From NCBI GenBank assembly GCA_965649825.1, contig OZ287708.1, positions 1-64,000 of the forward strand: a DNA stretch of 64,000 nt, written 5' to 3'. The position numbers were made by a program, and so were the translations under genes. Source of the DNA: Penicillus capitatus. Its lineage: Eukaryota > Plantae > Chlorophyta. Below are positions 1 through 64,000 of the stretch, in pieces. The notes beneath the pieces were generated by a model, which saw nothing but the letters and a program-made list of their open reading frames with translations, searched no databases and was not told where the DNA came from. The number at the start of each line of letters is the position of its first letter. The first letter of the stretch is position 1.

Positions 1-3000
1 GCTCGAAGCTGACGGTCTTGTCCGCGTCCCTCGACCGGACCGTCTCCAGCACGACCTGCGTGATGGCGTTGTTGATGACGGTCGAGACCAGCTGCGATCC
101 GATGCCGTCGCCTTCCTTCTTTCCGGCGAAGCACCGATGGCGCTTCTTCAGGGACACGGTGTAGCACTTGTTGGTGATCTCGGCGGCGAAGATCATGGCG
201 AAGACGACGACCAGCATCAGAGACGTGATCAGGACCAGCCATTCGAGAATCTCCCGGTTCGCATCCGGAAGGTTCTCGCTGTAGAACATCAGTCCGCCGA
301 ACGCCTCGAACAGCAGCGCCACCAGCAGGAAACTGAAGAGGACGTCGAGGTAGGTGTTGACGTAGGGCGCCGTGTAGATGTGGACCATCAGAGAGGCGTT
401 GATGATCACCGAGATCGCTCCCACCTGGAAGGCGGGATTGTTCGTAGACCAGCACCAAGACGAAGAGCAGCTTTCTGAGGATGTCGATGGCCGGAGTGAA
501 GTAGTAATCCAGCTCGTACTTCTCGTAGATGAATCCGTACCTGCGGAGCTGCACGGGATCCACGAAGCCGCCCTGGGAACGCAGGCAGTAGAGCTTCCAG
601 CCGACGAACGCCGGGTAGCCGACGACGAAGACGAGGATGCCCACGATTGCCAGGACGACGGTCTTCATGTGCTCCTCGTCGCAGACGACGCTCGGATCCG
701 CCCGCAGCACGGAGACGGACGCGACGTTCGTGCACTTGAACACGTCGAAGCAGTACTTGGCGACGGTGATGTAGGTGGTGTCCACCGATGCCAGCAGCGT
801 CGCGATGGTCGCGTCCCACTTCTGCACGAGCTGCGCGTCGTCCTCGGGGAGGTGCACGAAGAAAGACACCAGCCGCCTCTTCCGCCCCTCCAGTTTGACC
901 CACCGGTGCTTGTGCAGCACGTAGGCGAGAGCCGATCCCAGATAGCCGCTGCAGCCCATGATCGTCATCAGGAAGGGAAGCCCCAGCTGCAGCAGGAATC
1001 TCTGCCTGAATCCCCACCGAGCGCTGCAGGACGGCTGCATGATGTCCACATCGAAGTCCAGAAGACTGGCCAGGCCGAACAGCGTGACCACCATGTCCGT
1101 CCACTTCAGATGGATGTCGCCGATGACGTTGGCCAGCTGCGCCCAGTGCAGGACGATCTCGAGCGACGCCACGTTTCGCGACACGACGACGTTGATCATG
1201 TACCACACCAGCAGCAGGAAGGTGAAGGCGGCTGCAACGCCTGCCGAGTTTCGGCACGGATAGCACTTCTGAATGACGCGGAAGTAGCCGTCGGCGCACT
1301 CCGAACACAACCTACAGCGCGGATCCGGACGACGGACGGAAACCGTGTGCTGCCCCACCTGCCCATGTGCCCCTCCTGACAGTCTCTGCCCGGTCCTCCG
1401 ACGCAGCTGCTGGGAGGATCGCAGCTGTACACTTCGTTTCGCTGGAGATCTCCGGTCCAGTAACCTTCCTGCGGAACCGGCAGCCGCATTCCGCCTTCGC
1501 ACGTCGCTCCCTCGGGACACGGCTCGCACGCCGTGCCCGGTTTCGTCTGGCGGTTCACGTAACCCTGCCTGCACACACATTCCTCTACGTCCCTGGCTCC
1601 GCGGACGGTTGTCGTCGTTCCCTCCGGACAAGGCCTGCACGCCTTCTGCGCCAGCTGATCCGACCACGTCCCGATCGGGCAGTTGTCGCAGTGATCGGCG
1701 TCGACCTGATCCGAAAACTCTCCCCGCGTGCAGGCCTCGCAGGGGTCGAACGGATCCGGGCCGACATACGAGCCTGGCATGCACTTCTCCCTGTAGCGGT
1801 TCCTCGCCGGATAGTTCAGCAACTCGGTGGCGTGTCCGACCGGCAAGACGGGAACGATCTTTCGGCACGTCCTCCCGCTATCGTCCTCGGACACGACCAC
1901 CTGCGTCGTCACCGGATCCAGGAGTACGTTGCGTCGATACTCGTTGAAGTCGACGCCGCCGAAGAAGGTCTCCTCCATCTCCAGGGCGGCCAGAGCGTCG
2001 AGCACGCGTTGATATCCGTTGCCGCCCCCATCTCCGTCGCACTGGATCGCGCTCTCGTCGTAAAGCAGCGCGTCGACGTCTCCCAGAGTCGCCGAGATAT
2101 CGCAGTCGACGAAGGCCTCTCGAATGGCCTGCGTCAGCGTCAACCCGACAGCAGAGGCTCCGGCCGCCACGTACGTCGGCGTCTGGCCGTCGAACCTCTC
2201 CCGGTATCTCTGCGCATAACCCTGCGCCGAACCGAAGAAGGCGTCCTCGTAGTTCAGTCCGTGGTGCCACTGCGCGGCGCTGAGCAGGTCGTCTGCCACA
2301 TAGGGCGGCTCGAAGGCGTCCACCCACTCCTGCTTCGTCGGGCCCACCGTCAGAAAGAAGCCCTTCAGGGGATACCGGATCCGGTGAAAGGCTTCGACCA
2401 GAGCCTTGCCGTCGTCCGGAAAGACGCACGCCACGACGACTTCGATCTCGTTGTCCCGAACCTCTTTGGCGATCTCCAGAGCTGCGTCATCCGTCAGGGT
2501 CTGGTTGAAGGCGTACATCACGCGGATGCCGCTCTCCATCATCCACACGCCGTTCGAGTCACGGTAGAAACCGCTGGCCGCTTCGCACGTCGTGCGCGTG
2601 AACGGATCGTCCTGCTGGGAAACGAACACCATGGTGCGGACGTCGGCCACTTGCATGGTCCGAATGACCAGCTTCGTGTACTGCAAGTTGGAGACCTGGA
2701 TGCCGTAGACGGTGCGGTGATTCTGCCGGTAGAGGTAGTCGGGCCCAACACAGCAGTGGTAGTTCAGGACATCAGCTTCACTGGCCAGACGCATCTGCGT
2801 TTCGGCAAAGGCTGGATGGGACCCTCCGAGGAAGTGCACTCTCTCCTTTCCGATGAGCTTCTGCACCTGTCGCCGATGCAGCTCCGCATCGCTGCGGTCC
2901 TCGCGGGCGAGAAAACGGAACTGGAAATGGAATCCCCCTGTGGCGTTCTTTCCTTTGAGCCAGAATCCGCGGTTGTCGTTTTCCGCGTTGACGGTCTCGA

Positions 3001-3160
3001 AGTACAGCTGGTAGCCATTCCTCGCCTCGACGAAGTCCCTCTTTGCGCCAATCGTGCTGAAGACGCCGCCGAAACGGAAGGCCGAATCGGCTGCGACGCC
3101 AATCGCGAACAGGAGACAGAGAAAAAGCTTCATGCAATAGCGCAGGGACAGGAAACGCAT
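1..3160 (-). CDS. Receptor-like membrane protein, copy 1: signal peptide + type-1 periplasmic-binding (Venus flytrap) domain + Cys-rich GCC2/GCC3-ephrin-like repeats + ~9 TM helices. Runs off the window edge and has a 2-bp deletion at ~442
   Basis: Hydrophobic N-terminus MRFLSLRYCMKLFLCLLFAIGVAA. LIV-BP-like segments (QKLIGKERVHFLGGSH, AAQWHHGL, TYVAAGASAVG). CxxC repeats (CEACTRGEFSDQVDADHCDNCPIGTWS). A 47-nt GT-AG intron at 1312-1358 joins GHMGR to LCSECADGY. Near-identical to 44443-54131, which reads GATTGTTGACGTAG where this copy reads GATTGTTCGTAG. Confidence 0.85.
1312..1358 (-). other. 47-nt spliceosomal intron of the receptor gene (copy 2 equivalent 46640-46686)
   Basis: AG|GTGGGG...GCTGTAG|GTTG. 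Removing it joins the 676-aa ORF frame to the TM-domain frame seen in ORF 44443..47112. Confidence 0.85.
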
Positions 3161-4117
3161 TGAAGGTGTGGCTGTCTGTCTGTTAGTAAATCTGCCTCGT
3201 AATGATTGCGTACTCCAGTCGTACACGTGCAGACCTTAGGCCGCCCTTCGTAGAATCGGCTAACAATCCACCTCGGATGACAGTGTCCAATCGTTTTCAG
3301 TACAGCGCAAGTCAACGACGGTCTCGTAGACAGCAGATGGCTGAGCTTTAGACAGTGAAGCACGGCTTCTGATCGAAGGTCGGTTTGCGAAGACGGGACC
3401 CGAGCTTAGGAGTGAGGTGGACAGCTGATGCTTGAGGGCGTCGACAGTGCTTTGCGTTCCACCTTCCAGAGTGCGCCAGGGTAGCAGATTGTCGTTGGAA
3501 ACGGGCCGGTGTGCCGCTGCATCCTTATCGAAATCGTCCATGCCGTTGCATTTCTAGTGTCTGGTGAGTTCTGAGACAATGAGGGCTGCGACGGAGAGCG
3601 TCCGTCTTCTGTAAGAGACCACTTGTCAAAATTCCTTGCAGCGAGAGACGAACAGTTACCGCCGACTGCTCTGAGTGCGTATGGCGTTCTAGGACGATGC
3701 CGTCAACGCTTCCGAGATCTCGGGCATCGCAAGGACCCCCGGCACTCGAGTGCACGCCTCTCGGACAGAGGCATAGCGCCGTAGCGTTATCAACAAGCAA
3801 TAGTGCTTCGCACAGAGAGAGCTGAGCAGTTGTCCAACCACGGACATGCTACGCGAGGTGCCAGCTAAGGTCTTGGACTTAAGCACATATCGGATGCTCG
3901 GATTAGCCGTTGTCCTTGTCTGCCGGCGGAAGAGGATGCGCCGAAGAGATCTGTGGATGCCGGACGGCTTCTCCGAACTGATGGCGACGAGGTTGACGAC
4001 GCATTGCTTCGTGCGACCCCTTCAACACAGTCGGGAAGGGGTCGATGTTATAGTTTTCCATCGTCGGTTCGTAACTCGCTCGCAATGAATAACGTCAAGG
4101 CAATGGAATTCGATTGC

Positions 4118-4940
4118 TTACAATGCTTGTACAGTGTCACTCTTTTTAAAAAAGGTGTGATTTCGAGTAAAAAAGTGTTACAATTCTGGTTAAAGGACGC
4201 CGGCTTATACCTCGTCACTCGTTTGAAAAGTGTGACATACAGAAAAGAGTGTCACAATGGTAGTTCACGCAAAATAAAATGTCCACCCCGCCACAAAGTC
4301 TGCAGAGAAAGAGTGAGAAGGTGTGAATGTGCGATGAGAGAACTTACGGTCGGCGAGCGGCGCCTCACAGTGCGGCGCGGGCGGTCTCCCTGAACGAACA
4401 CTGACACCGATTCCAGTCAGAGTGCGCGAGGAGAACGAAATGCAACTGAGGATCGACTACTAGGAAGTAGATGTGCCTCTCTCGGTGCAGCAACGCGCAG
4501 CGCGGACATGCAGGAAAGGGGTCATGACATGGAAGAGGAAAAAAAGACCCGAGTAAACACAGGCACAGCAGGAAAACAGCAAAGAAAGCAAACTGACACA
4601 TGCAAGTAGTAAACAGGCAGGAAAAGGTAAAAAGCAACAGTAAACACAAAAGGAAAATAAGGTAACAGGCAAGCAGGAAAGGAAAAAGACACAGGAAAGG
4701 AAAGGAAAGAACAACAAAACAAGCAGGGAGAATCACAAGAGAGACACCCAGGAGGGAGCAGAGAGGAAAAAGAACAGAAAAGACGGTCCTGGGTGTTTGA
4801 GAGAAGCACACTACCGCCGTTCGTCGGCAGTGTACATCCGCCTGCCCCGTGTGCGCGACCCCGAAAGGCGGGCAGGTCGCCAAGGCCCTACCCGCTGGTG
4901 CCGCGAAGGGTGCGCGGCACCGCTGCCTCGGGGTGGGGAA
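4118..4940 (-). other. Conserved spliced 3-prime transcript end (transcript Y), copy A; coding status unclear
   Basis: 48-nt GTAAGT..CAG intron at 4300-4347, exactly 48 nt in all four units (13932-13979, 23907-23954, 55270-55317). 42-nt upstream mini-exon 4348-4389 preceded by a CTGAC branch-like site. TGTAA at 4118-4122 is conserved in all units. Confidence 0.55.
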
Positions 4941-5049
4941 GTGTCGGCTCTTGGCTGGAGTGATGATGCGGCTTCTTCTGGTGCTCTGGAGCTCCAGATG
5001 TCGAGTCTGACTTGCTCCATGTTCATGTTCTTGGTTGCTTGCCACAAAG

Positions 5050-7550
5050 CTTGGATTCTCTAAGTGTTCGGTCAGTTTTTCATCTTGAGTCTATCATCCA
5101 ACACATGTCAAGGCAGGAAAGAGGTGGATGGTCAGTCTCACTCTTGATTGTTGGTATCAGTGAGAGGTCCCTTTGCTGAGATGAAGACAGAAGCGGGAAC
5201 TGAGAGCATGTTGACTGACCAAGACTCCATGGCAACACCAGAATGAAGCGGACAGTGTCTTCTGTTTAGTGATGAACTTGGGCAAGCTTTATTCCAGATG
5301 TCTCTGCAATTGATGGTGGCACTGGCTTCGATGCTCATAATCCCATCCAGAGAGGAATGCTTCAATCCGTGGATGACTGGAGCCCGCATAGCAGGCTCCT
5401 CCTCCAGCCATATCTGCTGGGACGCTTCTCTTGAGCACAGAATGATGATTCTGTCTTCTCTCTGTTGACTGTTGCCTCGCTAAGAGAGGAGAGTGTAAGA
5501 CAATGGTTAACCTGTCGATTGCGTTCTTCTAGTGGAAGCTGTTGATCTCTGTCAGCAGCGGAGTTGAATGTGACTGTTTGCATCAGCTTTAGTCGAGACT
5601 TCTTCCTTCCATTGACAGCTCGCTCAGTGGACTGCCATGCCTCTCCTGTGGTATTAGCAGTCGAGGACAGAGGTCCCGTCCGCTGAAGACTGTGATCGAG
5701 CGAACAACACATCGATGCCTGATGGAGAATCCCTGACCGGATTGGGACACACACATCACTTCTTTCCAGCTGAATGTGATGTGCTGCTCATCGACAGACA
5801 TCCTTCCACTACCTGACATAACATGATCAAACGCACTCTAAGACTTCAAGGATGACCTTAATATGTGTGTCTTCCAGTGGGATGTCGAGCATGGGCAGAT
5901 GGGTGCTGTAGATTCTGTCGATAGTTGTTCGTGGTTGTATTCATACAAAACTCCAGAAGCCATCCATGGAGGTACCAGAGTGTCACGTGCCCAGTCACTC
6001 GATGATTGACGGACACATTTTCTTGTCCTGGCAGAGATTGAGCCATTTCCTCGATAACACCCCTATTTCAAATGGGCCTAGAGAAAAACATCTAAGCATG
6101 GTAGTCGTTTCGATGACCTCACCTATTGGGTAATGGATTGTAGCTAGTCATTCTATCAGACTTCTTGAACCATGCTTTCTGTTGCACTGGAAAAGTTCTT
6201 TATGACACCAGTCATCACACATTGGATTTTGAACAAGCTCGGCGTCTCCAGACTGGCGAAATGTATCTCTTGTAGTGATCGCTTCACGAGTTCCAATCCT
6301 CTGTTAGATGCCGAATGCCTGCGATGCGGAAAACCCGACTTGCTTCCCTTGGATGGATGCTTCCTTGCAGCAGCTGGATTCTTCAGACTCCGTGGAAACC
6401 AATCGGTCCATCTTGGCATCTTCGACAGAAAGGTTGTCTCTGTGAACCTTCTTCTGAGGGATTGAGAGTGGTTGAGACCAGAATTCTCCGGACGTGCTTG
6501 TCGGAGTCTTTCGTTGAGAGGTTTCATGGAAATCACACGACGGATTCTTCAGACCAACAGGCGGCATGTCTGTTCTTGCGAAGATAACTTGCTCCAAAGG
6601 CAAACAGATTCTGTGTGTGCTGAATGCCTTTTGGGTTGATGAGACTGTTCTCAGTGTCCTTAGGTGGATGTCTCCACACTGTATATTAGATTCTGGAGCT
6701 CCAGCGAGACCGAATGATTCATCTGGACTCTTCTTGAGCAGCTGGTTTTCGTTCGCTGTGTTCCAGGAGACAAAGGATGATCGATCCATGTAGACTTCGG
6801 TGCTTTCCAGGATCTCTTGTTGTACTTCAGCACGAGTCAGCGCGACAGATTCCTCACAGACTATCATCTTCAGCCTGACACGAGGCTTCCTCTTCCAGGT
6901 GGCTCCATTGCCTCTGTCATCATCTCAGTCTCTCCGAGCAATGCTGCACCTCCACGCGGCCGAAGATGCGGCAGTTGTTCATAGACGAACGTCTTCATGC
7001 ACAGGGTGGATTCCAAAACGCATCAACGAAATCTGCTTCAGTCTCGTGCAGGGAAGAAAGATTCCGCTTCTCCGGAAGATCACTCGTTAGGATCGGGTAT
7101 CCAGTTGTCTTGAGCGGATATGCGGTCGGAGACTTGGTCGACTGGATCCTCTTGCACGACGAAGCTCTGCATCTCTTGAAAACACGCTGAGCGGATCCTA
7201 CCCTGGAACAATCCCTGTTCTGGCCAGATCACAATGCGTCTGAAAAAAGACCTGACAGGTCTTACAGTGGAGGATTGGATGAATGGTTGTCTATACAGGC
7301 ACTCTGGCAGCAAACAGTGCGTTCCAGAACTGAGGGTATGCACTCGAAAGACCATCTCTCCATTGCCATTGAGGCACGAGCATCTTCAGTCTTTGTCGTC
7401 GTCACGTAGACCATGCATTCCCTGGGCACACTCAATGCTCCAGACCATAATGACTTCGCCACAGTCCATTCGCCGATGACACAGAACGAGGCCAGACTCT
7501 GACAAAACAACGAAGGTTGGTGCGTGGCTTCAAAAGGAACTGAGTTGATG
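5050..7550 (-). pseudogene. Decayed ~2.5 kb ORF of unknown family, unit A (homologs ~14700-17200, ~24700-27200, ~56030-58550)
   Basis: Peptide fragments are frame-consistent across copies (FWN(A/T)(L/P)FA, PILHCKTC(Q/H)VF, (H/N)E-x-x-A-x-F-x-D-x-F, NQL(L/R)KKSP(D/E)E) but are broken by different stops and frameshifts in each copy. Confidence 0.5.
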
Positions 7551-7689
7551 CAACCTGGTTGCCTCTAGCAACCCTTCTAGAACCACAGAGGAGTAAGATC
7601 TGAAAAGTGAACTAAGAGTGACTCACTCTTCTCGTATCATTGATCGATCCAAATAACTTTTCCTGAATGCAACTCTCATGATCTCACCA

Positions 7690-8350
7690 AATGGGCCTTA
7701 TCTTAAACAGGTGACACAATCGGAACGAAACACTAAGCAAAAAAGGAGTGTTATGCAGCAGCACGTGTAAACTGAACACAGCATCTCCAGGCGACAAAAC
7801 CGCAGATCGGACATGACGGCCTCCAGACAGAAAAACGGCAGGTAGAACACGGCAGCTCAGGGCAGCAAAACAGCGAGTAGAACTCGACAGTCTACATCCA
7901 GAATAAGGAAACAACTATGACATGCAAGCCTCTCCACACAGCAAAACACCAAAAAGGACGCGACAGAACTCCATGCAGCAGAACAGCACAGCAGGACCAA
8001 GACAAAAAACAAAGTGACCACAGCTTCTAGGCAATGAAACAGCAAATAGGAAATGAGATCATCCAAGCAGCTTAACAGCCGATAAGAAACGGTATCCTCC
8101 GGGCACAGATCAGAAATCACAGCAAGGCCAGCCTCCAGACAGCGAGACAGCAGGTAAGACAACGCCAGCCTCCGTGCAACAGATCAGAAATCAAGACGAT
8201 GCTAGCCTCCAGGCAGCGAGACAGCAGGTAAGACAACGCCAGCCTCCGTGCGGCAAAACAGCAGATAGGTCGACACCAGCCTCCGGGCAGCGAGACAATC
8301 GAAAAGACGCCCAATCACACCAAAGTAGAGGTTGACAGCCAAAAAACAGC
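7690..8350. repeat. Degenerate short tandem repeats (CAGCAGGTA(A/G)GA...GCCAGCCTCC units); homologs 17300-18470, 27300-28320, 58700-59410
   Basis: Many imperfect copies, e.g. GACAGCAGGTAAGACAACGCCAGCCTCCGTGC twice at ~8148 and ~8221. Confidence 0.75.
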
Positions 8351-8682
8351 ATGAGAAAGAAAACAGCTCTCACAGTCTATTTGTTTTTTTTTCTGATTTT
8401 AATGTCACACTAGAAGAAGTTTGACATTGTTAACTATGGACACAGCCAACCACAACAAAACGGAGGTGGAATGGCAGAAACAGCAAAGAAAGAAAACAGC
8501 CAATTATTTTTTTGTGTTTTTTGTGTCACACTTTAAAAGGTGTGACGTTTTGGTTTTTTTGTTTTGTTTTTTTATTTTATTTTGATTTCTCACACCAAAA
8601 AGTGTGAGATGTCCCAAAAAGTTTCAGTTTCTAGATTTTCACCCCGGAAAAAACAGTTGCCGAAGGTGAAGAACGGTGGTCC

Positions 8683-9918
8683 TTAGACAGACCAATTCTG
8701 AAGATGAATCTACACACAAAACAAGAGATAGAAAAGAGTAGGAGAGAGTGTGTGACTTACGCATTGGCCCGAGAAGAAAAACAGACGCTCCGGAATTGCA
8801 GTGCCCAAGGGCACGCACTCGCCCGAGAGGAAGTATGGCCGGGGCGGGATGCCGGGGGGACGGACAGAGAAGACAAAGGGGCGTGGCGGGATTGGAGGCG
8901 GGCAGTTCAGGGAGAAACGAGATGTGCGAACAGGAAAGGGAGGTGGACAGGCGGGGAGTGAAAATTTTAGTGGGCGGGGAGGAATAAGAGGTGGATGGGA
9001 GGAAGGAATACAGAAAACATGTGGACGTGATGGGAAGAGAGGAGATTCTGTAGGTTGTGGAGAGGGAGAGGGTAGAATGGGCTGTGGAGATTGACAGGGA
9101 GACCACTCCATCTGGGCAGGAGGCTGCCACGGCTGCATCGGCGGGCACGGAGGCGGCTGCACGGACGGGCAAGAAGACGGGCACGGAGGAGGCTGCGATG
9201 GCTGCACTGGCGGACATGGAGAAGGCTGGGAACACGGAGGCGGATTGCACGGATCTTGCTGTTCTTGTGCCTAGAAGTACAAACCTGTAAAGTGATTCTT
9301 GCTGGATGAGTTCTTACCTCTTCGCCCCCGACGTCCATCTCCGACGGGCCTTGAGCCAGGCGTTCTCTCCGTTGGTCCGCGGAGAGAACCCTGGCTCGCC
9401 GTCCCCTGCGAGGCTGTTCGGTTTGGGCCCGTGGAGGCCCAAACCGAACAGGAGGGGCCTGCTGCCTCTGCAGCTCGACGCCCCTCCGAGCAGTTGTCTG
9501 GGCCTTCAAGGCCCAGTACAACTGCTCGCGCTCGCCCTTCTCCATCTTCCTAAACGCTCTCGGAGGCCTGTTACCCAGGACCTCCTCGAGCGTTACCTGG
9601 GAAAACCTAGAAGACATAGAAAGCAATTATCGACAGCAGCATAGTCGATCAAGGCCAGAGAAGGCAGTCGTGACCATTAGAAAGCGAAAAGCAGAAGAGA
9701 CAGATTCGTTTCGGAAAGCAGGACGGCGGCAATGCTCTATGGAGAGTGTAAACGCGAACGCGCGAGTCGGGTCTAGACGCATGCGAGCGCATGGAGAGCG
9801 TCCGCTCGGAAGGCTGAAAGCTCAGAGGGGCGCGCGACGCGTCGAAACATGAACGCAGGACTTACGGCTTTCCAGGATATCCGTAGTCCTCCTCCGTTGT
9901 CATTCGCTCGTCGGCCAT
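8683..9918 (-). CDS. Orphan 4-exon gene X, copy A (exons 9918-9866, 9606-9318, 9270-8761, 8709-8683; ~292 aa)
   Basis: TATAAA at 9994-9999, ACCATGG start, canonical GT-AG introns with consistent phases. MADERMTTEEDYGYPGKP-FSQVTLEEVLGNRPPRAF...; Pro/Ser-rich exon 3 ending GIPPRPYFLSGEC...FFFSGQC. Frame open in all four copies. Confidence 0.8.
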
Positions 9919-9993
9919 GGTCGCTAAAGTCGGTCGCAGAAAACAAAGCGGAGGAACCCGAAACTCGAGTGCGGAAGGGTCAGCGACAGGACC

Positions 9994-9999
9994 TTTATA
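9994..9999 (-). promoter_or_regulatory. TATA box of gene X (also 20087-20092, 29910-29915, 60973-60978)
   Basis: GCCTATAAAGGTCC is identical in all four copies, about 75 nt upstream of the ATG. Confidence 0.7.
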
Positions 10000-12900
10000 G
10001 GCCGCCTCGGTTGCTGCTCGCCGGCGGCCCGCGGAGGATGGGAACTGTGGCCGTTTGGCGGCGCATGCATGCGCCGCCGGACAGAGATATGGCCGCCAGC
10101 GAGACAGATTCGCAGAATTCTGTCGTCGGGACGCGCGACGCGGACGGGAGAGCGCTTTTGGATTCTAAGAATTGCGTTTTACAGGCAAGACTGTCTACAG
10201 TTTGTCGCTGTGCTCTCGTCTGAGTGTAACACGAGACGCATCTCATGCGGCTGTTGGACGCAAATCTCCGAACGGCGAACCGCTCGGAGGCAGCCCGAAG
10301 TTGCCTGGCCGGAGCGGCGAGTAAGGCGTTCTGTTTTGCACATGCGGCAAGGACTCGTCGTCGAGGCGGCCGTCTGTTTCTTACGTTTCCGCTGCAGACG
10401 CCGTCGGGAGAGCGTTTTGCGAGGTGTAACCCGAGTCGGTTTGAGGAGTTGCCGGTGCCACTAACTCCCTCGAACATGGAAGGCGCAACAGAACGGCCGG
10501 CCTTCTGCGACGAGCAGACGGCCACGGAGCCATTGTTCGAGTTCGTGTTCGCTCGCGGCGTCGCGTGTTTCGGAAGTCGCCGCTCGCACAGGCAAATGAA
10601 CTTCTATCGCGTATTAAACCAGCCGCGCAGAATCGTCTGTCTGTGAAGCAGTTGACGACTTCTTTGAACAAACCGGTAGGAGAGAGCTCCGGAGTTCTGA
10701 AAACAGTACTTCTAGGGATCTGTATCTCGCTGTGGTGCTGCAGCAAGCGAATTGCATTGAATGCAAGCCGGATGACGGAGAGGGTGGACGATTACGATCG
10801 TCTGACGACTGCGTGCAGGTAGATCGGTCAGGTGTCTTTCTCTGGCCGAAAGGACGTGTTCGACGTTGCCATGATAGGCCAGATGGAGTCTGTTCTCGAC
10901 TGCAGTCGATGTTGCGTTGCTCGGATCGGCAGCCGCGTTTGCAGGAAGATTCTCTGGCATCTTGCATGCGCTGTTCTCTGCCGGACGCGATCGCCTCAAC
11001 CGAGGATGCACTGTCACGTGACGAAAGCTACTGTCATCGGAGTTGTGTTTCTCATGGAGCTTTACGACTGTATACTGGATTCGACGCTGTTGGCAGAAGA
11101 GGGTTATTGGCTCGTCGCTTTTCTGCTAAGATAAGAGAGCCATGCAATGGTGTGTTTACACGGAACGACGACTCGTGTCAGAAGGCACATCCATTCGCGG
11201 TCGCGATCGCACAGCACTGCAGGAAGATTCTCCGACTGTGAATCCCGAGTACGGTATCGTTCGAGAAGCTGTTTTAGAATAGAAAACGACGACGGCACGG
11301 ACGACCTGGTGTTTGAATTCTCAGACGCAGACGCTGACTTGATTGCGGAGACCGAAGACGAGGTACATCGAGATGCGGCGGCGGGGGACAGAGCCACAGA
11401 ACGTCCAGCTAGAAACGCTGACGACGGTGAAGCATCGGATGATACAATCTCTGATAGCGAGGGAGACATCTCGGTCCAGCGGGTTTCCTCAGACTGCCTT
11501 GGAAGAAAAAGCAGCAAGAAGAGTGGCGTGTCGTGACGCTTCTGCTCACCAGTCACGGTCTCTCCCCAGTGCTCTACTCTGACGTCCCTGCCGGTCACTC
11601 GACTCACCTGGAGGATGCGTCTGTTCCCCGTCGTCCTTTGTCTACAGCGCGTTCTTTTGAGGACCTGGTGCACGGTTCGTCGGAGACAGCAATGGCCAAA
11701 CGACGCAGCTGTAAGCGATAGGACTGAGTCGAAGGACTCCGTAGACTTCGGTGATGTGTTGAAGAAGTGTAACGTCGAGCGGCCTTCTACTTGGTGGAGA
11801 TCTCTGACGTCAGAGACCCCGCCAACAGAGGAGGTAGTTGGGGGTCGAACAAAGGCGTTGTCTGCTGTCGGACACTACCTCCTTTTATAACACATGTCGC
11901 AAGATGACGTAACCCGACCGTCGTTGCTGTTTTCACTTAAGAGTGTCGATATTCCTGGAGCTTTTCGTCAGTGGACGTCTATCCGCACCGAGGAGCGTGT
12001 TAGAGACGCCTCGGATTGATCTCTTGGGCAGAAACAGACCGTACAATTTGCAGAGCTCTCTTCGAGGAGCCATCGCGGCACTGCCATCGGACGCCCTGAA
12101 CGCTCGCGCTTCCGTCGCGCGATGTGGTGCAGAAGCTCGCGCGCCGTCTTGACTCTCTTTCCTTTCATCCACCTCTCTCGCCGCATTCATTTCGCTATAC
12201 TGCGCTGAGGTGGCCAGCATTCTTGTCGCGCACGACGAGGCTGATACGGAAGTCCGCCGTTTTCCAAAAGGACTTTGGCAGTTCCCCGAGGAGGAGGATG
12301 CAAACATATTCAGCTCAAGAGGAGAGATTTTCAGGCTTACGCGGAAGATCCACTCTGCATCGTCTTCGGGGATGTTCTTTGATCCTTATGTCTGTTATCT
12401 GACTTGCCGACAAAGAGCAGAAATTGCCTTGCAGACGCGCACTCTGTCAAGATCTTCTTCCCATAGCGATGACATCGGCGTTCGGACAGGCGTCTCCGTT
12501 TAGCGAGCAGTCAGATGTCATTCCGACGATCTCGAAATTGAACGCAGCTATGCGGAGACGCACAGACCTCGATGTTGTTAGAAAAGGTAATAGGCGAGGC
12601 CACGTTAGAGGCGTATACCGATCACGGGCAGCGCGCACCGGCGAAAGGAGGATCGTCCACATCAGCGAGACGCGCCTTGACTGTGGGGCAGCAGAGATCT
12701 CGCTCGTTGCATCGAATGGTACAACGCCAGTCAGTTAACGCCATCTGAGCTGTCGAACGAGCGTTCCTGGAAGCTTGGAGTTCGACAACCTGTCGCGACT
12801 CTAGCTTCTACAGAGTTCACGGTGTTCTTGTATCTGTTTGCCTTTCGTCAAAGTCTTCGCGTTCATCTGTTGCCCTTTGCTCGAACTGCGACGTCGTCAA

Positions 12901-15900
12901 GGCGATGAAACGAAGACGGCCGATCGTCGTGTCAATGCGCGCGCTCTTCTTCGTCATCGAACAACTGCACTTGCTGCAATGCACACACTCGCCGGACGGC
13001 GAAAAGAGGCCACGCCGAATTCTAGACGTTGCGCTGTGTAAAGAGCTTCGAAGAGGCGATCGTTCGTCTCGCGCACTTACCTTCGAATTACGTCGCCGGC
13101 TGTCGGCGGCACGCAACGACTCTTTTTTTCCATCACGGGCAAACGTGCTGTAGCTTGTACTGAGCCATACCCGATCCGTGCCGTTTCGAATCGATTTGCA
13201 AGATGGAACTGCGAGCTGAACTGTTTAAGAATCCGGCACATCGACGGGCCCTTGTCTCTCGATCAATAGCCACTTCGTCGACATAGCCGCCACGAGTCTA
13301 TTCTCATCCATAGAATACTTACGAGATCTCAGGCGCTGCAAGGACACCCGGCACTCGCGTGCACCTCACGGACAGAAGCGCAATACCGTTGTGTTACAGA
13401 CAGGAATCATTGCGGCACACGAGAAGCTCGGCAATTGTCCACCCGTGGTCATACGGCGTGATGTGCTTGCTGCGTTTCGGAACCTAAGTGATGGCGCCTG
13501 GTCGGAGTAGCCGTCGACCTCCTTTTGTCGGCGAGAGCAAATGCAGCGAAGAGATCAGCGGATACTAGACATCTTCGGCCCAGAAGTGGCGACGAAGTTG
13601 GCCATGGAATGCGTTCTGCAACGCCGACCACAATAGTCGAAAAGGAACCGCTGACTTAGCGTTCCTTCGTCGAATCGTAACTCGCACGCAACGCAGCGTA
13701 ACGGGAAAAGAGACGAACAGCTTACAATGCTTGTAAAATGTCACTCTTTAGAAGAATGTGATTTTCAGCAAAAAAAGTGTTACATTTTTGGTGCAAGGAA
13801 GCTATTAACTCGTCACTCTTCAGAAAGTGTGGCATCCAGTGAAAAGTGCAGGTTTGGAAAAATGTGACATCCAATGATAAGTGCAAGGTCGGTGGTGCGT
13901 GGAGGAAGAGATGCCCACTCCGCCACAAAGTCTACAGAGAAGGAGTGAGAAAGTGTGAGTGTGTGACAAGAGGACTTACGGTCGGCGAGCGGCGCCTCAC
14001 AGTGCGGCGCGGGCGGTCTCCCTGAACGAACACTGATACCGATTCCAGTCAGAGTGCGCGAGGAGAACGAAATGCAACTGAGGATCGACTACTAGGAAGC
14101 AGGTATGCCACTCTCGGTGCAGCGACGCGCAGCGCGGACATGCAGGAAAGGGGTCATGACATGAAGGAAGGGAAAAGGGACCCGACCGAGTAAACACAAT
14201 CACAACAGGAAACAGCAAAAACAAAGAGAAATAAACACATGCAGGTAGGCAAACAGGCAGGAAAAGGTAAAAGGAACAGTGAACACGTAGGGAAAACAGG
14301 AAGACATGCAAGCAGCAAAGGAGATAGACACAGGAAAGGAAAGGATGACAAAAACAACAGGGGGAGACAAAGAGAGACACCCAGGAGGGAGGAGAGAGGA
14401 AAAGGAACAGAAAAGACGGTCCTGGGTGTTGAGAGCAACACACCACCGCCGTTCATCGGCAGTGTACATCCGCCTGCCCCGTGTGCGCGACCCCGAAAGG
14501 CGGGCAGGTCGCCAAGGCCCTACCCGCTGGTGCCGCGAAGGGTGTGCGGCACCGCTGCCTCGGGGTGGGGTAGTGGATGCGTTTTGCTGGCGGCGGATTC
14601 GGTGCTCTGGATTCTGATTAACTCCAAGCTCGATGCATTCTCCATGTTCTTGGTCGCTGGCCATGAGGAGCGGATTCTCTAAGTGACCGGCCAGTTTTTC
14701 ATCCCGAATCTATTATTCAATCGCATCAAAAACATGAAAGGAGTTGGCAGGTAGCCTTACTCTTGATTCTTGGTATCAGCGAGAGGTCTCTGCGCTGTGG
14801 CAACGACAGAGGCGGAGATTGAGACCACTTCGCCTGGCCAAGAGTCCGCGGCATCAACAGAATGAAGCTGAGAATGTCTTCTATCCAGTGATGAACTTGA
14901 TCAGTCTTCAAGTTGTTGTCTCTCCAGTCAGTCTTCGGTAGCCAATGGCTTAGATGCTTCCTCTTCCCGTGCACCCAGAGAAGAACGCCTGAATCCGTGG
15001 GTGATGGGACTCCTGATGAGGGCTCTGTCTCCAGCCATGTCTGCTGGGACTCATCTCTTGTGCGGAGAAAGATGTTCCTCTTATCTCTGTAGACCGTCGC
15101 ACCGTTCAGAGAAGAGAGTGCAAAAGAATGGCAAACCTCTCGATTTCATCTTTCGAGTGGGTGCTGCTGATCTTTGTCTGTGGCAGACTAAAATCTGACT
15201 GCTTACTGCAGCTTCAGTCCAGAGCTGCTTCGCAAAGGCATCTCGTTTGCAAGACCGACTCTTCCCTTCCAGAGGTGTTGGTGGTCGGGAAATGAAGAAG
15301 TCCTGTCCGCTGCAGATTACAGTCCTTTGGACAAGACATTGACGCCTGATGGAGAACCCCGACCGGACTGGGACACATACATCACTCTTTCCAGCTGATG
15401 CGATGTGTTGCTCTACAACGAACATCCTTCCACTGCCTGGGACACCGTGATCAAACGCACTCTAAGACTTTAAGGCTGACCTTAATGTGGTGAGTCGTCT
15501 ACTGGGAGATTGAGCTTGAATGGATGGAGGTTGTGGATCCTGTCGATATATCTTTGAGGCCAGTCCTATCAGTTCGGAGTTCCACATGCCCCAGAGTGTC
15601 ACCGTGACCAGTCAGTCTTTCTTCGATGACCATGGACGCTTCCTTTGTCTGGACAAAGTCTGGTCATCTATTCAACAGCGTCCTCTACCTTCACAAGGGC
15701 CCGGAGGGATCATTTAAATGTGTGACTCCTTTCGGTGATCTCACCTGTGAGATGGAGCACTGTTGGCGTGCCTTTAGGCTTCTTGAGATATGCTTGCCAG
15801 ACGCATTCGGAAAGCACAGTATGCCAGTCGGCACATTGACTCTGGGAAGGTGAGGCATCTCCAGACTGGCGGCAACTTTACGCATAGTGATCACTCTCAC

Positions 15901-17421
15901 AGTCGATCCAGTTTTCTGATAGGTGCTATATACACTTGATGCGGAAGAAACTGCGTTTGTTTCCCTTGGATGGATGCTTCTATACATCAGCTGCATTCCT
16001 GAGAGTTTGGCAAATCTGACTGCTTCATCTTGGCACATCTTAGACGGATGAACTGTTGTTTTGTGTCTGACCTCTGAGAGACTAAGGATGATCCGGACCA
16101 GACTTGCCCGGACATGCGTTCCAGGATCTTTCGAGAGAACTTTCACTGTCAACCTCATAAAAGCTTCTGAGCAAGAGTGACATCTTCAAAATGACGAAAT
16201 GCTTGTGCTTCAAATCATATCTCCCAGTGGATACCCGCCTCCTCTGCTTGGTGCCGAATTCCATTGATGCTACTGTGCATCAGCTGCGTTCTGAGGATAG
16301 GCGAAATCGATTGCTTCATCTTGCCAGGTGTGGACGAACTGCACTTTGTTTTGCGTTCTCCGAGAGGAGAAGAGTGATCCATTAAACTTCCCCGAACAGT
16401 CTCTTCGGATTCTTTTGCTGTGCTTTAGAGCACAAGGCAACACGGCGGATTCTTCACAGGCGTGGCAGCTCATACTGGCAAGAGGCTAGCTCTTCCTGGC
16501 GGCTCCATCACTTTCGCGTTCTGTCAAATTTCTTCGTGAAATTCTGAGCATCCGCGTCACTGAAATATGCCAGATACCTACAGATGGATGTTTCGTACAT
16601 CTCAAGGTATCCAAAAAGACGTCGCCGAAACCTGCTCCGGTCTCATTCTGGAAAGACCGGTCATGTCTCTGTGGGATGCTCGCAAACCAACAAGACATCA
16701 CATCTCGTTGTGCTGTGCCGATGTAGGCACGCATCAGACACTCGACCGACTGGATCCTCTTGCATGAAGCTCCTCATCTCTTGAAAACACGCTGAGCGGT
16801 TCCTTCCTCGAAGCATTTCCTGCACAGTCTGGATCACAACGCATCTGGAAAACATGACAGGTCTTACAGTGGAGGATTGGATGAATGGTTGTCCATGCAA
16901 GCACTCTGGTGGCAAACGGCGTGTTCCAGAACAGAGAGTCTGTGTTCAAAGGACTGTCTATTTTCATCGCCATGGACCTTATCACTCTCCTTCGTCGTCA
17001 GATGCACTCCATGCACTTCTCTGTCACACTCAGTGCTCTTGGCCGCGGTGACTTCGCCGCTGTCCACTCACTGACAACGCAAACCGAGGTCCAGAATCTC
17101 AAAGAACGGCGAAAGACGATTCGTGGCTTCTCGACGAGCCGAGTCCATGCAAACTGGTTCGTTTCTGATGACGATTCTAGAACCACAGAGGAGTTAGGGT
17201 TCTGAAAATGGACTAAGATCGACTCACTCTCTTCATGTCATTGAACACAATTCATAGTGCGCTTTCTCGTCGCTGCCTTCAAGGCACCATCCGTTGTTCT
17301 TGCCTTGAAACGGACAACACAACTGGAACGAAAAAGCAGAACAGGGATATCTTGAGCAGCACATTCAAACTAAACGTGTCAGCCTCCATCCACGATAAAA
17401 TAAAGAGTAGGACACGGCAAC

Positions 17422-17612
17422 TCCGGACAGCGAGACAGCAGGTAGGATCATCCGGACAGCGAGACAGCAGGTAGGATCATCCGGACAGCGAGACAGCAGG
17501 TAGGATCATCCGGACAGCGAGACAGCAGGTAGGATCATCCGGACAGCGAGACAGCAGGTAGGATCATCCGGACAGCGAGACAGCAGGTAGGATCATCCGG
17601 ACAGCGAGACAG
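17422..17612. repeat. Perfect 29-bp minisatellite (TCCGGACAGCGAGACAGCAGGTAGGATCA) x6 plus a partial copy
   Basis: Units start at 17422, 17451, 17480, 17509, 17538, 17567 and 17596, with no spacers. Confidence 0.95.
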
Positions 17613-18684
17613 ACAGCAGCAGGCTGGGACAGTACAGCCTCTAGACAGGAAACCGGCAGGTAGAACACGGCAGAGCTCAGGGCAACAAAACAGCAAGTAG
17701 AACTCGGCAGTCTCCGTCCAAAGTAAAGAAAGAACTATGACATACAAGCCTCGCAACTGCAAAATACCGAGTAGGATGCGGTAGCCTCCATGCAGCAACA
17801 CATCTCCGTTGAGCAAAACAGAAATAAAACGATCATAGCCTCTCCACAGAGCACACCAAATAGGATGCGGTAGCCTCCGTGCAGCTAGACAGCAGGTACG
17901 AACAAGACAGTCCAGTGGAGTGAAACAGAAAACAAAATGACCACAAATTCAAGGCAACAAAACAGCAAATGAGACATGAGACCATCCGAGCAGTTTAGCA
18001 GCTGAAAAGACATGGCATCATGCAGGCAGCAAGAGAGCAACTGGGACATGCCAGCCTCCGTGCAACAGCTCAGAAATCAGAACGATGCTAGCCTCCAGGC
18101 AGCAGATCAGAAATCAAGACGATATCATCCTCAGGGTAACAAAACAGCAGGTAGAACGATGCCAGCCATCGTACAGCAGATCAGAAATCACAGCAACGCC
18201 AGCCTCCAGACAGCGAGAGATCAGGTAAGACAACGCCAGCCTCCGTGCAGCAGATCAGAAATCAAAGCAAGGCCAGCCTCCGTGCAGCGAGACAGTAGGT
18301 CGGATCATGGCAACCTCCGGACAGCAAAACAGCAAACATGACAACGACAGCCTCCCACAGCAAATGACAGCAGGTAGAACCATGATAGCCTCCGGGCAGC
18401 AAAACAGCTAAAACAAGGCCAATCACAACAAAGCGAAGGTTGATGGCCAGAAAACAGGAAAAAACAAGAAAACAGCACCCTTTGGATCTTTTTGTTTTTT
18501 TTATTTTTTGATGTCACACTTCTAAGTGTGATGTTATTTATTTTTTTATTTTTTTAAATTTTTTGACATCTCACACAAAAAAGTGTGAGATGTATGAGAA
18601 ATAAAAATTTTTTGTACTTTTAATTTTTTCTGCCCCCGCCAAAAAAACAGCTGTCGAAAGGGAGAAGACATTGGGCCCCTCAAT

Positions 18685-20011
18685 CTAATCCTGAATGAAA
18701 ACCTATACAAACAGTAGCAATAGATGAGAAAGGAAAAAAGAGTGACTTACGCATTCTCCAGAGAGGAAGAAGAGGCGCTCCGGGATGGCAGGACCGAGGC
18801 GTACACACTCTCCAGAAAGAAAATACGGCCGCGGAGGAATGCCCAACGGGCCGACCGAGAAGACAAAGGGGCGTGGGGGGATTGGTGGTGGGCAGTTGAG
18901 GGAAAAACGAGAGGTTCGTACCGGAAAGGGAGGGGGATAGAAAGGGAGTGAAAACTTCAAAGGGCGGGACGGGATGACCGGAGGAGGCGATGCGGGGATG
19001 CAAAAAACTCCCGGGCGTGGGGGGAAGAGAGGAGATTTTACAGGCTCTGGACAGGGAGGAGAAAGGGTGGGTTGTGGAGATGACGAGGGGGACCACTCCA
19101 TGGGAAAAGGGGGTGACGGCTGGAAAGGAGGAGGAGGCTGCTGAGGTTGCTGCGAAGCCGGAGGTGGGCACGGCGACTGATGCGCCTGGGACGGCGGCAC
19201 GGAAGCAGAAGGTCCAGAAGGCCAGAGAGAAGGCAGATCCTCCATTGGCTGAGGAGGCGATGGGGGCTCGGATGGCGGCATGGAGAGAGGAACCTCGGAT
19301 GGCTGCGTTGATTGAGGCTGGGACGGCGGCGGAGAACTCGGAGGCGGATTGCACGGAATATGCTGCTCAGGTGCCTGTGAGAACAAACCTGCTGAGTGAT
19401 CTTGGCCTGACGGCATCTTACCTCTCCGACTCCGGTCTCCATCTCAGACTGGCCCTGAGCCAGGCGTTCCCTCCTCTGTTCCGAGGAGAGAACCCTGGCT
19501 CGCCGTCCCCTGCGAGGCTGTTCGGTCTGGGCCCGCGGAGGCCCAAACCGAACAGGAGGGGCCTGTTGCTGCAGCAGCTCCTGGCCCCTCCGAGCAGTCG
19601 TCTGGGCCTTCAAGGCCCAGTACAACTGCTCGCGCTCGCCCTCCTCCATGTGCCTGAACGCTCTCGGAGGCCTGTTACCCAGGACCTCCTCGAGCGTTAC
19701 CTGGGAAAACCTAGTAGGAAACACACAAAGTCAGTAATGTCAGGAGCATGGCCAGAAAAGACGGTCAAGGTGCAGATATCCGAAAACAGGGAAAGAGAGA
19801 TGTGTCTGGAAGAACAGGACGGCGGATGCGTCGTTGTAAGCAAGTATGAGCGAACGAATGTGTCGGAATCGGTCGTATCCATGTGCATGGAGCGCGCCAT
19901 GCAACAGGCGGGTCGTTTTGAAGCGCGCGACGCGTCGAAACACGAGAACAGGACTTACGGTTTCCCAGGGTAGCCGTAGTCCTCTTCAGTCATCATTCGT
20001 ACGTCGGCCAT
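18685..20011 (-). CDS. Orphan gene X, copy B (exons 20011-19959, 19710-19422, 19374-18751, 18702-18685; ~327 aa)
   Basis: Exon 1 = 53 nt and exon 2 = 289 nt as in the other copies; 47-nt intron 2; ends VFIQD*. Confidence 0.8.
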
Positions 20012-23000
20012 GGTCACTGAAGTCGGTCGCAGAAAGCAAACGGCAGGAACCCGAAACTCGAGTGCGGAAGGGTCAGCGACAGGACCTTTATAGGCCGCCT
20101 CGGTTGCGGCTCGCCGGCGGCCCGCGGAGGATGGGAACTGTGGCCGTTTGGCGGCGCCTGCATGCGCCGCCGGACAGAGATATGGCCGCCAGCGAGCCAG
20201 AATCGCAGGATTCTGTCGTCGGGACGCGCGACGCGGACGGGAGAGCGCTTTTGGATTCTAAGAATTGCGTTTTACAGGCAAGGCTGTCTGCAGTTTGTCG
20301 CTGTGCTCTCTCGTCTGAGTGTAACACGAGACGCATCTCATGCGGCTGTTGGACGCAAATCTCCGAACGGCGAACCGCTCGGAGGCAGCCCGGCGTTGCC
20401 TGAGCGGAGCGACGAGGAAGACGTTCTGTTTTGCACATGCGGCAAGGACTCGTCGTCGCGGCGGCCGTCTGTTTCGGACGTTTCCGCCACAGACGCCATC
20501 GAGACAGCGTTTCGCGAGGTGTAACCCGAGTCGGTTTGAGGAGTTGTCGGTGCCGCTAACTCCCTCGAACATGGAAGGCGCAACAGAACGGCCGGCCTCC
20601 TGTGACGACCAGACGACCACAGAGCCATTGTTCTAGTTTGTGTTCGCGCGAGGCGTCGCGTGTTTCGGAAGTCGCCGCTCATAGTCATTAACGAATCCGG
20701 TCGCTTTCTATGTCGGCTGTGCAGGCCTGCTGCCTTTTCTACGAAACCATCGATCGCACTGTATCGAGAACGAGTTGTGTGATGGAGCTGTCGATCACGA
20801 TCGGGCCAGTTTCGATCCCTGGCCATCGCCTACCTTCTTTCCGATATATTCTACTGCACGGCATGCGCCAAAGATTCAGATTGTCATAGGAACTGGCTGG
20901 AATACCGCTGGATTCTCATTGGAATCATCCTTGCAGTTCCATTCTTTGTGTCTCTGTGTTCTGAGACAATGAGAGGTCTGACGGAGAGCGTCCGTCTTCT
21001 GTTCGAAGGACACCTGTCGAAATTCGTTGCAACGAAACACGAGCAAATATCGCCAACTGCTCTGAGTGCGTGTGGCGTTCTATGACGATGTCGTCAGAGC
21101 TGGAGATGATCTCTTGTACGGCAAGAGCGTTGAGGAATGCATGTACAAGACCGTTGATCGTCGGCTCCTGTCTTTGCCGTTTGGACTGGCGATTCGGCAT
21201 TCCTCACCGAACACCGAGCGAGATACATGTCAATATCGACGTGCGGGACCGAGTCCAATAGATGCGTTGCATTCACAGAACTTGGCGCTTCCTTAGATGA
21301 TAGTGTGAGAAAACATACATTTGGTGATGAGCTCTGTGGACTGTAAAACGATTTCAGATGAGAGAGTGTGTCTGTTTACGATGAACGGGAGTGCCAACAG
21401 ACACTGGCTGTCGCGTATAGCACCTTTACCTGGCAGGCAAGGAACGCGTGGTTGTTGAGCCAGTGGTCACAGTCAATGAACCGTTGAGCAGGAAATCGAG
21501 GAGTTGCGGTGTACTGATGATGGCAGACACACAAGAAGACCGCATTAGAGGTCAGACAGAAGTGTCGAAATCTGGAATCCTAGATTCCTGACGAAAACGC
21601 AAGAGAGATGTCGAAACTCGTGCGTTGTCGGGGATGTGAGAAGCACTGAGATCGAGGTGATGCAAGGTACGGACTTAGGCAGAAGTGAAGCGTCACCGCC
21701 TGCTTCCGACGTGTGGATCAATGCGTGCGGGTGTCCACGCCTCGATGCTTCGGCTGACAAAGCGAAACGAGACACCAGCGGAGGATACCAGTCGTAAATT
21801 TGGTTGGCTACCGTACCAACGCTTCCACTTAAATAGCCTGCTCAAAGAACTGATGGGCGCATGGGTTCGATGCTCGAATACATCTCACGTACTCTGTTTT
21901 GCCACAATGTGTTCCTTTCTAGCTGTGGCCGTTGTCGTTGCCTTACCGTCGCATCGGTTTTGACGCTGTTTTCAGAAATCGATTCTATTTCTCTATCTAT
22001 TCATATATTGAGTGCGCTGTGCACTTGAATACTTTATGCATTGTATTCGTGCTTTTAATCTCCAACGAAATGTGGTTTCGCGGCTTTGTCTGTGGCCGTT
22101 GTTGAGAAAGCGGTTTCTTGTTCAGAGCGAACATGTAAATCTAACACTGTAGAATAGACGGTCGACGAGGAAAGACTCCTTGCGGCCACATTTTATTCAA
22201 ATCTCCATTCTCCAGAGATTTTTGAGTGGATCTGTTGATGGGATAGACGACTCAGGCAAAAACACTATTCTTATCTAGTATGCTTATCGTTGAATTGCTT
22301 TGAACCATTATTGTTTCCAGTTCTTAAGCTTTAGCACTCCGGGAATCACTGTTAACGTAAGACATCCTATCAAACCTACGAAAACAGAGTTGCCTGTATG
22401 TATGTAAAAGATGTAACTCCAATCATGTTCCCATGTCGACGACATCGGCTTTCGGATCGGCGTTGCCATTTAGCGAGCGTTCAAATCTATTGTCGACGAT
22501 CTTCTAGACATTGAATAAACGATACGCGGAGTCGCGTAGACCTCGCTGTCGCGTCAGGAGACGCTGAAAGACGAACAATTGTGCAGGCCTCGTAGAGGGA
22601 TTCGTCAAACACAATCAACGCGGACTGGAGAAAGGCAGATCGCCCAGATCAGAGAGAGGCCCAAGATGTGGGGCGGCAGGAATGTCGGTCGAAGCGCTGA
22701 ATGTCATAGCGCCAGTCCGCTGTCGCCATCTAAGCTGTTGAACACGCATTCCTGGAAGCCTGCGCTCTACGGCGTCTCGCGACTGCGTCCTCTCCAGAGT
22801 TCACACTCTTCTTACAACTATTCGCCTTTTATCGAAGTCTTCTGTGTTCTTCTGTTACCCTTTGCTTCAACTTCGACGTCGCCAAGGCGATAAAACGAAA
22901 AACAGCCCGTTCGTCGTGCCAATGCGTGCACGCTCTTCTTCGTCCCAAACAGCTGCACGGATTGTAGTGCGCTCACTCATCAACAGTGGAAAGAGTCTGC

Positions 23001-26000
23001 CTAGAATACTAGTAGATGCTCTGTGTAGATAGTTCGAAGAGGAGATCGTTTGTCTCGCGCACTTATCTTCGGATCACGTCGCCGGCTGTCGGAGACAAAC
23101 AACGACTCTCTGTGTTGCTACGGGCGAACGTGCCGTCGCTCGTACTGAGCAACGCCAGAGCTGTGCCGTTTCGAGTCGGCTGGCAAGATGACAGGGCGAG
23201 CTATATCTGCTCAAGAGTCCGGCACACCCACGAGGCTTTCGCCTCTTGCTCTCCCTTAACCATATCGTAGACGCAGCCACCACGAATCTATTCTCATCCT
23301 CAAGTACGCTTACGAGATCTCAGACGCTGAACGTACACGCGGCGCTCGAGTGTACTCCTTTCGAAGAGAGGAATGGCGCCGTAAGGTTTGTTACATACAG
23401 GCGACATATAACAGCTGAGCAATTGTCCACCCATGGTCACGCGGCGCGACATGTTTGGTCGGAACTTAAGTCGCCGTTGCTTGCTCGAAGCCGGCATCGT
23501 TCTTGTCTGGCAGCGGATTCGGACGCGGATGCGCCGAAGAGATCAGTAGATGCCAGACGCTTTCGCCTAGCTGATGGCGGCCAGGTTGACGTCGCATTGA
23601 GTCCTGTAACGAATTCAGAAAGTCGGGAATGGGGTCGATGTTTTGGTTTTCCGTCGTCAATGGTAACACGCAACGTAACGAGAAAAGAGACGAACAGTTT
23701 ACAATCCCTGTAAAATGTCACTCTTTGAAAAAGTATGATTTTCAGTTAAAAAAGTGTTACAATTTCAGTTGGCAAACGCTTATAACTTGTCACTCTTCAG
23801 AAAAGTGTGATATCTAGTGAAAAGTGAAGTTTAGAAAGGTGTGACATTCAGAAAAGTGTAAGGTTAGTAGAGCACAGAAGAAGAGATGCCCACCCCGCCA
23901 CATAGTCTACAGAAAAGGAGTGAGAAAGTGTGAGTGTGTAACAGGAGGACTTACGGTCGGCGAGCGGCGCCTCACAGTGCGGCGCGGGCGGTCTCCCTGA
24001 ACGAACACTGACACCGATTCCAGTCAGAGTGCGCGAGGAGAACGAAATGCAACTGAGGATCGACTACTAGGAAGCAGGTGTGCCTCTCTCGGTGCAGCGA
24101 CGCGCAGCGCGGACATGCAGGAAAGGGGTCATGACATGAAGGAAGGGAAAAGGACCCGAGAAAAGAACACAATCACAACAGGAAACAGTAAAGAAAGCAA
24201 ATCGACACAGTGCAGGTAGGAAACAGGCAGAAAAAGGTAAAAATCAACAGTGAATACACGCAAGGAAAATAGGAAAACAGGCAAGCAGCAAAGGAGATAG
24301 ACACAGGAAAGGAAAGGATGATAAAAAACAGGGGGAGACACAAGAGAGACACCCAGGAGGGAGGAGAGTGGAAAATGAACAGAAAAGACGGTCCTGGGTG
24401 TTGAGAGAAGCACACTACCGCCGTTCATCGGCAGTGTACATACGCCTGCCCCGTGTGCGCGACCCCAAAAGGCGGGCAGGTCGCCAAGGCCCTACCCGCT
24501 GGTGCCGCGAAGGGTGCGCGGCACCGCTGCCTCGGGGTGGGGAAGTGGATGCGTTTTGCTGGAGCGATGATGCGGTGCTCTCTGGTGCTCTGGATCTTGA
24601 CTCTGACAAGCTCCACGATGCTCCATGTTCTTGGTTGCTCTGGCCTCAGAGACCGGATTCTCTAAGTGCTCGACAAGTTTTTCATCCCGACTCTATTATT
24701 CAATCACATCACAAACAAGAAAGGAGTGGGTAGGTAGTCTTACTCTTGATTCTTGGTGTCAGCGAGATTTCTCTCCGCTGTGGTGACGACAGAAGCGGAG
24801 ATTGAGGCCACTTCGACTGGTGAAGAGTCCACGGCAGCAACAGAAGACAGTTGACAATGTCCTTCGTCCGGAGGTGGACTTGATCAGGCTTCTAGCTGTT
24901 GTCTCTGCAGTCAGTCCTTGGCGGCCAGTGGCTTCGATGCTTCTTGTCTTCGTGCACCCAGAAAAGAACGCCTGAATCCGTGGATGATCGGATTCTTGAC
25001 GGAGGCTCTTCTCCAGCTATATCTGCTCGGACTCATTCATCTCTTGAGCAGAGAAGTGATCACTGTCTCGATTCTGCGTAATGTGGCATCGTTCAGAGAG
25101 GAAAGAGTGTAAAAATGGCTAACCTGTCGATCACATCCTCTGATGCGGACTGTTTATCTTCGTCTGCAACGGACTCAAATTTGACTGCTCGCAGCAGACT
25201 CGGTCCAGAACTGCTTCCATCAGAAGCTCGGTCTAAAGACTGGCATCCCACTTTCAGTTGGATTGGAAGCCGGAGGAAATCCAGATCGCTGCAGACTGTG
25301 GTCCAAGTGGACAACACATTGACATCTGGCGGAGAAGCCACGACAGCGTTGGGCCAAGTCGCTTCCTTCCAGTCGAACATATTGCATCATCTTCGACATC
25401 CAACAATCCACGACCTGTCAGAGAATGACCAAACGAACTCTTTGTTTCCAAATGCCAGTTAAGATTTCAAGAGTGACCTAATTGAGTGTGAATCTTCCAA
25501 TGGCAGATCGATATGGACAGACGTGCACTGAGGATTCTGTCGATATGTCTTCGTGGACGCATCAAGTCAAAGTTCCACGCCCAGTTCACGGAGGTAGCAG
25601 ATGGTCACCGTGACCAGACACTTTTCTTCGATGCCTGATGGACCCTCATCTTGTCTTGACAGAGATCTAACTGTCTCTTCAACAGCACCCCTAGCACCGA
25701 AAGGGCCTGGAAACATCATCTAACCACGGGACTCCTTGCGACAACCTCGCCTGCGATGTGGAGTACTGATGTCCGTCCATCAGACTTCTGGAAGTACGCC
25801 TTCCAGGTGCATGAGAAATGAACTTTGCTCCAGTCAGCGCACTGGCCTCTAGGCAACTGCGGCATCCCAATACTGACAACATGCCTTCTCTTGTTGCAAG
25901 CGACCACTTCCAACGGCGATCCAGTTCTCTGCTTGGTGCTGAATGCCCGTCATGCGGAAGTTACTGCACTTTACCCTGAGTGCTCCCATGCATGAGATGG

Positions 26001-28537
26001 ATTTATGAAACTTCGTCCAAATCGACTGTTTCTTTCTTCTGGACTCTTCTTGCGCAGCTGGTTTTGTCTTTGTTTCACAAAACAAAGGATGATTCGACCA
26101 GACATCGCAGCGGCGCCTTCCAGAAACAGTCGAAGACATCGTTTGTGCCAGACAGCAGAACGGAACGGATTCTGGATCGTCGTGACATCCTCGAACCAGA
26201 GAAAAGCCTCTTCCTGCCGAGATCCCTCCAGAGGGTGATCCGGTTTCGCTGCCAAGCACTGAACGCCCTTGATGTCGAACAAACGATGCTCGTTATCCCA
26301 AGATGGATGCATCCACTCATGACGTTGGATTCCAGGCGTCCGGGCGAGATCAACTGCTTTGTCTGGTCTAATCTTGCGCAACTGCTTTCCGTTGTTTGAG
26401 GAGATCAACGGTGGCTCAGAACAGAGTTCTCAGATCACATGCTCTCCAGATACCTTCGTTCTACTTCAGCAAGATGCAGCACAAGGGATTCTTCGCACGT
26501 GAGGCACGTTCAAACTGATTGGCGGCTCCAACACTTTTGTAATGGATTGATCCAGGTTCTCTAAGCAATGCCGGGACTCCACGTCGCTGAAGACGCACCA
26601 GTTGCATATATGTAGACCGACGCTTCCGTAATCCTTGGTGGATCCAGAAAGCCATCAGTAAAAACTGCACCAGCTTCATGAAGGGATGACCCATTCTGTA
26701 TCTCAAGGATCGCAGAGAAGATCAGACATCTTCTTGTTCCATGCAGATGTGCGTTCGGTTGCTGGGTGGACCGGATTCTCTTGCACGAAGCAATCCTGCA
26801 AAGCACGATGACTGGATCACAACACATTGTGAGAACATGACTGGTCTCACAGTAGAGGATGCGATAGTGACTGTCTACGTCGGTCGGCCCGGCGGCAAAT
26901 GGTGTGTTCCAGCACATCATTGCTTGTTCGCGGATCACGATCTCTTCATCGTTATTGAGACATAAGCATCTTCGCCGTGCATTCCCTCGGCCATACTCAA
27001 TGCTCTAGGCCAGGGTGACTTCGCCGCAGCACATTCTCTGACAACACAGAACTAGGTTCAGAATCTCGCGGAGTGATGGTGGATGCTTCATCGCCTCCAA
27101 ATGAACTGAGTCCATGCAATCTGGTTCGCTGCTTATAACCATTCTAAAACCACAGAAGAGTCAGGTATCTGCAAAATGAACTGAGAGCGACCCACTCTCT
27201 TCATGTCACTGAACACAATCCACATAGCACTATCTCGGTGCAACCTTCAAGACGACATTATATTCATCTTGTCTTATAGCATATAATGATGGAACCCAAA
27301 ATCCAGAGGAGATAAGGGATTTCTAGCCAGCAGCAGCAAATGCAAATAGGACGCGTTAGCAACCATCCAGGGAAAACAAGGAGTAGAACGCTCCAGCCTC
27401 CAGGTAGCAAAACGGCAGATCGGACACAGCAGCATCTGTCCATTGCAAGACAGCTGATAGTATACGGCAGCCTCCATGGAGGATGACAACAGATTGAACG
27501 CAGGGAGCCTCCATTCACGGACAGACAGTAAGCAGGACATAAACACCTTCCAGACAGCAACACGGCAAATAGAACATGAAAACACCAGCAGCCAGACAGC
27601 AGGTAGGTCTACCACAGCCTCCAGGCAGCCAAAGGGCAGATCAGACACGGCAGCTTCAGGCATCCAAAAGATAGGTAGGACATGGTATCATCCAGGCAGT
27701 AAATAACAGCAAGATGAGTAAGACAGCTCTCCAGCAGCACATAACAGCAAGTATGACCATGACAACTTCGGGCAGCAAGACAGCAACTTGGAGACGGCAG
27801 TCTCCAGGCAGCAGGCCAGCGAGGAAGAGATGCCAGCCTCTGGGTAACAAAACGGTAAGTAAAATGACGCCAGCCTCCATCCACGGCAGAAGAGTAAGAC
27901 ACAGCAGCTTCCATCAACGGCAGAAAAACACAAAGTAGCACGCCGCAGCCTCCACGCAGCAAGACAGCAGCAGACAGGACCAAGACAGACAGCTCAGTAG
28001 AGCAAAAAAGAAAATAAAACGATCACAGCCTCCAGGCCATAAAACAACAGATTTGACAAGAGATCCTCCATCCAGCAAGACAGCATGTAAGATACGGCAG
28101 CCTCTAGACAGCAGATTAGAATCAAAAACGATGCCAGCCTCCGAACAGCAAGACAGCAAGTGGGACACAGCAGCCTCTGGGCAGAAAGATTGCAGATCGT
28201 ATGAAGATACCTCAGCAGAGCAAAAAACAGATAAGATATGACAGCTTCCATGCACCGAAACAGCTAAAACAGGGCCAGCCACAGCAAAGCGAGGGTTGAC
28301 GGCCAGAAAACAGTACACAATAGAAAACAGCCCCCTTGGATCTTTTTTTATTTTTTTTATTTTTTTGTCACACTTTTAAGTGTGACCTTATTTATTTTTT
28401 TTTTGTTTTTTTATTTTTTAATCTAAACATCTCACACAAAAAGTGTGAAATGTGTAAGAAACGAAACTTTTTTTTTTAATTTTTGCCCCCACGAAAAACA
28501 GCATCCAAAATGGAGAAAATATAGGCCCTAACATAGA

Positions 28538-29834
28538 TCAATCTTGTATGAGAACCTACACCAAGAGCACAATAAAAGCGAAAAGAAAAAATGAGTAACT
28601 TACGCATTCTCCGGAGAGAAAGAAGAGTCGCTCTGGTATGGCAGAACTTAGCGGCACACACTCTCCGGAGAGAAAATATGGCCGCGGGGGAATACCTAGT
28701 GAGCCGACGGAGAAAATGAACGGGCGTACAGGAAAGAGGGGCGGGTGAGCGCGGAGGGAAAAGCGAGAAGTACGTGCAGGGAAGGGAGAGGGAGAGGCGG
28801 GGAGTGAAAACATTAATGGACGGGGAGGAATGATTGGTGGTGGGGATGCCGGGATGCAAAAAACTCCCGGGCGTGAAGGGAAGAGAGGATGCTGGATGGG
28901 CTGCAGGGAAGGAGGGGACATTGTCACGGTCGGCTGGGGCGAGGGACATGAGGACCACTCCATGCAGACCGGAGAAGAACACGGCGGCTGCTGAGTGCCC
29001 GGCATGGAAACAGAAGGCCCAGATGCCATGAAAGAAGGCAGATCCTCCATTGGCTGCGGAGGTGATGGAGGCCCTGATGGAGGCATGGAGAGAGGAACCT
29101 CGGATGACTGCGTTGATTGAGGCTGGGACGGCGGCGGAGAACACGGAGACGGATTGCACGGAATATGCTGCTCAGGTGCCTGTGAGAACAAACCTGCTGA
29201 GTGATCTTGGCCTGACGGCATCTTACCTCTCCGACTCCGGTCTCCATCTCCGACGGGCCCTGAGCCAGGCGTTCCCTCCTCTGTTCCGAGGAGAGAACCC
29301 TGGCTCGCCGTCCCCTGCGAGGCTGTTCGGTCTGGGCCCGCGGAGGCCCAAACCGAACAGGAGGGGCCTGTTGCTGCAACAGCTCCTGGCCCCTCCGAGC
29401 AGTTGTCTGGGATTTTAACTCCCAGTACAACCGCTCGCGCTCGCCACTCTCCATGTTCTGAAATGCCCTTGGAGGACTGCGGCCGAGGACTTCCTGTAAT
29501 GTTACCTGAGAAAACCTAGAACACACAGAAGAAAGTTAATACCACTGGCAGCTTGACAGACAACGGCCATAGAGGGTGTTCAAAGACAGATAGTCGAAAA
29601 CAGAGGAAGATAGATGTCTCTCGAAGAACAGGACGGCGGATGCGATGTCGCGAGCACCGAAGCGCGAACGAATAGGTCGGAATCGAACGCATCCATGTGC
29701 ATGGAGCGCGTCCATGCGGCAGGAGGAGCGTTCCGAAGCGCGAGACGGCGAGACGCGTCGAAACATGAGAACAGGACTCACGGCTTTCCAGGATATCCGT
29801 AGTCCTCCTCCGTTGTCATTCGCTCGTCGGCCAT
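28538..29834 (-). CDS. Orphan gene X, copy C (exons 29834-29782, 29515-29227, 29179-28604, 28555-28538; ~311 aa)
   Basis: Exon lengths 53/289 conserved, GTGAGT donor in intron 1, ends VLIQD*. Confidence 0.8.
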
Positions 29835-30943
29835 GGTCGCTAAAGTCGGTCGCAGAAAACAAAGCGGAGGAACCCGAAACTCGAGTGCGGAAGGGTCAGC
29901 GACAGGACCTTTATAGGCCGCCTCGGTTGCTGCTCGCCGGCGGCCCGCGGAGGATGGGAACTGTGGCCGTTTGGCGGCGCCTGCATGCGCCGCCGGACAG
30001 AGATATGGCCGCCAGCGAGCCAGAATCGCAGGATTCTGTCGTCGGGACGCGCGACGCGGACGGGAGAGCGCTTTTGGATTCTCCGAGACGAGTTTTACAG
30101 GCAAGCCTGTCTGCAGTTTGTCGCTATGCTCTCGTCTGAGTGTAACACGAGACGCATCTCATGCGGCTGTTCGACGCAAATCTCCGAACGGCGAACCGTT
30201 CGGAGTCAGCCCGAAGTTGCCTGGCCGGAGCGGCGAGTAAGGCGTTCTGTTTTGCACAGGCAGCAAGGACTCGTCGTCGCGGCGGCCGTCTGTTTCGGAC
30301 GTTTTCGCTGCAGACGCCGTCGGGAGAGCGTTTTGCGAGGTGTAACCCGAGTCGGTTTGAGGAGTTGTCGGTGCCGCTAACTCCCTCGAACATGGAAGGC
30401 GCAACAGAACGACCGGCCTTCCGCGACGAGCAGACGACCACAGAGCCATTGTTCTAGTTCGTGTTCGCGCGCGGCGTCGCGTGTTTCGGAAGTCGCCGTT
30501 CGCTGTCATTAACGAATCCGGTCGCTTTCTATGTCGGCTGTGTAGGCCTGCTGCCTTTTCTACAAAGCCATCGATCTTACTGTTTCGAGAACGACGTGTA
30601 TGATGGCGCTGTCGATCACCGTCTGGGCCAGTTTCGATCCGATGCCATCGCCTACCTTCTTTCCGGTGTGCTCTACTGCGCGGAGTGCGCCAAAGATTCA
30701 GATTGTCATAGGAACTGGCTGGAATACCGCTGGATTCTCATTGGAATCGTCCTTGCAGTTCCATTCTTTGTGTCTCTGTGTTCTGAGACAATGAGAGGTC
30801 TGACGGAGAGCGTCCGTCTTCTGTTCGAAGGACACCTGTTGGAATTCTTTACAGCGAAACACGAGCAAATATCGCCAACTGCTCTGAGTGCGTGTGGCGT
30901 TCTATGACGATGTTGTCAGAGCTGGCGATGATCTCTTGTACGG

Positions 30944-31250
30944 TGTCGCGTAGGGTTTTAGATGGGAACAATTTGAGTGGTGGGCGCACGTAAACCTTTT
31001 TGAAACGTAAAGCCTTACAAACGAAAGACGAGATCTGTACATCGACAACGCTTTTATAGGGTACTTTATTTAAGGAACAAAGAAGGAATATTCTGAGAAG
31101 ATTCCGGAATCTACTTGGAATCTGTGACGTAGAGCCGCGGGTCTATTTGTGGATGGGAAGCTATAGAGAACCTACGACCTGTCACTTGGAGATCGACACA
31201 AGTGTAAGTAGATGAGCGCATTATCGTGAGCGCTACGCCTTAACACGACA
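30944..31250 (-). repeat. 3-prime LTR of element 1
   Basis: Direct repeat of 37584-37890. Confidence 0.95.
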
Positions 31251-31259
31251 TGGGCCCAC

Positions 31260-34200
31260 CTATCTTCTGCCTAATCTCCGAAGGAAGTCACGATGGACAT
31301 TGTGCAGCGTCGAACCATTGGGCATACGGATATCCCAACGGTGGTCACTATGTTCTTTCACTACCACACAAGGATAGACCCATTTGGAGTATAGTTTGGA
31401 GTCGAGGCGGTCGGCCAACTTTGAGTTGTACCACGAGACCTCTGCTCCCACTTCCATGGGACGGTTCTTGACTTTCTTGTGGTGTCTTGTCTTATTTTGC
31501 TGGTGTGCCTTGATTATTCGTTGATATGCTAGTCCTCGGTCGGTGTCTAACTGTTGTGGACTAGTTGTCGTGCCGTTCCGTTGTGTGCCAGTCAGAAGGT
31601 ATTGTGGACAGAACAGAGTCGTACTATGGATCGTCCGGTTGATCTCATGTACACTCGTGCTCACATGTGTCGTCCAATCACCCCCCTTTTCCGCCCATAT
31701 CCTCCGAAGTCGATTTACGAGGTTTCGGTTGAACGCCTCGACAGTGCCCGCACTTTTGTGGGAATAGGTTGGCGTATGTAGCAGATCTATTCCGTGCTGT
31801 GCGCAGGTACTCTCGAAGCTCCTGGCAATGAAGGCGCTTCCGTTGTCGCACAGGATCCTCTGTGGAGCCCCAAAGCTTCGTGCCCATTCGAGTACCAGCT
31901 TAATAGCCTGTGCTGCCGAGCACGTCTTACATGGGCGCCCCACGCCGAACTTAGTGAAAGCGTCGATCCCGGTAGCGATATACCGAAACCCATGGCTGCC
32001 ACGGTTCAGGGGTCCTATGAAGTCTAGACACAGTGTGTGGTTCGGGGATGGACTGTCAATCATACCCAAGTCCACCTCAGATCGTGGGTTGCGAAACATT
32101 TGGCACGTCTCGCAGTTATTGACGTAATCTCGCACGTCATTGAAGTCGTTCGTCCAGCGGGTTCCGTCGGACCGCAGGTTCAGGAATGTCTTCCTTACCC
32201 CGAAGTGGCCTGCATGAGCTTTCTTGATGAGCTCGGTCCGTTCTTCCGGAGCGTAGGATACGGCGTTCACTTGATATCCCTGTTGCTTCTTCTTGGTGTG
32301 AAATTCGACAGGTGCGTTGTCTCTCCATCGGCTGAGAAGATCCGCTATCACGTTGTCCTTCCCCTCTACAAAACAGAAGTGGAGACGATCGTGGGAAAAG
32401 TGGTGCCGGAGCCAGCAATGCTGTCTCTGGATCCGGAGGTCCTTGAACTTGTGCAGGAATGTCGGCTCCTTGAGCCAATTGACCGTAGCCATGTTGTCGG
32501 AGTAAACGAATACCTCCGTCTGCTTGATCACAAAGTAACATTCCTTCAAGGCCCGTACTATTCCCATCAATTCTCCCAGAAAACTTCCGACCCTCTGTTT
32601 CGTCGTAAAAGATCCAAAGAGAACAGGTTGCAAGGTCGAGTTAAGCAATACGTATCCGAACTGGTTGAGTGGGTTACCACACCAATCCGTATACAGATGG
32701 AATGGCCCCCTTCTTTCCAACGTCAATCGGTACGTACTGATGCACAGAGATTGAACTGCGTCCTTGTAGATCTCGTCAGCTTTGGTGTAGTCATTGTGTT
32801 CGCGTTTCAGGAATGGCTTGAGTTGCGTGACGATCGCGTCGTATTTGTAACAGTACTGTGCCAGTTGCTGGCACAGACCCATGGCCTTCTGAACGTCGTG
32901 ACGTGATGTGATTGTCGGCAGCTTCTGGAGTATTGCCTGGGCCCTGTGGTACGGGTTTAGCGTCCCACCACTGAGTTCGGTACCCAAAAAGCTTACCGAT
33001 GTCTCAAACCAGTCACACTTTTGGCAGTTGATCGTCAGGCCGTATTCGTCAAAACGTTTTAATAAAAGCTTGGTCTTGTCGAGGAGTTCCTCCTCCGTTT
33101 CGCCGCCGATAAGTATGTCATCGAAGTATCGGACCACATCCAACCCTTGTAGGATGTGTGGGTCATGCGGTTATTGAAAAGCTCCGGACTGACGTTGACG
33201 CCTTGCGGCAGTCTCCGAAAGCCGTACGTCACGCCGTTCCAATGTAGTGCAAAGAAAAGCGAGATATTGTCGTCGATGGGGATGGAGCCGTAGCCGTGAA
33301 CAATGTCCACGATGGTGTATACGGTCCACTTGGGATCCACCTTCTGGATGATGTTGGACACCGGAATGATGGTCCCCCCTTGCGTTCCTTCGAGGTACGT
33401 GTTGATGTCGCGGAAGTCAATGGTGGGCCGGATCTTGCCATTCGGTTTGCGTATGAAGTTTAAAGGTGCTACGACAGCGTGTATTGCTTCTGCAACAGAC
33501 AGCTGTCGTATAACACCTTCCATGTGTAGCGAGTCGATCTCTTTTGAGATTTCCTCATTGGTGAGATCTGAAACGTAGTTCTCCCTCCAGCATGGCTTAG
33601 GCTCGCCTTGCCAACAAAGATCTCTGCCGCGTACCCTGATGTCCCACAGCCTGTTGGTCGTCGGGCGAATTGTGTCCGAAAACACCCGAGGGAATTCTTC
33701 TCTCAACTGAGCTACTGTCGTATCCTTGTCCAGTGTTGTAAGGACGCTAACGTTATGCACGCGCTTGGTCTTCTCTCTCAGCGGGTATTCCGTTCCATCG
33801 ACGTCGGCGATGGAATCAATGTTTCCTTTAGCACAACACAGTCGCATCTTGCTGGTGACGTGTTGTGGGGTATCGGATTGATTGAAGATTACCACGCTGA
33901 TTTGACCATTTGCGTGTACCTTCACCTTGCAGAAGATGTTCTTGTTATGGGTACAGTCAAAGAATGCAGTCCAAATTGTTGTTTCCGAGAACTTGAAAGG
34001 TAAGATAATGCGGCGGCTCCGAAAGGGTCCCAGCACAAAACTTCTCCCTGCCATAAAGACGATCCAGCCGTTTTGTTTGAACGGGAATAGCTCCCGATCA
34101 ATGGATTCCGTGACTTGAAGTGCTAAAGATGTTGGTCTTTCTTTCTGTCTGTCTTGGGGTGTCTCGTCCTTCCAGTTCGCCTTTACTAGTACCAAGCGTT

Positions 34201-34264
34201 TTATTTGCGGTTTTTGCGAGTCGTCATCTGCCTGCTGAAAAACAGGCGTGCACCTTAGTTTTTT
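31260..34264 (-). CDS. pol: Pol of element 1: dUTPase-like + RT + RNase H + integrase. Reached by -1 frameshift; RT interrupted by a 2-nt insertion at ~33155-33160
   Basis: PLNFIRKPNGKIRPTIDFRDIN, DIVHGYG, LPQG, YFDD, RNase H LYTDW..EL..DN..NVIADLLSR, integrase H-H-C-C (AHAGHFG..CETC), LDFIGP, CDNG, VEAFN. ACCCACACATCC should read ACC CAC ATC to join MTH to ILQGLDVVRYFDD. Confidence 0.93.
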
Positions 34265-37200
34265 GAAACTGAGACGTTGTGGATCAAGATTTTGTTGCCT
34301 TTGTCGTCGTAGACTGCGTCCTCCTCGCAGTTGAGCTGCAACTTGAATGCTTGAAGGGCCTGCATTCCCAGAATCGGGCGTTGGACACCTTCACAGACGA
34401 CAAATGGAATCTCAGCGCTCTGTTTCCCGAGGGTACACACCAAAGCGATCTCGCCACTTGGCCTGGTCGTCTGGTTGTTGAAGCTGGTTACATCTCTAAC
34501 CTTCGACGACCTGAGGACCAAGTTGTGTCTCCTTGCCAGCTTTGCCGGAAGTATATTGGTCTGCGCACCGGTGTCCAACAGGCACGAGATTTTTCCGGCA
34601 ATATTCTCCATGTTGAGTGGGACATTATACTGTATCATCCTCTGAGAATTCTGGCGCTGTACCGGATTCGCTTGTCCTAAAGTCCCCGATTCTGTCGTCT
34701 TTGGGGCTTTCGCGAGTACAGGACAGTCTCTACCGGAGTGGCCTTTTTTATTGCATCTCTCGCAGGTGTGTCCGTACTCTTGTCGCACGCCTTGCTTGTC
34801 GTTGTTGGGAGCGTTGCTTCGTGTATTCCGTCCTCCGTGTAAGCATTCGTCGATGATCCTTTGTACACGTGGCCAGTTGCCCGCATCTCCCCATGGCAGT
34901 CCACGCAGACGTGCCTGGATTTGTGCGTTCGCAATATTGAAGATTCTCTCCGTCGCCGTAGCGTACTTGACGGGGTCATCTATCAATTCGAGCAGCTTTG
35001 ACATTCTGCGTGTGAACTGCGAGAGATTCTCTTTACGTTTTGGCAACATCCTGTGTACGTTCTTTACGGTGGGACCATCTTTCTCGACGTGTCTAGTGGG
35101 AGTCTGGCTTTTTGGAGTGTGTGGAGTTGCAGCTTCACTAGGGCGACGCTTGTCTGAGTCCTGACGTATTTGTTGACTCTGTTTCCGTTCGGTTGTTCCT
35201 TGGGTCTCGTGCGATGGCTCAGGCTCGGGGTGATGTAACTCACATCCGACTTGCTGCACTCGCATCCGATCCTCAACCGCTTCTACTCGTTGCCCGATAG
35301 TAAGTATGCTGGCCTCCACAACCTCTTCCAATCTCCCTTGTCTATTGACAAGTCTGTCCTCGAGTTCTGCAGCGCGTCTCATAAGCCCATCTTGCATCGC
35401 TTGAACACTTTCCATCAAGGATTGTATCAAGCCACGTTGTTCAGTGTCTTGGCGGACTTCCGGCGATGGGTCTGGGTGGATTTCCGTCACTGTATTTTGT
35501 TGGTCTGCCCGTCGTGGTGCCGAATGTTGCGGTGGCGGAGGCGACTGAGATGGCGCGACAGGACGAGAAGGACTGGATGACGGCGTTGACTCCTGCGGCG
35601 GTGACTGGGATGGCGGCGGTGGCGACTGTTGTGTAGGCGTTGGTGGTGACTGCTCTTGTGACGACTGCTGAGTGGTCAGTTCTTGAGTCAGTTGCTGCGC
35701 CTGAGCCCTATGTCCCCGCATCAGATTCCACACGATTCTGAGTAACCAGCAAATCCCCTGGGTTATGGCTACGACTCGCATCACAACCTTGCGGATGTTC
35801 CTGAATACATTCAAGATCCATGCAGCGACCTTGTATAGAAGCATAGCAGCGCCTACCAACTGCCAGCCGTTCCCCGTCGCCAGGGCACTACGAATTGCTC
35901 TGAGTCCAAATTTATCCCAAAGCGTGCCTAACATCCACGTGACCGCGTTATCTCGGGCACCGGTTAGCCATTTTATGAAACGGTCGAGGAATGTTTCATT
36001 CTCATGACTGTTTCCCCAACCTGTAACTTGACTCTCGCATATGCACTCGTCGAGGGCCGTCTTCAGATTTCCCGTATGTTCGTTGATTCTATATATTGTC
36101 TTCCTAATCTCGTCCAGGGTGTCGTTGAGCCGTTTCCAATCATCATTTAAACCTTTCGGGCCCCATGCGTCTTGGGAGTCCTGTTGGCCTTGAGAGTTCG
36201 TTGATGAACCGCTCATCGAGATGTTCTCGAACTGGTTCAAATCGTACAATGACTCATTGAAGGCCTTCAGTTCTCCCTCGATTTTCGGCCTGGATGGAAG
36301 GTTGTTGATGACTGAAACTGTGACAGTCGTCAATAGATTAGTCGGATAGAAGACGGAGAGTACCCCTCTGTTTGCTACCCAATTGATGACTCCGTGAGTG
36401 GTAAGGCCCACGACGGCGCTAGTCATCATCTCCGTTACGTAGTCCGGCCATGTGATATCCAAGTCTCTCATCCAAACGGGGATCGCGGCCCAAGGTTCTC
36501 TAGCGTCGAGAGGTAGAGCATTCCCTAATCCGTGCATGTCAAATACATTCTCTGGGGGAAGCTCCTGTTCGGGTCCTTGGCCTTCCTCTGACTGCGTATC
36601 TTCAACTTCAGGCTCGGATTGTGGGGTAGCCGTGTCTTCGTACGTATCCTGCTGTGCTTCGGCTGGTATTGCGTACACGAAATCTAATGCTCCGGGCTCG
36701 GTCCCGACATACAGGTCATCATATTCATCTTCCAGATACGCATCGACTGATTCGACAATCTCATCAATTTCGTCCGAGTACGTCGCTTTAGATCTCTCTT
36801 CTGGTTGTTCCTTTCCGGTTGATATGCGCTCTCCGGCAGAGAGTCCACTTTGATCTTCGGGGTCGGCTACGGGTATAGCGTATCCGAAGCGTCTGCGCAG
36901 AGCTCTCGCCGACGACATTACGGTGAAATCGTTCTTGCCGTTTCGAGGGTCTCCGTATGTCAGATCGTATACTCTCTGTCTGGACGTGTCCAGAAGTTCC
37001 TTCTGGCCCCAATTCTCAGGATGGGGTTCACCTCGGACGAGTAGAAAAAGTGAGATGTCGGTCGTTGATATTGGTCGCCCGTCCCAGTAGATCCTGGCGC
37101 CTTCGCTCAGAACCTTGATCAGCATGTTGGTTTCGCCCATGGATAGTCCCCCTGCCGCATCATAAAAGATAATGCCTTTGGGGCAACCGATGACGAATTC

Positions 37201-37584
37201 TGCGATCTCCTTCTGTATCATTCCGGCGTCGACCGAATAGTCACCCGGGGTTTTGATGTACAGAAGGCAACCTCCCTTGTGCAGATCTGGTTCCTTCCTG
37301 ATTTCGTTAGTCAGCGAGTCACATTTCCCTGTGGTACAGTATAGAATTGTGGACGTCGCTTTTTCTTGAAACAGGACAGGTTCCTTTGTATTCAAGTCGT
37401 GGGCGAGGTTAACGATGTATCCATCAATCCAGTCTTCGCCACTGCGGACGTTGTTCTGGATGCTTGTTAGAGTTTTATTCCGTAACTCTACTATTCCATC
37501 CTTCCAGCCGAACCATGCGCCGTGCGTGACGGCGGCATAGCATAGAACCCACAACAGCATTGGGAGCACTCGCTCCGAAACCAT
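34255..37584 (-). CDS. gag-pro: ORF1 of element 1: signal peptide - AAA+-like ectodomain - acidic linker - coiled coil - TM - Pro-rich - Gag CA-like - CCHC knuckle - aspartic protease (start at ATG 37584 or 37560)
   Basis: MLLWVLCYAAVTHGA leader, TM WQLVGAAMLLYKVAAWILNVF, MHR-like KRKENLSQFTRRMSKLL, CERCNKKGHSGRDC, LLDTGAQ; ends VSKN* on A-AAA-AAC. Confidence 0.9.
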   Translation of the reverse strand: MVSERVLPMLLWVLCYAAVTHGAWFGWKDGIVELRNKTLTSIQNNVRSGEDWIDGYIVNLAHDLNTKEPVLFQEKATSTILYCTTGKCDSLTNEIRKEPDLHKGGCLLYIKTPGDYSVDAGMIQKEIAEFVIGCPKGIIFYDAAGGLSMGETNMLIKVLSEGARIYWDGRPISTTDISLFLLVRGEPHPENWGQKELLDTSRQRVYDLTYGDPRNGKNDFTVMSSARALRRRFGYAIPVADPEDQSGLSAGERISTGKEQPEERSKATYSDEIDEIVESVDAYLEDEYDDLYVGTEPGALDFVYAIPAEAQQDTYEDTATPQSEPEVEDTQSEEGQGPEQELPPENVFDMHGLGNALPLDAREPWAAIPVWMRDLDITWPDYVTEMMTSAVVGLTTHGVINWVANRGVLSVFYPTNLLTTVTVSVINNLPSRPKIEGELKAFNESLYDLNQFENISMSGSSTNSQGQQDSQDAWGPKGLNDDWKRLNDTLDEIRKTIYRINEHTGNLKTALDECICESQVTGWGNSHENETFLDRFIKWLTGARDNAVTWMLGTLWDKFGLRAIRSALATGNGWQLVGAAMLLYKVAAWILNVFRNIRKVVMRVVAITQGICWLLRIVWNLMRGHRAQAQQLTQELTTQQSSQEQSPPTPTQQSPPPPSQSPPQESTPSSSPSRPVAPSQSPPPPQHSAPRRADQQNTVTEIHPDPSPEVRQDTEQRGLIQSLMESVQAMQDGLMRRAAELEDRLVNRQGRLEEVVEASILTIGQRVEAVEDRMRVQQVGCELHHPEPEPSHETQGTTERKQSQQIRQDSDKRRPSEAATPHTPKSQTPTRHVEKDGPTVKNVHRMLPKRKENLSQFTRRMSKLLELIDDPVKYATATERIFNIANAQIQARLRGLPWGDAGNWPRVQRIIDECLHGGRNTRSNAPNNDKQGVRQEYGHTCERCNKKGHSGRDCPVLAKAPKTTESGTLGQANPVQRQNSQRMIQYNVPLNMENIAGKISCLLDTGAQTNILPAKLARRHNLVLRSSKVRDVTSFNNQTTRPSGEIALVCTLGKQSAEIPFVVCEGVQRPILGMQALQAFKLQLNCEEDAVYDDKGNKILIHNVSVSKN
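37569..37583 (-). promoter_or_regulatory. Primer binding site TGGTTTCGGAGCGAG of element 1
   Basis: Abuts the 5-prime LTR; identical to the element 2 PBS at 47550-47564. Confidence 0.8.
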
Positions 37585-37890
37585 GTCGCGTAGGGTTTTA
37601 GATGGGAACAATTTGAGTGGTGGGCGCACGTAAACCTTTTTGAAACGTAAAGCCTAACAAACGAAAGACGAGATCTGTACATCGACAACGCTTTTATAGG
37701 GTACTTTATTTAAGGAACAAAGAAGGAATATTCTGAGAAGATTCCGGAATCTACTTGGAATCTGTGACGTAGAGCCGCGGGTCTATTTGTGGATGGGAAG
37801 CTATAGAGAACCTACGACCTGTCACTTGGAGATCGACACAAGTGTAAGTAGATGAGCGCATTATCGTGAGCGCTACGCCTTAACACGACA
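37584..37890 (-). repeat. 5-prime LTR of element 1
   Basis: Direct repeat of 30944-31250, followed by an extra CGACA (37891-37895). Confidence 0.95.
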
Positions 37891-38601
37891 CGACAACGGT
37901 AAGCGCGTTGAGGAATGCATGTACGAGACCGTTGATCGTCGGCTCCTGGCTTTGCCAGTTGGACTGGCGATTTGGCATTCCTCACCGAACACCGAGTGAG
38001 ATACATGTCAACATCGACGTGCGGGACCGAGTCCAATAGATGCATTGCATTCACAGAACAAGGCATTCTTAGATGATAGTGTGAGAAAACATACATTGGG
38101 TGATGAGCTCTGTGGACTGTAAAACGATCTCAGATGAGCGAGAATGTGTCTGTTCACGATGAATTGGAGTGTCAGCAGACACTGTCTGTCGCGTATGGCA
38201 ACTTTACCTGGCAGGCAAGGAGTGATTGCAGAGCTGATGGCCACAATCAATGAACCGTTGAGTGGAAAATCGAAGAGTTGCGGCATACTCTACGATGGTA
38301 GGCACACAAGACGTCATAGCAGGTCGTACAGTAAGTGCTTAGTATGTTAATCCTTGATTCCCGACGAAAACACTGCAGTGTGTGCGGATGCCAGACGGGT
38401 GTCATCGCTGTCGGTTACAGGGTAACAGACGACCAGCTTCTTCAAACGATGAGTGCCTGCGTCGGTTGGCGATGTATCATACCGTCGTACGGTGAAGGGC
38501 AATGAAAAGTAAGTGATAGGCAGCTTCCTACACGAATGCTATAAAACCCTGCGGTCGCCTTCTCTTTAGCGTAACAACTGTCCATCGCTCGACACTCGAA
38601 G

Positions 38602-40821
38602 ATGTGTCCGACCCACCGTCTACTCTATGTGCTTTTCATTGCGCTAACGGCTTGGTTTCCGGCTCGGGCACAGCCAAGCACAAACATACCACGCTCAATC
38701 CAGGAAGTCATCGCGGAGAAAGAGAATTTCATTCGCGGCTTCGCGAAGTACGCAGAAAGCCTCTACGCGCAGAGAGAGGAGGTCGTCGAGACATGTCAGT
38801 GCGCAAAGCACGCTTGTTCGGACGATTTTGGCGACGTCGAATGCGTCGATTTCTTTGGACAGCATCCCGAGTGCGACTTACCGCACCGCCATATCGACCG
38901 CACGAAGTCGGTCTGTCGAACTCCGCCGAACATCCCAATGGACGAACTGGGTCCGTGGCTTAAAGAGAGCATCTGCGTTTACCAGAATATCACGGGATAC
39001 GTGCAAGAAGCGTGTGGACCGGAATGCAAGTCGATGTACGTCGGTATGTCTCACTCTCCGCCGCGCCGAGGTCACTCTTTTGTCTTAGGCACGAAAGATG
39101 GACACTTTACCATATATCCCGGAAGGGCCCGCGAACGCTACCCCAAAAGCAAATGGAGTGACACGCACGTCTGCGAGGAATACGACCCGCGCAAGCGTCC
39201 GTGGTATGTGGGGGCAAGCACCGGTCCAAAAGACATTGTTCTCGTTCTCGATGTCTCAGGATCCATGGGTGAGCCCATTGACCTGGAAAACAACCCCAAA
39301 TGGGATCTGGTAAAGAGAGCAGCGAGCGAAACGCTTGACACCTTGACCGTGGCTGACCATGTGAATGTGGTGCTCTTCTCCGACGACGCCAAGGTCCTCT
39401 GGACAGAATCTGGACTCGCCAGAGCCCTTTCGGAGAACATCGATAAAATCAAGATGCAGCTGGAGGAAGTGCAGCCAGCGAACAACACGAATTTCACGGC
39501 GGCATTCGAAGCAGCTTTCCCTCTGTTGTGGCGCAACTGTGACGAGGAACCTCCTCCGTGCTCAAAGTGTGAGAAGATTGTGCTCTTCCTGACGGATGGG
39601 CGAGACACGTCCAGAAGACGCGATGAGAGTATCAAACCATCAAAGATGGCTGAAGTGATCGAGGGACTGCAGACGAAACTGGAGAAAGAGACGGGCAAAA
39701 GATCGGCCATCTTCACGTTCTCCATGTCAGAAGACGCCGACGATGCCATTCCACGCCAAATCGCCTGCGCCAACAGCGGAGCGTGGGCATACGTCGGTCC
39801 CAGAACAAACCCGCTGGATTCTCTGCTTTCGTACTACCTGTACACATCCGCCGGGCTGCGCGGCATCTCCCCCGTATGGATTGAGCCTTACGAAGACGCA
39901 AGCGGTTTGGGGATCGTGACGACGGTGGCCCTGCCGATATACGCACGAGGAACAGAGCAGGAACACGACGTCTTCTTGGGCGTCGTCGGGCACCAGGTCC
40001 TCTTGGACGAACTCGTCGGAGAGCACGTCAGTCTGGATGATGTTCTTCACGAACTGATTAAAAGGACAAGAGATTGCCCGTACTCAGTCGAAACGCCATG
40101 CGAGCTCCAAGTCTACCGACACGCTCGCGACGACCGAGCACTCTGTACAGACGCTTTACCCGCGAACGAGACCATTGAAGCCGAGGATGACGAAGTGCGT
40201 TCGGATGAGGATGATGCGACTCGGAATAGTTGCTACGTGTTTAGAAACGACTACTACAGAAGGTCACTCGAAAAGGTTTCATGGAAAGAGGCCGTTTCCA
40301 AATGCGAGGATCATGGAGGTGAGTTGGTCAGCATTGACGATGTCGAAGAGCTTGGCTTCGTCAGTCGAGTCGCATCGATCGACGGATCGTGGGTCGGTGC
40401 TAATAAGGACGGCTATGAAGTTTTTTCTTGGATCGATGATCGACTGCCCCTCCTCGGAAACAATTCCAGTTACTGGGGCGTTCAGGAGCCGATCTTTCAG
40501 ATGGGAAACGAAGAGTGTGCTGCCATCGACACAAGAGGCATTGTTGGAAACATGCACGCCAAGAGTTGTGACAAGAGACTGTCCTACATCTGCAAGTTCA
40601 GATCGGAGGGGCCCTGTGGAGAGAATATTGGCACTATGCCAGACACAGGCTACTTCACAATCCCGCATCTCGGCGCCTGCATTGATATCTCCAACGCGCT
40701 GGAATCGACGCGTCCGCTTTCTCAAGCAAAGAACCTCAGGTCCAGAGAAGTCGTGTGCAGGTTTGGACCCTCAGGAGCAGGAAACGAAGAGGTTATTTGC
40801 TGCGACGGCACTGGCAAGTAG
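38602..40821 (+). CDS. Secreted alpha2delta/CACHD1-like Cache-VWA protein with a C-terminal C-type lectin domain (probable in-frame 45-nt intron 39044-39088)
   Basis: Signal peptide. YDPRKRPWY preceding VWA KDIVLVLDVSGS (MIDAS), LFLTDG, WIEPYEDASGLG. CTL motifs SWKEAVSKC..GGELVSI..E, WVG, EECAAI, C..RLSYICK. Confidence 0.85.
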   Translation: MCPTHRLLYVLFIALTAWFPARAQPSTNIPRSIQEVIAEKENFIRGFAKYAESLYAQREEVVETCQCAKHACSDDFGDVECVDFFGQHPECDLPHRHIDRTKSVCRTPPNIPMDELGPWLKESICVYQNITGYVQEACGPECKSMYVGMSHSPPRRGHSFVLGTKDGHFTIYPGRARERYPKSKWSDTHVCEEYDPRKRPWYVGASTGPKDIVLVLDVSGSMGEPIDLENNPKWDLVKRAASETLDTLTVADHVNVVLFSDDAKVLWTESGLARALSENIDKIKMQLEEVQPANNTNFTAAFEAAFPLLWRNCDEEPPPCSKCEKIVLFLTDGRDTSRRRDESIKPSKMAEVIEGLQTKLEKETGKRSAIFTFSMSEDADDAIPRQIACANSGAWAYVGPRTNPLDSLLSYYLYTSAGLRGISPVWIEPYEDASGLGIVTTVALPIYARGTEQEHDVFLGVVGHQVLLDELVGEHVSLDDVLHELIKRTRDCPYSVETPCELQVYRHARDDRALCTDALPANETIEAEDDEVRSDEDDATRNSCYVFRNDYYRRSLEKVSWKEAVSKCEDHGGELVSIDDVEELGFVSRVASIDGSWVGANKDGYEVFSWIDDRLPLLGNNSSYWGVQEPIFQMGNEECAAIDTRGIVGNMHAKSCDKRLSYICKFRSEGPCGENIGTMPDTGYFTIPHLGACIDISNALESTRPLSQAKNLRSREVVCRFGPSGAGNEEVICCDGTGK

Positions 40822-41153
40822 CTGACTGATTTCATTCCGTTTTGCAAGGACGTCACGCTAGTGTGACCACACAAAGATACTATTGAAGTTCCCATTGAGG
40901 GAACCGACATTAAGTTTGAATCGACAAGTACCTAGACTAGCAGTCCTGTTCCTTGTGCTTACGACTCGTTGAACGTGCGAAATCTGCGCGAAGTCGAGCG
41001 AAGAGTGTCGAATTCCTCTGCAGTCAGGTGGATTGCAAGGAAGAGAGTGTGTCTCCGCGCAGAATCTCCTCGCTTTCTGCGTCGTTCTTTGGAAGAACGA
41101 ACGTGCATGGGCGCACACCACCGCGAACGTCACATCACGCTTGGCTAGCGAGG

Positions 41154-41330
41154 ATGGCATCCATCCTTCGATATCTCCTGCTGCTCTTCCTCTTCGGCGC
41201 ATTCTACTTCGCCCTGGTCACAAGGGCGAACTCCAAAGCGGCAACTGAGACGTGCCCTGCCGTCGACGATGACTGTGTCGTCGACGATGATGATGAGAAC
41301 GAATGCGTCCCCAGAGTGAAGAGGCACTGA
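41154..41330 (+). CDS. Small putative secreted acidic peptide, or the first exon of a longer gene
   Basis: MASILRYLLLLFLFGAFYFALVTRA leader, then CPAVDDDCVVDDDDENEC; 58 aa. No other support. Confidence 0.3.
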   Translation: MASILRYLLLLFLFGAFYFALVTRANSKAATETCPAVDDDCVVDDDDENECVPRVKRH

Positions 41331-42369
41331 TCTCTGTGCTCGTAGTGAAATGCCTGAGTGCATTCTAGGAATGTCCGTGCACGAATGATCGAGAGTGCTG
41401 CAGCAGAATCTGCTGCAGTTCGTTAGGGGGACTGCCTGTCTGCTGCTAACAGCATCGTTTTCAGAGAAGAATGCCTCTTCGACGCTCCTCAAAGGAAATG
41501 CCGAGGCCGCCTTGACATGACACACTTTTTCCTAAGCTATCTAAGAGTGCAAAGCTGGATGCCATATAAGTTGGAAAGGCCCTTCGAGATAGGACATGTT
41601 CTGAAACATTGCCAGATTTGTTTTTAATGGAACATCTTCGGGAACAAACACATGACGCTCTCTGCCTGTGTGAGATACAGAGTCAAAATGTGTTGTGAAG
41701 CATCGCGTCGCAGAGCGGAAGAATCGATTTCGGCGCATGGGAAGTTGAAGGGTGTGTCTGTCATAGCTGTTAGTCAAAAGACGGAATCTGAGATCCGTGT
41801 GGAGGTCTCATGAACTGGGATGCAACAGAGGGAGTCCATGACTCAGGTTCAACGCAGAAGAGTGAGTTGACATAAAACTCCTTGTTTTCTCTTACATCCA
41901 CTAACGAATGCACGCGTCTCGTCCAGTCGCCGAAAGAGAAAAAGGATCTTGCTCATTCCATGAGAAGCTGCAGATATAGAATATTGAAGCAGGAGCGTGA
42001 CCCAACGTCCAAAATGGATGGATGGCTAGATCCGCAATGTTGCCTGCTATTTAACGAGCTGTGTATGACTCAGCGTTGTGAAGTCACTCGATGGAGCAGT
42101 CTCTCATCGTTTCTCTCCCTTGATCTTTACCTCTTGCGTGACGACAGCAAACGCATCGACCACTTTCTCGCCGAACGGCTTCTCCCTCAATAGCCGCGGG
42201 AGATTCCAACCGATAGATACGTCACGCCGTCCTTTCAATTTGGCGGCGCACTGGACCGGCCAATTGACGGTTCATTTCGCCAGGCTTGCCTCAGGGCCGC
42301 CGTTCAAAGGCTACGAAAAGCCTCATTCGTTCGCCACAGCACCCATTCGCTCGGATACGTTCAGACGCC

Positions 42370-43517
42370 ATGCATTGGCCTTCGCTCTTGGCTCTTGCTC
42401 TTGTCGCATGCGCTTTCCATTCGGCCAACGGTGTCGGCTCATTCGGCAGCGACTACGACAGGAATGCCCGTCTGTCTAACGGGCCTCTCTACGGCGTCAC
42501 TTACTCTCCCTTTGCCCTGGACCTCGGCTCGATGCGCCTGCCGGTATATCAAGTCAATCAGGACATGCAGATTATACGGGAAGTTGCGGACCACGTCCGT
42601 CTTTACAACATCGCGGTGTGTCCCGACGTCACCCAAGTACGGACGGAACCACAAGCGACGCCGGAACCGAACGCACCAACGATGGGATGTCCATGTGTAG
42701 GCGATTCTCAGTTTTTGTCAGAGTAATGGGATGCGCGCCATCATCGGCCCCTATCTCTCCGGAAACGAGGCGATGAATGACCAGGAGGTCGCAGCAGTGG
42801 GACCCATTCTCGCCGAACATGGCAACATTATCGACGCCATCATTGTCGGAAACGAAGTGCGTCTCCCTCACGCCCTCCATCCACGATGACCATCCCATCT
42901 CTGCATTAGGTCCTCTTCAGTGAGACCCTATCCCTGAATGATCTGCTTTCCTACATCCGTCAAGTGAAGAGGATCGTTTCGAACGGTGGATACCAGACGC
43001 CAGTCACGACGGCGGATGTCTGGCCTGTGTATGAATCTGCGATCGGTCCAGAACTCGTCGGTGAGACAGACTTCATCTGCATGAACATGCAGCCGTTCTG
43101 GGAGGGGTGGGATATCGTCTGTCCCACGGGCGTAGACTATGACTGTCTGTCGGCGGGGAGTTATGTCCATGCCAAAGCCAATGGACTCGCTCAGTACTTT
43201 AGCAAACCGGTGTGGATCTGCGAATCGGGATGGCCGACAGAAGGGGAGCGATGCTGCGAAGGCTGAGCCCAGTTTCGAGAATCTAACCATTTTCCTTAAG
43301 GAACTAGTGAGCGGCGGGAAACAGGTGAATCGCCCAACGTTATATCCACGTCATTTTTGACGAAGACTGGAAACGCATCTGGTCACCCTGCGGTACCTGC
43401 GAGGGACTGAGTACAGGAGTGAACGATCCCTCCTGCAATTCGTGTGAACTGGATTATCATTTCGGTATCTATGAGTCTGATCGCACTCCGAAGAAGGGAG
43501 TCACTCTTCCTGCTTGA
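42370..43517 (+). pseudogene. Glycoside hydrolase family 17 beta-1,3-glucanase/glucanosyltransferase; two introns (42637-42700, 42857-42909) and two frameshifts (~43260, ~43340)
   Basis: Signal peptide, GVTYSPF, VRLY, IIVGNE|VL acid/base motif, VTTADVW, QPFWEG, ICESGWPT nucleophile motif. The C-terminus (KAEPSFENL; YIHVIFDEDWK...HFGIYESDRTPK) lies in other frames. Confidence 0.8.
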
Positions 43518-44442
43518 CGCACTCAAACAAACGACGCTTCTTTATGAACGTCAAAGAACGCTGATCCTTTTTGGAAGGACCTGCGAAACCAGATGATGAT
43601 TTTTATTTTTTGTTTTGTAACCGTGGAGAGAAGATGTCTCTTGTGACAAACGATCGTGTCCATGTCGACACGGCGATGAACCTCCATGTAACCTCAAGCA
43701 AACGAAATGTAACAAAGACACTCTTAGCCAACAACAGATCTTGAAAACGCGAATCGTATCTCGCCATCTCCTTCTATGGCAAAGGAAAAAGCGTTCTTTA
43801 CCTCGTTAGCATGAAGTGACCGATGCCAGCTAGAGCATCGCGCGTTGTGTTTGGAGCGATTGTCTAACTGTTAGCTGATCCGAATTCGAAAAGGTACTGA
43901 CTGGAGACAACTTCTCTGTCTGATGCTGCTTCGGAGTCCGTTTCGAGATATTCGCTTGTGCGTGATATGACAGGCAGTGTCTTGACAGACAACACAAGGA
44001 AGTGACGTTTTGCCATCGGAGCTGTACGTAACGATGACTTACTCTGCCTTTTCAAAGACGCAAGCCTACATACACGATGTCCATAACAGTCACTGTCTTT
44101 CATTACTCTCGAGCGATTCAGCTGCTCAAGAGCACAAGCACAACAACCCATCCTTAGTCAGAACACAGCACGCCTGTTTGTTAAACACGCAGAAAAGACA
44201 GAATCGGAAAAGACAGAACACTCCTCAAGGCTTCCAGGATTCAGGTCGAATTCAACCAAGCATGTCTACGCGATTTGGAAGAGATTGTTTCGAGGTGTCG
44301 TGTTCACACATCGACCATTCTCGGAACTCTACAGCTACAAATAACACGGAACTGCAGTTGCCATGCAACAAAGGACGCTTCGCTTGAATCGGTCATCGGA
44401 ATTGAGACTCAGAAAAGGCGTCAGCTGGACATAAGCTTCGGA

Positions 44443-47161
44443 CTAAGCAGACTTCGATTTCTGCGATCTACGAGACGGATCGGCAATCACAGGGATCCTG
44501 CCTTGCGGTTCCAATGAGACACGCGACGTCTCATTTCTTGAGGCCGCTCCGTTGTTGTTCTCTTCGAGCGGCTCTGTCGGTGGACGCTCAGCCTCGCGCC
44601 CGTGTTCATCTATGGTGTTCAGCGGCACGGTTTCTGGGTGCATTTGTGCCGCCTGCAGTGCGGTCTGCAGTTTCTTCTTGCTTCGTAGACGCGACAGGCG
44701 GAACTTCGAAACGCCGATGGCCACCGTCGCGGCCGTGGTGAGCCTGGTCTCGGCGGCGGAGTGATGAAAGGGATGAGAACCGTTTGCGATGTGCTGCAGG
44801 GCAGTCTTCCCTCTCCGATTGACGCCCTGTTTGCTCCGGCGGCGCTGCAAGTGCGGATCCGGGCCGCCGGTCCTGGACCTCTGGCGCAGCGCATCCGCCT
44901 CCGCCTTCATGTCGGCGGTCTCGATCAGCTCGCTCACGAAGCTCAGGAAGAACTCGCGTTCCTCCGACGTCGCCATCGCCAGCCACTGAGCGAGCGGCGC
45001 GTAGTCCCTCCAGTTCACCACGTGCATGAGAGGCAGCGGCTCGACCTTCTTCGAGAGGTAGAAGTTTCGGTAGAGATTCGTGGCGAAGTCGTTGAACGCG
45101 TCCCGACTGTCCTGATCGGCCACGGCGAGGAAATCGACCAGCTGGGGGAACTGGTCGACCAGTCTCCTCCAGAACCTAGCCACGGGATCCGTGGACAGGT
45201 ACGACGTCTCTGAGTTGTCCGCCACGTAGTCCTTGAGCATGTCGGTCAGGCGATCCCAGTCCTTGATGTGTTCCGGATTCCTCTGCAGGCAGCGGTAGAC
45301 GAACCCGGGCCTGAACTTGTCCAGAAGCTCGAAGCTGACGGTCTTGTCCGCGTCCCTCGACCGGACCGTCTCCAGCACGACCTGCGTGACGGCGTTGTTG
45401 ATGACGGTCGAGACCAGCTGCGATCCGATGCCGTCGCCTTCCTTCTTTCCGGCGAAGCACCGATGGCGCTTCTTCAGGGACACGGTGTAGCACTTGTTGG
45501 TGATCTCGGCGGCGAAGATCATGGCGAAGACGACGACCAGCATCAGAGACGTGATCAGGACCAGCCATTCGAGAATCTCCCGGTTCGCATCCGGAAGGTT
45601 CTCGCTGTAGAACATCAGTCCGCCGAACGCCTCGAACAGCAGCGCCACCAGCAGGAAACTGAAGAGGACGTCGAGGTAGGTGTTGACGTAGGGCGCCGTG
45701 TAGATGTGGACCATCAGAGAGGCGTTGATGATCACCGAGATCGCTCCCACCTGGAAGGCGGGATTGTTGACGTAGACCAGCACCAAGACGAAGAGCAGCT
45801 TTCTGAGGATGTCGATGGCCGGAGTGAAGTAGTAATCCAGCTCGTACTTCTCGTAGATGAATCCGTACCTGCGGAGCTGCACGGGATCCACGAAGCCGCC
45901 CTGGGAACGCAGACAGTAGAGCTTCCAGCCGACGAACGCCGGGTAGCCGACGACGAAGACGAGGATGCCCACGATTGCCAGGACGACGGTCTTCATGTGC
46001 TCCTCGTCGCAGACGACGCTCGGATCCGCCCGCAGCACGGAGACGGACGCGACGTTCGTGCACTTGAACACGTCGAAGCAGTACTTGGCGACGGTGATGT
46101 AGGTGGTGTCCACCGATGCCAGCAGCGTCGCGATGGTCGCGTCCCACTTCTGCACGAGCTGCGCGTCGTCCTCGGGGAGGTGCACGAAGAAAGACACCAG
46201 CCGCCTCTTCCGCCCCTCCAGTTTGACCCACCGGTGCTTGTGCAGCACGTAGGCGAGAGCCGATCCCAGATAGCCGCTGCAGCCCATGATCGTCATCAGG
46301 AAGGGAAGCCCCAGCTGCAGCAGGAATCTCTGCCTGAATCCCCACCGAGCGCTGCAGGACGGCTGCATGATGTCCACATCGAAGTCCAGAAGACTGGCCA
46401 GGCCGAACAGCGTGACCACCATGTCCGTCCACTTCAGGTGGATGTCGCCGATGACGTTGGCCAGCTGCGCCCAGTGCAGGACGATCTCGAGCGACGCCAC
46501 GTTTCGCGACACGACGACGTTGATCATGTACCACACCAGCAGCAGGAAGGTGAAGGCGGCTGCAACGCCTGCCGAGTTTCGGCACGGATAGCACTTCTGA
46601 ATGACGCGGAAGTAGCCGTCGGCGCACTCCGAACACAACCTACAGCGCGGATCCGGACGACGGACGGAAACCGTGTGCTGCCCCACCTGCCCATGTGCCC
46701 CTCCTGACAGTCTCTGCCCGGTCCTCCGACGCAGCTGCTGGGAGGATCGCAGCTGTACACTTCGTTTCGCTGGAGATCTCCGGTCCAGTAACCTTCCTGC
46801 GGAACCGGCAGCCGCATTCCGCCTTCGCACGTCGCTCCCTCGGGACACGGCTCGCACGCCGTGCCCGGTTTCGTCTGGCGGTTCACGTAACCCTGCCTGC
46901 ACACACATTCCTCTACGTCCCTGGCTCCGCGGACGGTTGTCGTCGTTCCCTCCGGACAAGGCCTGCACGCCTTCTGCGCCAGCTGATCCGACCACGTCCC
47001 GATCGGGCAGTTGTCGCAGTGATCGGCGTCGACCTGATCCGAAAACTCTCCCCGCGTGCAGGCCTCGCAGGGGTCGAACGGATCCGGGCCGACATACGAG
47101 CCTGGCATGCACTTCTCCCTGTAGCGGTTCCTCGCCGGATAGTTCAGCAACTCGGTGGCGT
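44443..47161 (-). pseudogene. Receptor-like gene copy 2, 3-prime part (Cys-rich repeats + ~9 TM + cytoplasmic tail), separated from its 5-prime part by LTR element 2
   Basis: Near-identical to positions 1-1830; intron 46640-46686; complete C-terminal ORF ending at 44443. Confidence 0.85.
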
Positions 47162-47547
47162 TGTCGCCAAGATCTGGCTTGGCGATGTGACTGCCCAGAG
47201 GGTCACATCGCTTAAAACGGAGAAAAACCCTGGGTCTGTGAACCTTTGTAAGCCTTTTGCGTTCTGCGTTACGTGCGTGTGTAAGCGAAATCCATCCTGG
47301 ATAACGACGAAGCGCAACCGCCTTCGCGTGCAGTTGTTCCTTACCCTCCTTTGTACCAAAACACGCCATATCTGTCGGCGCTAGCGTTCTTCAGACAAGC
47401 GGAACGTGGGAGCTCTGACGTGACCGAGTCCATAGCGCAGGACGGTACCCAAGTCGACGATCGACTGGTCCATCCTGTGGAGGCAGGACCAACCGACGCA
47501 GAAGCCGACGAAGAAGCACCACGAAGGGAATTATCCCAAGAGCGACA
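47162..47547 (+). repeat. 5-prime LTR of element 2
   Basis: Direct repeat of 52414-52799. Confidence 0.95.
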
Positions 47548-47593
47548 AGTGGTTTCGGAGCGAGGCTACGGCGAAGTAGAAGGGGTAGACAAG

Positions 47594-49411
47594 ATGCAGC
47601 AAAAAGCCTGGCTGTGTCTCTTTGCGTTGTTTTACCTTCTTGTCTCTGCGGCAATAATCGCGGGACACGCGGAGAATTCAACAGAGAAGGAAAGGTCGGA
47701 GAAGGAGCTCCAAGATGAGTTTAAGGAATCAGGGGCAACATTGGCTGACTTGTTACAAAGGATCAAAGCCTTAGAAAAGGAAGCGGCCGAGTTCAGGGCA
47801 GAAGCTCGGAGGGAGAGGGCCGCACGGATACAGCTGAATGAGGAGGTGCAAATACTTAGGAAGGAAAATGAGCGCCTTCGAGATCGGATGGAAGCGGAGA
47901 TTATTAACGAGGTGCTTGAGGAGGGGCAAAAATTACGTTTGGAGGCCACGAGGACATGGTGGGAGTGGCTGACGGGGACGGCTCCCCCGGGCGTGGAGGT
48001 GGAGAGAACGACCACGATCGAGGGTTGCCAAGATTTGAAGTGTTGCTTTGGAATGTGGTGGACGACCGTGGGAGAACTATTCCATCAAACAACGGATCTT
48101 ATTTATCGATTCGTGTGGGATCCATATGGCACTGGAGGCCACTGGGCATCGGGTCTGTTTAGCGCCGGCTTCTGGGGACCGGTGCTCGGAATAACGATCC
48201 TAGTGGTGGTGGTGAATCTCCTACTGCTGGCTGTCTTCCGAGCGGCTGATATATGGAAGGGAATGAAGGGGCTGGCCAGTAGGTTGGGAGGGCTGCCCAT
48301 GTTTAAGCTCGTGGGTATGGCCTTCTCGAAGCTGCGAAGGGGAGAGGGGCCAGAGGGGACCTCCCCTGAACTCCAGGAGATGCGAAGGACCGTAGAAAAG
48401 CTTCAGAAGACCGTGGAGACGAGTCAGCGGAAGGGAAAGGAGCAACGGGAGATGAGGGAGCTCCGTGGGCAGGTGGAGAACCTCATGGCCAAGTGCGAGC
48501 AACAGGCGCCTCCAGGAGAGGATGTGCAGACGAAGACCGTGAGAGAGATGCAGGCATTTTTCCAGCAGCAACTCGATCAGCTACGAAGGGAGTTCATACA
48601 TACGGGGAAGCAACCAGGACCTGCACCGATCCCGGTGGATATGTCTCCCCGTCGGAGGCAGAATCCTGGTTCAATGCCACCAGGGGGGAGGCAACGCTAC
48701 TGTGAGCGCTGCAAGAAATGGCATCCGGGACTTGAGTGCTGGGATTGCACCAAGTGCAGAACGTGTGGTGCAACAGGAATGTGCGAACACCGGGCAAAGA
48801 TCGTGGAGAACAACCGAAGACGATCCCCTACTCCCAGGCCGGAGAGGACGAGAGCTGTGGCGGTATGTGAGCGGGAGGAGTCTGAAGCGATGTGGGATTG
48901 GGACGCGAGGTTAGTGGAGGAGGCATCGCAAACGGGATCTTCAATCTCCTTCTCGACGAAAGGGGAGGGAAGTGGAGAACCGGGCACACAAGAGTCGGTC
49001 GTTGCGGTGGTGGACAAAGAGGCTAAGGGATACCGTCTGCGAGGACACTTGGCTGTGGGAGGAGGGGTAGCTCCTTGCACGTTCCTTATCGACACTGGCT
49101 CGGAAGTGAATTTGCTGAGTGAGAAGACGTGCACGCGCCTAGGAGTGGGTATTCAGTCGGCAGGACCTGACAAGCCAAACTTGGCAGGGGTGTCCGGAGA
49201 GCGGTTAGAGGTGACGGGGCAGGCGATCTTAGAGACTCGGTTTGGTCAAGAGGAGGGGAAGGCGATTCGTTATTGGGTCGCGAAGAACGTAAGAGACATA
49301 ATTGGGATTCCTGGAATAGGGCAGCTGGGGATTTCATTGACGAACCCGGGTCACATGGCAGTGTTTCCCTCGGGGCAGAAACTTTTTTGTCAGGTGGTGC
49401 AAAAAAACTAA
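47594..49411 (+). CDS. gag-pro: ORF1 of element 2: signal peptide - coiled coil - Trp-rich segment - TM - coiled coil - Cys/His Zn finger - aspartic protease
   Basis: MQQKAWLCLFALFYLLVSAAIIAGHA leader, TRTWWEWLTG, TM GPVLGITILVVVVNLLLLAVF, CERCKKWHPGLECWDCTKCRTCGATGMCEH, FLIDTGSEVN; ends VQKN* on A-AAA-AAC. Confidence 0.9.
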   Translation: MQQKAWLCLFALFYLLVSAAIIAGHAENSTEKERSEKELQDEFKESGATLADLLQRIKALEKEAAEFRAEARRERAARIQLNEEVQILRKENERLRDRMEAEIINEVLEEGQKLRLEATRTWWEWLTGTAPPGVEVERTTTIEGCQDLKCCFGMWWTTVGELFHQTTDLIYRFVWDPYGTGGHWASGLFSAGFWGPVLGITILVVVVNLLLLAVFRAADIWKGMKGLASRLGGLPMFKLVGMAFSKLRRGEGPEGTSPELQEMRRTVEKLQKTVETSQRKGKEQREMRELRGQVENLMAKCEQQAPPGEDVQTKTVREMQAFFQQQLDQLRREFIHTGKQPGPAPIPVDMSPRRRQNPGSMPPGGRQRYCERCKKWHPGLECWDCTKCRTCGATGMCEHRAKIVENNRRRSPTPRPERTRAVAVCEREESEAMWDWDARLVEEASQTGSSISFSTKGEGSGEPGTQESVVAVVDKEAKGYRLRGHLAVGGGVAPCTFLIDTGSEVNLLSEKTCTRLGVGIQSAGPDKPNLAGVSGERLEVTGQAILETRFGQEEGKAIRYWVAKNVRDIIGIPGIGQLGISLTNPGHMAVFPSGQKLFCQVVQKN

Positions 49412-49437
49412 AGGGCTCTCCCGCGCAGACGGGAGAG
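49402..49437 (+). promoter_or_regulatory. -1 ribosomal frameshift signal: A-AAA-AAC + 7-nt spacer + 8-bp hairpin
   Basis: Heptamer 49402-49408; CTCTCCCG-cgcaga-CGGGAGAG at 49416-49437; the -1 frame continues KKLKGSPAQ. Confidence 0.85.
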
Positions 49438-52383
49438 GGGGGTGGTACTTTGAAAAGGGATAAAAGAAAACAAAAAGAGGGGGAAATCAGCACGCTCTGT
49501 TGTAAGAGCGTTTCATTAAAGCAACTGTGGGTATATGAGCCGAAGTGGCGCATTTTATGCAGGGGGAACGTGCTGCAACTGCCATTGGGCAAGACCACAT
49601 ACATCCCACCCAGGGAATCAATGCGGGTTTGTTTGCCCTGGGAGGTCAGGGGCGCAGATTTGACCGGTTTTTTCTCTCTACTGCATCGTAAGGAGGTATC
49701 GGTATCAAGCCAGTTTAGCGCAAAGTCGGGACGGATCCATGTGTTGTTGCTTAATTTCGGATCGGAGGTGGCTGTCATAGCTGCCAAAACGTTTGTCCTG
49801 GGTGTGGGGTCGCAAGGGTCGTTCTTTCATGTGTGCACGGCCGATGGGCGAGAACATCAGTTGTCTAATGGTATGGGGGTTGAGTGTGGGGCGAAGGGAT
49901 GGGCGGTTGCGAGCGTTAGCTCGGAGCCAAAATTTTTTGCCCAGTTCCCTCAGTTGTTTTGTGAAGATACGTGTCGGATTCCGGAGCACATGCAAAGGTT
50001 TCGGGTCCGGAAGGACGACATTTCTTGGGTGGGGGACATGATCTATCGGGGGAAGTGTGCGGTCAATGTGGAAAATCTGGTCCCGGCGCGGGCCATAGAT
50101 GAGACGGTTGAATCGATGCTGCGTGATGGCTATGTGGAGGAGGTGGGGGACAGTTCGTCGCTCATGTTGCATCCGTTGATCTTCCTCCCGAAGCCAGACG
50201 GGCGTACGCGCTTAGTCATCGATTTACGACGTATCAATGGTCATACACGACACACGAGGGGGGGACTACCAGCGATACATACTGTGTTTCGCCAAGTGCC
50301 GACCACATGGCGTTTTTTTTGTAAAATTGATATTAAGAATGGTTACCATAGGGTACCAGTGGAACGTTCATTGGGGGATTTATTTGCATTTGGTATACGC
50401 CGCCGTTTCTTTCGATACAAGGTATTGCCTCAGGGATGGGCGGCTAGTCCGCATATTTTCCATGCTGTCATGATGGAAATATGCTCTGGCCATGAGGCAA
50501 TACATTATATTGATGACATAATACTGGGGGCGTCGACCCTAAATGAATTGACTGCGCGGGTTTCTGCTCTGTTAGCCACCCTACAGAAATACGGATTGCA
50601 GATACAGCAGAAGAAGTTTCTTTTTGGAAAGGAATCTGTAGAGTTCTTGGGTTTTGAGCTCCGGAGTGGGGGGCGTGTGAGTGCTGAAAGCTATTTACAG
50701 AAGCGAAGGGAGGCACTGGAAGGTCGAATAGAAACAAAAAGAGACCTGCAGAGTCTGCTGGGGACATTGAACGTCGCTCGGCACTTCGTACCAGGGCTCA
50801 GCCAAAAGACGGCTGGGTTGCAGAAGTTGTTGCTGGCTATGGCGAGCAGTAGCTTGGGGACGGAAGAAAAGGAGCAGGCTCACGAGTTGGCGAAGAAGGC
50901 CTGGGGGGAGGTGTTGGAATCCTGTGTAACAGTGCAGATGGCGATGCCAGAGAAGGCCAGATTTGAGTTGTACACGGATTGGTCAACGGAGGCGATGGGA
51001 TACGTCCTTTTTGCTGAAGGGGAGGACGGGCGTCATATCACAGACATCAACTCCACAAGGGCAGTCGAGCGGACAGCCGTGAGCAGCTTCCTGGGGGAGC
51101 TGCGGGGAATTGTGTGGGCACTGAAGAAGACGCGACATATCGTCTGGACCTCGGCAATCAAGGTCTGCTGTGACAATCAAGGCACAGTAGCTCGCTTGCA
51201 GAAGGGGGATGTCATGGGGGATGATGTTCGATGTTCTCGACTCATGGGATGGCTGTGGGGAAACTTCCCCCAAGTACAGTTTGAGTATGTACCTGGCGCA
51301 ATCAACCAAGTGGCAGATTACCTGAGTCGGAGAAAAGGCCAGCAGAAGGAGGGGAAGGTGGTAGGAGCAGTTATGCTTCAGCAGCGGCCTCTCGTTGACG
51401 TGGTAAGGAGCCGTCTGGAAAAGGCACATCAGGGTCACTGGCACGCAGAAAGGACGTGGCAACATCTGAAACGGGATGGCCCGGTTTGGCCGGGAGCAAG
51501 GAAGGAGGTGTTCCAGTATGTGGAGCAGTGCCCCAATTGCCAACATTTTCGTGGCTTAGAGCACCGGGAACCATGGACGGGGATGGAGATAACTCACCCA
51601 AACGATGTTGTTTTCGGAGATTTTCTGGGGCCTATTACTTTGAGTCGGGGGCGAGGAAAACGAGTCCTTCTGGTGTTGGTCGACGGTTTCAGTCGCATCA
51701 CGCACTTACACGTGGCTAAGACTCCCACGGAAAGAACGGTCCTGCGAGGATTGAAGCGATGGGAACAAGCTTTATCATGGAAACATGGACATATTCGTAT
51801 GTTCATGGCAGATAGAGGAGCGGCATTCATCGGCGGAGGGGTTCGAGCATTCTGTGAGGAGCATGGGATCAAGCAACGGTGGTCGCCAAGTCATGCACCT
51901 TGGTGCAATGGTGCAGCAGAGCGACAGGTGGGAAACGTGAAGACAAGATTGGCCAAGATACTCTGGAAGTCTGCCGAGGACATCTCTATCCATACGTTGG
52001 AGGAGATTTTGAACCAAGGGATTTGCGAGACCACGGGTTTCACACCCATGGAATTGTGCTGGGGAAGACGACGTGACGGCAGCTTGATGACGGACATGGA
52101 GTGGGAGCAGGCCATGCACCTCGCTCAACAGAAAAGAGCGGCTGGGCGACAGAGGGACAGGGAAGCATACCTTCGAAAATTTTCGAGCAAGCCGCCGCTA
52201 CAGACAGGACAATGGGTTCTGGCGTATGAACCTCATAGAAAGCGCCATGCACTCCATTCGCCGTGGACAGGTCCTCACCTAACTGCGGAGCCGCGGGGGT
52301 CGAGATTATGGATGGTGTGGAAAAATGGAAGTTCTCGAAGAGTGGGACCATTTCATGCAGAACATTTGCGGTTATATTGCTAG
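49402..52383 (+). CDS. pol: Pol of element 2 (-1 frame): dUTPase-like + RT + RNase H + integrase; intact
   Basis: PLIFLPKPDGRTRLVIDLRRIN, KIDIKNGYH, LPQG, YIDD, LYTDWS..EL..DN..NQVADYLSR, HQGHWH..CPNC, GDFLGP, ADRG, AAERQV, WTGPH. Confidence 0.95.
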   Translation, partial: KKLKGSPAQTGEGGGTLKRDKRKQKEGEISTLCCKSVSLKQLWVYEPKWRILCRGNVLQLPLGKTTYIPPRESMRVCLPWEVRGADLTGFFSLLHRKEVSVSSQFSAKSGRIHVLLLNFGSEVAVIAAKTFVLGVGSQGSFFHVCTADGREHQLSNGMGVECGAKGWAVASVSSEPKFFAQFPQLFCEDTCRIPEHMQRFRVRKDDISWVGDMIYRGKCAVNVENLVPARAIDETVESMLRDGYVEEVGDSSSLMLHPLIFLPKPDGRTRLVIDLRRINGHTRHTRGGLPAIHTVFRQVPTTWRFFCKIDIKNGYHRVPVERSLGDLFAFGIRRRFFRYKVLPQGWAASPHIFHAVMMEICSGHEAIHYIDDIILGASTLNELTARVSALLATLQKYGLQIQQKKFLFGKESVEFLGFELRSGGRVSAESYLQKRREALEGRIETKRDLQSLLGTLNVARHFVPGLSQKTAGLQKLLLAMASSSLGTEEKEQAHELAKKAWGEVLESCVTVQMAMPEKARFELYTDWSTEAMGYVLFAEGEDGRHITDINSTRAVERTAVSSFLGELRGIVWALKKTRHIVWTSAIKVCCDNQGTVARLQKGDVMGDDVRCSRLMGWLWGNFPQVQFEYVPGAINQVADYLSRRKGQQKEGKVVGAVMLQQRPLVDVVRSRLEKAHQGHWHAERTWQHLKRDGPVWPGARKEVFQYVEQCPNCQHFRGLEHREPWTGMEITHPNDVVFGDFLGPITLSRGRGKRVLLVLVDGFSRITHLHVAKTPTERTVLRGLKRWEQALSWKHGHIRMFMADRGAAFIGGGVRAFCEEHGIKQRWSPSHAPWCNGAAERQVGNVKTRLAKILWKSAEDISIHTLEEILNQGICETTGFTPMELCWGRRRDGSLMTDMEWEQAMHLAQQKRAAGRQRDREAYLRKFSSKPPLQTGQWVLAYEPHRKRHALHSPWTGPHLTAEPRGSRLWMVWKNGSSRRVGPFHAEHLRLYC

Positions 52384-52413
52384 GGTGATCGTCAGAGTTG
52401 GCGGGAAGCGTGG

Positions 52414-52799
52414 TGTCGCCAAGATCTGGCTTGGCGATGTGACTGCCCAGAGGGTCACATCGCTTAAAACGGAGAAAAACCCTGGGTCTGTGAACCTTTG
52501 TAAGCCTTTTGCGTTCTGCGTTACGTGCGTGTGTAAGCGAAATCCATCCTGGATAACGACGAAGCGCAACCGCCTTCGCGTGCAGTTGTTCCTTACCCTC
52601 CTTTGTACCAAAACACGCCATATCTGTCGGCGCTAGCGTTCTTCAGACAAGCGGAACGTGGGAGCTCTGACGTGACCGAGTCCATAGCGCAGGACGGTAC
52701 CCAAGTCGACGATCGACTGGTCCATCCTGTGGAGGCAGGACCAACCGACGCAGAAGCCGACGAAGAAGCACCACGAAGGGAATTATCCCAAGAGCGACA
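52414..52799 (+). repeat. 3-prime LTR of element 2
   Basis: Direct repeat of 47162-47547. Confidence 0.95.
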
Positions 52800-54131
52800 G
52801 GCGTGTCCGACCGGCAAGACGGGAACGATCTTTCGGCACGTCCTCCCGCTATCGTCCTCGGACACGACCACCTGCGTCGTCACCGGATCCAGGAGTACGT
52901 TGCGTCGATACTCGTTGAACTCGACGCCGCCGAAGAAGGTCTCCTCCATCTCCAGGGCGGCCAGAGCGTCGAGCACGCGTTGATATCCGTTGCCGCCCCC
53001 ATCTCCGTCGCACTGGATCGCGCTCTCGTCGTAAAGCAGCGCGTCGACGTCTCCCAGAGTCGCCGAGATATCGCAGTCGACGAAGGCCTCTCGAATGGCC
53101 TGCGTCAGCGTCAGCCCGACAGCAGAGGCTCCGGCCGCCACGTACGTCGGCGTCTGGCCGTCGAACCTCTCCCGGTATCTCTGCGCATAACCCTGCGCCG
53201 AACCGAAGAAGGCGTCCTGGTAGTTCAGTCCGTGGTGCCACTGCGCGGCGCTGAGCAGGTCGTCTGCCACATAGGGCGGCTCGAAGGCGTCCACCCATTC
53301 CTGCTTCGTCGGGCCCACCGTCAGGAAGAAGCCCTTCAGGGGATACCGGATCCGGTGAAAGGCTTCGACCAGAGCCTTGCCGTCGTCCGGAAAGACGCAC
53401 GCCACGACGACTTCGATCTCGTTGTCCCGGACATCTTTGGCGATCTCCAGAGCTGCGTCATCCGTCAGGGTCTGGTTGAAGGCGTACATCACGCGGATGC
53501 CGCTCTCCATCATCCACACGCCGTTCGAGTCACGGTAGAAACCGCTGGCCGCTTCGCACGTCGTGCGCGTGAACGGATCGTCCTGCTGGGAAACGAACAC
53601 CATGGTGCGGACGTCGGCCACTTGCATGGTCCGAATGACCAGCTTCGTGTACTGCAAGTTGGAGACCTGGATGCCGTAGACGGTGCGGTGATTCTGCCGG
53701 TAGAGGTAGTCGGGCCCAACACAGCAGTGGTAGTTCAGGACATCAGCTTCACTGGCCAGACGCATCTGCGTTTCGGCAAAGGCTGGATGGGACCCTCCGA
53801 GGAAGTGCACTCTCTCCTTTCCGATGAGCTTCTGCACTTGTCGCCGATGCAGCTCCGCATCGCTGCGGTCCTCGCGGGCGAGAAAACGGAACTGGAAATG
53901 GAATCCCCCTGTGGCGTTCTTTCCTTTGAGCCAGAATCCGCGGTTGTCGTTTTCCGCGTTGACGGTCTCGAAGTACAGCTGGTAGCCATTCCTCGCCTCG
54001 ACGAAGTCCCTCTTTGCGCCAATCGTGCTGAAGACGCCGCCGAAACGGAAGGCCGAATCGGCTGCGACGCCAATCGCGAACAGGAGACAGAGAAAAAGCT
54101 TCATGCAATAGCGCAGGGACAGGAAACGCAT
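52800..54131 (-). pseudogene. Receptor-like gene copy 2, 5-prime part (signal peptide + Venus flytrap domain)
   Basis: Near-identical to 1829-3160; breaks at VLPVGHA where element 2 inserted. Confidence 0.85.
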
Positions 54132-57100
54132 TGAAGGTGTGGTTGTCTGTCTGTTAGTAAATCTGCCTCGTAATGATTGCGTACTCCAGTCGTACACGTG
54201 CAGACCTTCGGCCATCTTTCGTAGACTCGGCTAACAATCCACCTCGGATGACAGTGTCCAATCGTTTTCAGTACAGCGCAAGTCAACGACGGTCTCGTAG
54301 ACAGCAGATGACTGAGCTTTAGACAGTGAAGCACGGCTTCTGATCGAAGGTCGGTTTGCGAAGACGGGACCCGAGCTTAGGAGTGAGATGGACAGCTGAT
54401 GATTGAGGGCGTCGACAGTGCTTTGCGTCCCACCGTCCGGAGTGCGCCAGGGCGGCAGATTGTCGTTGGAACGGGCCGGTGTGCCGCTGCATCCTTATCG
54501 AAATCGTCCATGCCGTTGCATTTCTAGTGTCTGGTGAGTTCTGAGACAATGAGGGCTGCGACGGAGAGCGTCCGTCTTCTGTAAGAGACCACTTGTCAAA
54601 ATTCCTTGCAGCGAGAGACGAACAGTTACCGCCGACTGCTCTGAGTGCGTATGGCGTTCTGGGACGATGCCGTCAACGCTTCCGAGATCTCGGGCATCGC
54701 AAGGACCGCCGGCACTCGAGTGCACGCCTCTCGGACAGAGGCATAGCGCCTTAGCGTTATCAACAGGCAATAGTGCTTCGCATAGAGAGGGCTGAGCAGT
54801 TGTCCAACCACGGACATGCTACGCGAGGTGCCAGCTGAGTTCCTGAACTTAAGCACATATCGGATGCTCGGATTAGCCGTTGTCCTTGTCTGCCGGCGGA
54901 AGACGATGCGCCGAAGAGATCTGTGGATGCCGGACGGCTTCGCCGAACTGATGGCGACGAGATTGACGACGCATTGCTTCCTGCAACCCCTTCAGCACAG
55001 TCGGGAAGGGGTCGATGTTATAGTTTTCCGTCGTCGCTTCGTAACTCGCTCGCGATAAATAGCGTCAAGACATTGGAATTCAATTGCTTACAATGCTTGT
55101 ACAGTGTCACTCTTTTTAAAAAAGGTGTGATTTCGAGTAAAAAAGTGTTACAATTCTGGTTAAAGGACGCCAGCTTATACCTCGTCACTCGTTTGAAAAG
55201 TGTGACATACAGAAAAGAGTGTCACAATGGTAGTTCACGCAAAATAAAATGTCCACCCCGCCACAAAGTCTGCAGAGAAAGAGTGAGAAGGTGTGAATGT
55301 GCGATGAGAGAACTTACGGTCGGCGAGCGGCGCCTCACAGTGCGGCGCGGGCGGTCTCCCTGAACGAACACTGACACCGATTCCAGTCAGAGTGCGCGAG
55401 GAGAACGAAATGCAACTGAGGATCGACTACTAGGAAGCAGGTGTGCCTCTCTCGGTGCAGCGACGCGCAGCGCGGACATGCAGGAAAGGGGTCATGACAT
55501 GGAAGAGGAAAAAAAGACCCGAGTAAACACAGGCACAGCAGGAAAACAGCAAAGAAAGCAAACTGACACATGCAAGTAGTAAACAGGCAGGAAAAGGTAA
55601 AAAGCAACAGTAAACACAAAAGGAAAATAAGGTAACAGGCAAGCAGGAAAGGAAAAAGACACAGGAAAGGAAAGGAAAGAACAACAAAACAAGCAGGGAG
55701 AATCACAAGAGAGACACCCAGGAGGGAGCAGAGAGGAAAAAGAACAGAAAAGACGGTCCTGGGTGTTTGAGAGAAGCACACCACCGCCGTTCATCGGCAG
55801 TGTACATCCGCCTGCCCCGTGTGCGCGACCCCAAAAGGCGGGCAGGTCGCCAAGGCCCTACCCGCTGGTGCCGCGAAGGGTGCGCGGCACCGCTGCCTCG
55901 GGGTGGGGAAGTGGATGCGGTTCGCTGGGTGATGCTGATGTGCTCTCCGATGTTCTGGAGCTCCAGATGTCGAGTCTGACTTGCTCCATGTTCAAGTTCT
56001 TAGTTACTTGCCACAAAGCTTAGATTCTCTGAGTGTTCGGTCAGTTTTTCATCATGAGTCTGTCATCCAACCACATGTCAAGAGAAGAAAGAGGTGTGTA
56101 GGTAGTCTTACTCTTGATTGTTGGTGTCAGTGAGAGGTCCCTTCGCTGAGACGAAGACAGAGGCGGGAACTGAGACCAGGTTGACTAACCAATTCTCGAT
56201 GACACCACCAGAAGGCTGCTGCTGACAATGCCTTCTGTCCACTGATCAACTTGGGCAGGCTTCTAATCCAGATGTCTCTGCAATCCATGGTGGCACTGGA
56301 TTTGATGCTTCTAATCCCATCCAGAGAAGAATGCTTGAATCGGTGGATGACTGAAGTCCGCATAGCAGGCTCCTCCTCCAGCCATGTCTGCTTTGACGCT
56401 TCTCTTGAGCACAGAATGATGATTCTGTCTCCTCTCTGTGTACCTGCGGCCTCGCTAAGAGAGGAGAGAGTGTTAAGAATGCTAACCTGTCGATTGCGTT
56501 CTTCGTGTGTGGACTGTTGATCTCTGTCAGGAGCGGAGTTGAATGTGACTGTTTGCATCAGCTTCAGTCGAGACTTCTTCCTTCCATTGACAGCTCGCTC
56601 AGTGGACTGTCATGCCTCTCCAGTGGTATTAGCAGTCGATGACAGAGGTCCCGTCCGCTGAAGACTGTGATCGAGCGAACAACACATCGATGCCCGGTTG
56701 AGAAGACCCGATCCGGCTTGGGACACACACATCACTTCTTTCCAGCTGAATGTGATGTGCTGCTCATCGACAGACATCCTTCCACTACCTGACATAACAT
56801 GATCAAACGCACTCTAAGACTTCAAGGATGACCTTAATATGTGTGTCTTCCAGTGGGATGTCGAGCATGGGCAGATGGGTGCTGTAGATTCTGTCGATAG
56901 TTGTTCGTGGTTGTATTCATACAAAACTCCAGAAGCCATCCATGGAGGTACCAGAGTGTCACGTGCCCAGTCACTCGATGATTGACGGACACATTTTCTT
57001 GTCTTGGCAGAGATCAAGCCATTTCCTCGATAACACCCCTATTTCAAATGGGCCTAGAGAAAAACATCTAAGCATGGTAGTCGTTTCGATGACCTCACCT

Positions 57101-59571
57101 ATTGGGTAATGGATTGTAGCTAGTCATTCTATCAGACTTCTTGAACCATGCTTTCTGTTGCACTGGAAAAGTTCTTTATGACACCAGTCATCACACATTG
57201 GATTTTGAACAAGCTCGGCGTCTCCAGACTGGCGAAATGTATCTCTTGTAGTGATCGCTTCACGAGTTCCAATCCTCTGTTAGATGCCGAATGCCTGCGA
57301 TGCGGAAAACCCGACTTGCTTCCCTTGGATGGATGCTTCCTTGCAGCAGCTGGATTCTTCAGACTCCGTGGAAACCAATCGGTCCATCTTGGCATCTTCG
57401 ACAGAAAGGTTGTCTCTGTGAACCTTCTTCTGAGGGATTGAGAGTGGTTGAGACCAGAATTCTCCGGACGTGCTTGTCGGAGTCTTTCGTTGAGAGGTTT
57501 CATGGAAATCACACGACGGATTCTTCAGACCAACAGGCGGCATGTCTGTTCTTGCGAAGATAACTTGCTCCAAAGGCAAACAGATTCTGTGTGTGCTGAA
57601 TGCCTTTTGGGTTGATGAGACTGTTCTCAGTGTCCTTAGGTGGATGTCTCCACACTGTATATTAGATTCTGGAGCTCCAGCGAGACCGAATGATTCATCT
57701 GGACTCTTCTTGAGCAGCTGGTTTTCGTTCGCTGTGTTCCAGGAGACAAAGGATGATCGATCCATGTAGACTTCGGTGCTTTCCAGGATCTCTTGTTGTA
57801 CTTCAGCACGATTCAGCGCGACAGATTCCTCACAGACTACCAGCTTCAGACTGACACGAGGCTTCCTCTTCCAGGTGGCTCCATTGCCTCTGTCATCGTC
57901 CCAATCTCTCCGAGCAATGCTGCACCTCCACGCGGCCGAAGATGCGGCAGTTGTTCATAGACGAACGTCTTCATGCACAGGGTGGATTCCAAAACGCATC
58001 AACGAAATCTGCTTCAGTCTCGTGCAGGGAAGAAAGATTCCGCTTCTCCGGAAGATCACTCGTTAGGATCGGGTATCCAGTTGTCTTGAGCGGATATGCG
58101 ATCGGAGACTTGGTCGACTGGATCCTCTTGCACGACGAAGCTCTGCATCTCTTGAAAACACGCTGAGCGGATCCTACCCTGAAACAATCCCTGTTCTGGC
58201 CAGATCACAATGCGTCTGAAAAAAAACCTGACAGGTCTTACAGTGGAGGATTGGATGAATGGTTGTCCATACAGGCACTCTGGCAGCAAACAGTGCGTTC
58301 CAGAACTGAGGGTATGCACTCGAAAGACCATCTCTCCATTGCCATTGAGGCACGAGCATCTTCAGTCTTTGTCGTCGTCACGTAGACCATGCATTCCCTG
58401 GGCACACTCAATGCTCCAGACCATAATGACTTCGCCACAGCACATTCCCCGATGACACAGAACGAGGCCAGACTCTGACAAAACAACGAAGGTTGGTGCG
58501 TGGCTTCAAAAGGAACTGAGTTGATGCAACCTGGTTGCCTCTAGCAACCCTTCTAGAACCACAGAGGAGTAAGATCTGAAAAGTGAACTAAGAGTGACTC
58601 ACTCTTCTCGTATCATTGATCGATCCAAATAACTTTTCCTGGATGCAACTCTCATGATGTCACCAAATGGGCCTTGTCTGAAACAGGTGACACAATCGGG
58701 ACGAAACACTAAGCAAAAAAGGAATGTTATGCAGCAGCACGTGTAAACTGAACACAGCATCTCCAGGCGACAAATCCTCAGATCGGACATGACGGCCTCC
58801 AGACAGAAAAACGGCAGGTAGAACACGGCAGCTCAGGGCAGCAAAACAGCGAGTAGAACTCGACAGTCTACATCCAGAATAAGGAAACAACTATGACATG
58901 CAAGCCTCTCCACGCAGCAAAACACCAAAAGGACGCAGCAGAACTCCATGCAGCTAGATAGCAAGTACGAACAAGACAGCTTAGTGGAGTAAAACAGAAA
59001 ACAAAATGACCACAGCTTTCAGGCAACAAAAGAGCAAATGAGGAATGAGATCATCATAGCAGTTTAGCAGCTGATATGACATGGCATCATCTGGGCAGCA
59101 AAACAGCAACTAGGACATGCCAGCCTCCGTACAGCAGATCAGAAATCAAGACGACGCCAGCCTCCAGGCAGAAAACAGCAGGTAAGACAACGCCAGCCTC
59201 CGTGCAACAGCTCAGAAATCAGAACGATGCTAGCCTCCAGGCAGCAGATCAGAAATCAAGACAACGCCAGCCTCCCTCCAGGCAGAAAGATTGCAGATCG
59301 GACCAAGATACTTCAACAGAAAAAAACAGATAAGATACGACAGCTTTCATGCACCAAAACAGCTAAAACAAGGCCAGCCACAACAAAGCGAGGGTTGCCG
59401 GCCAGAAAACAGCACACAATGAAAAACAGCCCCCTTGGATCTTTTTGTTTTTTTTTTTTTTAAAAATTTTTATGTCACACTTTTAAGTGTGACTCTATTT
59501 GTTTTTTTTATTTTTTCTAACCCACACAAAAAACAGCATCTGTATAGGAGGAGAACAGGCCCTTAGGCAGA

Positions 59572-60898
59572 TCAATCATGTATCAAAACCTACAGCAAAA
59601 GCACACTAGGAGAGAGAAGGAAAATGGAGTGACTTACGCATTGGCCCGATAGAAAGAATAATCGCTCCGGAATGGCAGTACCCACAGGCACACATTCGCC
59701 GGAGAGGAAATAGGGCCGAGGAGGGATGCCAAGTGGGCCAACAGAGAAGATAAACGGGCGTGGGGGAAAGGGGGGTGGATGGGCGCGGAGGGAAAAGCGG
59801 GAGGTACGTGCAGGGAAAGGAGGGGGACAGGCGGGGACTGAAAACATTAGTGGACGGGACGGAATGATTGGTGGTTGGGATGCCGGGATGCAAAAAACTC
59901 CCGGACGAGAAGGAAAGAGAGGATGCTGGCTATTCTGCACGGAAGGAGGAGACATTGTCACGGTCGGTGGCAGAGAACACTCGGACCACTCCATGATGGA
60001 AGGAGGACACTGGGTCTGTGAGGCCAGAGATGACTGAGGCGGGCCCTGTGGAATCGGAGGAGGACTCGGCGTCTGTGCCGGCTGAGTACACGGCATCTGC
60101 GCTGCCGGATGTGGGCACGGCGTCGTCTGCGCTGCCTGCGACGGCTGGGTACATGGAGGCGGGCACGGCGTCTGCGCCTGTGGAGACGATTGCTGCCGAG
60201 CCTGGGACGGCTGAGGACACGGAGGAGGATTGCACGGAACGTGCTGTTCGTGTGCCTGTAAACAAACCTGTCATGTGATCCTGAGTGAGGAGATCTTACC
60301 TCTCCGCCTCCGATGTCCATCTCAGACTGGCCCTGAGCCAGGCGTTCCCTTCTCTGGTCCGAGGTGAGAACCCTGGCTCGCCGTCCCCTGCGAGGCTGTT
60401 CGGCCTGGGCCCGCGGAGGCCCAAACCGAACAGGAGGGGCCTGCTGCCTCTGCAGCTCGACGCCCCTCCGAGCGGTTGTCTGGGCCTTCATGTCCCAGTA
60501 CAACCGCTCGCGCTCGCTCGGCTCCAGATCGCGGAAGGCCCTGGGCGGTCCGCTACCCTTGACCTCCCGGAGCGTCACCTGCGCGAATCTGAAAAACACA
60601 GAAGGTAAGCATAGCTAGCAACATGGCCGATCGAGGCCAGGGAAGACAGTGGTGGCCGCTGGAAAACAGAACAGAGAAACGTCGATGTGTCGCCGAGAAC
60701 AGGACGGAGGATACGTCGTCGCGAGCAGGGAAGCGCGAACGAACAGGTCGGATTCGGACGCATCCATTTGCATGGAGAGCGTCCGCGGGGCAGGCGGGAG
60801 CTAAAAAGCGCGCGCGAAGCGTCGAAATGTGAACGCAGGACTTACGGCTTTCCGGGGTATCCGTAGTCCTCCTCGGTCATCATTCTCGCGTCAGTCAT
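59572..60898 (-). CDS. Orphan gene X, copy D (exons 60898-60846, 60588-60300, 60255-59638, 59589-59572; ~325 aa)
   Basis: Exon lengths 53/289 conserved; MTDARMMTEEDYGYPGKP-FAQVTLREVKG...; ends VLIHD*. Confidence 0.8.
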
Positions 60899-63800
60899 CG
60901 TCGTCGAAGTAGTCGCAGCAAACAAACGGCAGGAACCGGAAACTCGAGTGCGGAGCGGTCAGCGACAGGACCTTTATAGGCCGCCTCGGTTGCTGCTCGC
61001 CGGCGGCCCGCGGAGGATGGGAACTGCGGCCGTTTGGCGGCGCATGCATGCGCCGCCGGGCAAAGATATGGCCGCCAGCGAGCCAGATTCGCAGGATTCT
61101 GTCGTCGGGACGCGCGACGCGGACGGTAGAGCGCTTTTGGATTCTGTAAATTGCGTTTTACAGGCAAGGCTGTCTGCAGTTTGTCGCTGTGCTCTCTCGT
61201 CTGAGTGTAACGCGAGACGCATCTCATGCGGCTGTTCGACGCAAATCTCCGAACGGCGAACCGTTCGCAGTCAGCCCGGCGTTGCCTGGGCACAGCGGAG
61301 AGGAAGGCGTTCTGTTTTGCACAGGCAGCAAGGACTCGTCGTCGCGGCGGCCGTCTGTTTCTTACGTTTCCGCTGCAGACGCCGTCGGGAGAGCGTTTTG
61401 CGAGGTGTAACCCGAGTCGGTTTGAGGAGTTGCCGGTGCCACTAACTCCCTCGAACATGGAAGGCGCAACAGAACGGCCGGCCTTCTGCGACGAGCAGAC
61501 GGCCACGGAGCCATTGTTCGAGTTCGTGTTCGCTCGCGGCGTCGCGTGTTTCGGAAGTCGCCGCTCGCACAGGCAAATGAACTTCTATCGCGTATTAAAC
61601 CAGCCGCGCAGAATCGTCTGTCTGTGAAGCAGTTGACGACTTCTTTGAACAAACCGGTAGGAGAGAGCTCCGGAGTTCTGAAAACAGTACTTCTAGGGAT
61701 CTGTATCTCGCTGTGGTGCTGCAGCAAGCGAATTGCATTGAATGCAAGCCGGATGACGGAGAGGGTGGACGATTACGATCGTCTGACGACTGCGTGCAGG
61801 TAGATCGGTCAGGTGTCTTTCTCTGGCCGAAAGGACGTGTTCGACGTTGTCATGATAGGCCAGATGGAGTCTGTTCTCGACTGCAGTCGATGTTGCGTTG
61901 CTCGGATCGGCAGCCGCGTTTGCAGGAAGATTCTCTGGCATCTTGCATGCGCTGTTCTCTGCCGGACGCGATCGCCTCAACCAAGGATGCACTGTCACGT
62001 GACGAAAGCTACTGTCATCGGAGTTGTGTTTCTCATGGAGCTCTACGACTGTATACTGGATTCGACGCTGTTGGCAGAAGAGGGTTATTGGCTCGTCGCT
62101 TTTCTGCTAAGATAAGAGAGCCATGTAATGGTGTGTTTACACGGAACGACGACTCTTGTCAGAAGGCACATCCATTCGCGGTCGCGATCGCACAGCGCTG
62201 TAGGAAGATTCTCCGACTATTAATCCTGGCTCCGGTATCGTTCGAGAAGCTGTTTTAGAATAGAAAACGACGACGGTGCCGGATGATGATTCAGTGCCTG
62301 AATTCGCAAAGGCAGCTAACTTGATTGCGGAGACCGAAGACGCGATACATCGAGATGCGGCGGCGGAGGACAGAGCCACAGAACGTCCAGCTAGAAACGC
62401 TGACGACGGTGAAGCATCAGAAGATTCGGTCTCCGATAGTGAGGAAGACATCTCGGTCCAGCGGGTTTCCTCAGATTGCCTTGGAAACAAAAGCAGCAAA
62501 GAAAAGTGCCGTTTCATGACGGCTCTGCTCACCAGTCAAAGTCTTTACGCAGTGCTCTAGTCTGACGTCCCTGCCGGCGACTCGACTCACCTGAAGGACG
62601 CACACGATCCTTATCGTCCTTCGCCTAAAGCGCGTTCTTTCGAGGACATTGTGCACGGTTCGTCGGAGACAGCAAGGGACAACGACGCAGCCGTAAGCGA
62701 TAGGACTGAGTCGAAAGGACTCAGTAGACATCGGTGGTCTGTTGAAGAAGTGGAACGTCGAGCGGCCTTGTAGATGGTGGAGATCTCTGACGCCAGGGAC
62801 CCCGTCAACAGAGAAGGCCAAATGAGAGTCGAACAAAGGCGTTGTCTGCTGTCAGACACTACTTCCTTGTATAACACTTGTCGCAAGACGACGTTTCGTT
62901 CTTGTCTCGGTACAGCAGTATCTCTGACGCGCAGACTTCGCGAGCACGTCTTCAACGAGTTCTAGCAGGTCGTCGCTCTCGTCGTCGCTTTTCGAGCCTT
63001 TGAGGCGTCCTCGAGTCGCAGAAGTCGCGCGGGATTCGCACGTCTCTCGATCCGCAGGTGGTCGAAGACCCGTTATAGCTGAATTCTCTCTTTCTGATCG
63101 ATGCACGGAAGCTGAACACGCATGGATAGATATCCGTATGTCTCGCGGATGGAACGCGCCTTGAGATCAGACCTTTACCGTCCGCAATGACTTGGGGTTC
63201 CTGCGGAGAGCGAGTGTCGATTTTGCGAATTCTGCGGTGTGCCTACTGGGGAGTGTGATCTGCATGTAGAGTCGGATGACAAACGAGGCTGCATTCAACC
63301 TTGACTGGATCTCCATCTCACCTTGCACTTAGCTGACACTCGACCCTGTGTGTTGCCACCGCCACGTGCTGCTTGCTTGTAAACTGAAAGCGGCACAGAC
63401 TTATTAAGAAGACGACCTCTCTTCTACGGACCATCTCTAGGATAGGATGAACTTGGGTTTGTGTTTCTGAGCGATTCAGATATGGCCGAACTTGTCTTCG
63501 GCCAGCGGTGTTATCACTACTGTCTCCTTGGGGGGCGGTAGTCCGTCCGAATCTCCCGCGTCGCGTCGAGACGCTTTCTGCAGCGCCACAGACGACTCTG
63601 GAGGCGTTCGGGACGCAGAGCGGATCCGAATGGCAGTTGCCGAAAAACGGATTGTTCTGTGGCGGCGTGGCGCTCGTCGCCTTCTAGGATCGCTGCGCAG
63701 CGCCCTCGTTTTCTGTTTCGGTCGCCTCGTCGCATGAGATGGAGACGATGACTTCCAAGCTACCAACCAAACGACAGAGGAAGAACGGGCAGATATCCCG

Positions 63801-64000
63801 AGCGTCTGGAATTCGGCCTGCGGCGAAGGCGACAAGATAGAACGCAGCGAAATAGATCGAAGCAGTGAACACAAAGTAACCATATCCTAGTCCATATTAC
63901 CGCATCGCCTCGTCGACCTCGCGCCCTTCGAGCTTCGGTGACGAATGAAGACGCGGGGAAGTAAAAAGTGCCGCTAAACTGGATCGATCTGCCAGAGACT

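Follow-up and report, generated by a model that had tools for sequence, protein, structure and literature searches.

A Ty3/gypsy-order retroelement of Penicillus capitatus with a degenerate Clp/torsin-clade AAA+-like domain fused to a predicted membrane-anchored Gag

Described systems and the element in Penicillus capitatus

Chromodomains and env genes are known acquisitions of LTR retroelements. Searches of the literature brought up no membrane-anchored Gag fused to a luminal pseudo-ATPase of the Clp/torsin clade. Among cellular proteins, the luminal domains of LAP1 (TOR1AIP1) and LULL1 (TOR1AIP2), which activate torsin ATPases in animals, have been described as nucleotide-free AAA+-like domains that lack a small domain and carry a disulfide and an arginine finger (PMC4358337, PMC4999309), and torsins are stated to occur in neither plants nor single-celled organisms (PMC4358337, PMC7175109). 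Among LTR retrotransposons, the sORF2 of the MDG1 group encodes a FAST-like membrane protein upstream of gag (bioRxiv 10.1101/2025.03.14.642691 = PMC11952523).

The window analysed here, 64,000 nucleotides of Penicillus capitatus contig OZ287708.1 (assembly GCA_965649825.1), contains element 1, a complete LTR retroelement with Ty3/gypsy gene order (30944..37890, minus strand, like all features of element 1 below), which was delimited by its LTRs, target-site duplication, empty site and domains. Its two LTRs are 307 bp long and 99.7% identical. The 5' LTR (37584..37890) has TG...CA ends and carries a TATA-like ctataaaag and ends on the A of the ORF1 ATG, and the primer-binding-site position directly after it (tggtttcgg...) is overlapped by the coding sequence of the leader. 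A purine-rich tract (~31255-31270) lies immediately upstream of the 3' LTR (30944..31250). The target-site duplication CCGT flanks the element at 30940-30943 and 37896-37899; the five extra bases at 37891-37895 (tgtcg) repeat the start of the LTR. An empty paralogous copy of the site, at ~21118-21121, continues without interruption (...gCCGTacaagag...). The first-pass annotation, made from the letters of the window, had called this an LTR retrotransposon, and the LTRs, the duplication and the order protease-RT-RNase H-integrase bear that out. Its Ty3/gypsy-order membership follows from these features together with the TG..CA ends, the primer-binding-site and polypurine-tract positions and the CCHC-bearing Gag, and places the element at the level of gene order. 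Element 1 is a young, recently inserted Ty3/gypsy-order LTR retroelement.

ORF1 (34255..37584) is intact over 1109 aa from first ATG to stop, within an open frame of 1124 codons (34255..37629) whose first ATG, at 37584, is the start that had been proposed; the three peptides quoted earlier all occur in the translation of 36844-37584 on the minus strand. The polyprotein is arranged as a leader, a globular domain of ~218 aa, an acidic linker, a second, helical ectodomain bearing glycosylation sites, a transmembrane segment (TM), a P/Q/S-rich stretch, a coiled-coil/gag-like region, a CCHC knuckle and an aspartic protease, and this architecture is also intact in two relatives (P0024 and P0026). 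The predicted cytoplasmic part (34780..35709) consists of the P/Q/S-rich stretch (aa 626-700) followed by a coiled coil and a conserved gag-like region (aa 701-935); dN/dS in the gag-like part is 0.17-0.28 (0.21 against copy L002), and no capsid family or fold was detected there in Pfam and PDB searches. The zinc knuckle (34723..34764; Pfam zf-CCHC, E = 0.0085, with the Cys/His pattern read in the sequence) and the retropepsin-type protease with LLDTGA (34333..34614; gag-asp_proteas, E = 4.7e-7) share one open frame with the globular domain, as expected of the Gag-polyprotein fusion that had been claimed. The pol frame (RT, RNase H and integrase; 31260..34390) lies at -1 and overlaps the end of ORF1; in element 1 it is broken by one frameshift, and in the relatives it is uninterrupted over 942-977 codons. 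A second element in the same window, element 2, has a leader, a coiled coil, a Cys cluster and a TM ahead of its knuckles and protease, and no AAA+ domain.

Fold, degeneracy and relatives of the AAA+-like domain

The globular domain (aa 23-240; 36865..37518) was identified by profile, AlphaFold and Foldseek searches as AAA+-like, comprising only a large subdomain of the Clp-D2/torsin clade. Relatives gathered from a library of 1.8 billion proteins match at E = 1.6e-24 down to 1e-4, and, with the ORF intact, a chance resemblance was rejected. In PDB searches with profiles of 7 and 12 family members, human CLPB/Skd3 was matched at E = 3.3e-5 and 7.7e-6, respectively, and the D2 domains of ClpC, ClpB and ClpA were also matched, from the Walker-B strand to the sensor-1 strand. 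An AlphaFold model built from an 11-sequence alignment (pLDDT 76, pTM 0.77, core blocks 86-93) returned 180 Foldseek matches in the PDB at E <= 1e-3, headed by ClpC, ClpB-D2, Skd3 and the TorsinA filament 6oif (E = 3e-7 to 4e-6; 6oif at rank 10 with 3.7e-6), with query TM-scores of 0.45-0.55 to the Clp D2/TorsinA matches. A Micractinium homologue matches Pfam AAA_2 (E = 9.6e-5), and a viral library search with the domain gave generic Clp/AAA+ matches only. The CLPB profile match and the Foldseek result agree with the AAA+ fold first proposed, and on this profile and model evidence the domain is assigned to the Clp-D2/torsin (Clp/Hsp100-D2, HCLR) clade. With the Clp/Hsp100 D2 domains (ClpB, ClpC, ClpA, CLPB/Skd3) and TorsinA, which provide its best profile and fold matches, it shares the Walker-B strand, the beta-hairpin, the sensor-1 strand and an Arg preceding the last core strand, whereas it differs from them in lacking a P-loop, catalytic Glu, lid and sensor 2, and in being predicted luminal and fused to Gag.

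The loss of nucleotide motifs extends over the family, as judged from column counts in an alignment of mostly 11 members (12 for one Cys column). The P-loop is replaced by a Cys-x4-6-Cys loop, which is Cys-x4-Cys in element 1, where, in the model, TTGKC lies in the loop that joins the first core strand to the next helix. The Walker-A Lys column holds Lys in 3 of 11 members, the residue being absent even in copies related at 98% and 57%, so that the earlier description of TTGKC as a decayed Walker A at the P-loop position holds. At Walker B, the Asp column has D in 3 of 11 members and the Glu column has E in none of the 11, and no relative keeps the Asp-Glu pair. Element 1 has D-A at this place (hhhhDA) and the algal members have R-R or N-R; alignment with the CLPB profile puts D142 on the Asp and A143 on the Glu, matching the replacement of Glu by Ala that had been read from the sequence. 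No lid (small) domain or sensor 2 was found, as neither the model nor the family alignment extends more than a few residues past the last core strand. Because the P-loop has given way to a short Cys-flanked loop, and the Walker-B acidic pair and the lid are missing, the domain is predicted to be ATP-dead, unable to bind or hydrolyse ATP. An active ATPase, that is, a true torsin or Clp homologue, can draw on the AAA+ fold and on the 'GK' dipeptide at the P-loop position of element 1, and is nonetheless hardly credible in the face of a loop of 4-6 residues between two Cys, a Lys kept by so few members, a Walker-B Glu present in none, and the missing lid and sensor 2.

What the family retains is three near-invariant Cys columns (12/12, 11/11 and 10/11) at and next to the P-loop position, together with Pro238 (11/11) and Arg232 (10/11), with no single Arg column invariant. 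The RRR at aa 230-232 corresponds to model residues 208-210, between a helix (198-208) and a strand (213-217), and by its secondary-structure position this Arg cluster would occupy the arginine-finger place of Clp-type and classical AAA+ proteins.

The domain had been labelled torsin/LAP1-like, which is right as to a degenerate fold of the Clp-D2/torsin clade and does not extend to homology with the LAP1, LULL1 or torsin families by Pfam or PDB profile. No match to Torsin or LAP1C was obtained in Pfam searches, no torsin, LAP1 or LULL1 chain appeared at E <= 10 in the PDB profile searches, and LAP1 and LULL1 were absent from the best 50 of the 180 Foldseek matches. Membership of the torsin family was rejected, given the lack of a sequence match and the combination of lost nucleotide motifs, missing small domain and conserved Arg cluster, which is the opposite of what torsins have. 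The likeness to LAP1 and LULL1 is instead one of design: an extracytoplasmic (here predicted) AAA+-like large subdomain without Walker A, functional Walker B or small domain (PMC4358337, PMC4999309), with conserved cysteines and a conserved arginine at the arginine-finger position (here by secondary-structure position). Here, however, the cysteines flank the remnant of the P-loop, whereas those of LAP1 join helix alpha1 to the C-terminus; a cleavable-looking leader stands at the N-terminus of a polyprotein, where LAP1 and LULL1 have a type-II anchor; and the organisms concerned have no described torsin. As neither the sequence searches nor the 50 best fold matches brought up LAP1/LULL1, a LAP1-like function of the element domain can be suggested only at the level of design.

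The AAA+-like domain is cellular-derived and was captured by the retroelement. Its homologues include a stand-alone cellular protein (P0005), with a leader or signal anchor and a non-TE context, and proteins of Chlorella and Micractinium (Chlorellaceae) that carry a SAP domain (E = 1e-5 to 7e-4), which is of a kind that binds chromatin/DNA, one TM and one or two copies of the domain. These algal homologues resemble LAP1 in having a nucleoplasm-type N-terminal domain (SAP), one TM and a predicted luminal domain. Among the elements, the domain has a dN/dS of 0.25-0.29 at dS about 1.1 (0.29 against copy L002), and is under purifying selection; even a lineage at only 32% identity (P0003) retains it. 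Retroelements pick up host fragments, and no close cellular donor was found in the databases searched (best cellular identity 24%), as would suit a host exon captured by chance and carried without function. Such a passenger is already disfavoured, and is very improbable, in view of the low dN/dS at saturating dS, the retention of the domain in lineages down to that 32% and the motif columns shared with cellular homologues.

The membrane module ahead of Gag

The hydrophobic leader (aa 1-22; 37519..37584) probably acts as a signal peptide, positions -3/-1 being occupied by small residues. Its 66 nt are identical to those of copy L002, though the rest of ORF1 has dS > 1, and its hydrophobic character is preserved in diverged copies; from this conservation and its composition we infer that it is probably cleaved. 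Downstream of the AAA+-like domain, an acidic low-complexity linker (aa 241-360; 36505..36864), defined by composition and without a family match, leads to a second ectodomain (aa 361-575; 35860..36504) of Env-TM-like layout, which contains four sequons, a hydrophobic stretch, a long predicted helix with C-x-C at its end and, close to the membrane, a Trp-rich stretch. No Pfam or PDB match, and none to any viral glycoprotein, was found for this second ectodomain, and its AlphaFold model has a pLDDT of 38. The membrane region (35719..35859) comprises the TM (aa 576-596; nt 35797-35859), which is the strongest hydrophobic segment of ORF1, a basic RNIRK and a second, amphipathic hydrophobic segment (aa 600-622). 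All five N-x-S/T sequons (residues 36, 443, 454, 487 and 529) precede the TM; three of the five are invariant in relatives 57-68% identical there, and N36 is kept wherever the N-terminus is present.

The leader, the five sequons N-terminal of the TM and the RNIRK after it point to a luminal setting, and the ORF1 product is predicted to be an ER-targeted type-I membrane glycoprotein fused to Gag and protease. An extracytoplasmic setting of the AAA+-like domain is supported by its consistency throughout, from the leaders of the elements and the leader or signal anchor of the stand-alone homologue to the post-SAP TM of the algal proteins. The first-pass annotation had rightly counted five sequons between leader and TM, the latter placed at 35800-35865, and had described a fusion to Gag. 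The shared frame stands; some 330 further residues of linker, second ectodomain and TM between the AAA+-like domain and Gag had been overlooked. Because of these extra residues, with their acidic linker, Cys-pair/Trp-rich ectodomain and TM, the N-terminal 620 aa resemble a glycoprotein module of Env-like type and not a simple decoration of Gag.

This layout brings in a serious rival explanation, in which the N-terminal ~620 aa would be a surface glycoprotein upstream of Gag, the AAA+ domain its distal 'SU-like' head, there only to bind a receptor or to oligomerise, and aa 361-596 the fusion/anchor subunit, with no AAA+ partner. It is possible, though we regard it as somewhat unlikely. The succession of leader, head, linker, hydrophobic stretch, long helix with C-x-C, Trp-rich stretch, TM and basic residues inside fits it, as do the conserved ectodomain sequons and the absence of an env downstream of pol in any copy, where the LTR directly follows pol; element 2, moreover, has a membrane module without an AAA+ domain, so that the module stands alone and the AAA+ domain looks like an add-on. 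However, there is no polybasic cleavage site before the hydrophobic stretch, the second ectodomain has neither Pfam nor PDB similarity to viral glycoproteins nor a confident model, and the Arg cluster and Cys columns are common to cellular, non-viral homologues, which points to a conserved cellular interaction and not to a lineage-specific receptor contact. The Env proteins of errantiviruses and retroviruses share with this module a leader, a glycosylated ectodomain (sequons here), a helix with a Cys motif after it, an aromatic stretch close to the membrane and a TM; the module differs in lying 5' of and fused to gag rather than 3' of pol, in having no furin-type site and in matching no such family or fold. 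On the lack of a family or PDB match and on this position, it was not assigned to retroviral or errantiviral Env. The MDG1 sORF2 is likewise a membrane protein 5' of gag in a Ty3/gypsy-type element without a downstream env, but it is a separate ORF of ~70 aa without a folded ectodomain (PMC11952523), whereas element 1 has an ectodomain of ~575 aa and a TM in frame with Gag-Pro, including the pseudo-AAA+ domain.

The fusion could also be functionless, if processing by a protease of the element or host, or internal initiation after the TM, yielded a free luminal or secreted pseudo-AAA+ protein and a cytosolic Gag-Pro. In favour of this, cleavage is the norm for retroelement polyproteins, several invariant Met codons lie downstream of the TM, and the linker and P/Q/S-rich stretches are disordered-looking and fast-evolving (31-48% identity). 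Yet three full-length copies, each with near-identical LTRs, keep the whole fused frame uninterrupted at dS > 1, the leader's ATG is the only one close to the 5' end of the transcript, and no cleavage site can be named from the sequence. We consider such separate products distinctly improbable, and they overlap with the explanation preferred below as regards the role of the domain itself.

A possible luminal role and its meaning

The explanation that we prefer, tentatively and with less than even confidence, is that a dead AAA+ ectodomain on a membrane-anchored Gag-Pro serves as a luminal docking or oligomerising pseudo-ATPase of LAP1/LULL1 design. The leader would send the chain to the ER, with the AAA+-like domain as its first folded unit, which would come to lie within the ER/perinuclear lumen or on the outer face of a budded particle. 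There the domain may bind a luminal AAA+ partner, in line with the first-pass suggestion that it could engage host luminal AAA+ machinery, or may pair with its cellular homologue or with another copy of itself. Such pairing would bring the membrane-anchored Gag-Pro(-Pol) to ER/nuclear-envelope membranes and may help to remodel them. We infer the partner, and a role in budding or membrane passage, from this arrangement. Several points stand against it: the missing sequence, profile and top-50 fold links to the LAP1, LULL1 and torsin proteins set out above; Cys positions unlike the helix-to-C-terminus disulfide of LAP1; the lack of an invariant Arg column, with arginine-finger equivalence judged by secondary-structure position; a second ectodomain and TM that suggest an Env-like function needing no AAA+ partner; and a 'Gag' part in which no capsid fold was detected. 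The presumed partner may also be missing in the host, because torsins are reported in the literature to be missing outside animals.

A bolder form of the preferred explanation, which we regard as a long shot, would have a retroelement lineage capture a LAP1/LULL1-type activator domain and thereby tap an undescribed, non-animal luminal AAA+ membrane-remodelling system for budding or passage at the ER/nuclear envelope. In that case the algal SAP-TM-pseudo-AAA+ proteins would belong to the system as its cellular components at the inner nuclear membrane, and this would amount to a torsin-activator-like system outside Metazoa.

The search around this element has exposed a small cellular family with the design of LAP1 in organisms said to lack the torsin system, made up of the SAP-TM-domain proteins of Chlorella and Micractinium and a stand-alone predicted luminal protein. 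If the parallel with LAP1 is functional, these proteins and the element would offer a handle on luminal-side remodelling of the nuclear envelope in non-animal eukaryotes, and on the way in which capsid-forming elements pass through internal membranes or bud there. If it is not, the domain would still be a clear example of an ATPase fold put to new use as the head of an Env-like module, and would also show that membrane-anchored Gag is common in this genome, because element 2 has one too.

Element 1 and the anatomy of ORF1

Element 1 (window 30944-37890, minus strand) is a complete LTR retroelement whose 307 bp direct repeats (30944-31250 and 37584-37890, minus strand) are 99.7% identical, have TG...CA ends and carry a CCGT duplication on both sides. 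Elsewhere in the window, a diverged paralogous copy of the host DNA is uninterrupted at the insertion point (~21118-21121), and because this paralogous site runs straight through, the insertion is regarded as clean and recent. Five bases, tgtcg, which are also the first five of the LTR, separate the 5' LTR from the target-site duplication (window 37891-37895) and are missing before the 3' LTR. ORF1 lies within an open frame at 34255..37629 (minus strand), with its first ATG at 37584, and Pfam places a CCHC knuckle and a retropepsin at its C-terminal end and reverse transcriptase, RNase H and integrase, the Ty3/gypsy order, in the frame that follows. Pol opens in the -1 frame before ORF1 has ended, in element 1 as in two related copies. 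The pol of element 1 is interrupted by one frameshift and ORF1 is intact, while the pol of the relatives is a single unbroken frame of 942-977 codons. In three full-length copies the 3' LTR follows pol with no other ORF in between, and no tRNA gene among those in the window or the related loci matches the primer-binding site.

The protein begins with a hydrophobic leader that has small residues at -3/-1 (aa 1-22), followed by the globular domain (aa 23-240), an acidic linker (aa 241-360) and a second ectodomain (aa 361-575) with a hydrophobic stretch, four sequons, a predicted long helix running to a C-x-C, and a Trp-rich membrane-proximal stretch. The strongest hydrophobic segment, taken as the transmembrane segment (TM, aa 576-596), leads into RNIRK and a second, amphipathic hydrophobic segment (aa 600-622), after which come a P/Q/S-rich region (aa 626-700), a coiled coil with a conserved gag-like stretch of no recognisable capsid family (aa 701-935), the CCHC knuckle (aa 940-955) and the protease (about aa 991-1084). 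The linker, second ectodomain, gag-like part and AAA+ part had no Pfam match at E <= 10, whether the window protein or its pieces were searched, and a profile from four full ORF1 proteins found no capsid or glycoprotein in the PDB. An AlphaFold model of aa 355-625 from a 4-sequence alignment reached a pLDDT of 38 and did not resolve a fold.

The ATG of ORF1 takes its A from the final base of the 5' LTR and its TG from the two bases that open the primer-binding-site position, so that the leader-coding sequence overlaps this position. These 66 nt (window 37519-37584) are identical to those of L002, a related locus with a copy of the element, though dS exceeds 1 in the rest of ORF1; the stretch is therefore presumably under an extra constraint at the RNA or DNA level. 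Where the leader sequence has changed, as in the relatives P0003, P0004 and P0011, its hydrophobicity is kept.

A degenerate AAA+ fold

The first-pass annotation had proposed that this Gag carries a torsin/LAP1-like degenerate AAA+ domain, and the three peptides it quoted were all found in ORF1 aa 1-241 on the minus strand. Its core structural claim holds on three independent lines of evidence. HMMER, run exhaustively on 1.84 billion representatives, gave just 11 relatives, and the domain family is for this reason considered rare. Family profiles matched the nucleotide-binding domain of human CLPB/Skd3 in the PDB (E = 3.3e-5 with 7 members and 7.7e-6 with 12), over a span from the Walker-B strand to the sensor-1 strand, and the same profiles gave weaker matches to the D2 modules (second AAA+ modules) of ClpC, ClpB and ClpA. 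A homologue from Micractinium matched Pfam AAA_2 just below threshold (E = 9.6e-5). The AlphaFold model built from 11 sequences had a pLDDT of 76, with 86-93 in the core, and a pTM of 0.77, and Foldseek placed it against 180 PDB matches at E <= 1e-3, with ClpC, ClpB-D2 and Skd3 at the top and the TorsinA filament tenth (E = 3.7e-6); the viral structure library returned generic Clp/AAA+ proteins only. A GH6 match over the leader in a single-sequence PDB search (E = 0.04) was dismissed as chance, Clp being reached by family profiles alone. The domain is thus confirmed, at the level of profiles and a predicted model, as a degenerate AAA+ large subdomain of the Clp-D2/torsin clade.

The decay of the nucleotide site, claimed by the first-pass annotation for both Walker motifs, was borne out. 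At the P-loop position of the model, which separates the first core strand from the helix after it, there is a 4-residue loop, TTGK, between two Cys that are kept in 12/12 and 11/11 family members; a third Cys, on the next strand, is kept in 10/11. The Lys of this loop is present in 3/11 members and is gone even in copies related at 98% and 57%. In the alignment to CLPB, D142 falls on the Walker-B Asp column and A143 on that of the catalytic Glu, a residue that no family member has, the algal members reading R-R or N-R. Both model and family alignment have the domain stopping a few residues past the last core strand, so there is no lid domain and no sensor 2. An active ATPase is disfavoured and was rejected on these features, and the domain is, as judged from sequence and model, a predicted pseudo-ATPase.

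In Clp-type and classical AAA+ members the arginine finger lies at the end of the helix before the last strand. The motif A-L-R-R-R-[IF]-x-x-x-x-P (R232 in 10/11 members, P238 in 11/11) sits at the end of the helix preceding the last strand in the model. Within the window, tblastn of ORF1 found no second copy of the domain, the only repeat being the first 19, LTR-encoded codons.

Likeness to LAP1/LULL1 and cellular relatives

The animal torsin activators LAP1 and LULL1 have luminal AAA+-like domains strikingly similar to ClpB-D2, which lack Walker A and the small domain, have a Walker B without acidic residues (hhhhHR) and a conserved disulfide blocking the pocket, and give an arginine finger to torsin, which is itself without one (Sosa et al. 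PMC4358337; Demircioglu et al. PMC4999309). At the level of design the domain family shares these features, with the luminal location predicted, a disulfide putative and the Arg-finger position given by secondary structure; its Cys positions differ from those of LAP1/LULL1. Pfam LAP1C and Torsin gave no match, profile searches of the PDB found no LAP1, LULL1 or torsin chain at E <= 10, and LAP1/LULL1 were absent among the Foldseek PDB matches listed. Of the torsin/LAP1 likeness first proposed, the design and the TorsinA fold match thus stand, while membership of the LAP1/LULL1 family is not supported. Torsins and their cofactors are reported to occur in animals, as opposed to single-celled organisms or plants (PMC4358337, PMC7175109). 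The domain family is therefore either related, though very distantly, or a Clp-D2-type module that decayed independently to the same design. In a limited literature search no retroelement carrying a domain of this kind turned up; the closest precedent was the small FAST-like sORF2, which MDG1-group elements encode upstream of gag.

A cellular origin of the domain is confirmed. A 273-aa relative, P0005, comes from a stand-alone gene and has a leader or signal anchor; on its JGI metagenome contig, ordinary cellular genes lie on both sides. Another, P0010 (Chlorella ohadii KAI7844878.1), carries the UniRef name 'SAP domain-containing protein' and has relatives in C. sorokiniana, C. vulgaris and Micractinium. 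In these relatives a SAP domain at the N-terminus (E = 1e-5 to 7e-4) is followed by a basic stretch, one strong TM and 1-2 copies of the domain. This layout matches the build of LAP1, in which a chromatin/DNA-binding N-terminus and a TM precede an AAA+-like domain that is luminal and nucleotide-free.

Between the window and L002 (dS 1.1), dN/dS was 0.29 for the domain, 0.21 for the gag-like part and 0.13 for the knuckle-protease part, and a second pair gave 0.25 for the domain. The entire fused frame is kept in three full-length copies with near-identical LTRs from the same ENA assembly (ERZ25074695), and in P0003, a distant lineage (32% identical), the domain stands behind a leader of the same type. 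A passenger fragment, carried along without function, is disfavoured and was rejected on the purifying dN/dS, the keeping of the domain down to that lineage and the motif columns in common with cellular homologues; a chance ORF was rejected too, the frame being intact and having relatives. By these sequence comparisons, the domain appears to be used, not just carried. A locus search of JGI metagenome contigs with the window domain gave no relative.

Several observations concern the copies themselves. Window ORF1 is a mosaic relative to L003 6001-9429, a second related locus, with the second ectodomain 97% identical (dS 0.02) and the knuckle-protease part 72% (dS 1.9), which suggests recombination between element lineages. 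P0003 and P0015 (ENA contigs of 1.2-1.8 Mb), from the distant lineage at 32% identity, have the AAA+-like domain fused straight to the pol integrase part, as the result of an internal deletion in the copy. The related copy in L002 adjoins the host RNA polymerase II largest subunit (L002 1-2228), which was called as a single unbroken 1656-aa gene with a degenerate YSPTSP-type heptad tail at its end; the surrounding genes are intron-poor.

Predicted membrane anchoring and a possible role

Element 2, an unrelated LTR retroelement (window 47162-52799, plus strand; 386-bp LTRs, 100% identical), has an ORF1 (47351-49411) in which a hydrophobic leader, a coiled coil, a cluster of Cys and a strong TM precede two zinc knuckles and a protease, and which has no AAA+-like domain. 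BLASTP similarity between the ORF1 proteins of the two elements is confined to knuckle and protease. The paralogous unbroken site of element 2 is at about window 1829-1836; such empty-site comparisons are possible because both elements lie inside host units of ~10 kb, duplicated in tandem or segmentally and diverged to 75-96% identity (window 9200-30950 and 60200-62900; also 1-8173 vs 45327-47165 plus 52800-59165). One host repeat unit contains a short near-perfect tandem duplication (window 17422-17616; ~58-87-nt offsets, 99% identical). The host gene adjoining element 1 (window 38602-40821, plus strand) encodes a leader-bearing protein with von Willebrand A and C-type lectin domains, and other neighbours (window 1196-3226 and 44443-47112) encode ANF-receptor/Ephrin-receptor-like and TRP-like domains.

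All indirect signs in the sequences point to a luminal domain. The five sequons named in the first-pass annotation all lie N-terminal to the TM, and three sequons are invariant among copies just 57-68% identical across that part. The main rival reading, that the N-terminal 620 aa are an Env-like glycoprotein with a recycled AAA+ fold as its head, draws on element 2, where a membrane module without the AAA+ domain suggests that this module is a unit of its own; we consider it somewhat less likely than the docking model below. Processing of the ORF1 frame into products of which some are luminal and others cytosolic is less likely still.

As a whole, a leader-targeted, TM-anchored Gag-Pro with a docking pseudo-AAA+ domain is put forward tentatively. 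The leader would bring the nascent polyprotein into the ER, where the pseudo-AAA+ domain and second ectodomain would be luminal and glycosylated, and the TM would keep Gag-Pro, plus Pol after frameshifting, on the side facing the cytosol or nucleoplasm. Gag anchored in a membrane seems to recur in the source genome. In element 1, the Arg face of the pseudo-AAA+ domain may dock on a luminal AAA+ partner, on the domain's cellular homologue or on the domain itself, and this docking would gather anchored Gag at ER or nuclear-envelope membranes and aid their remodelling.
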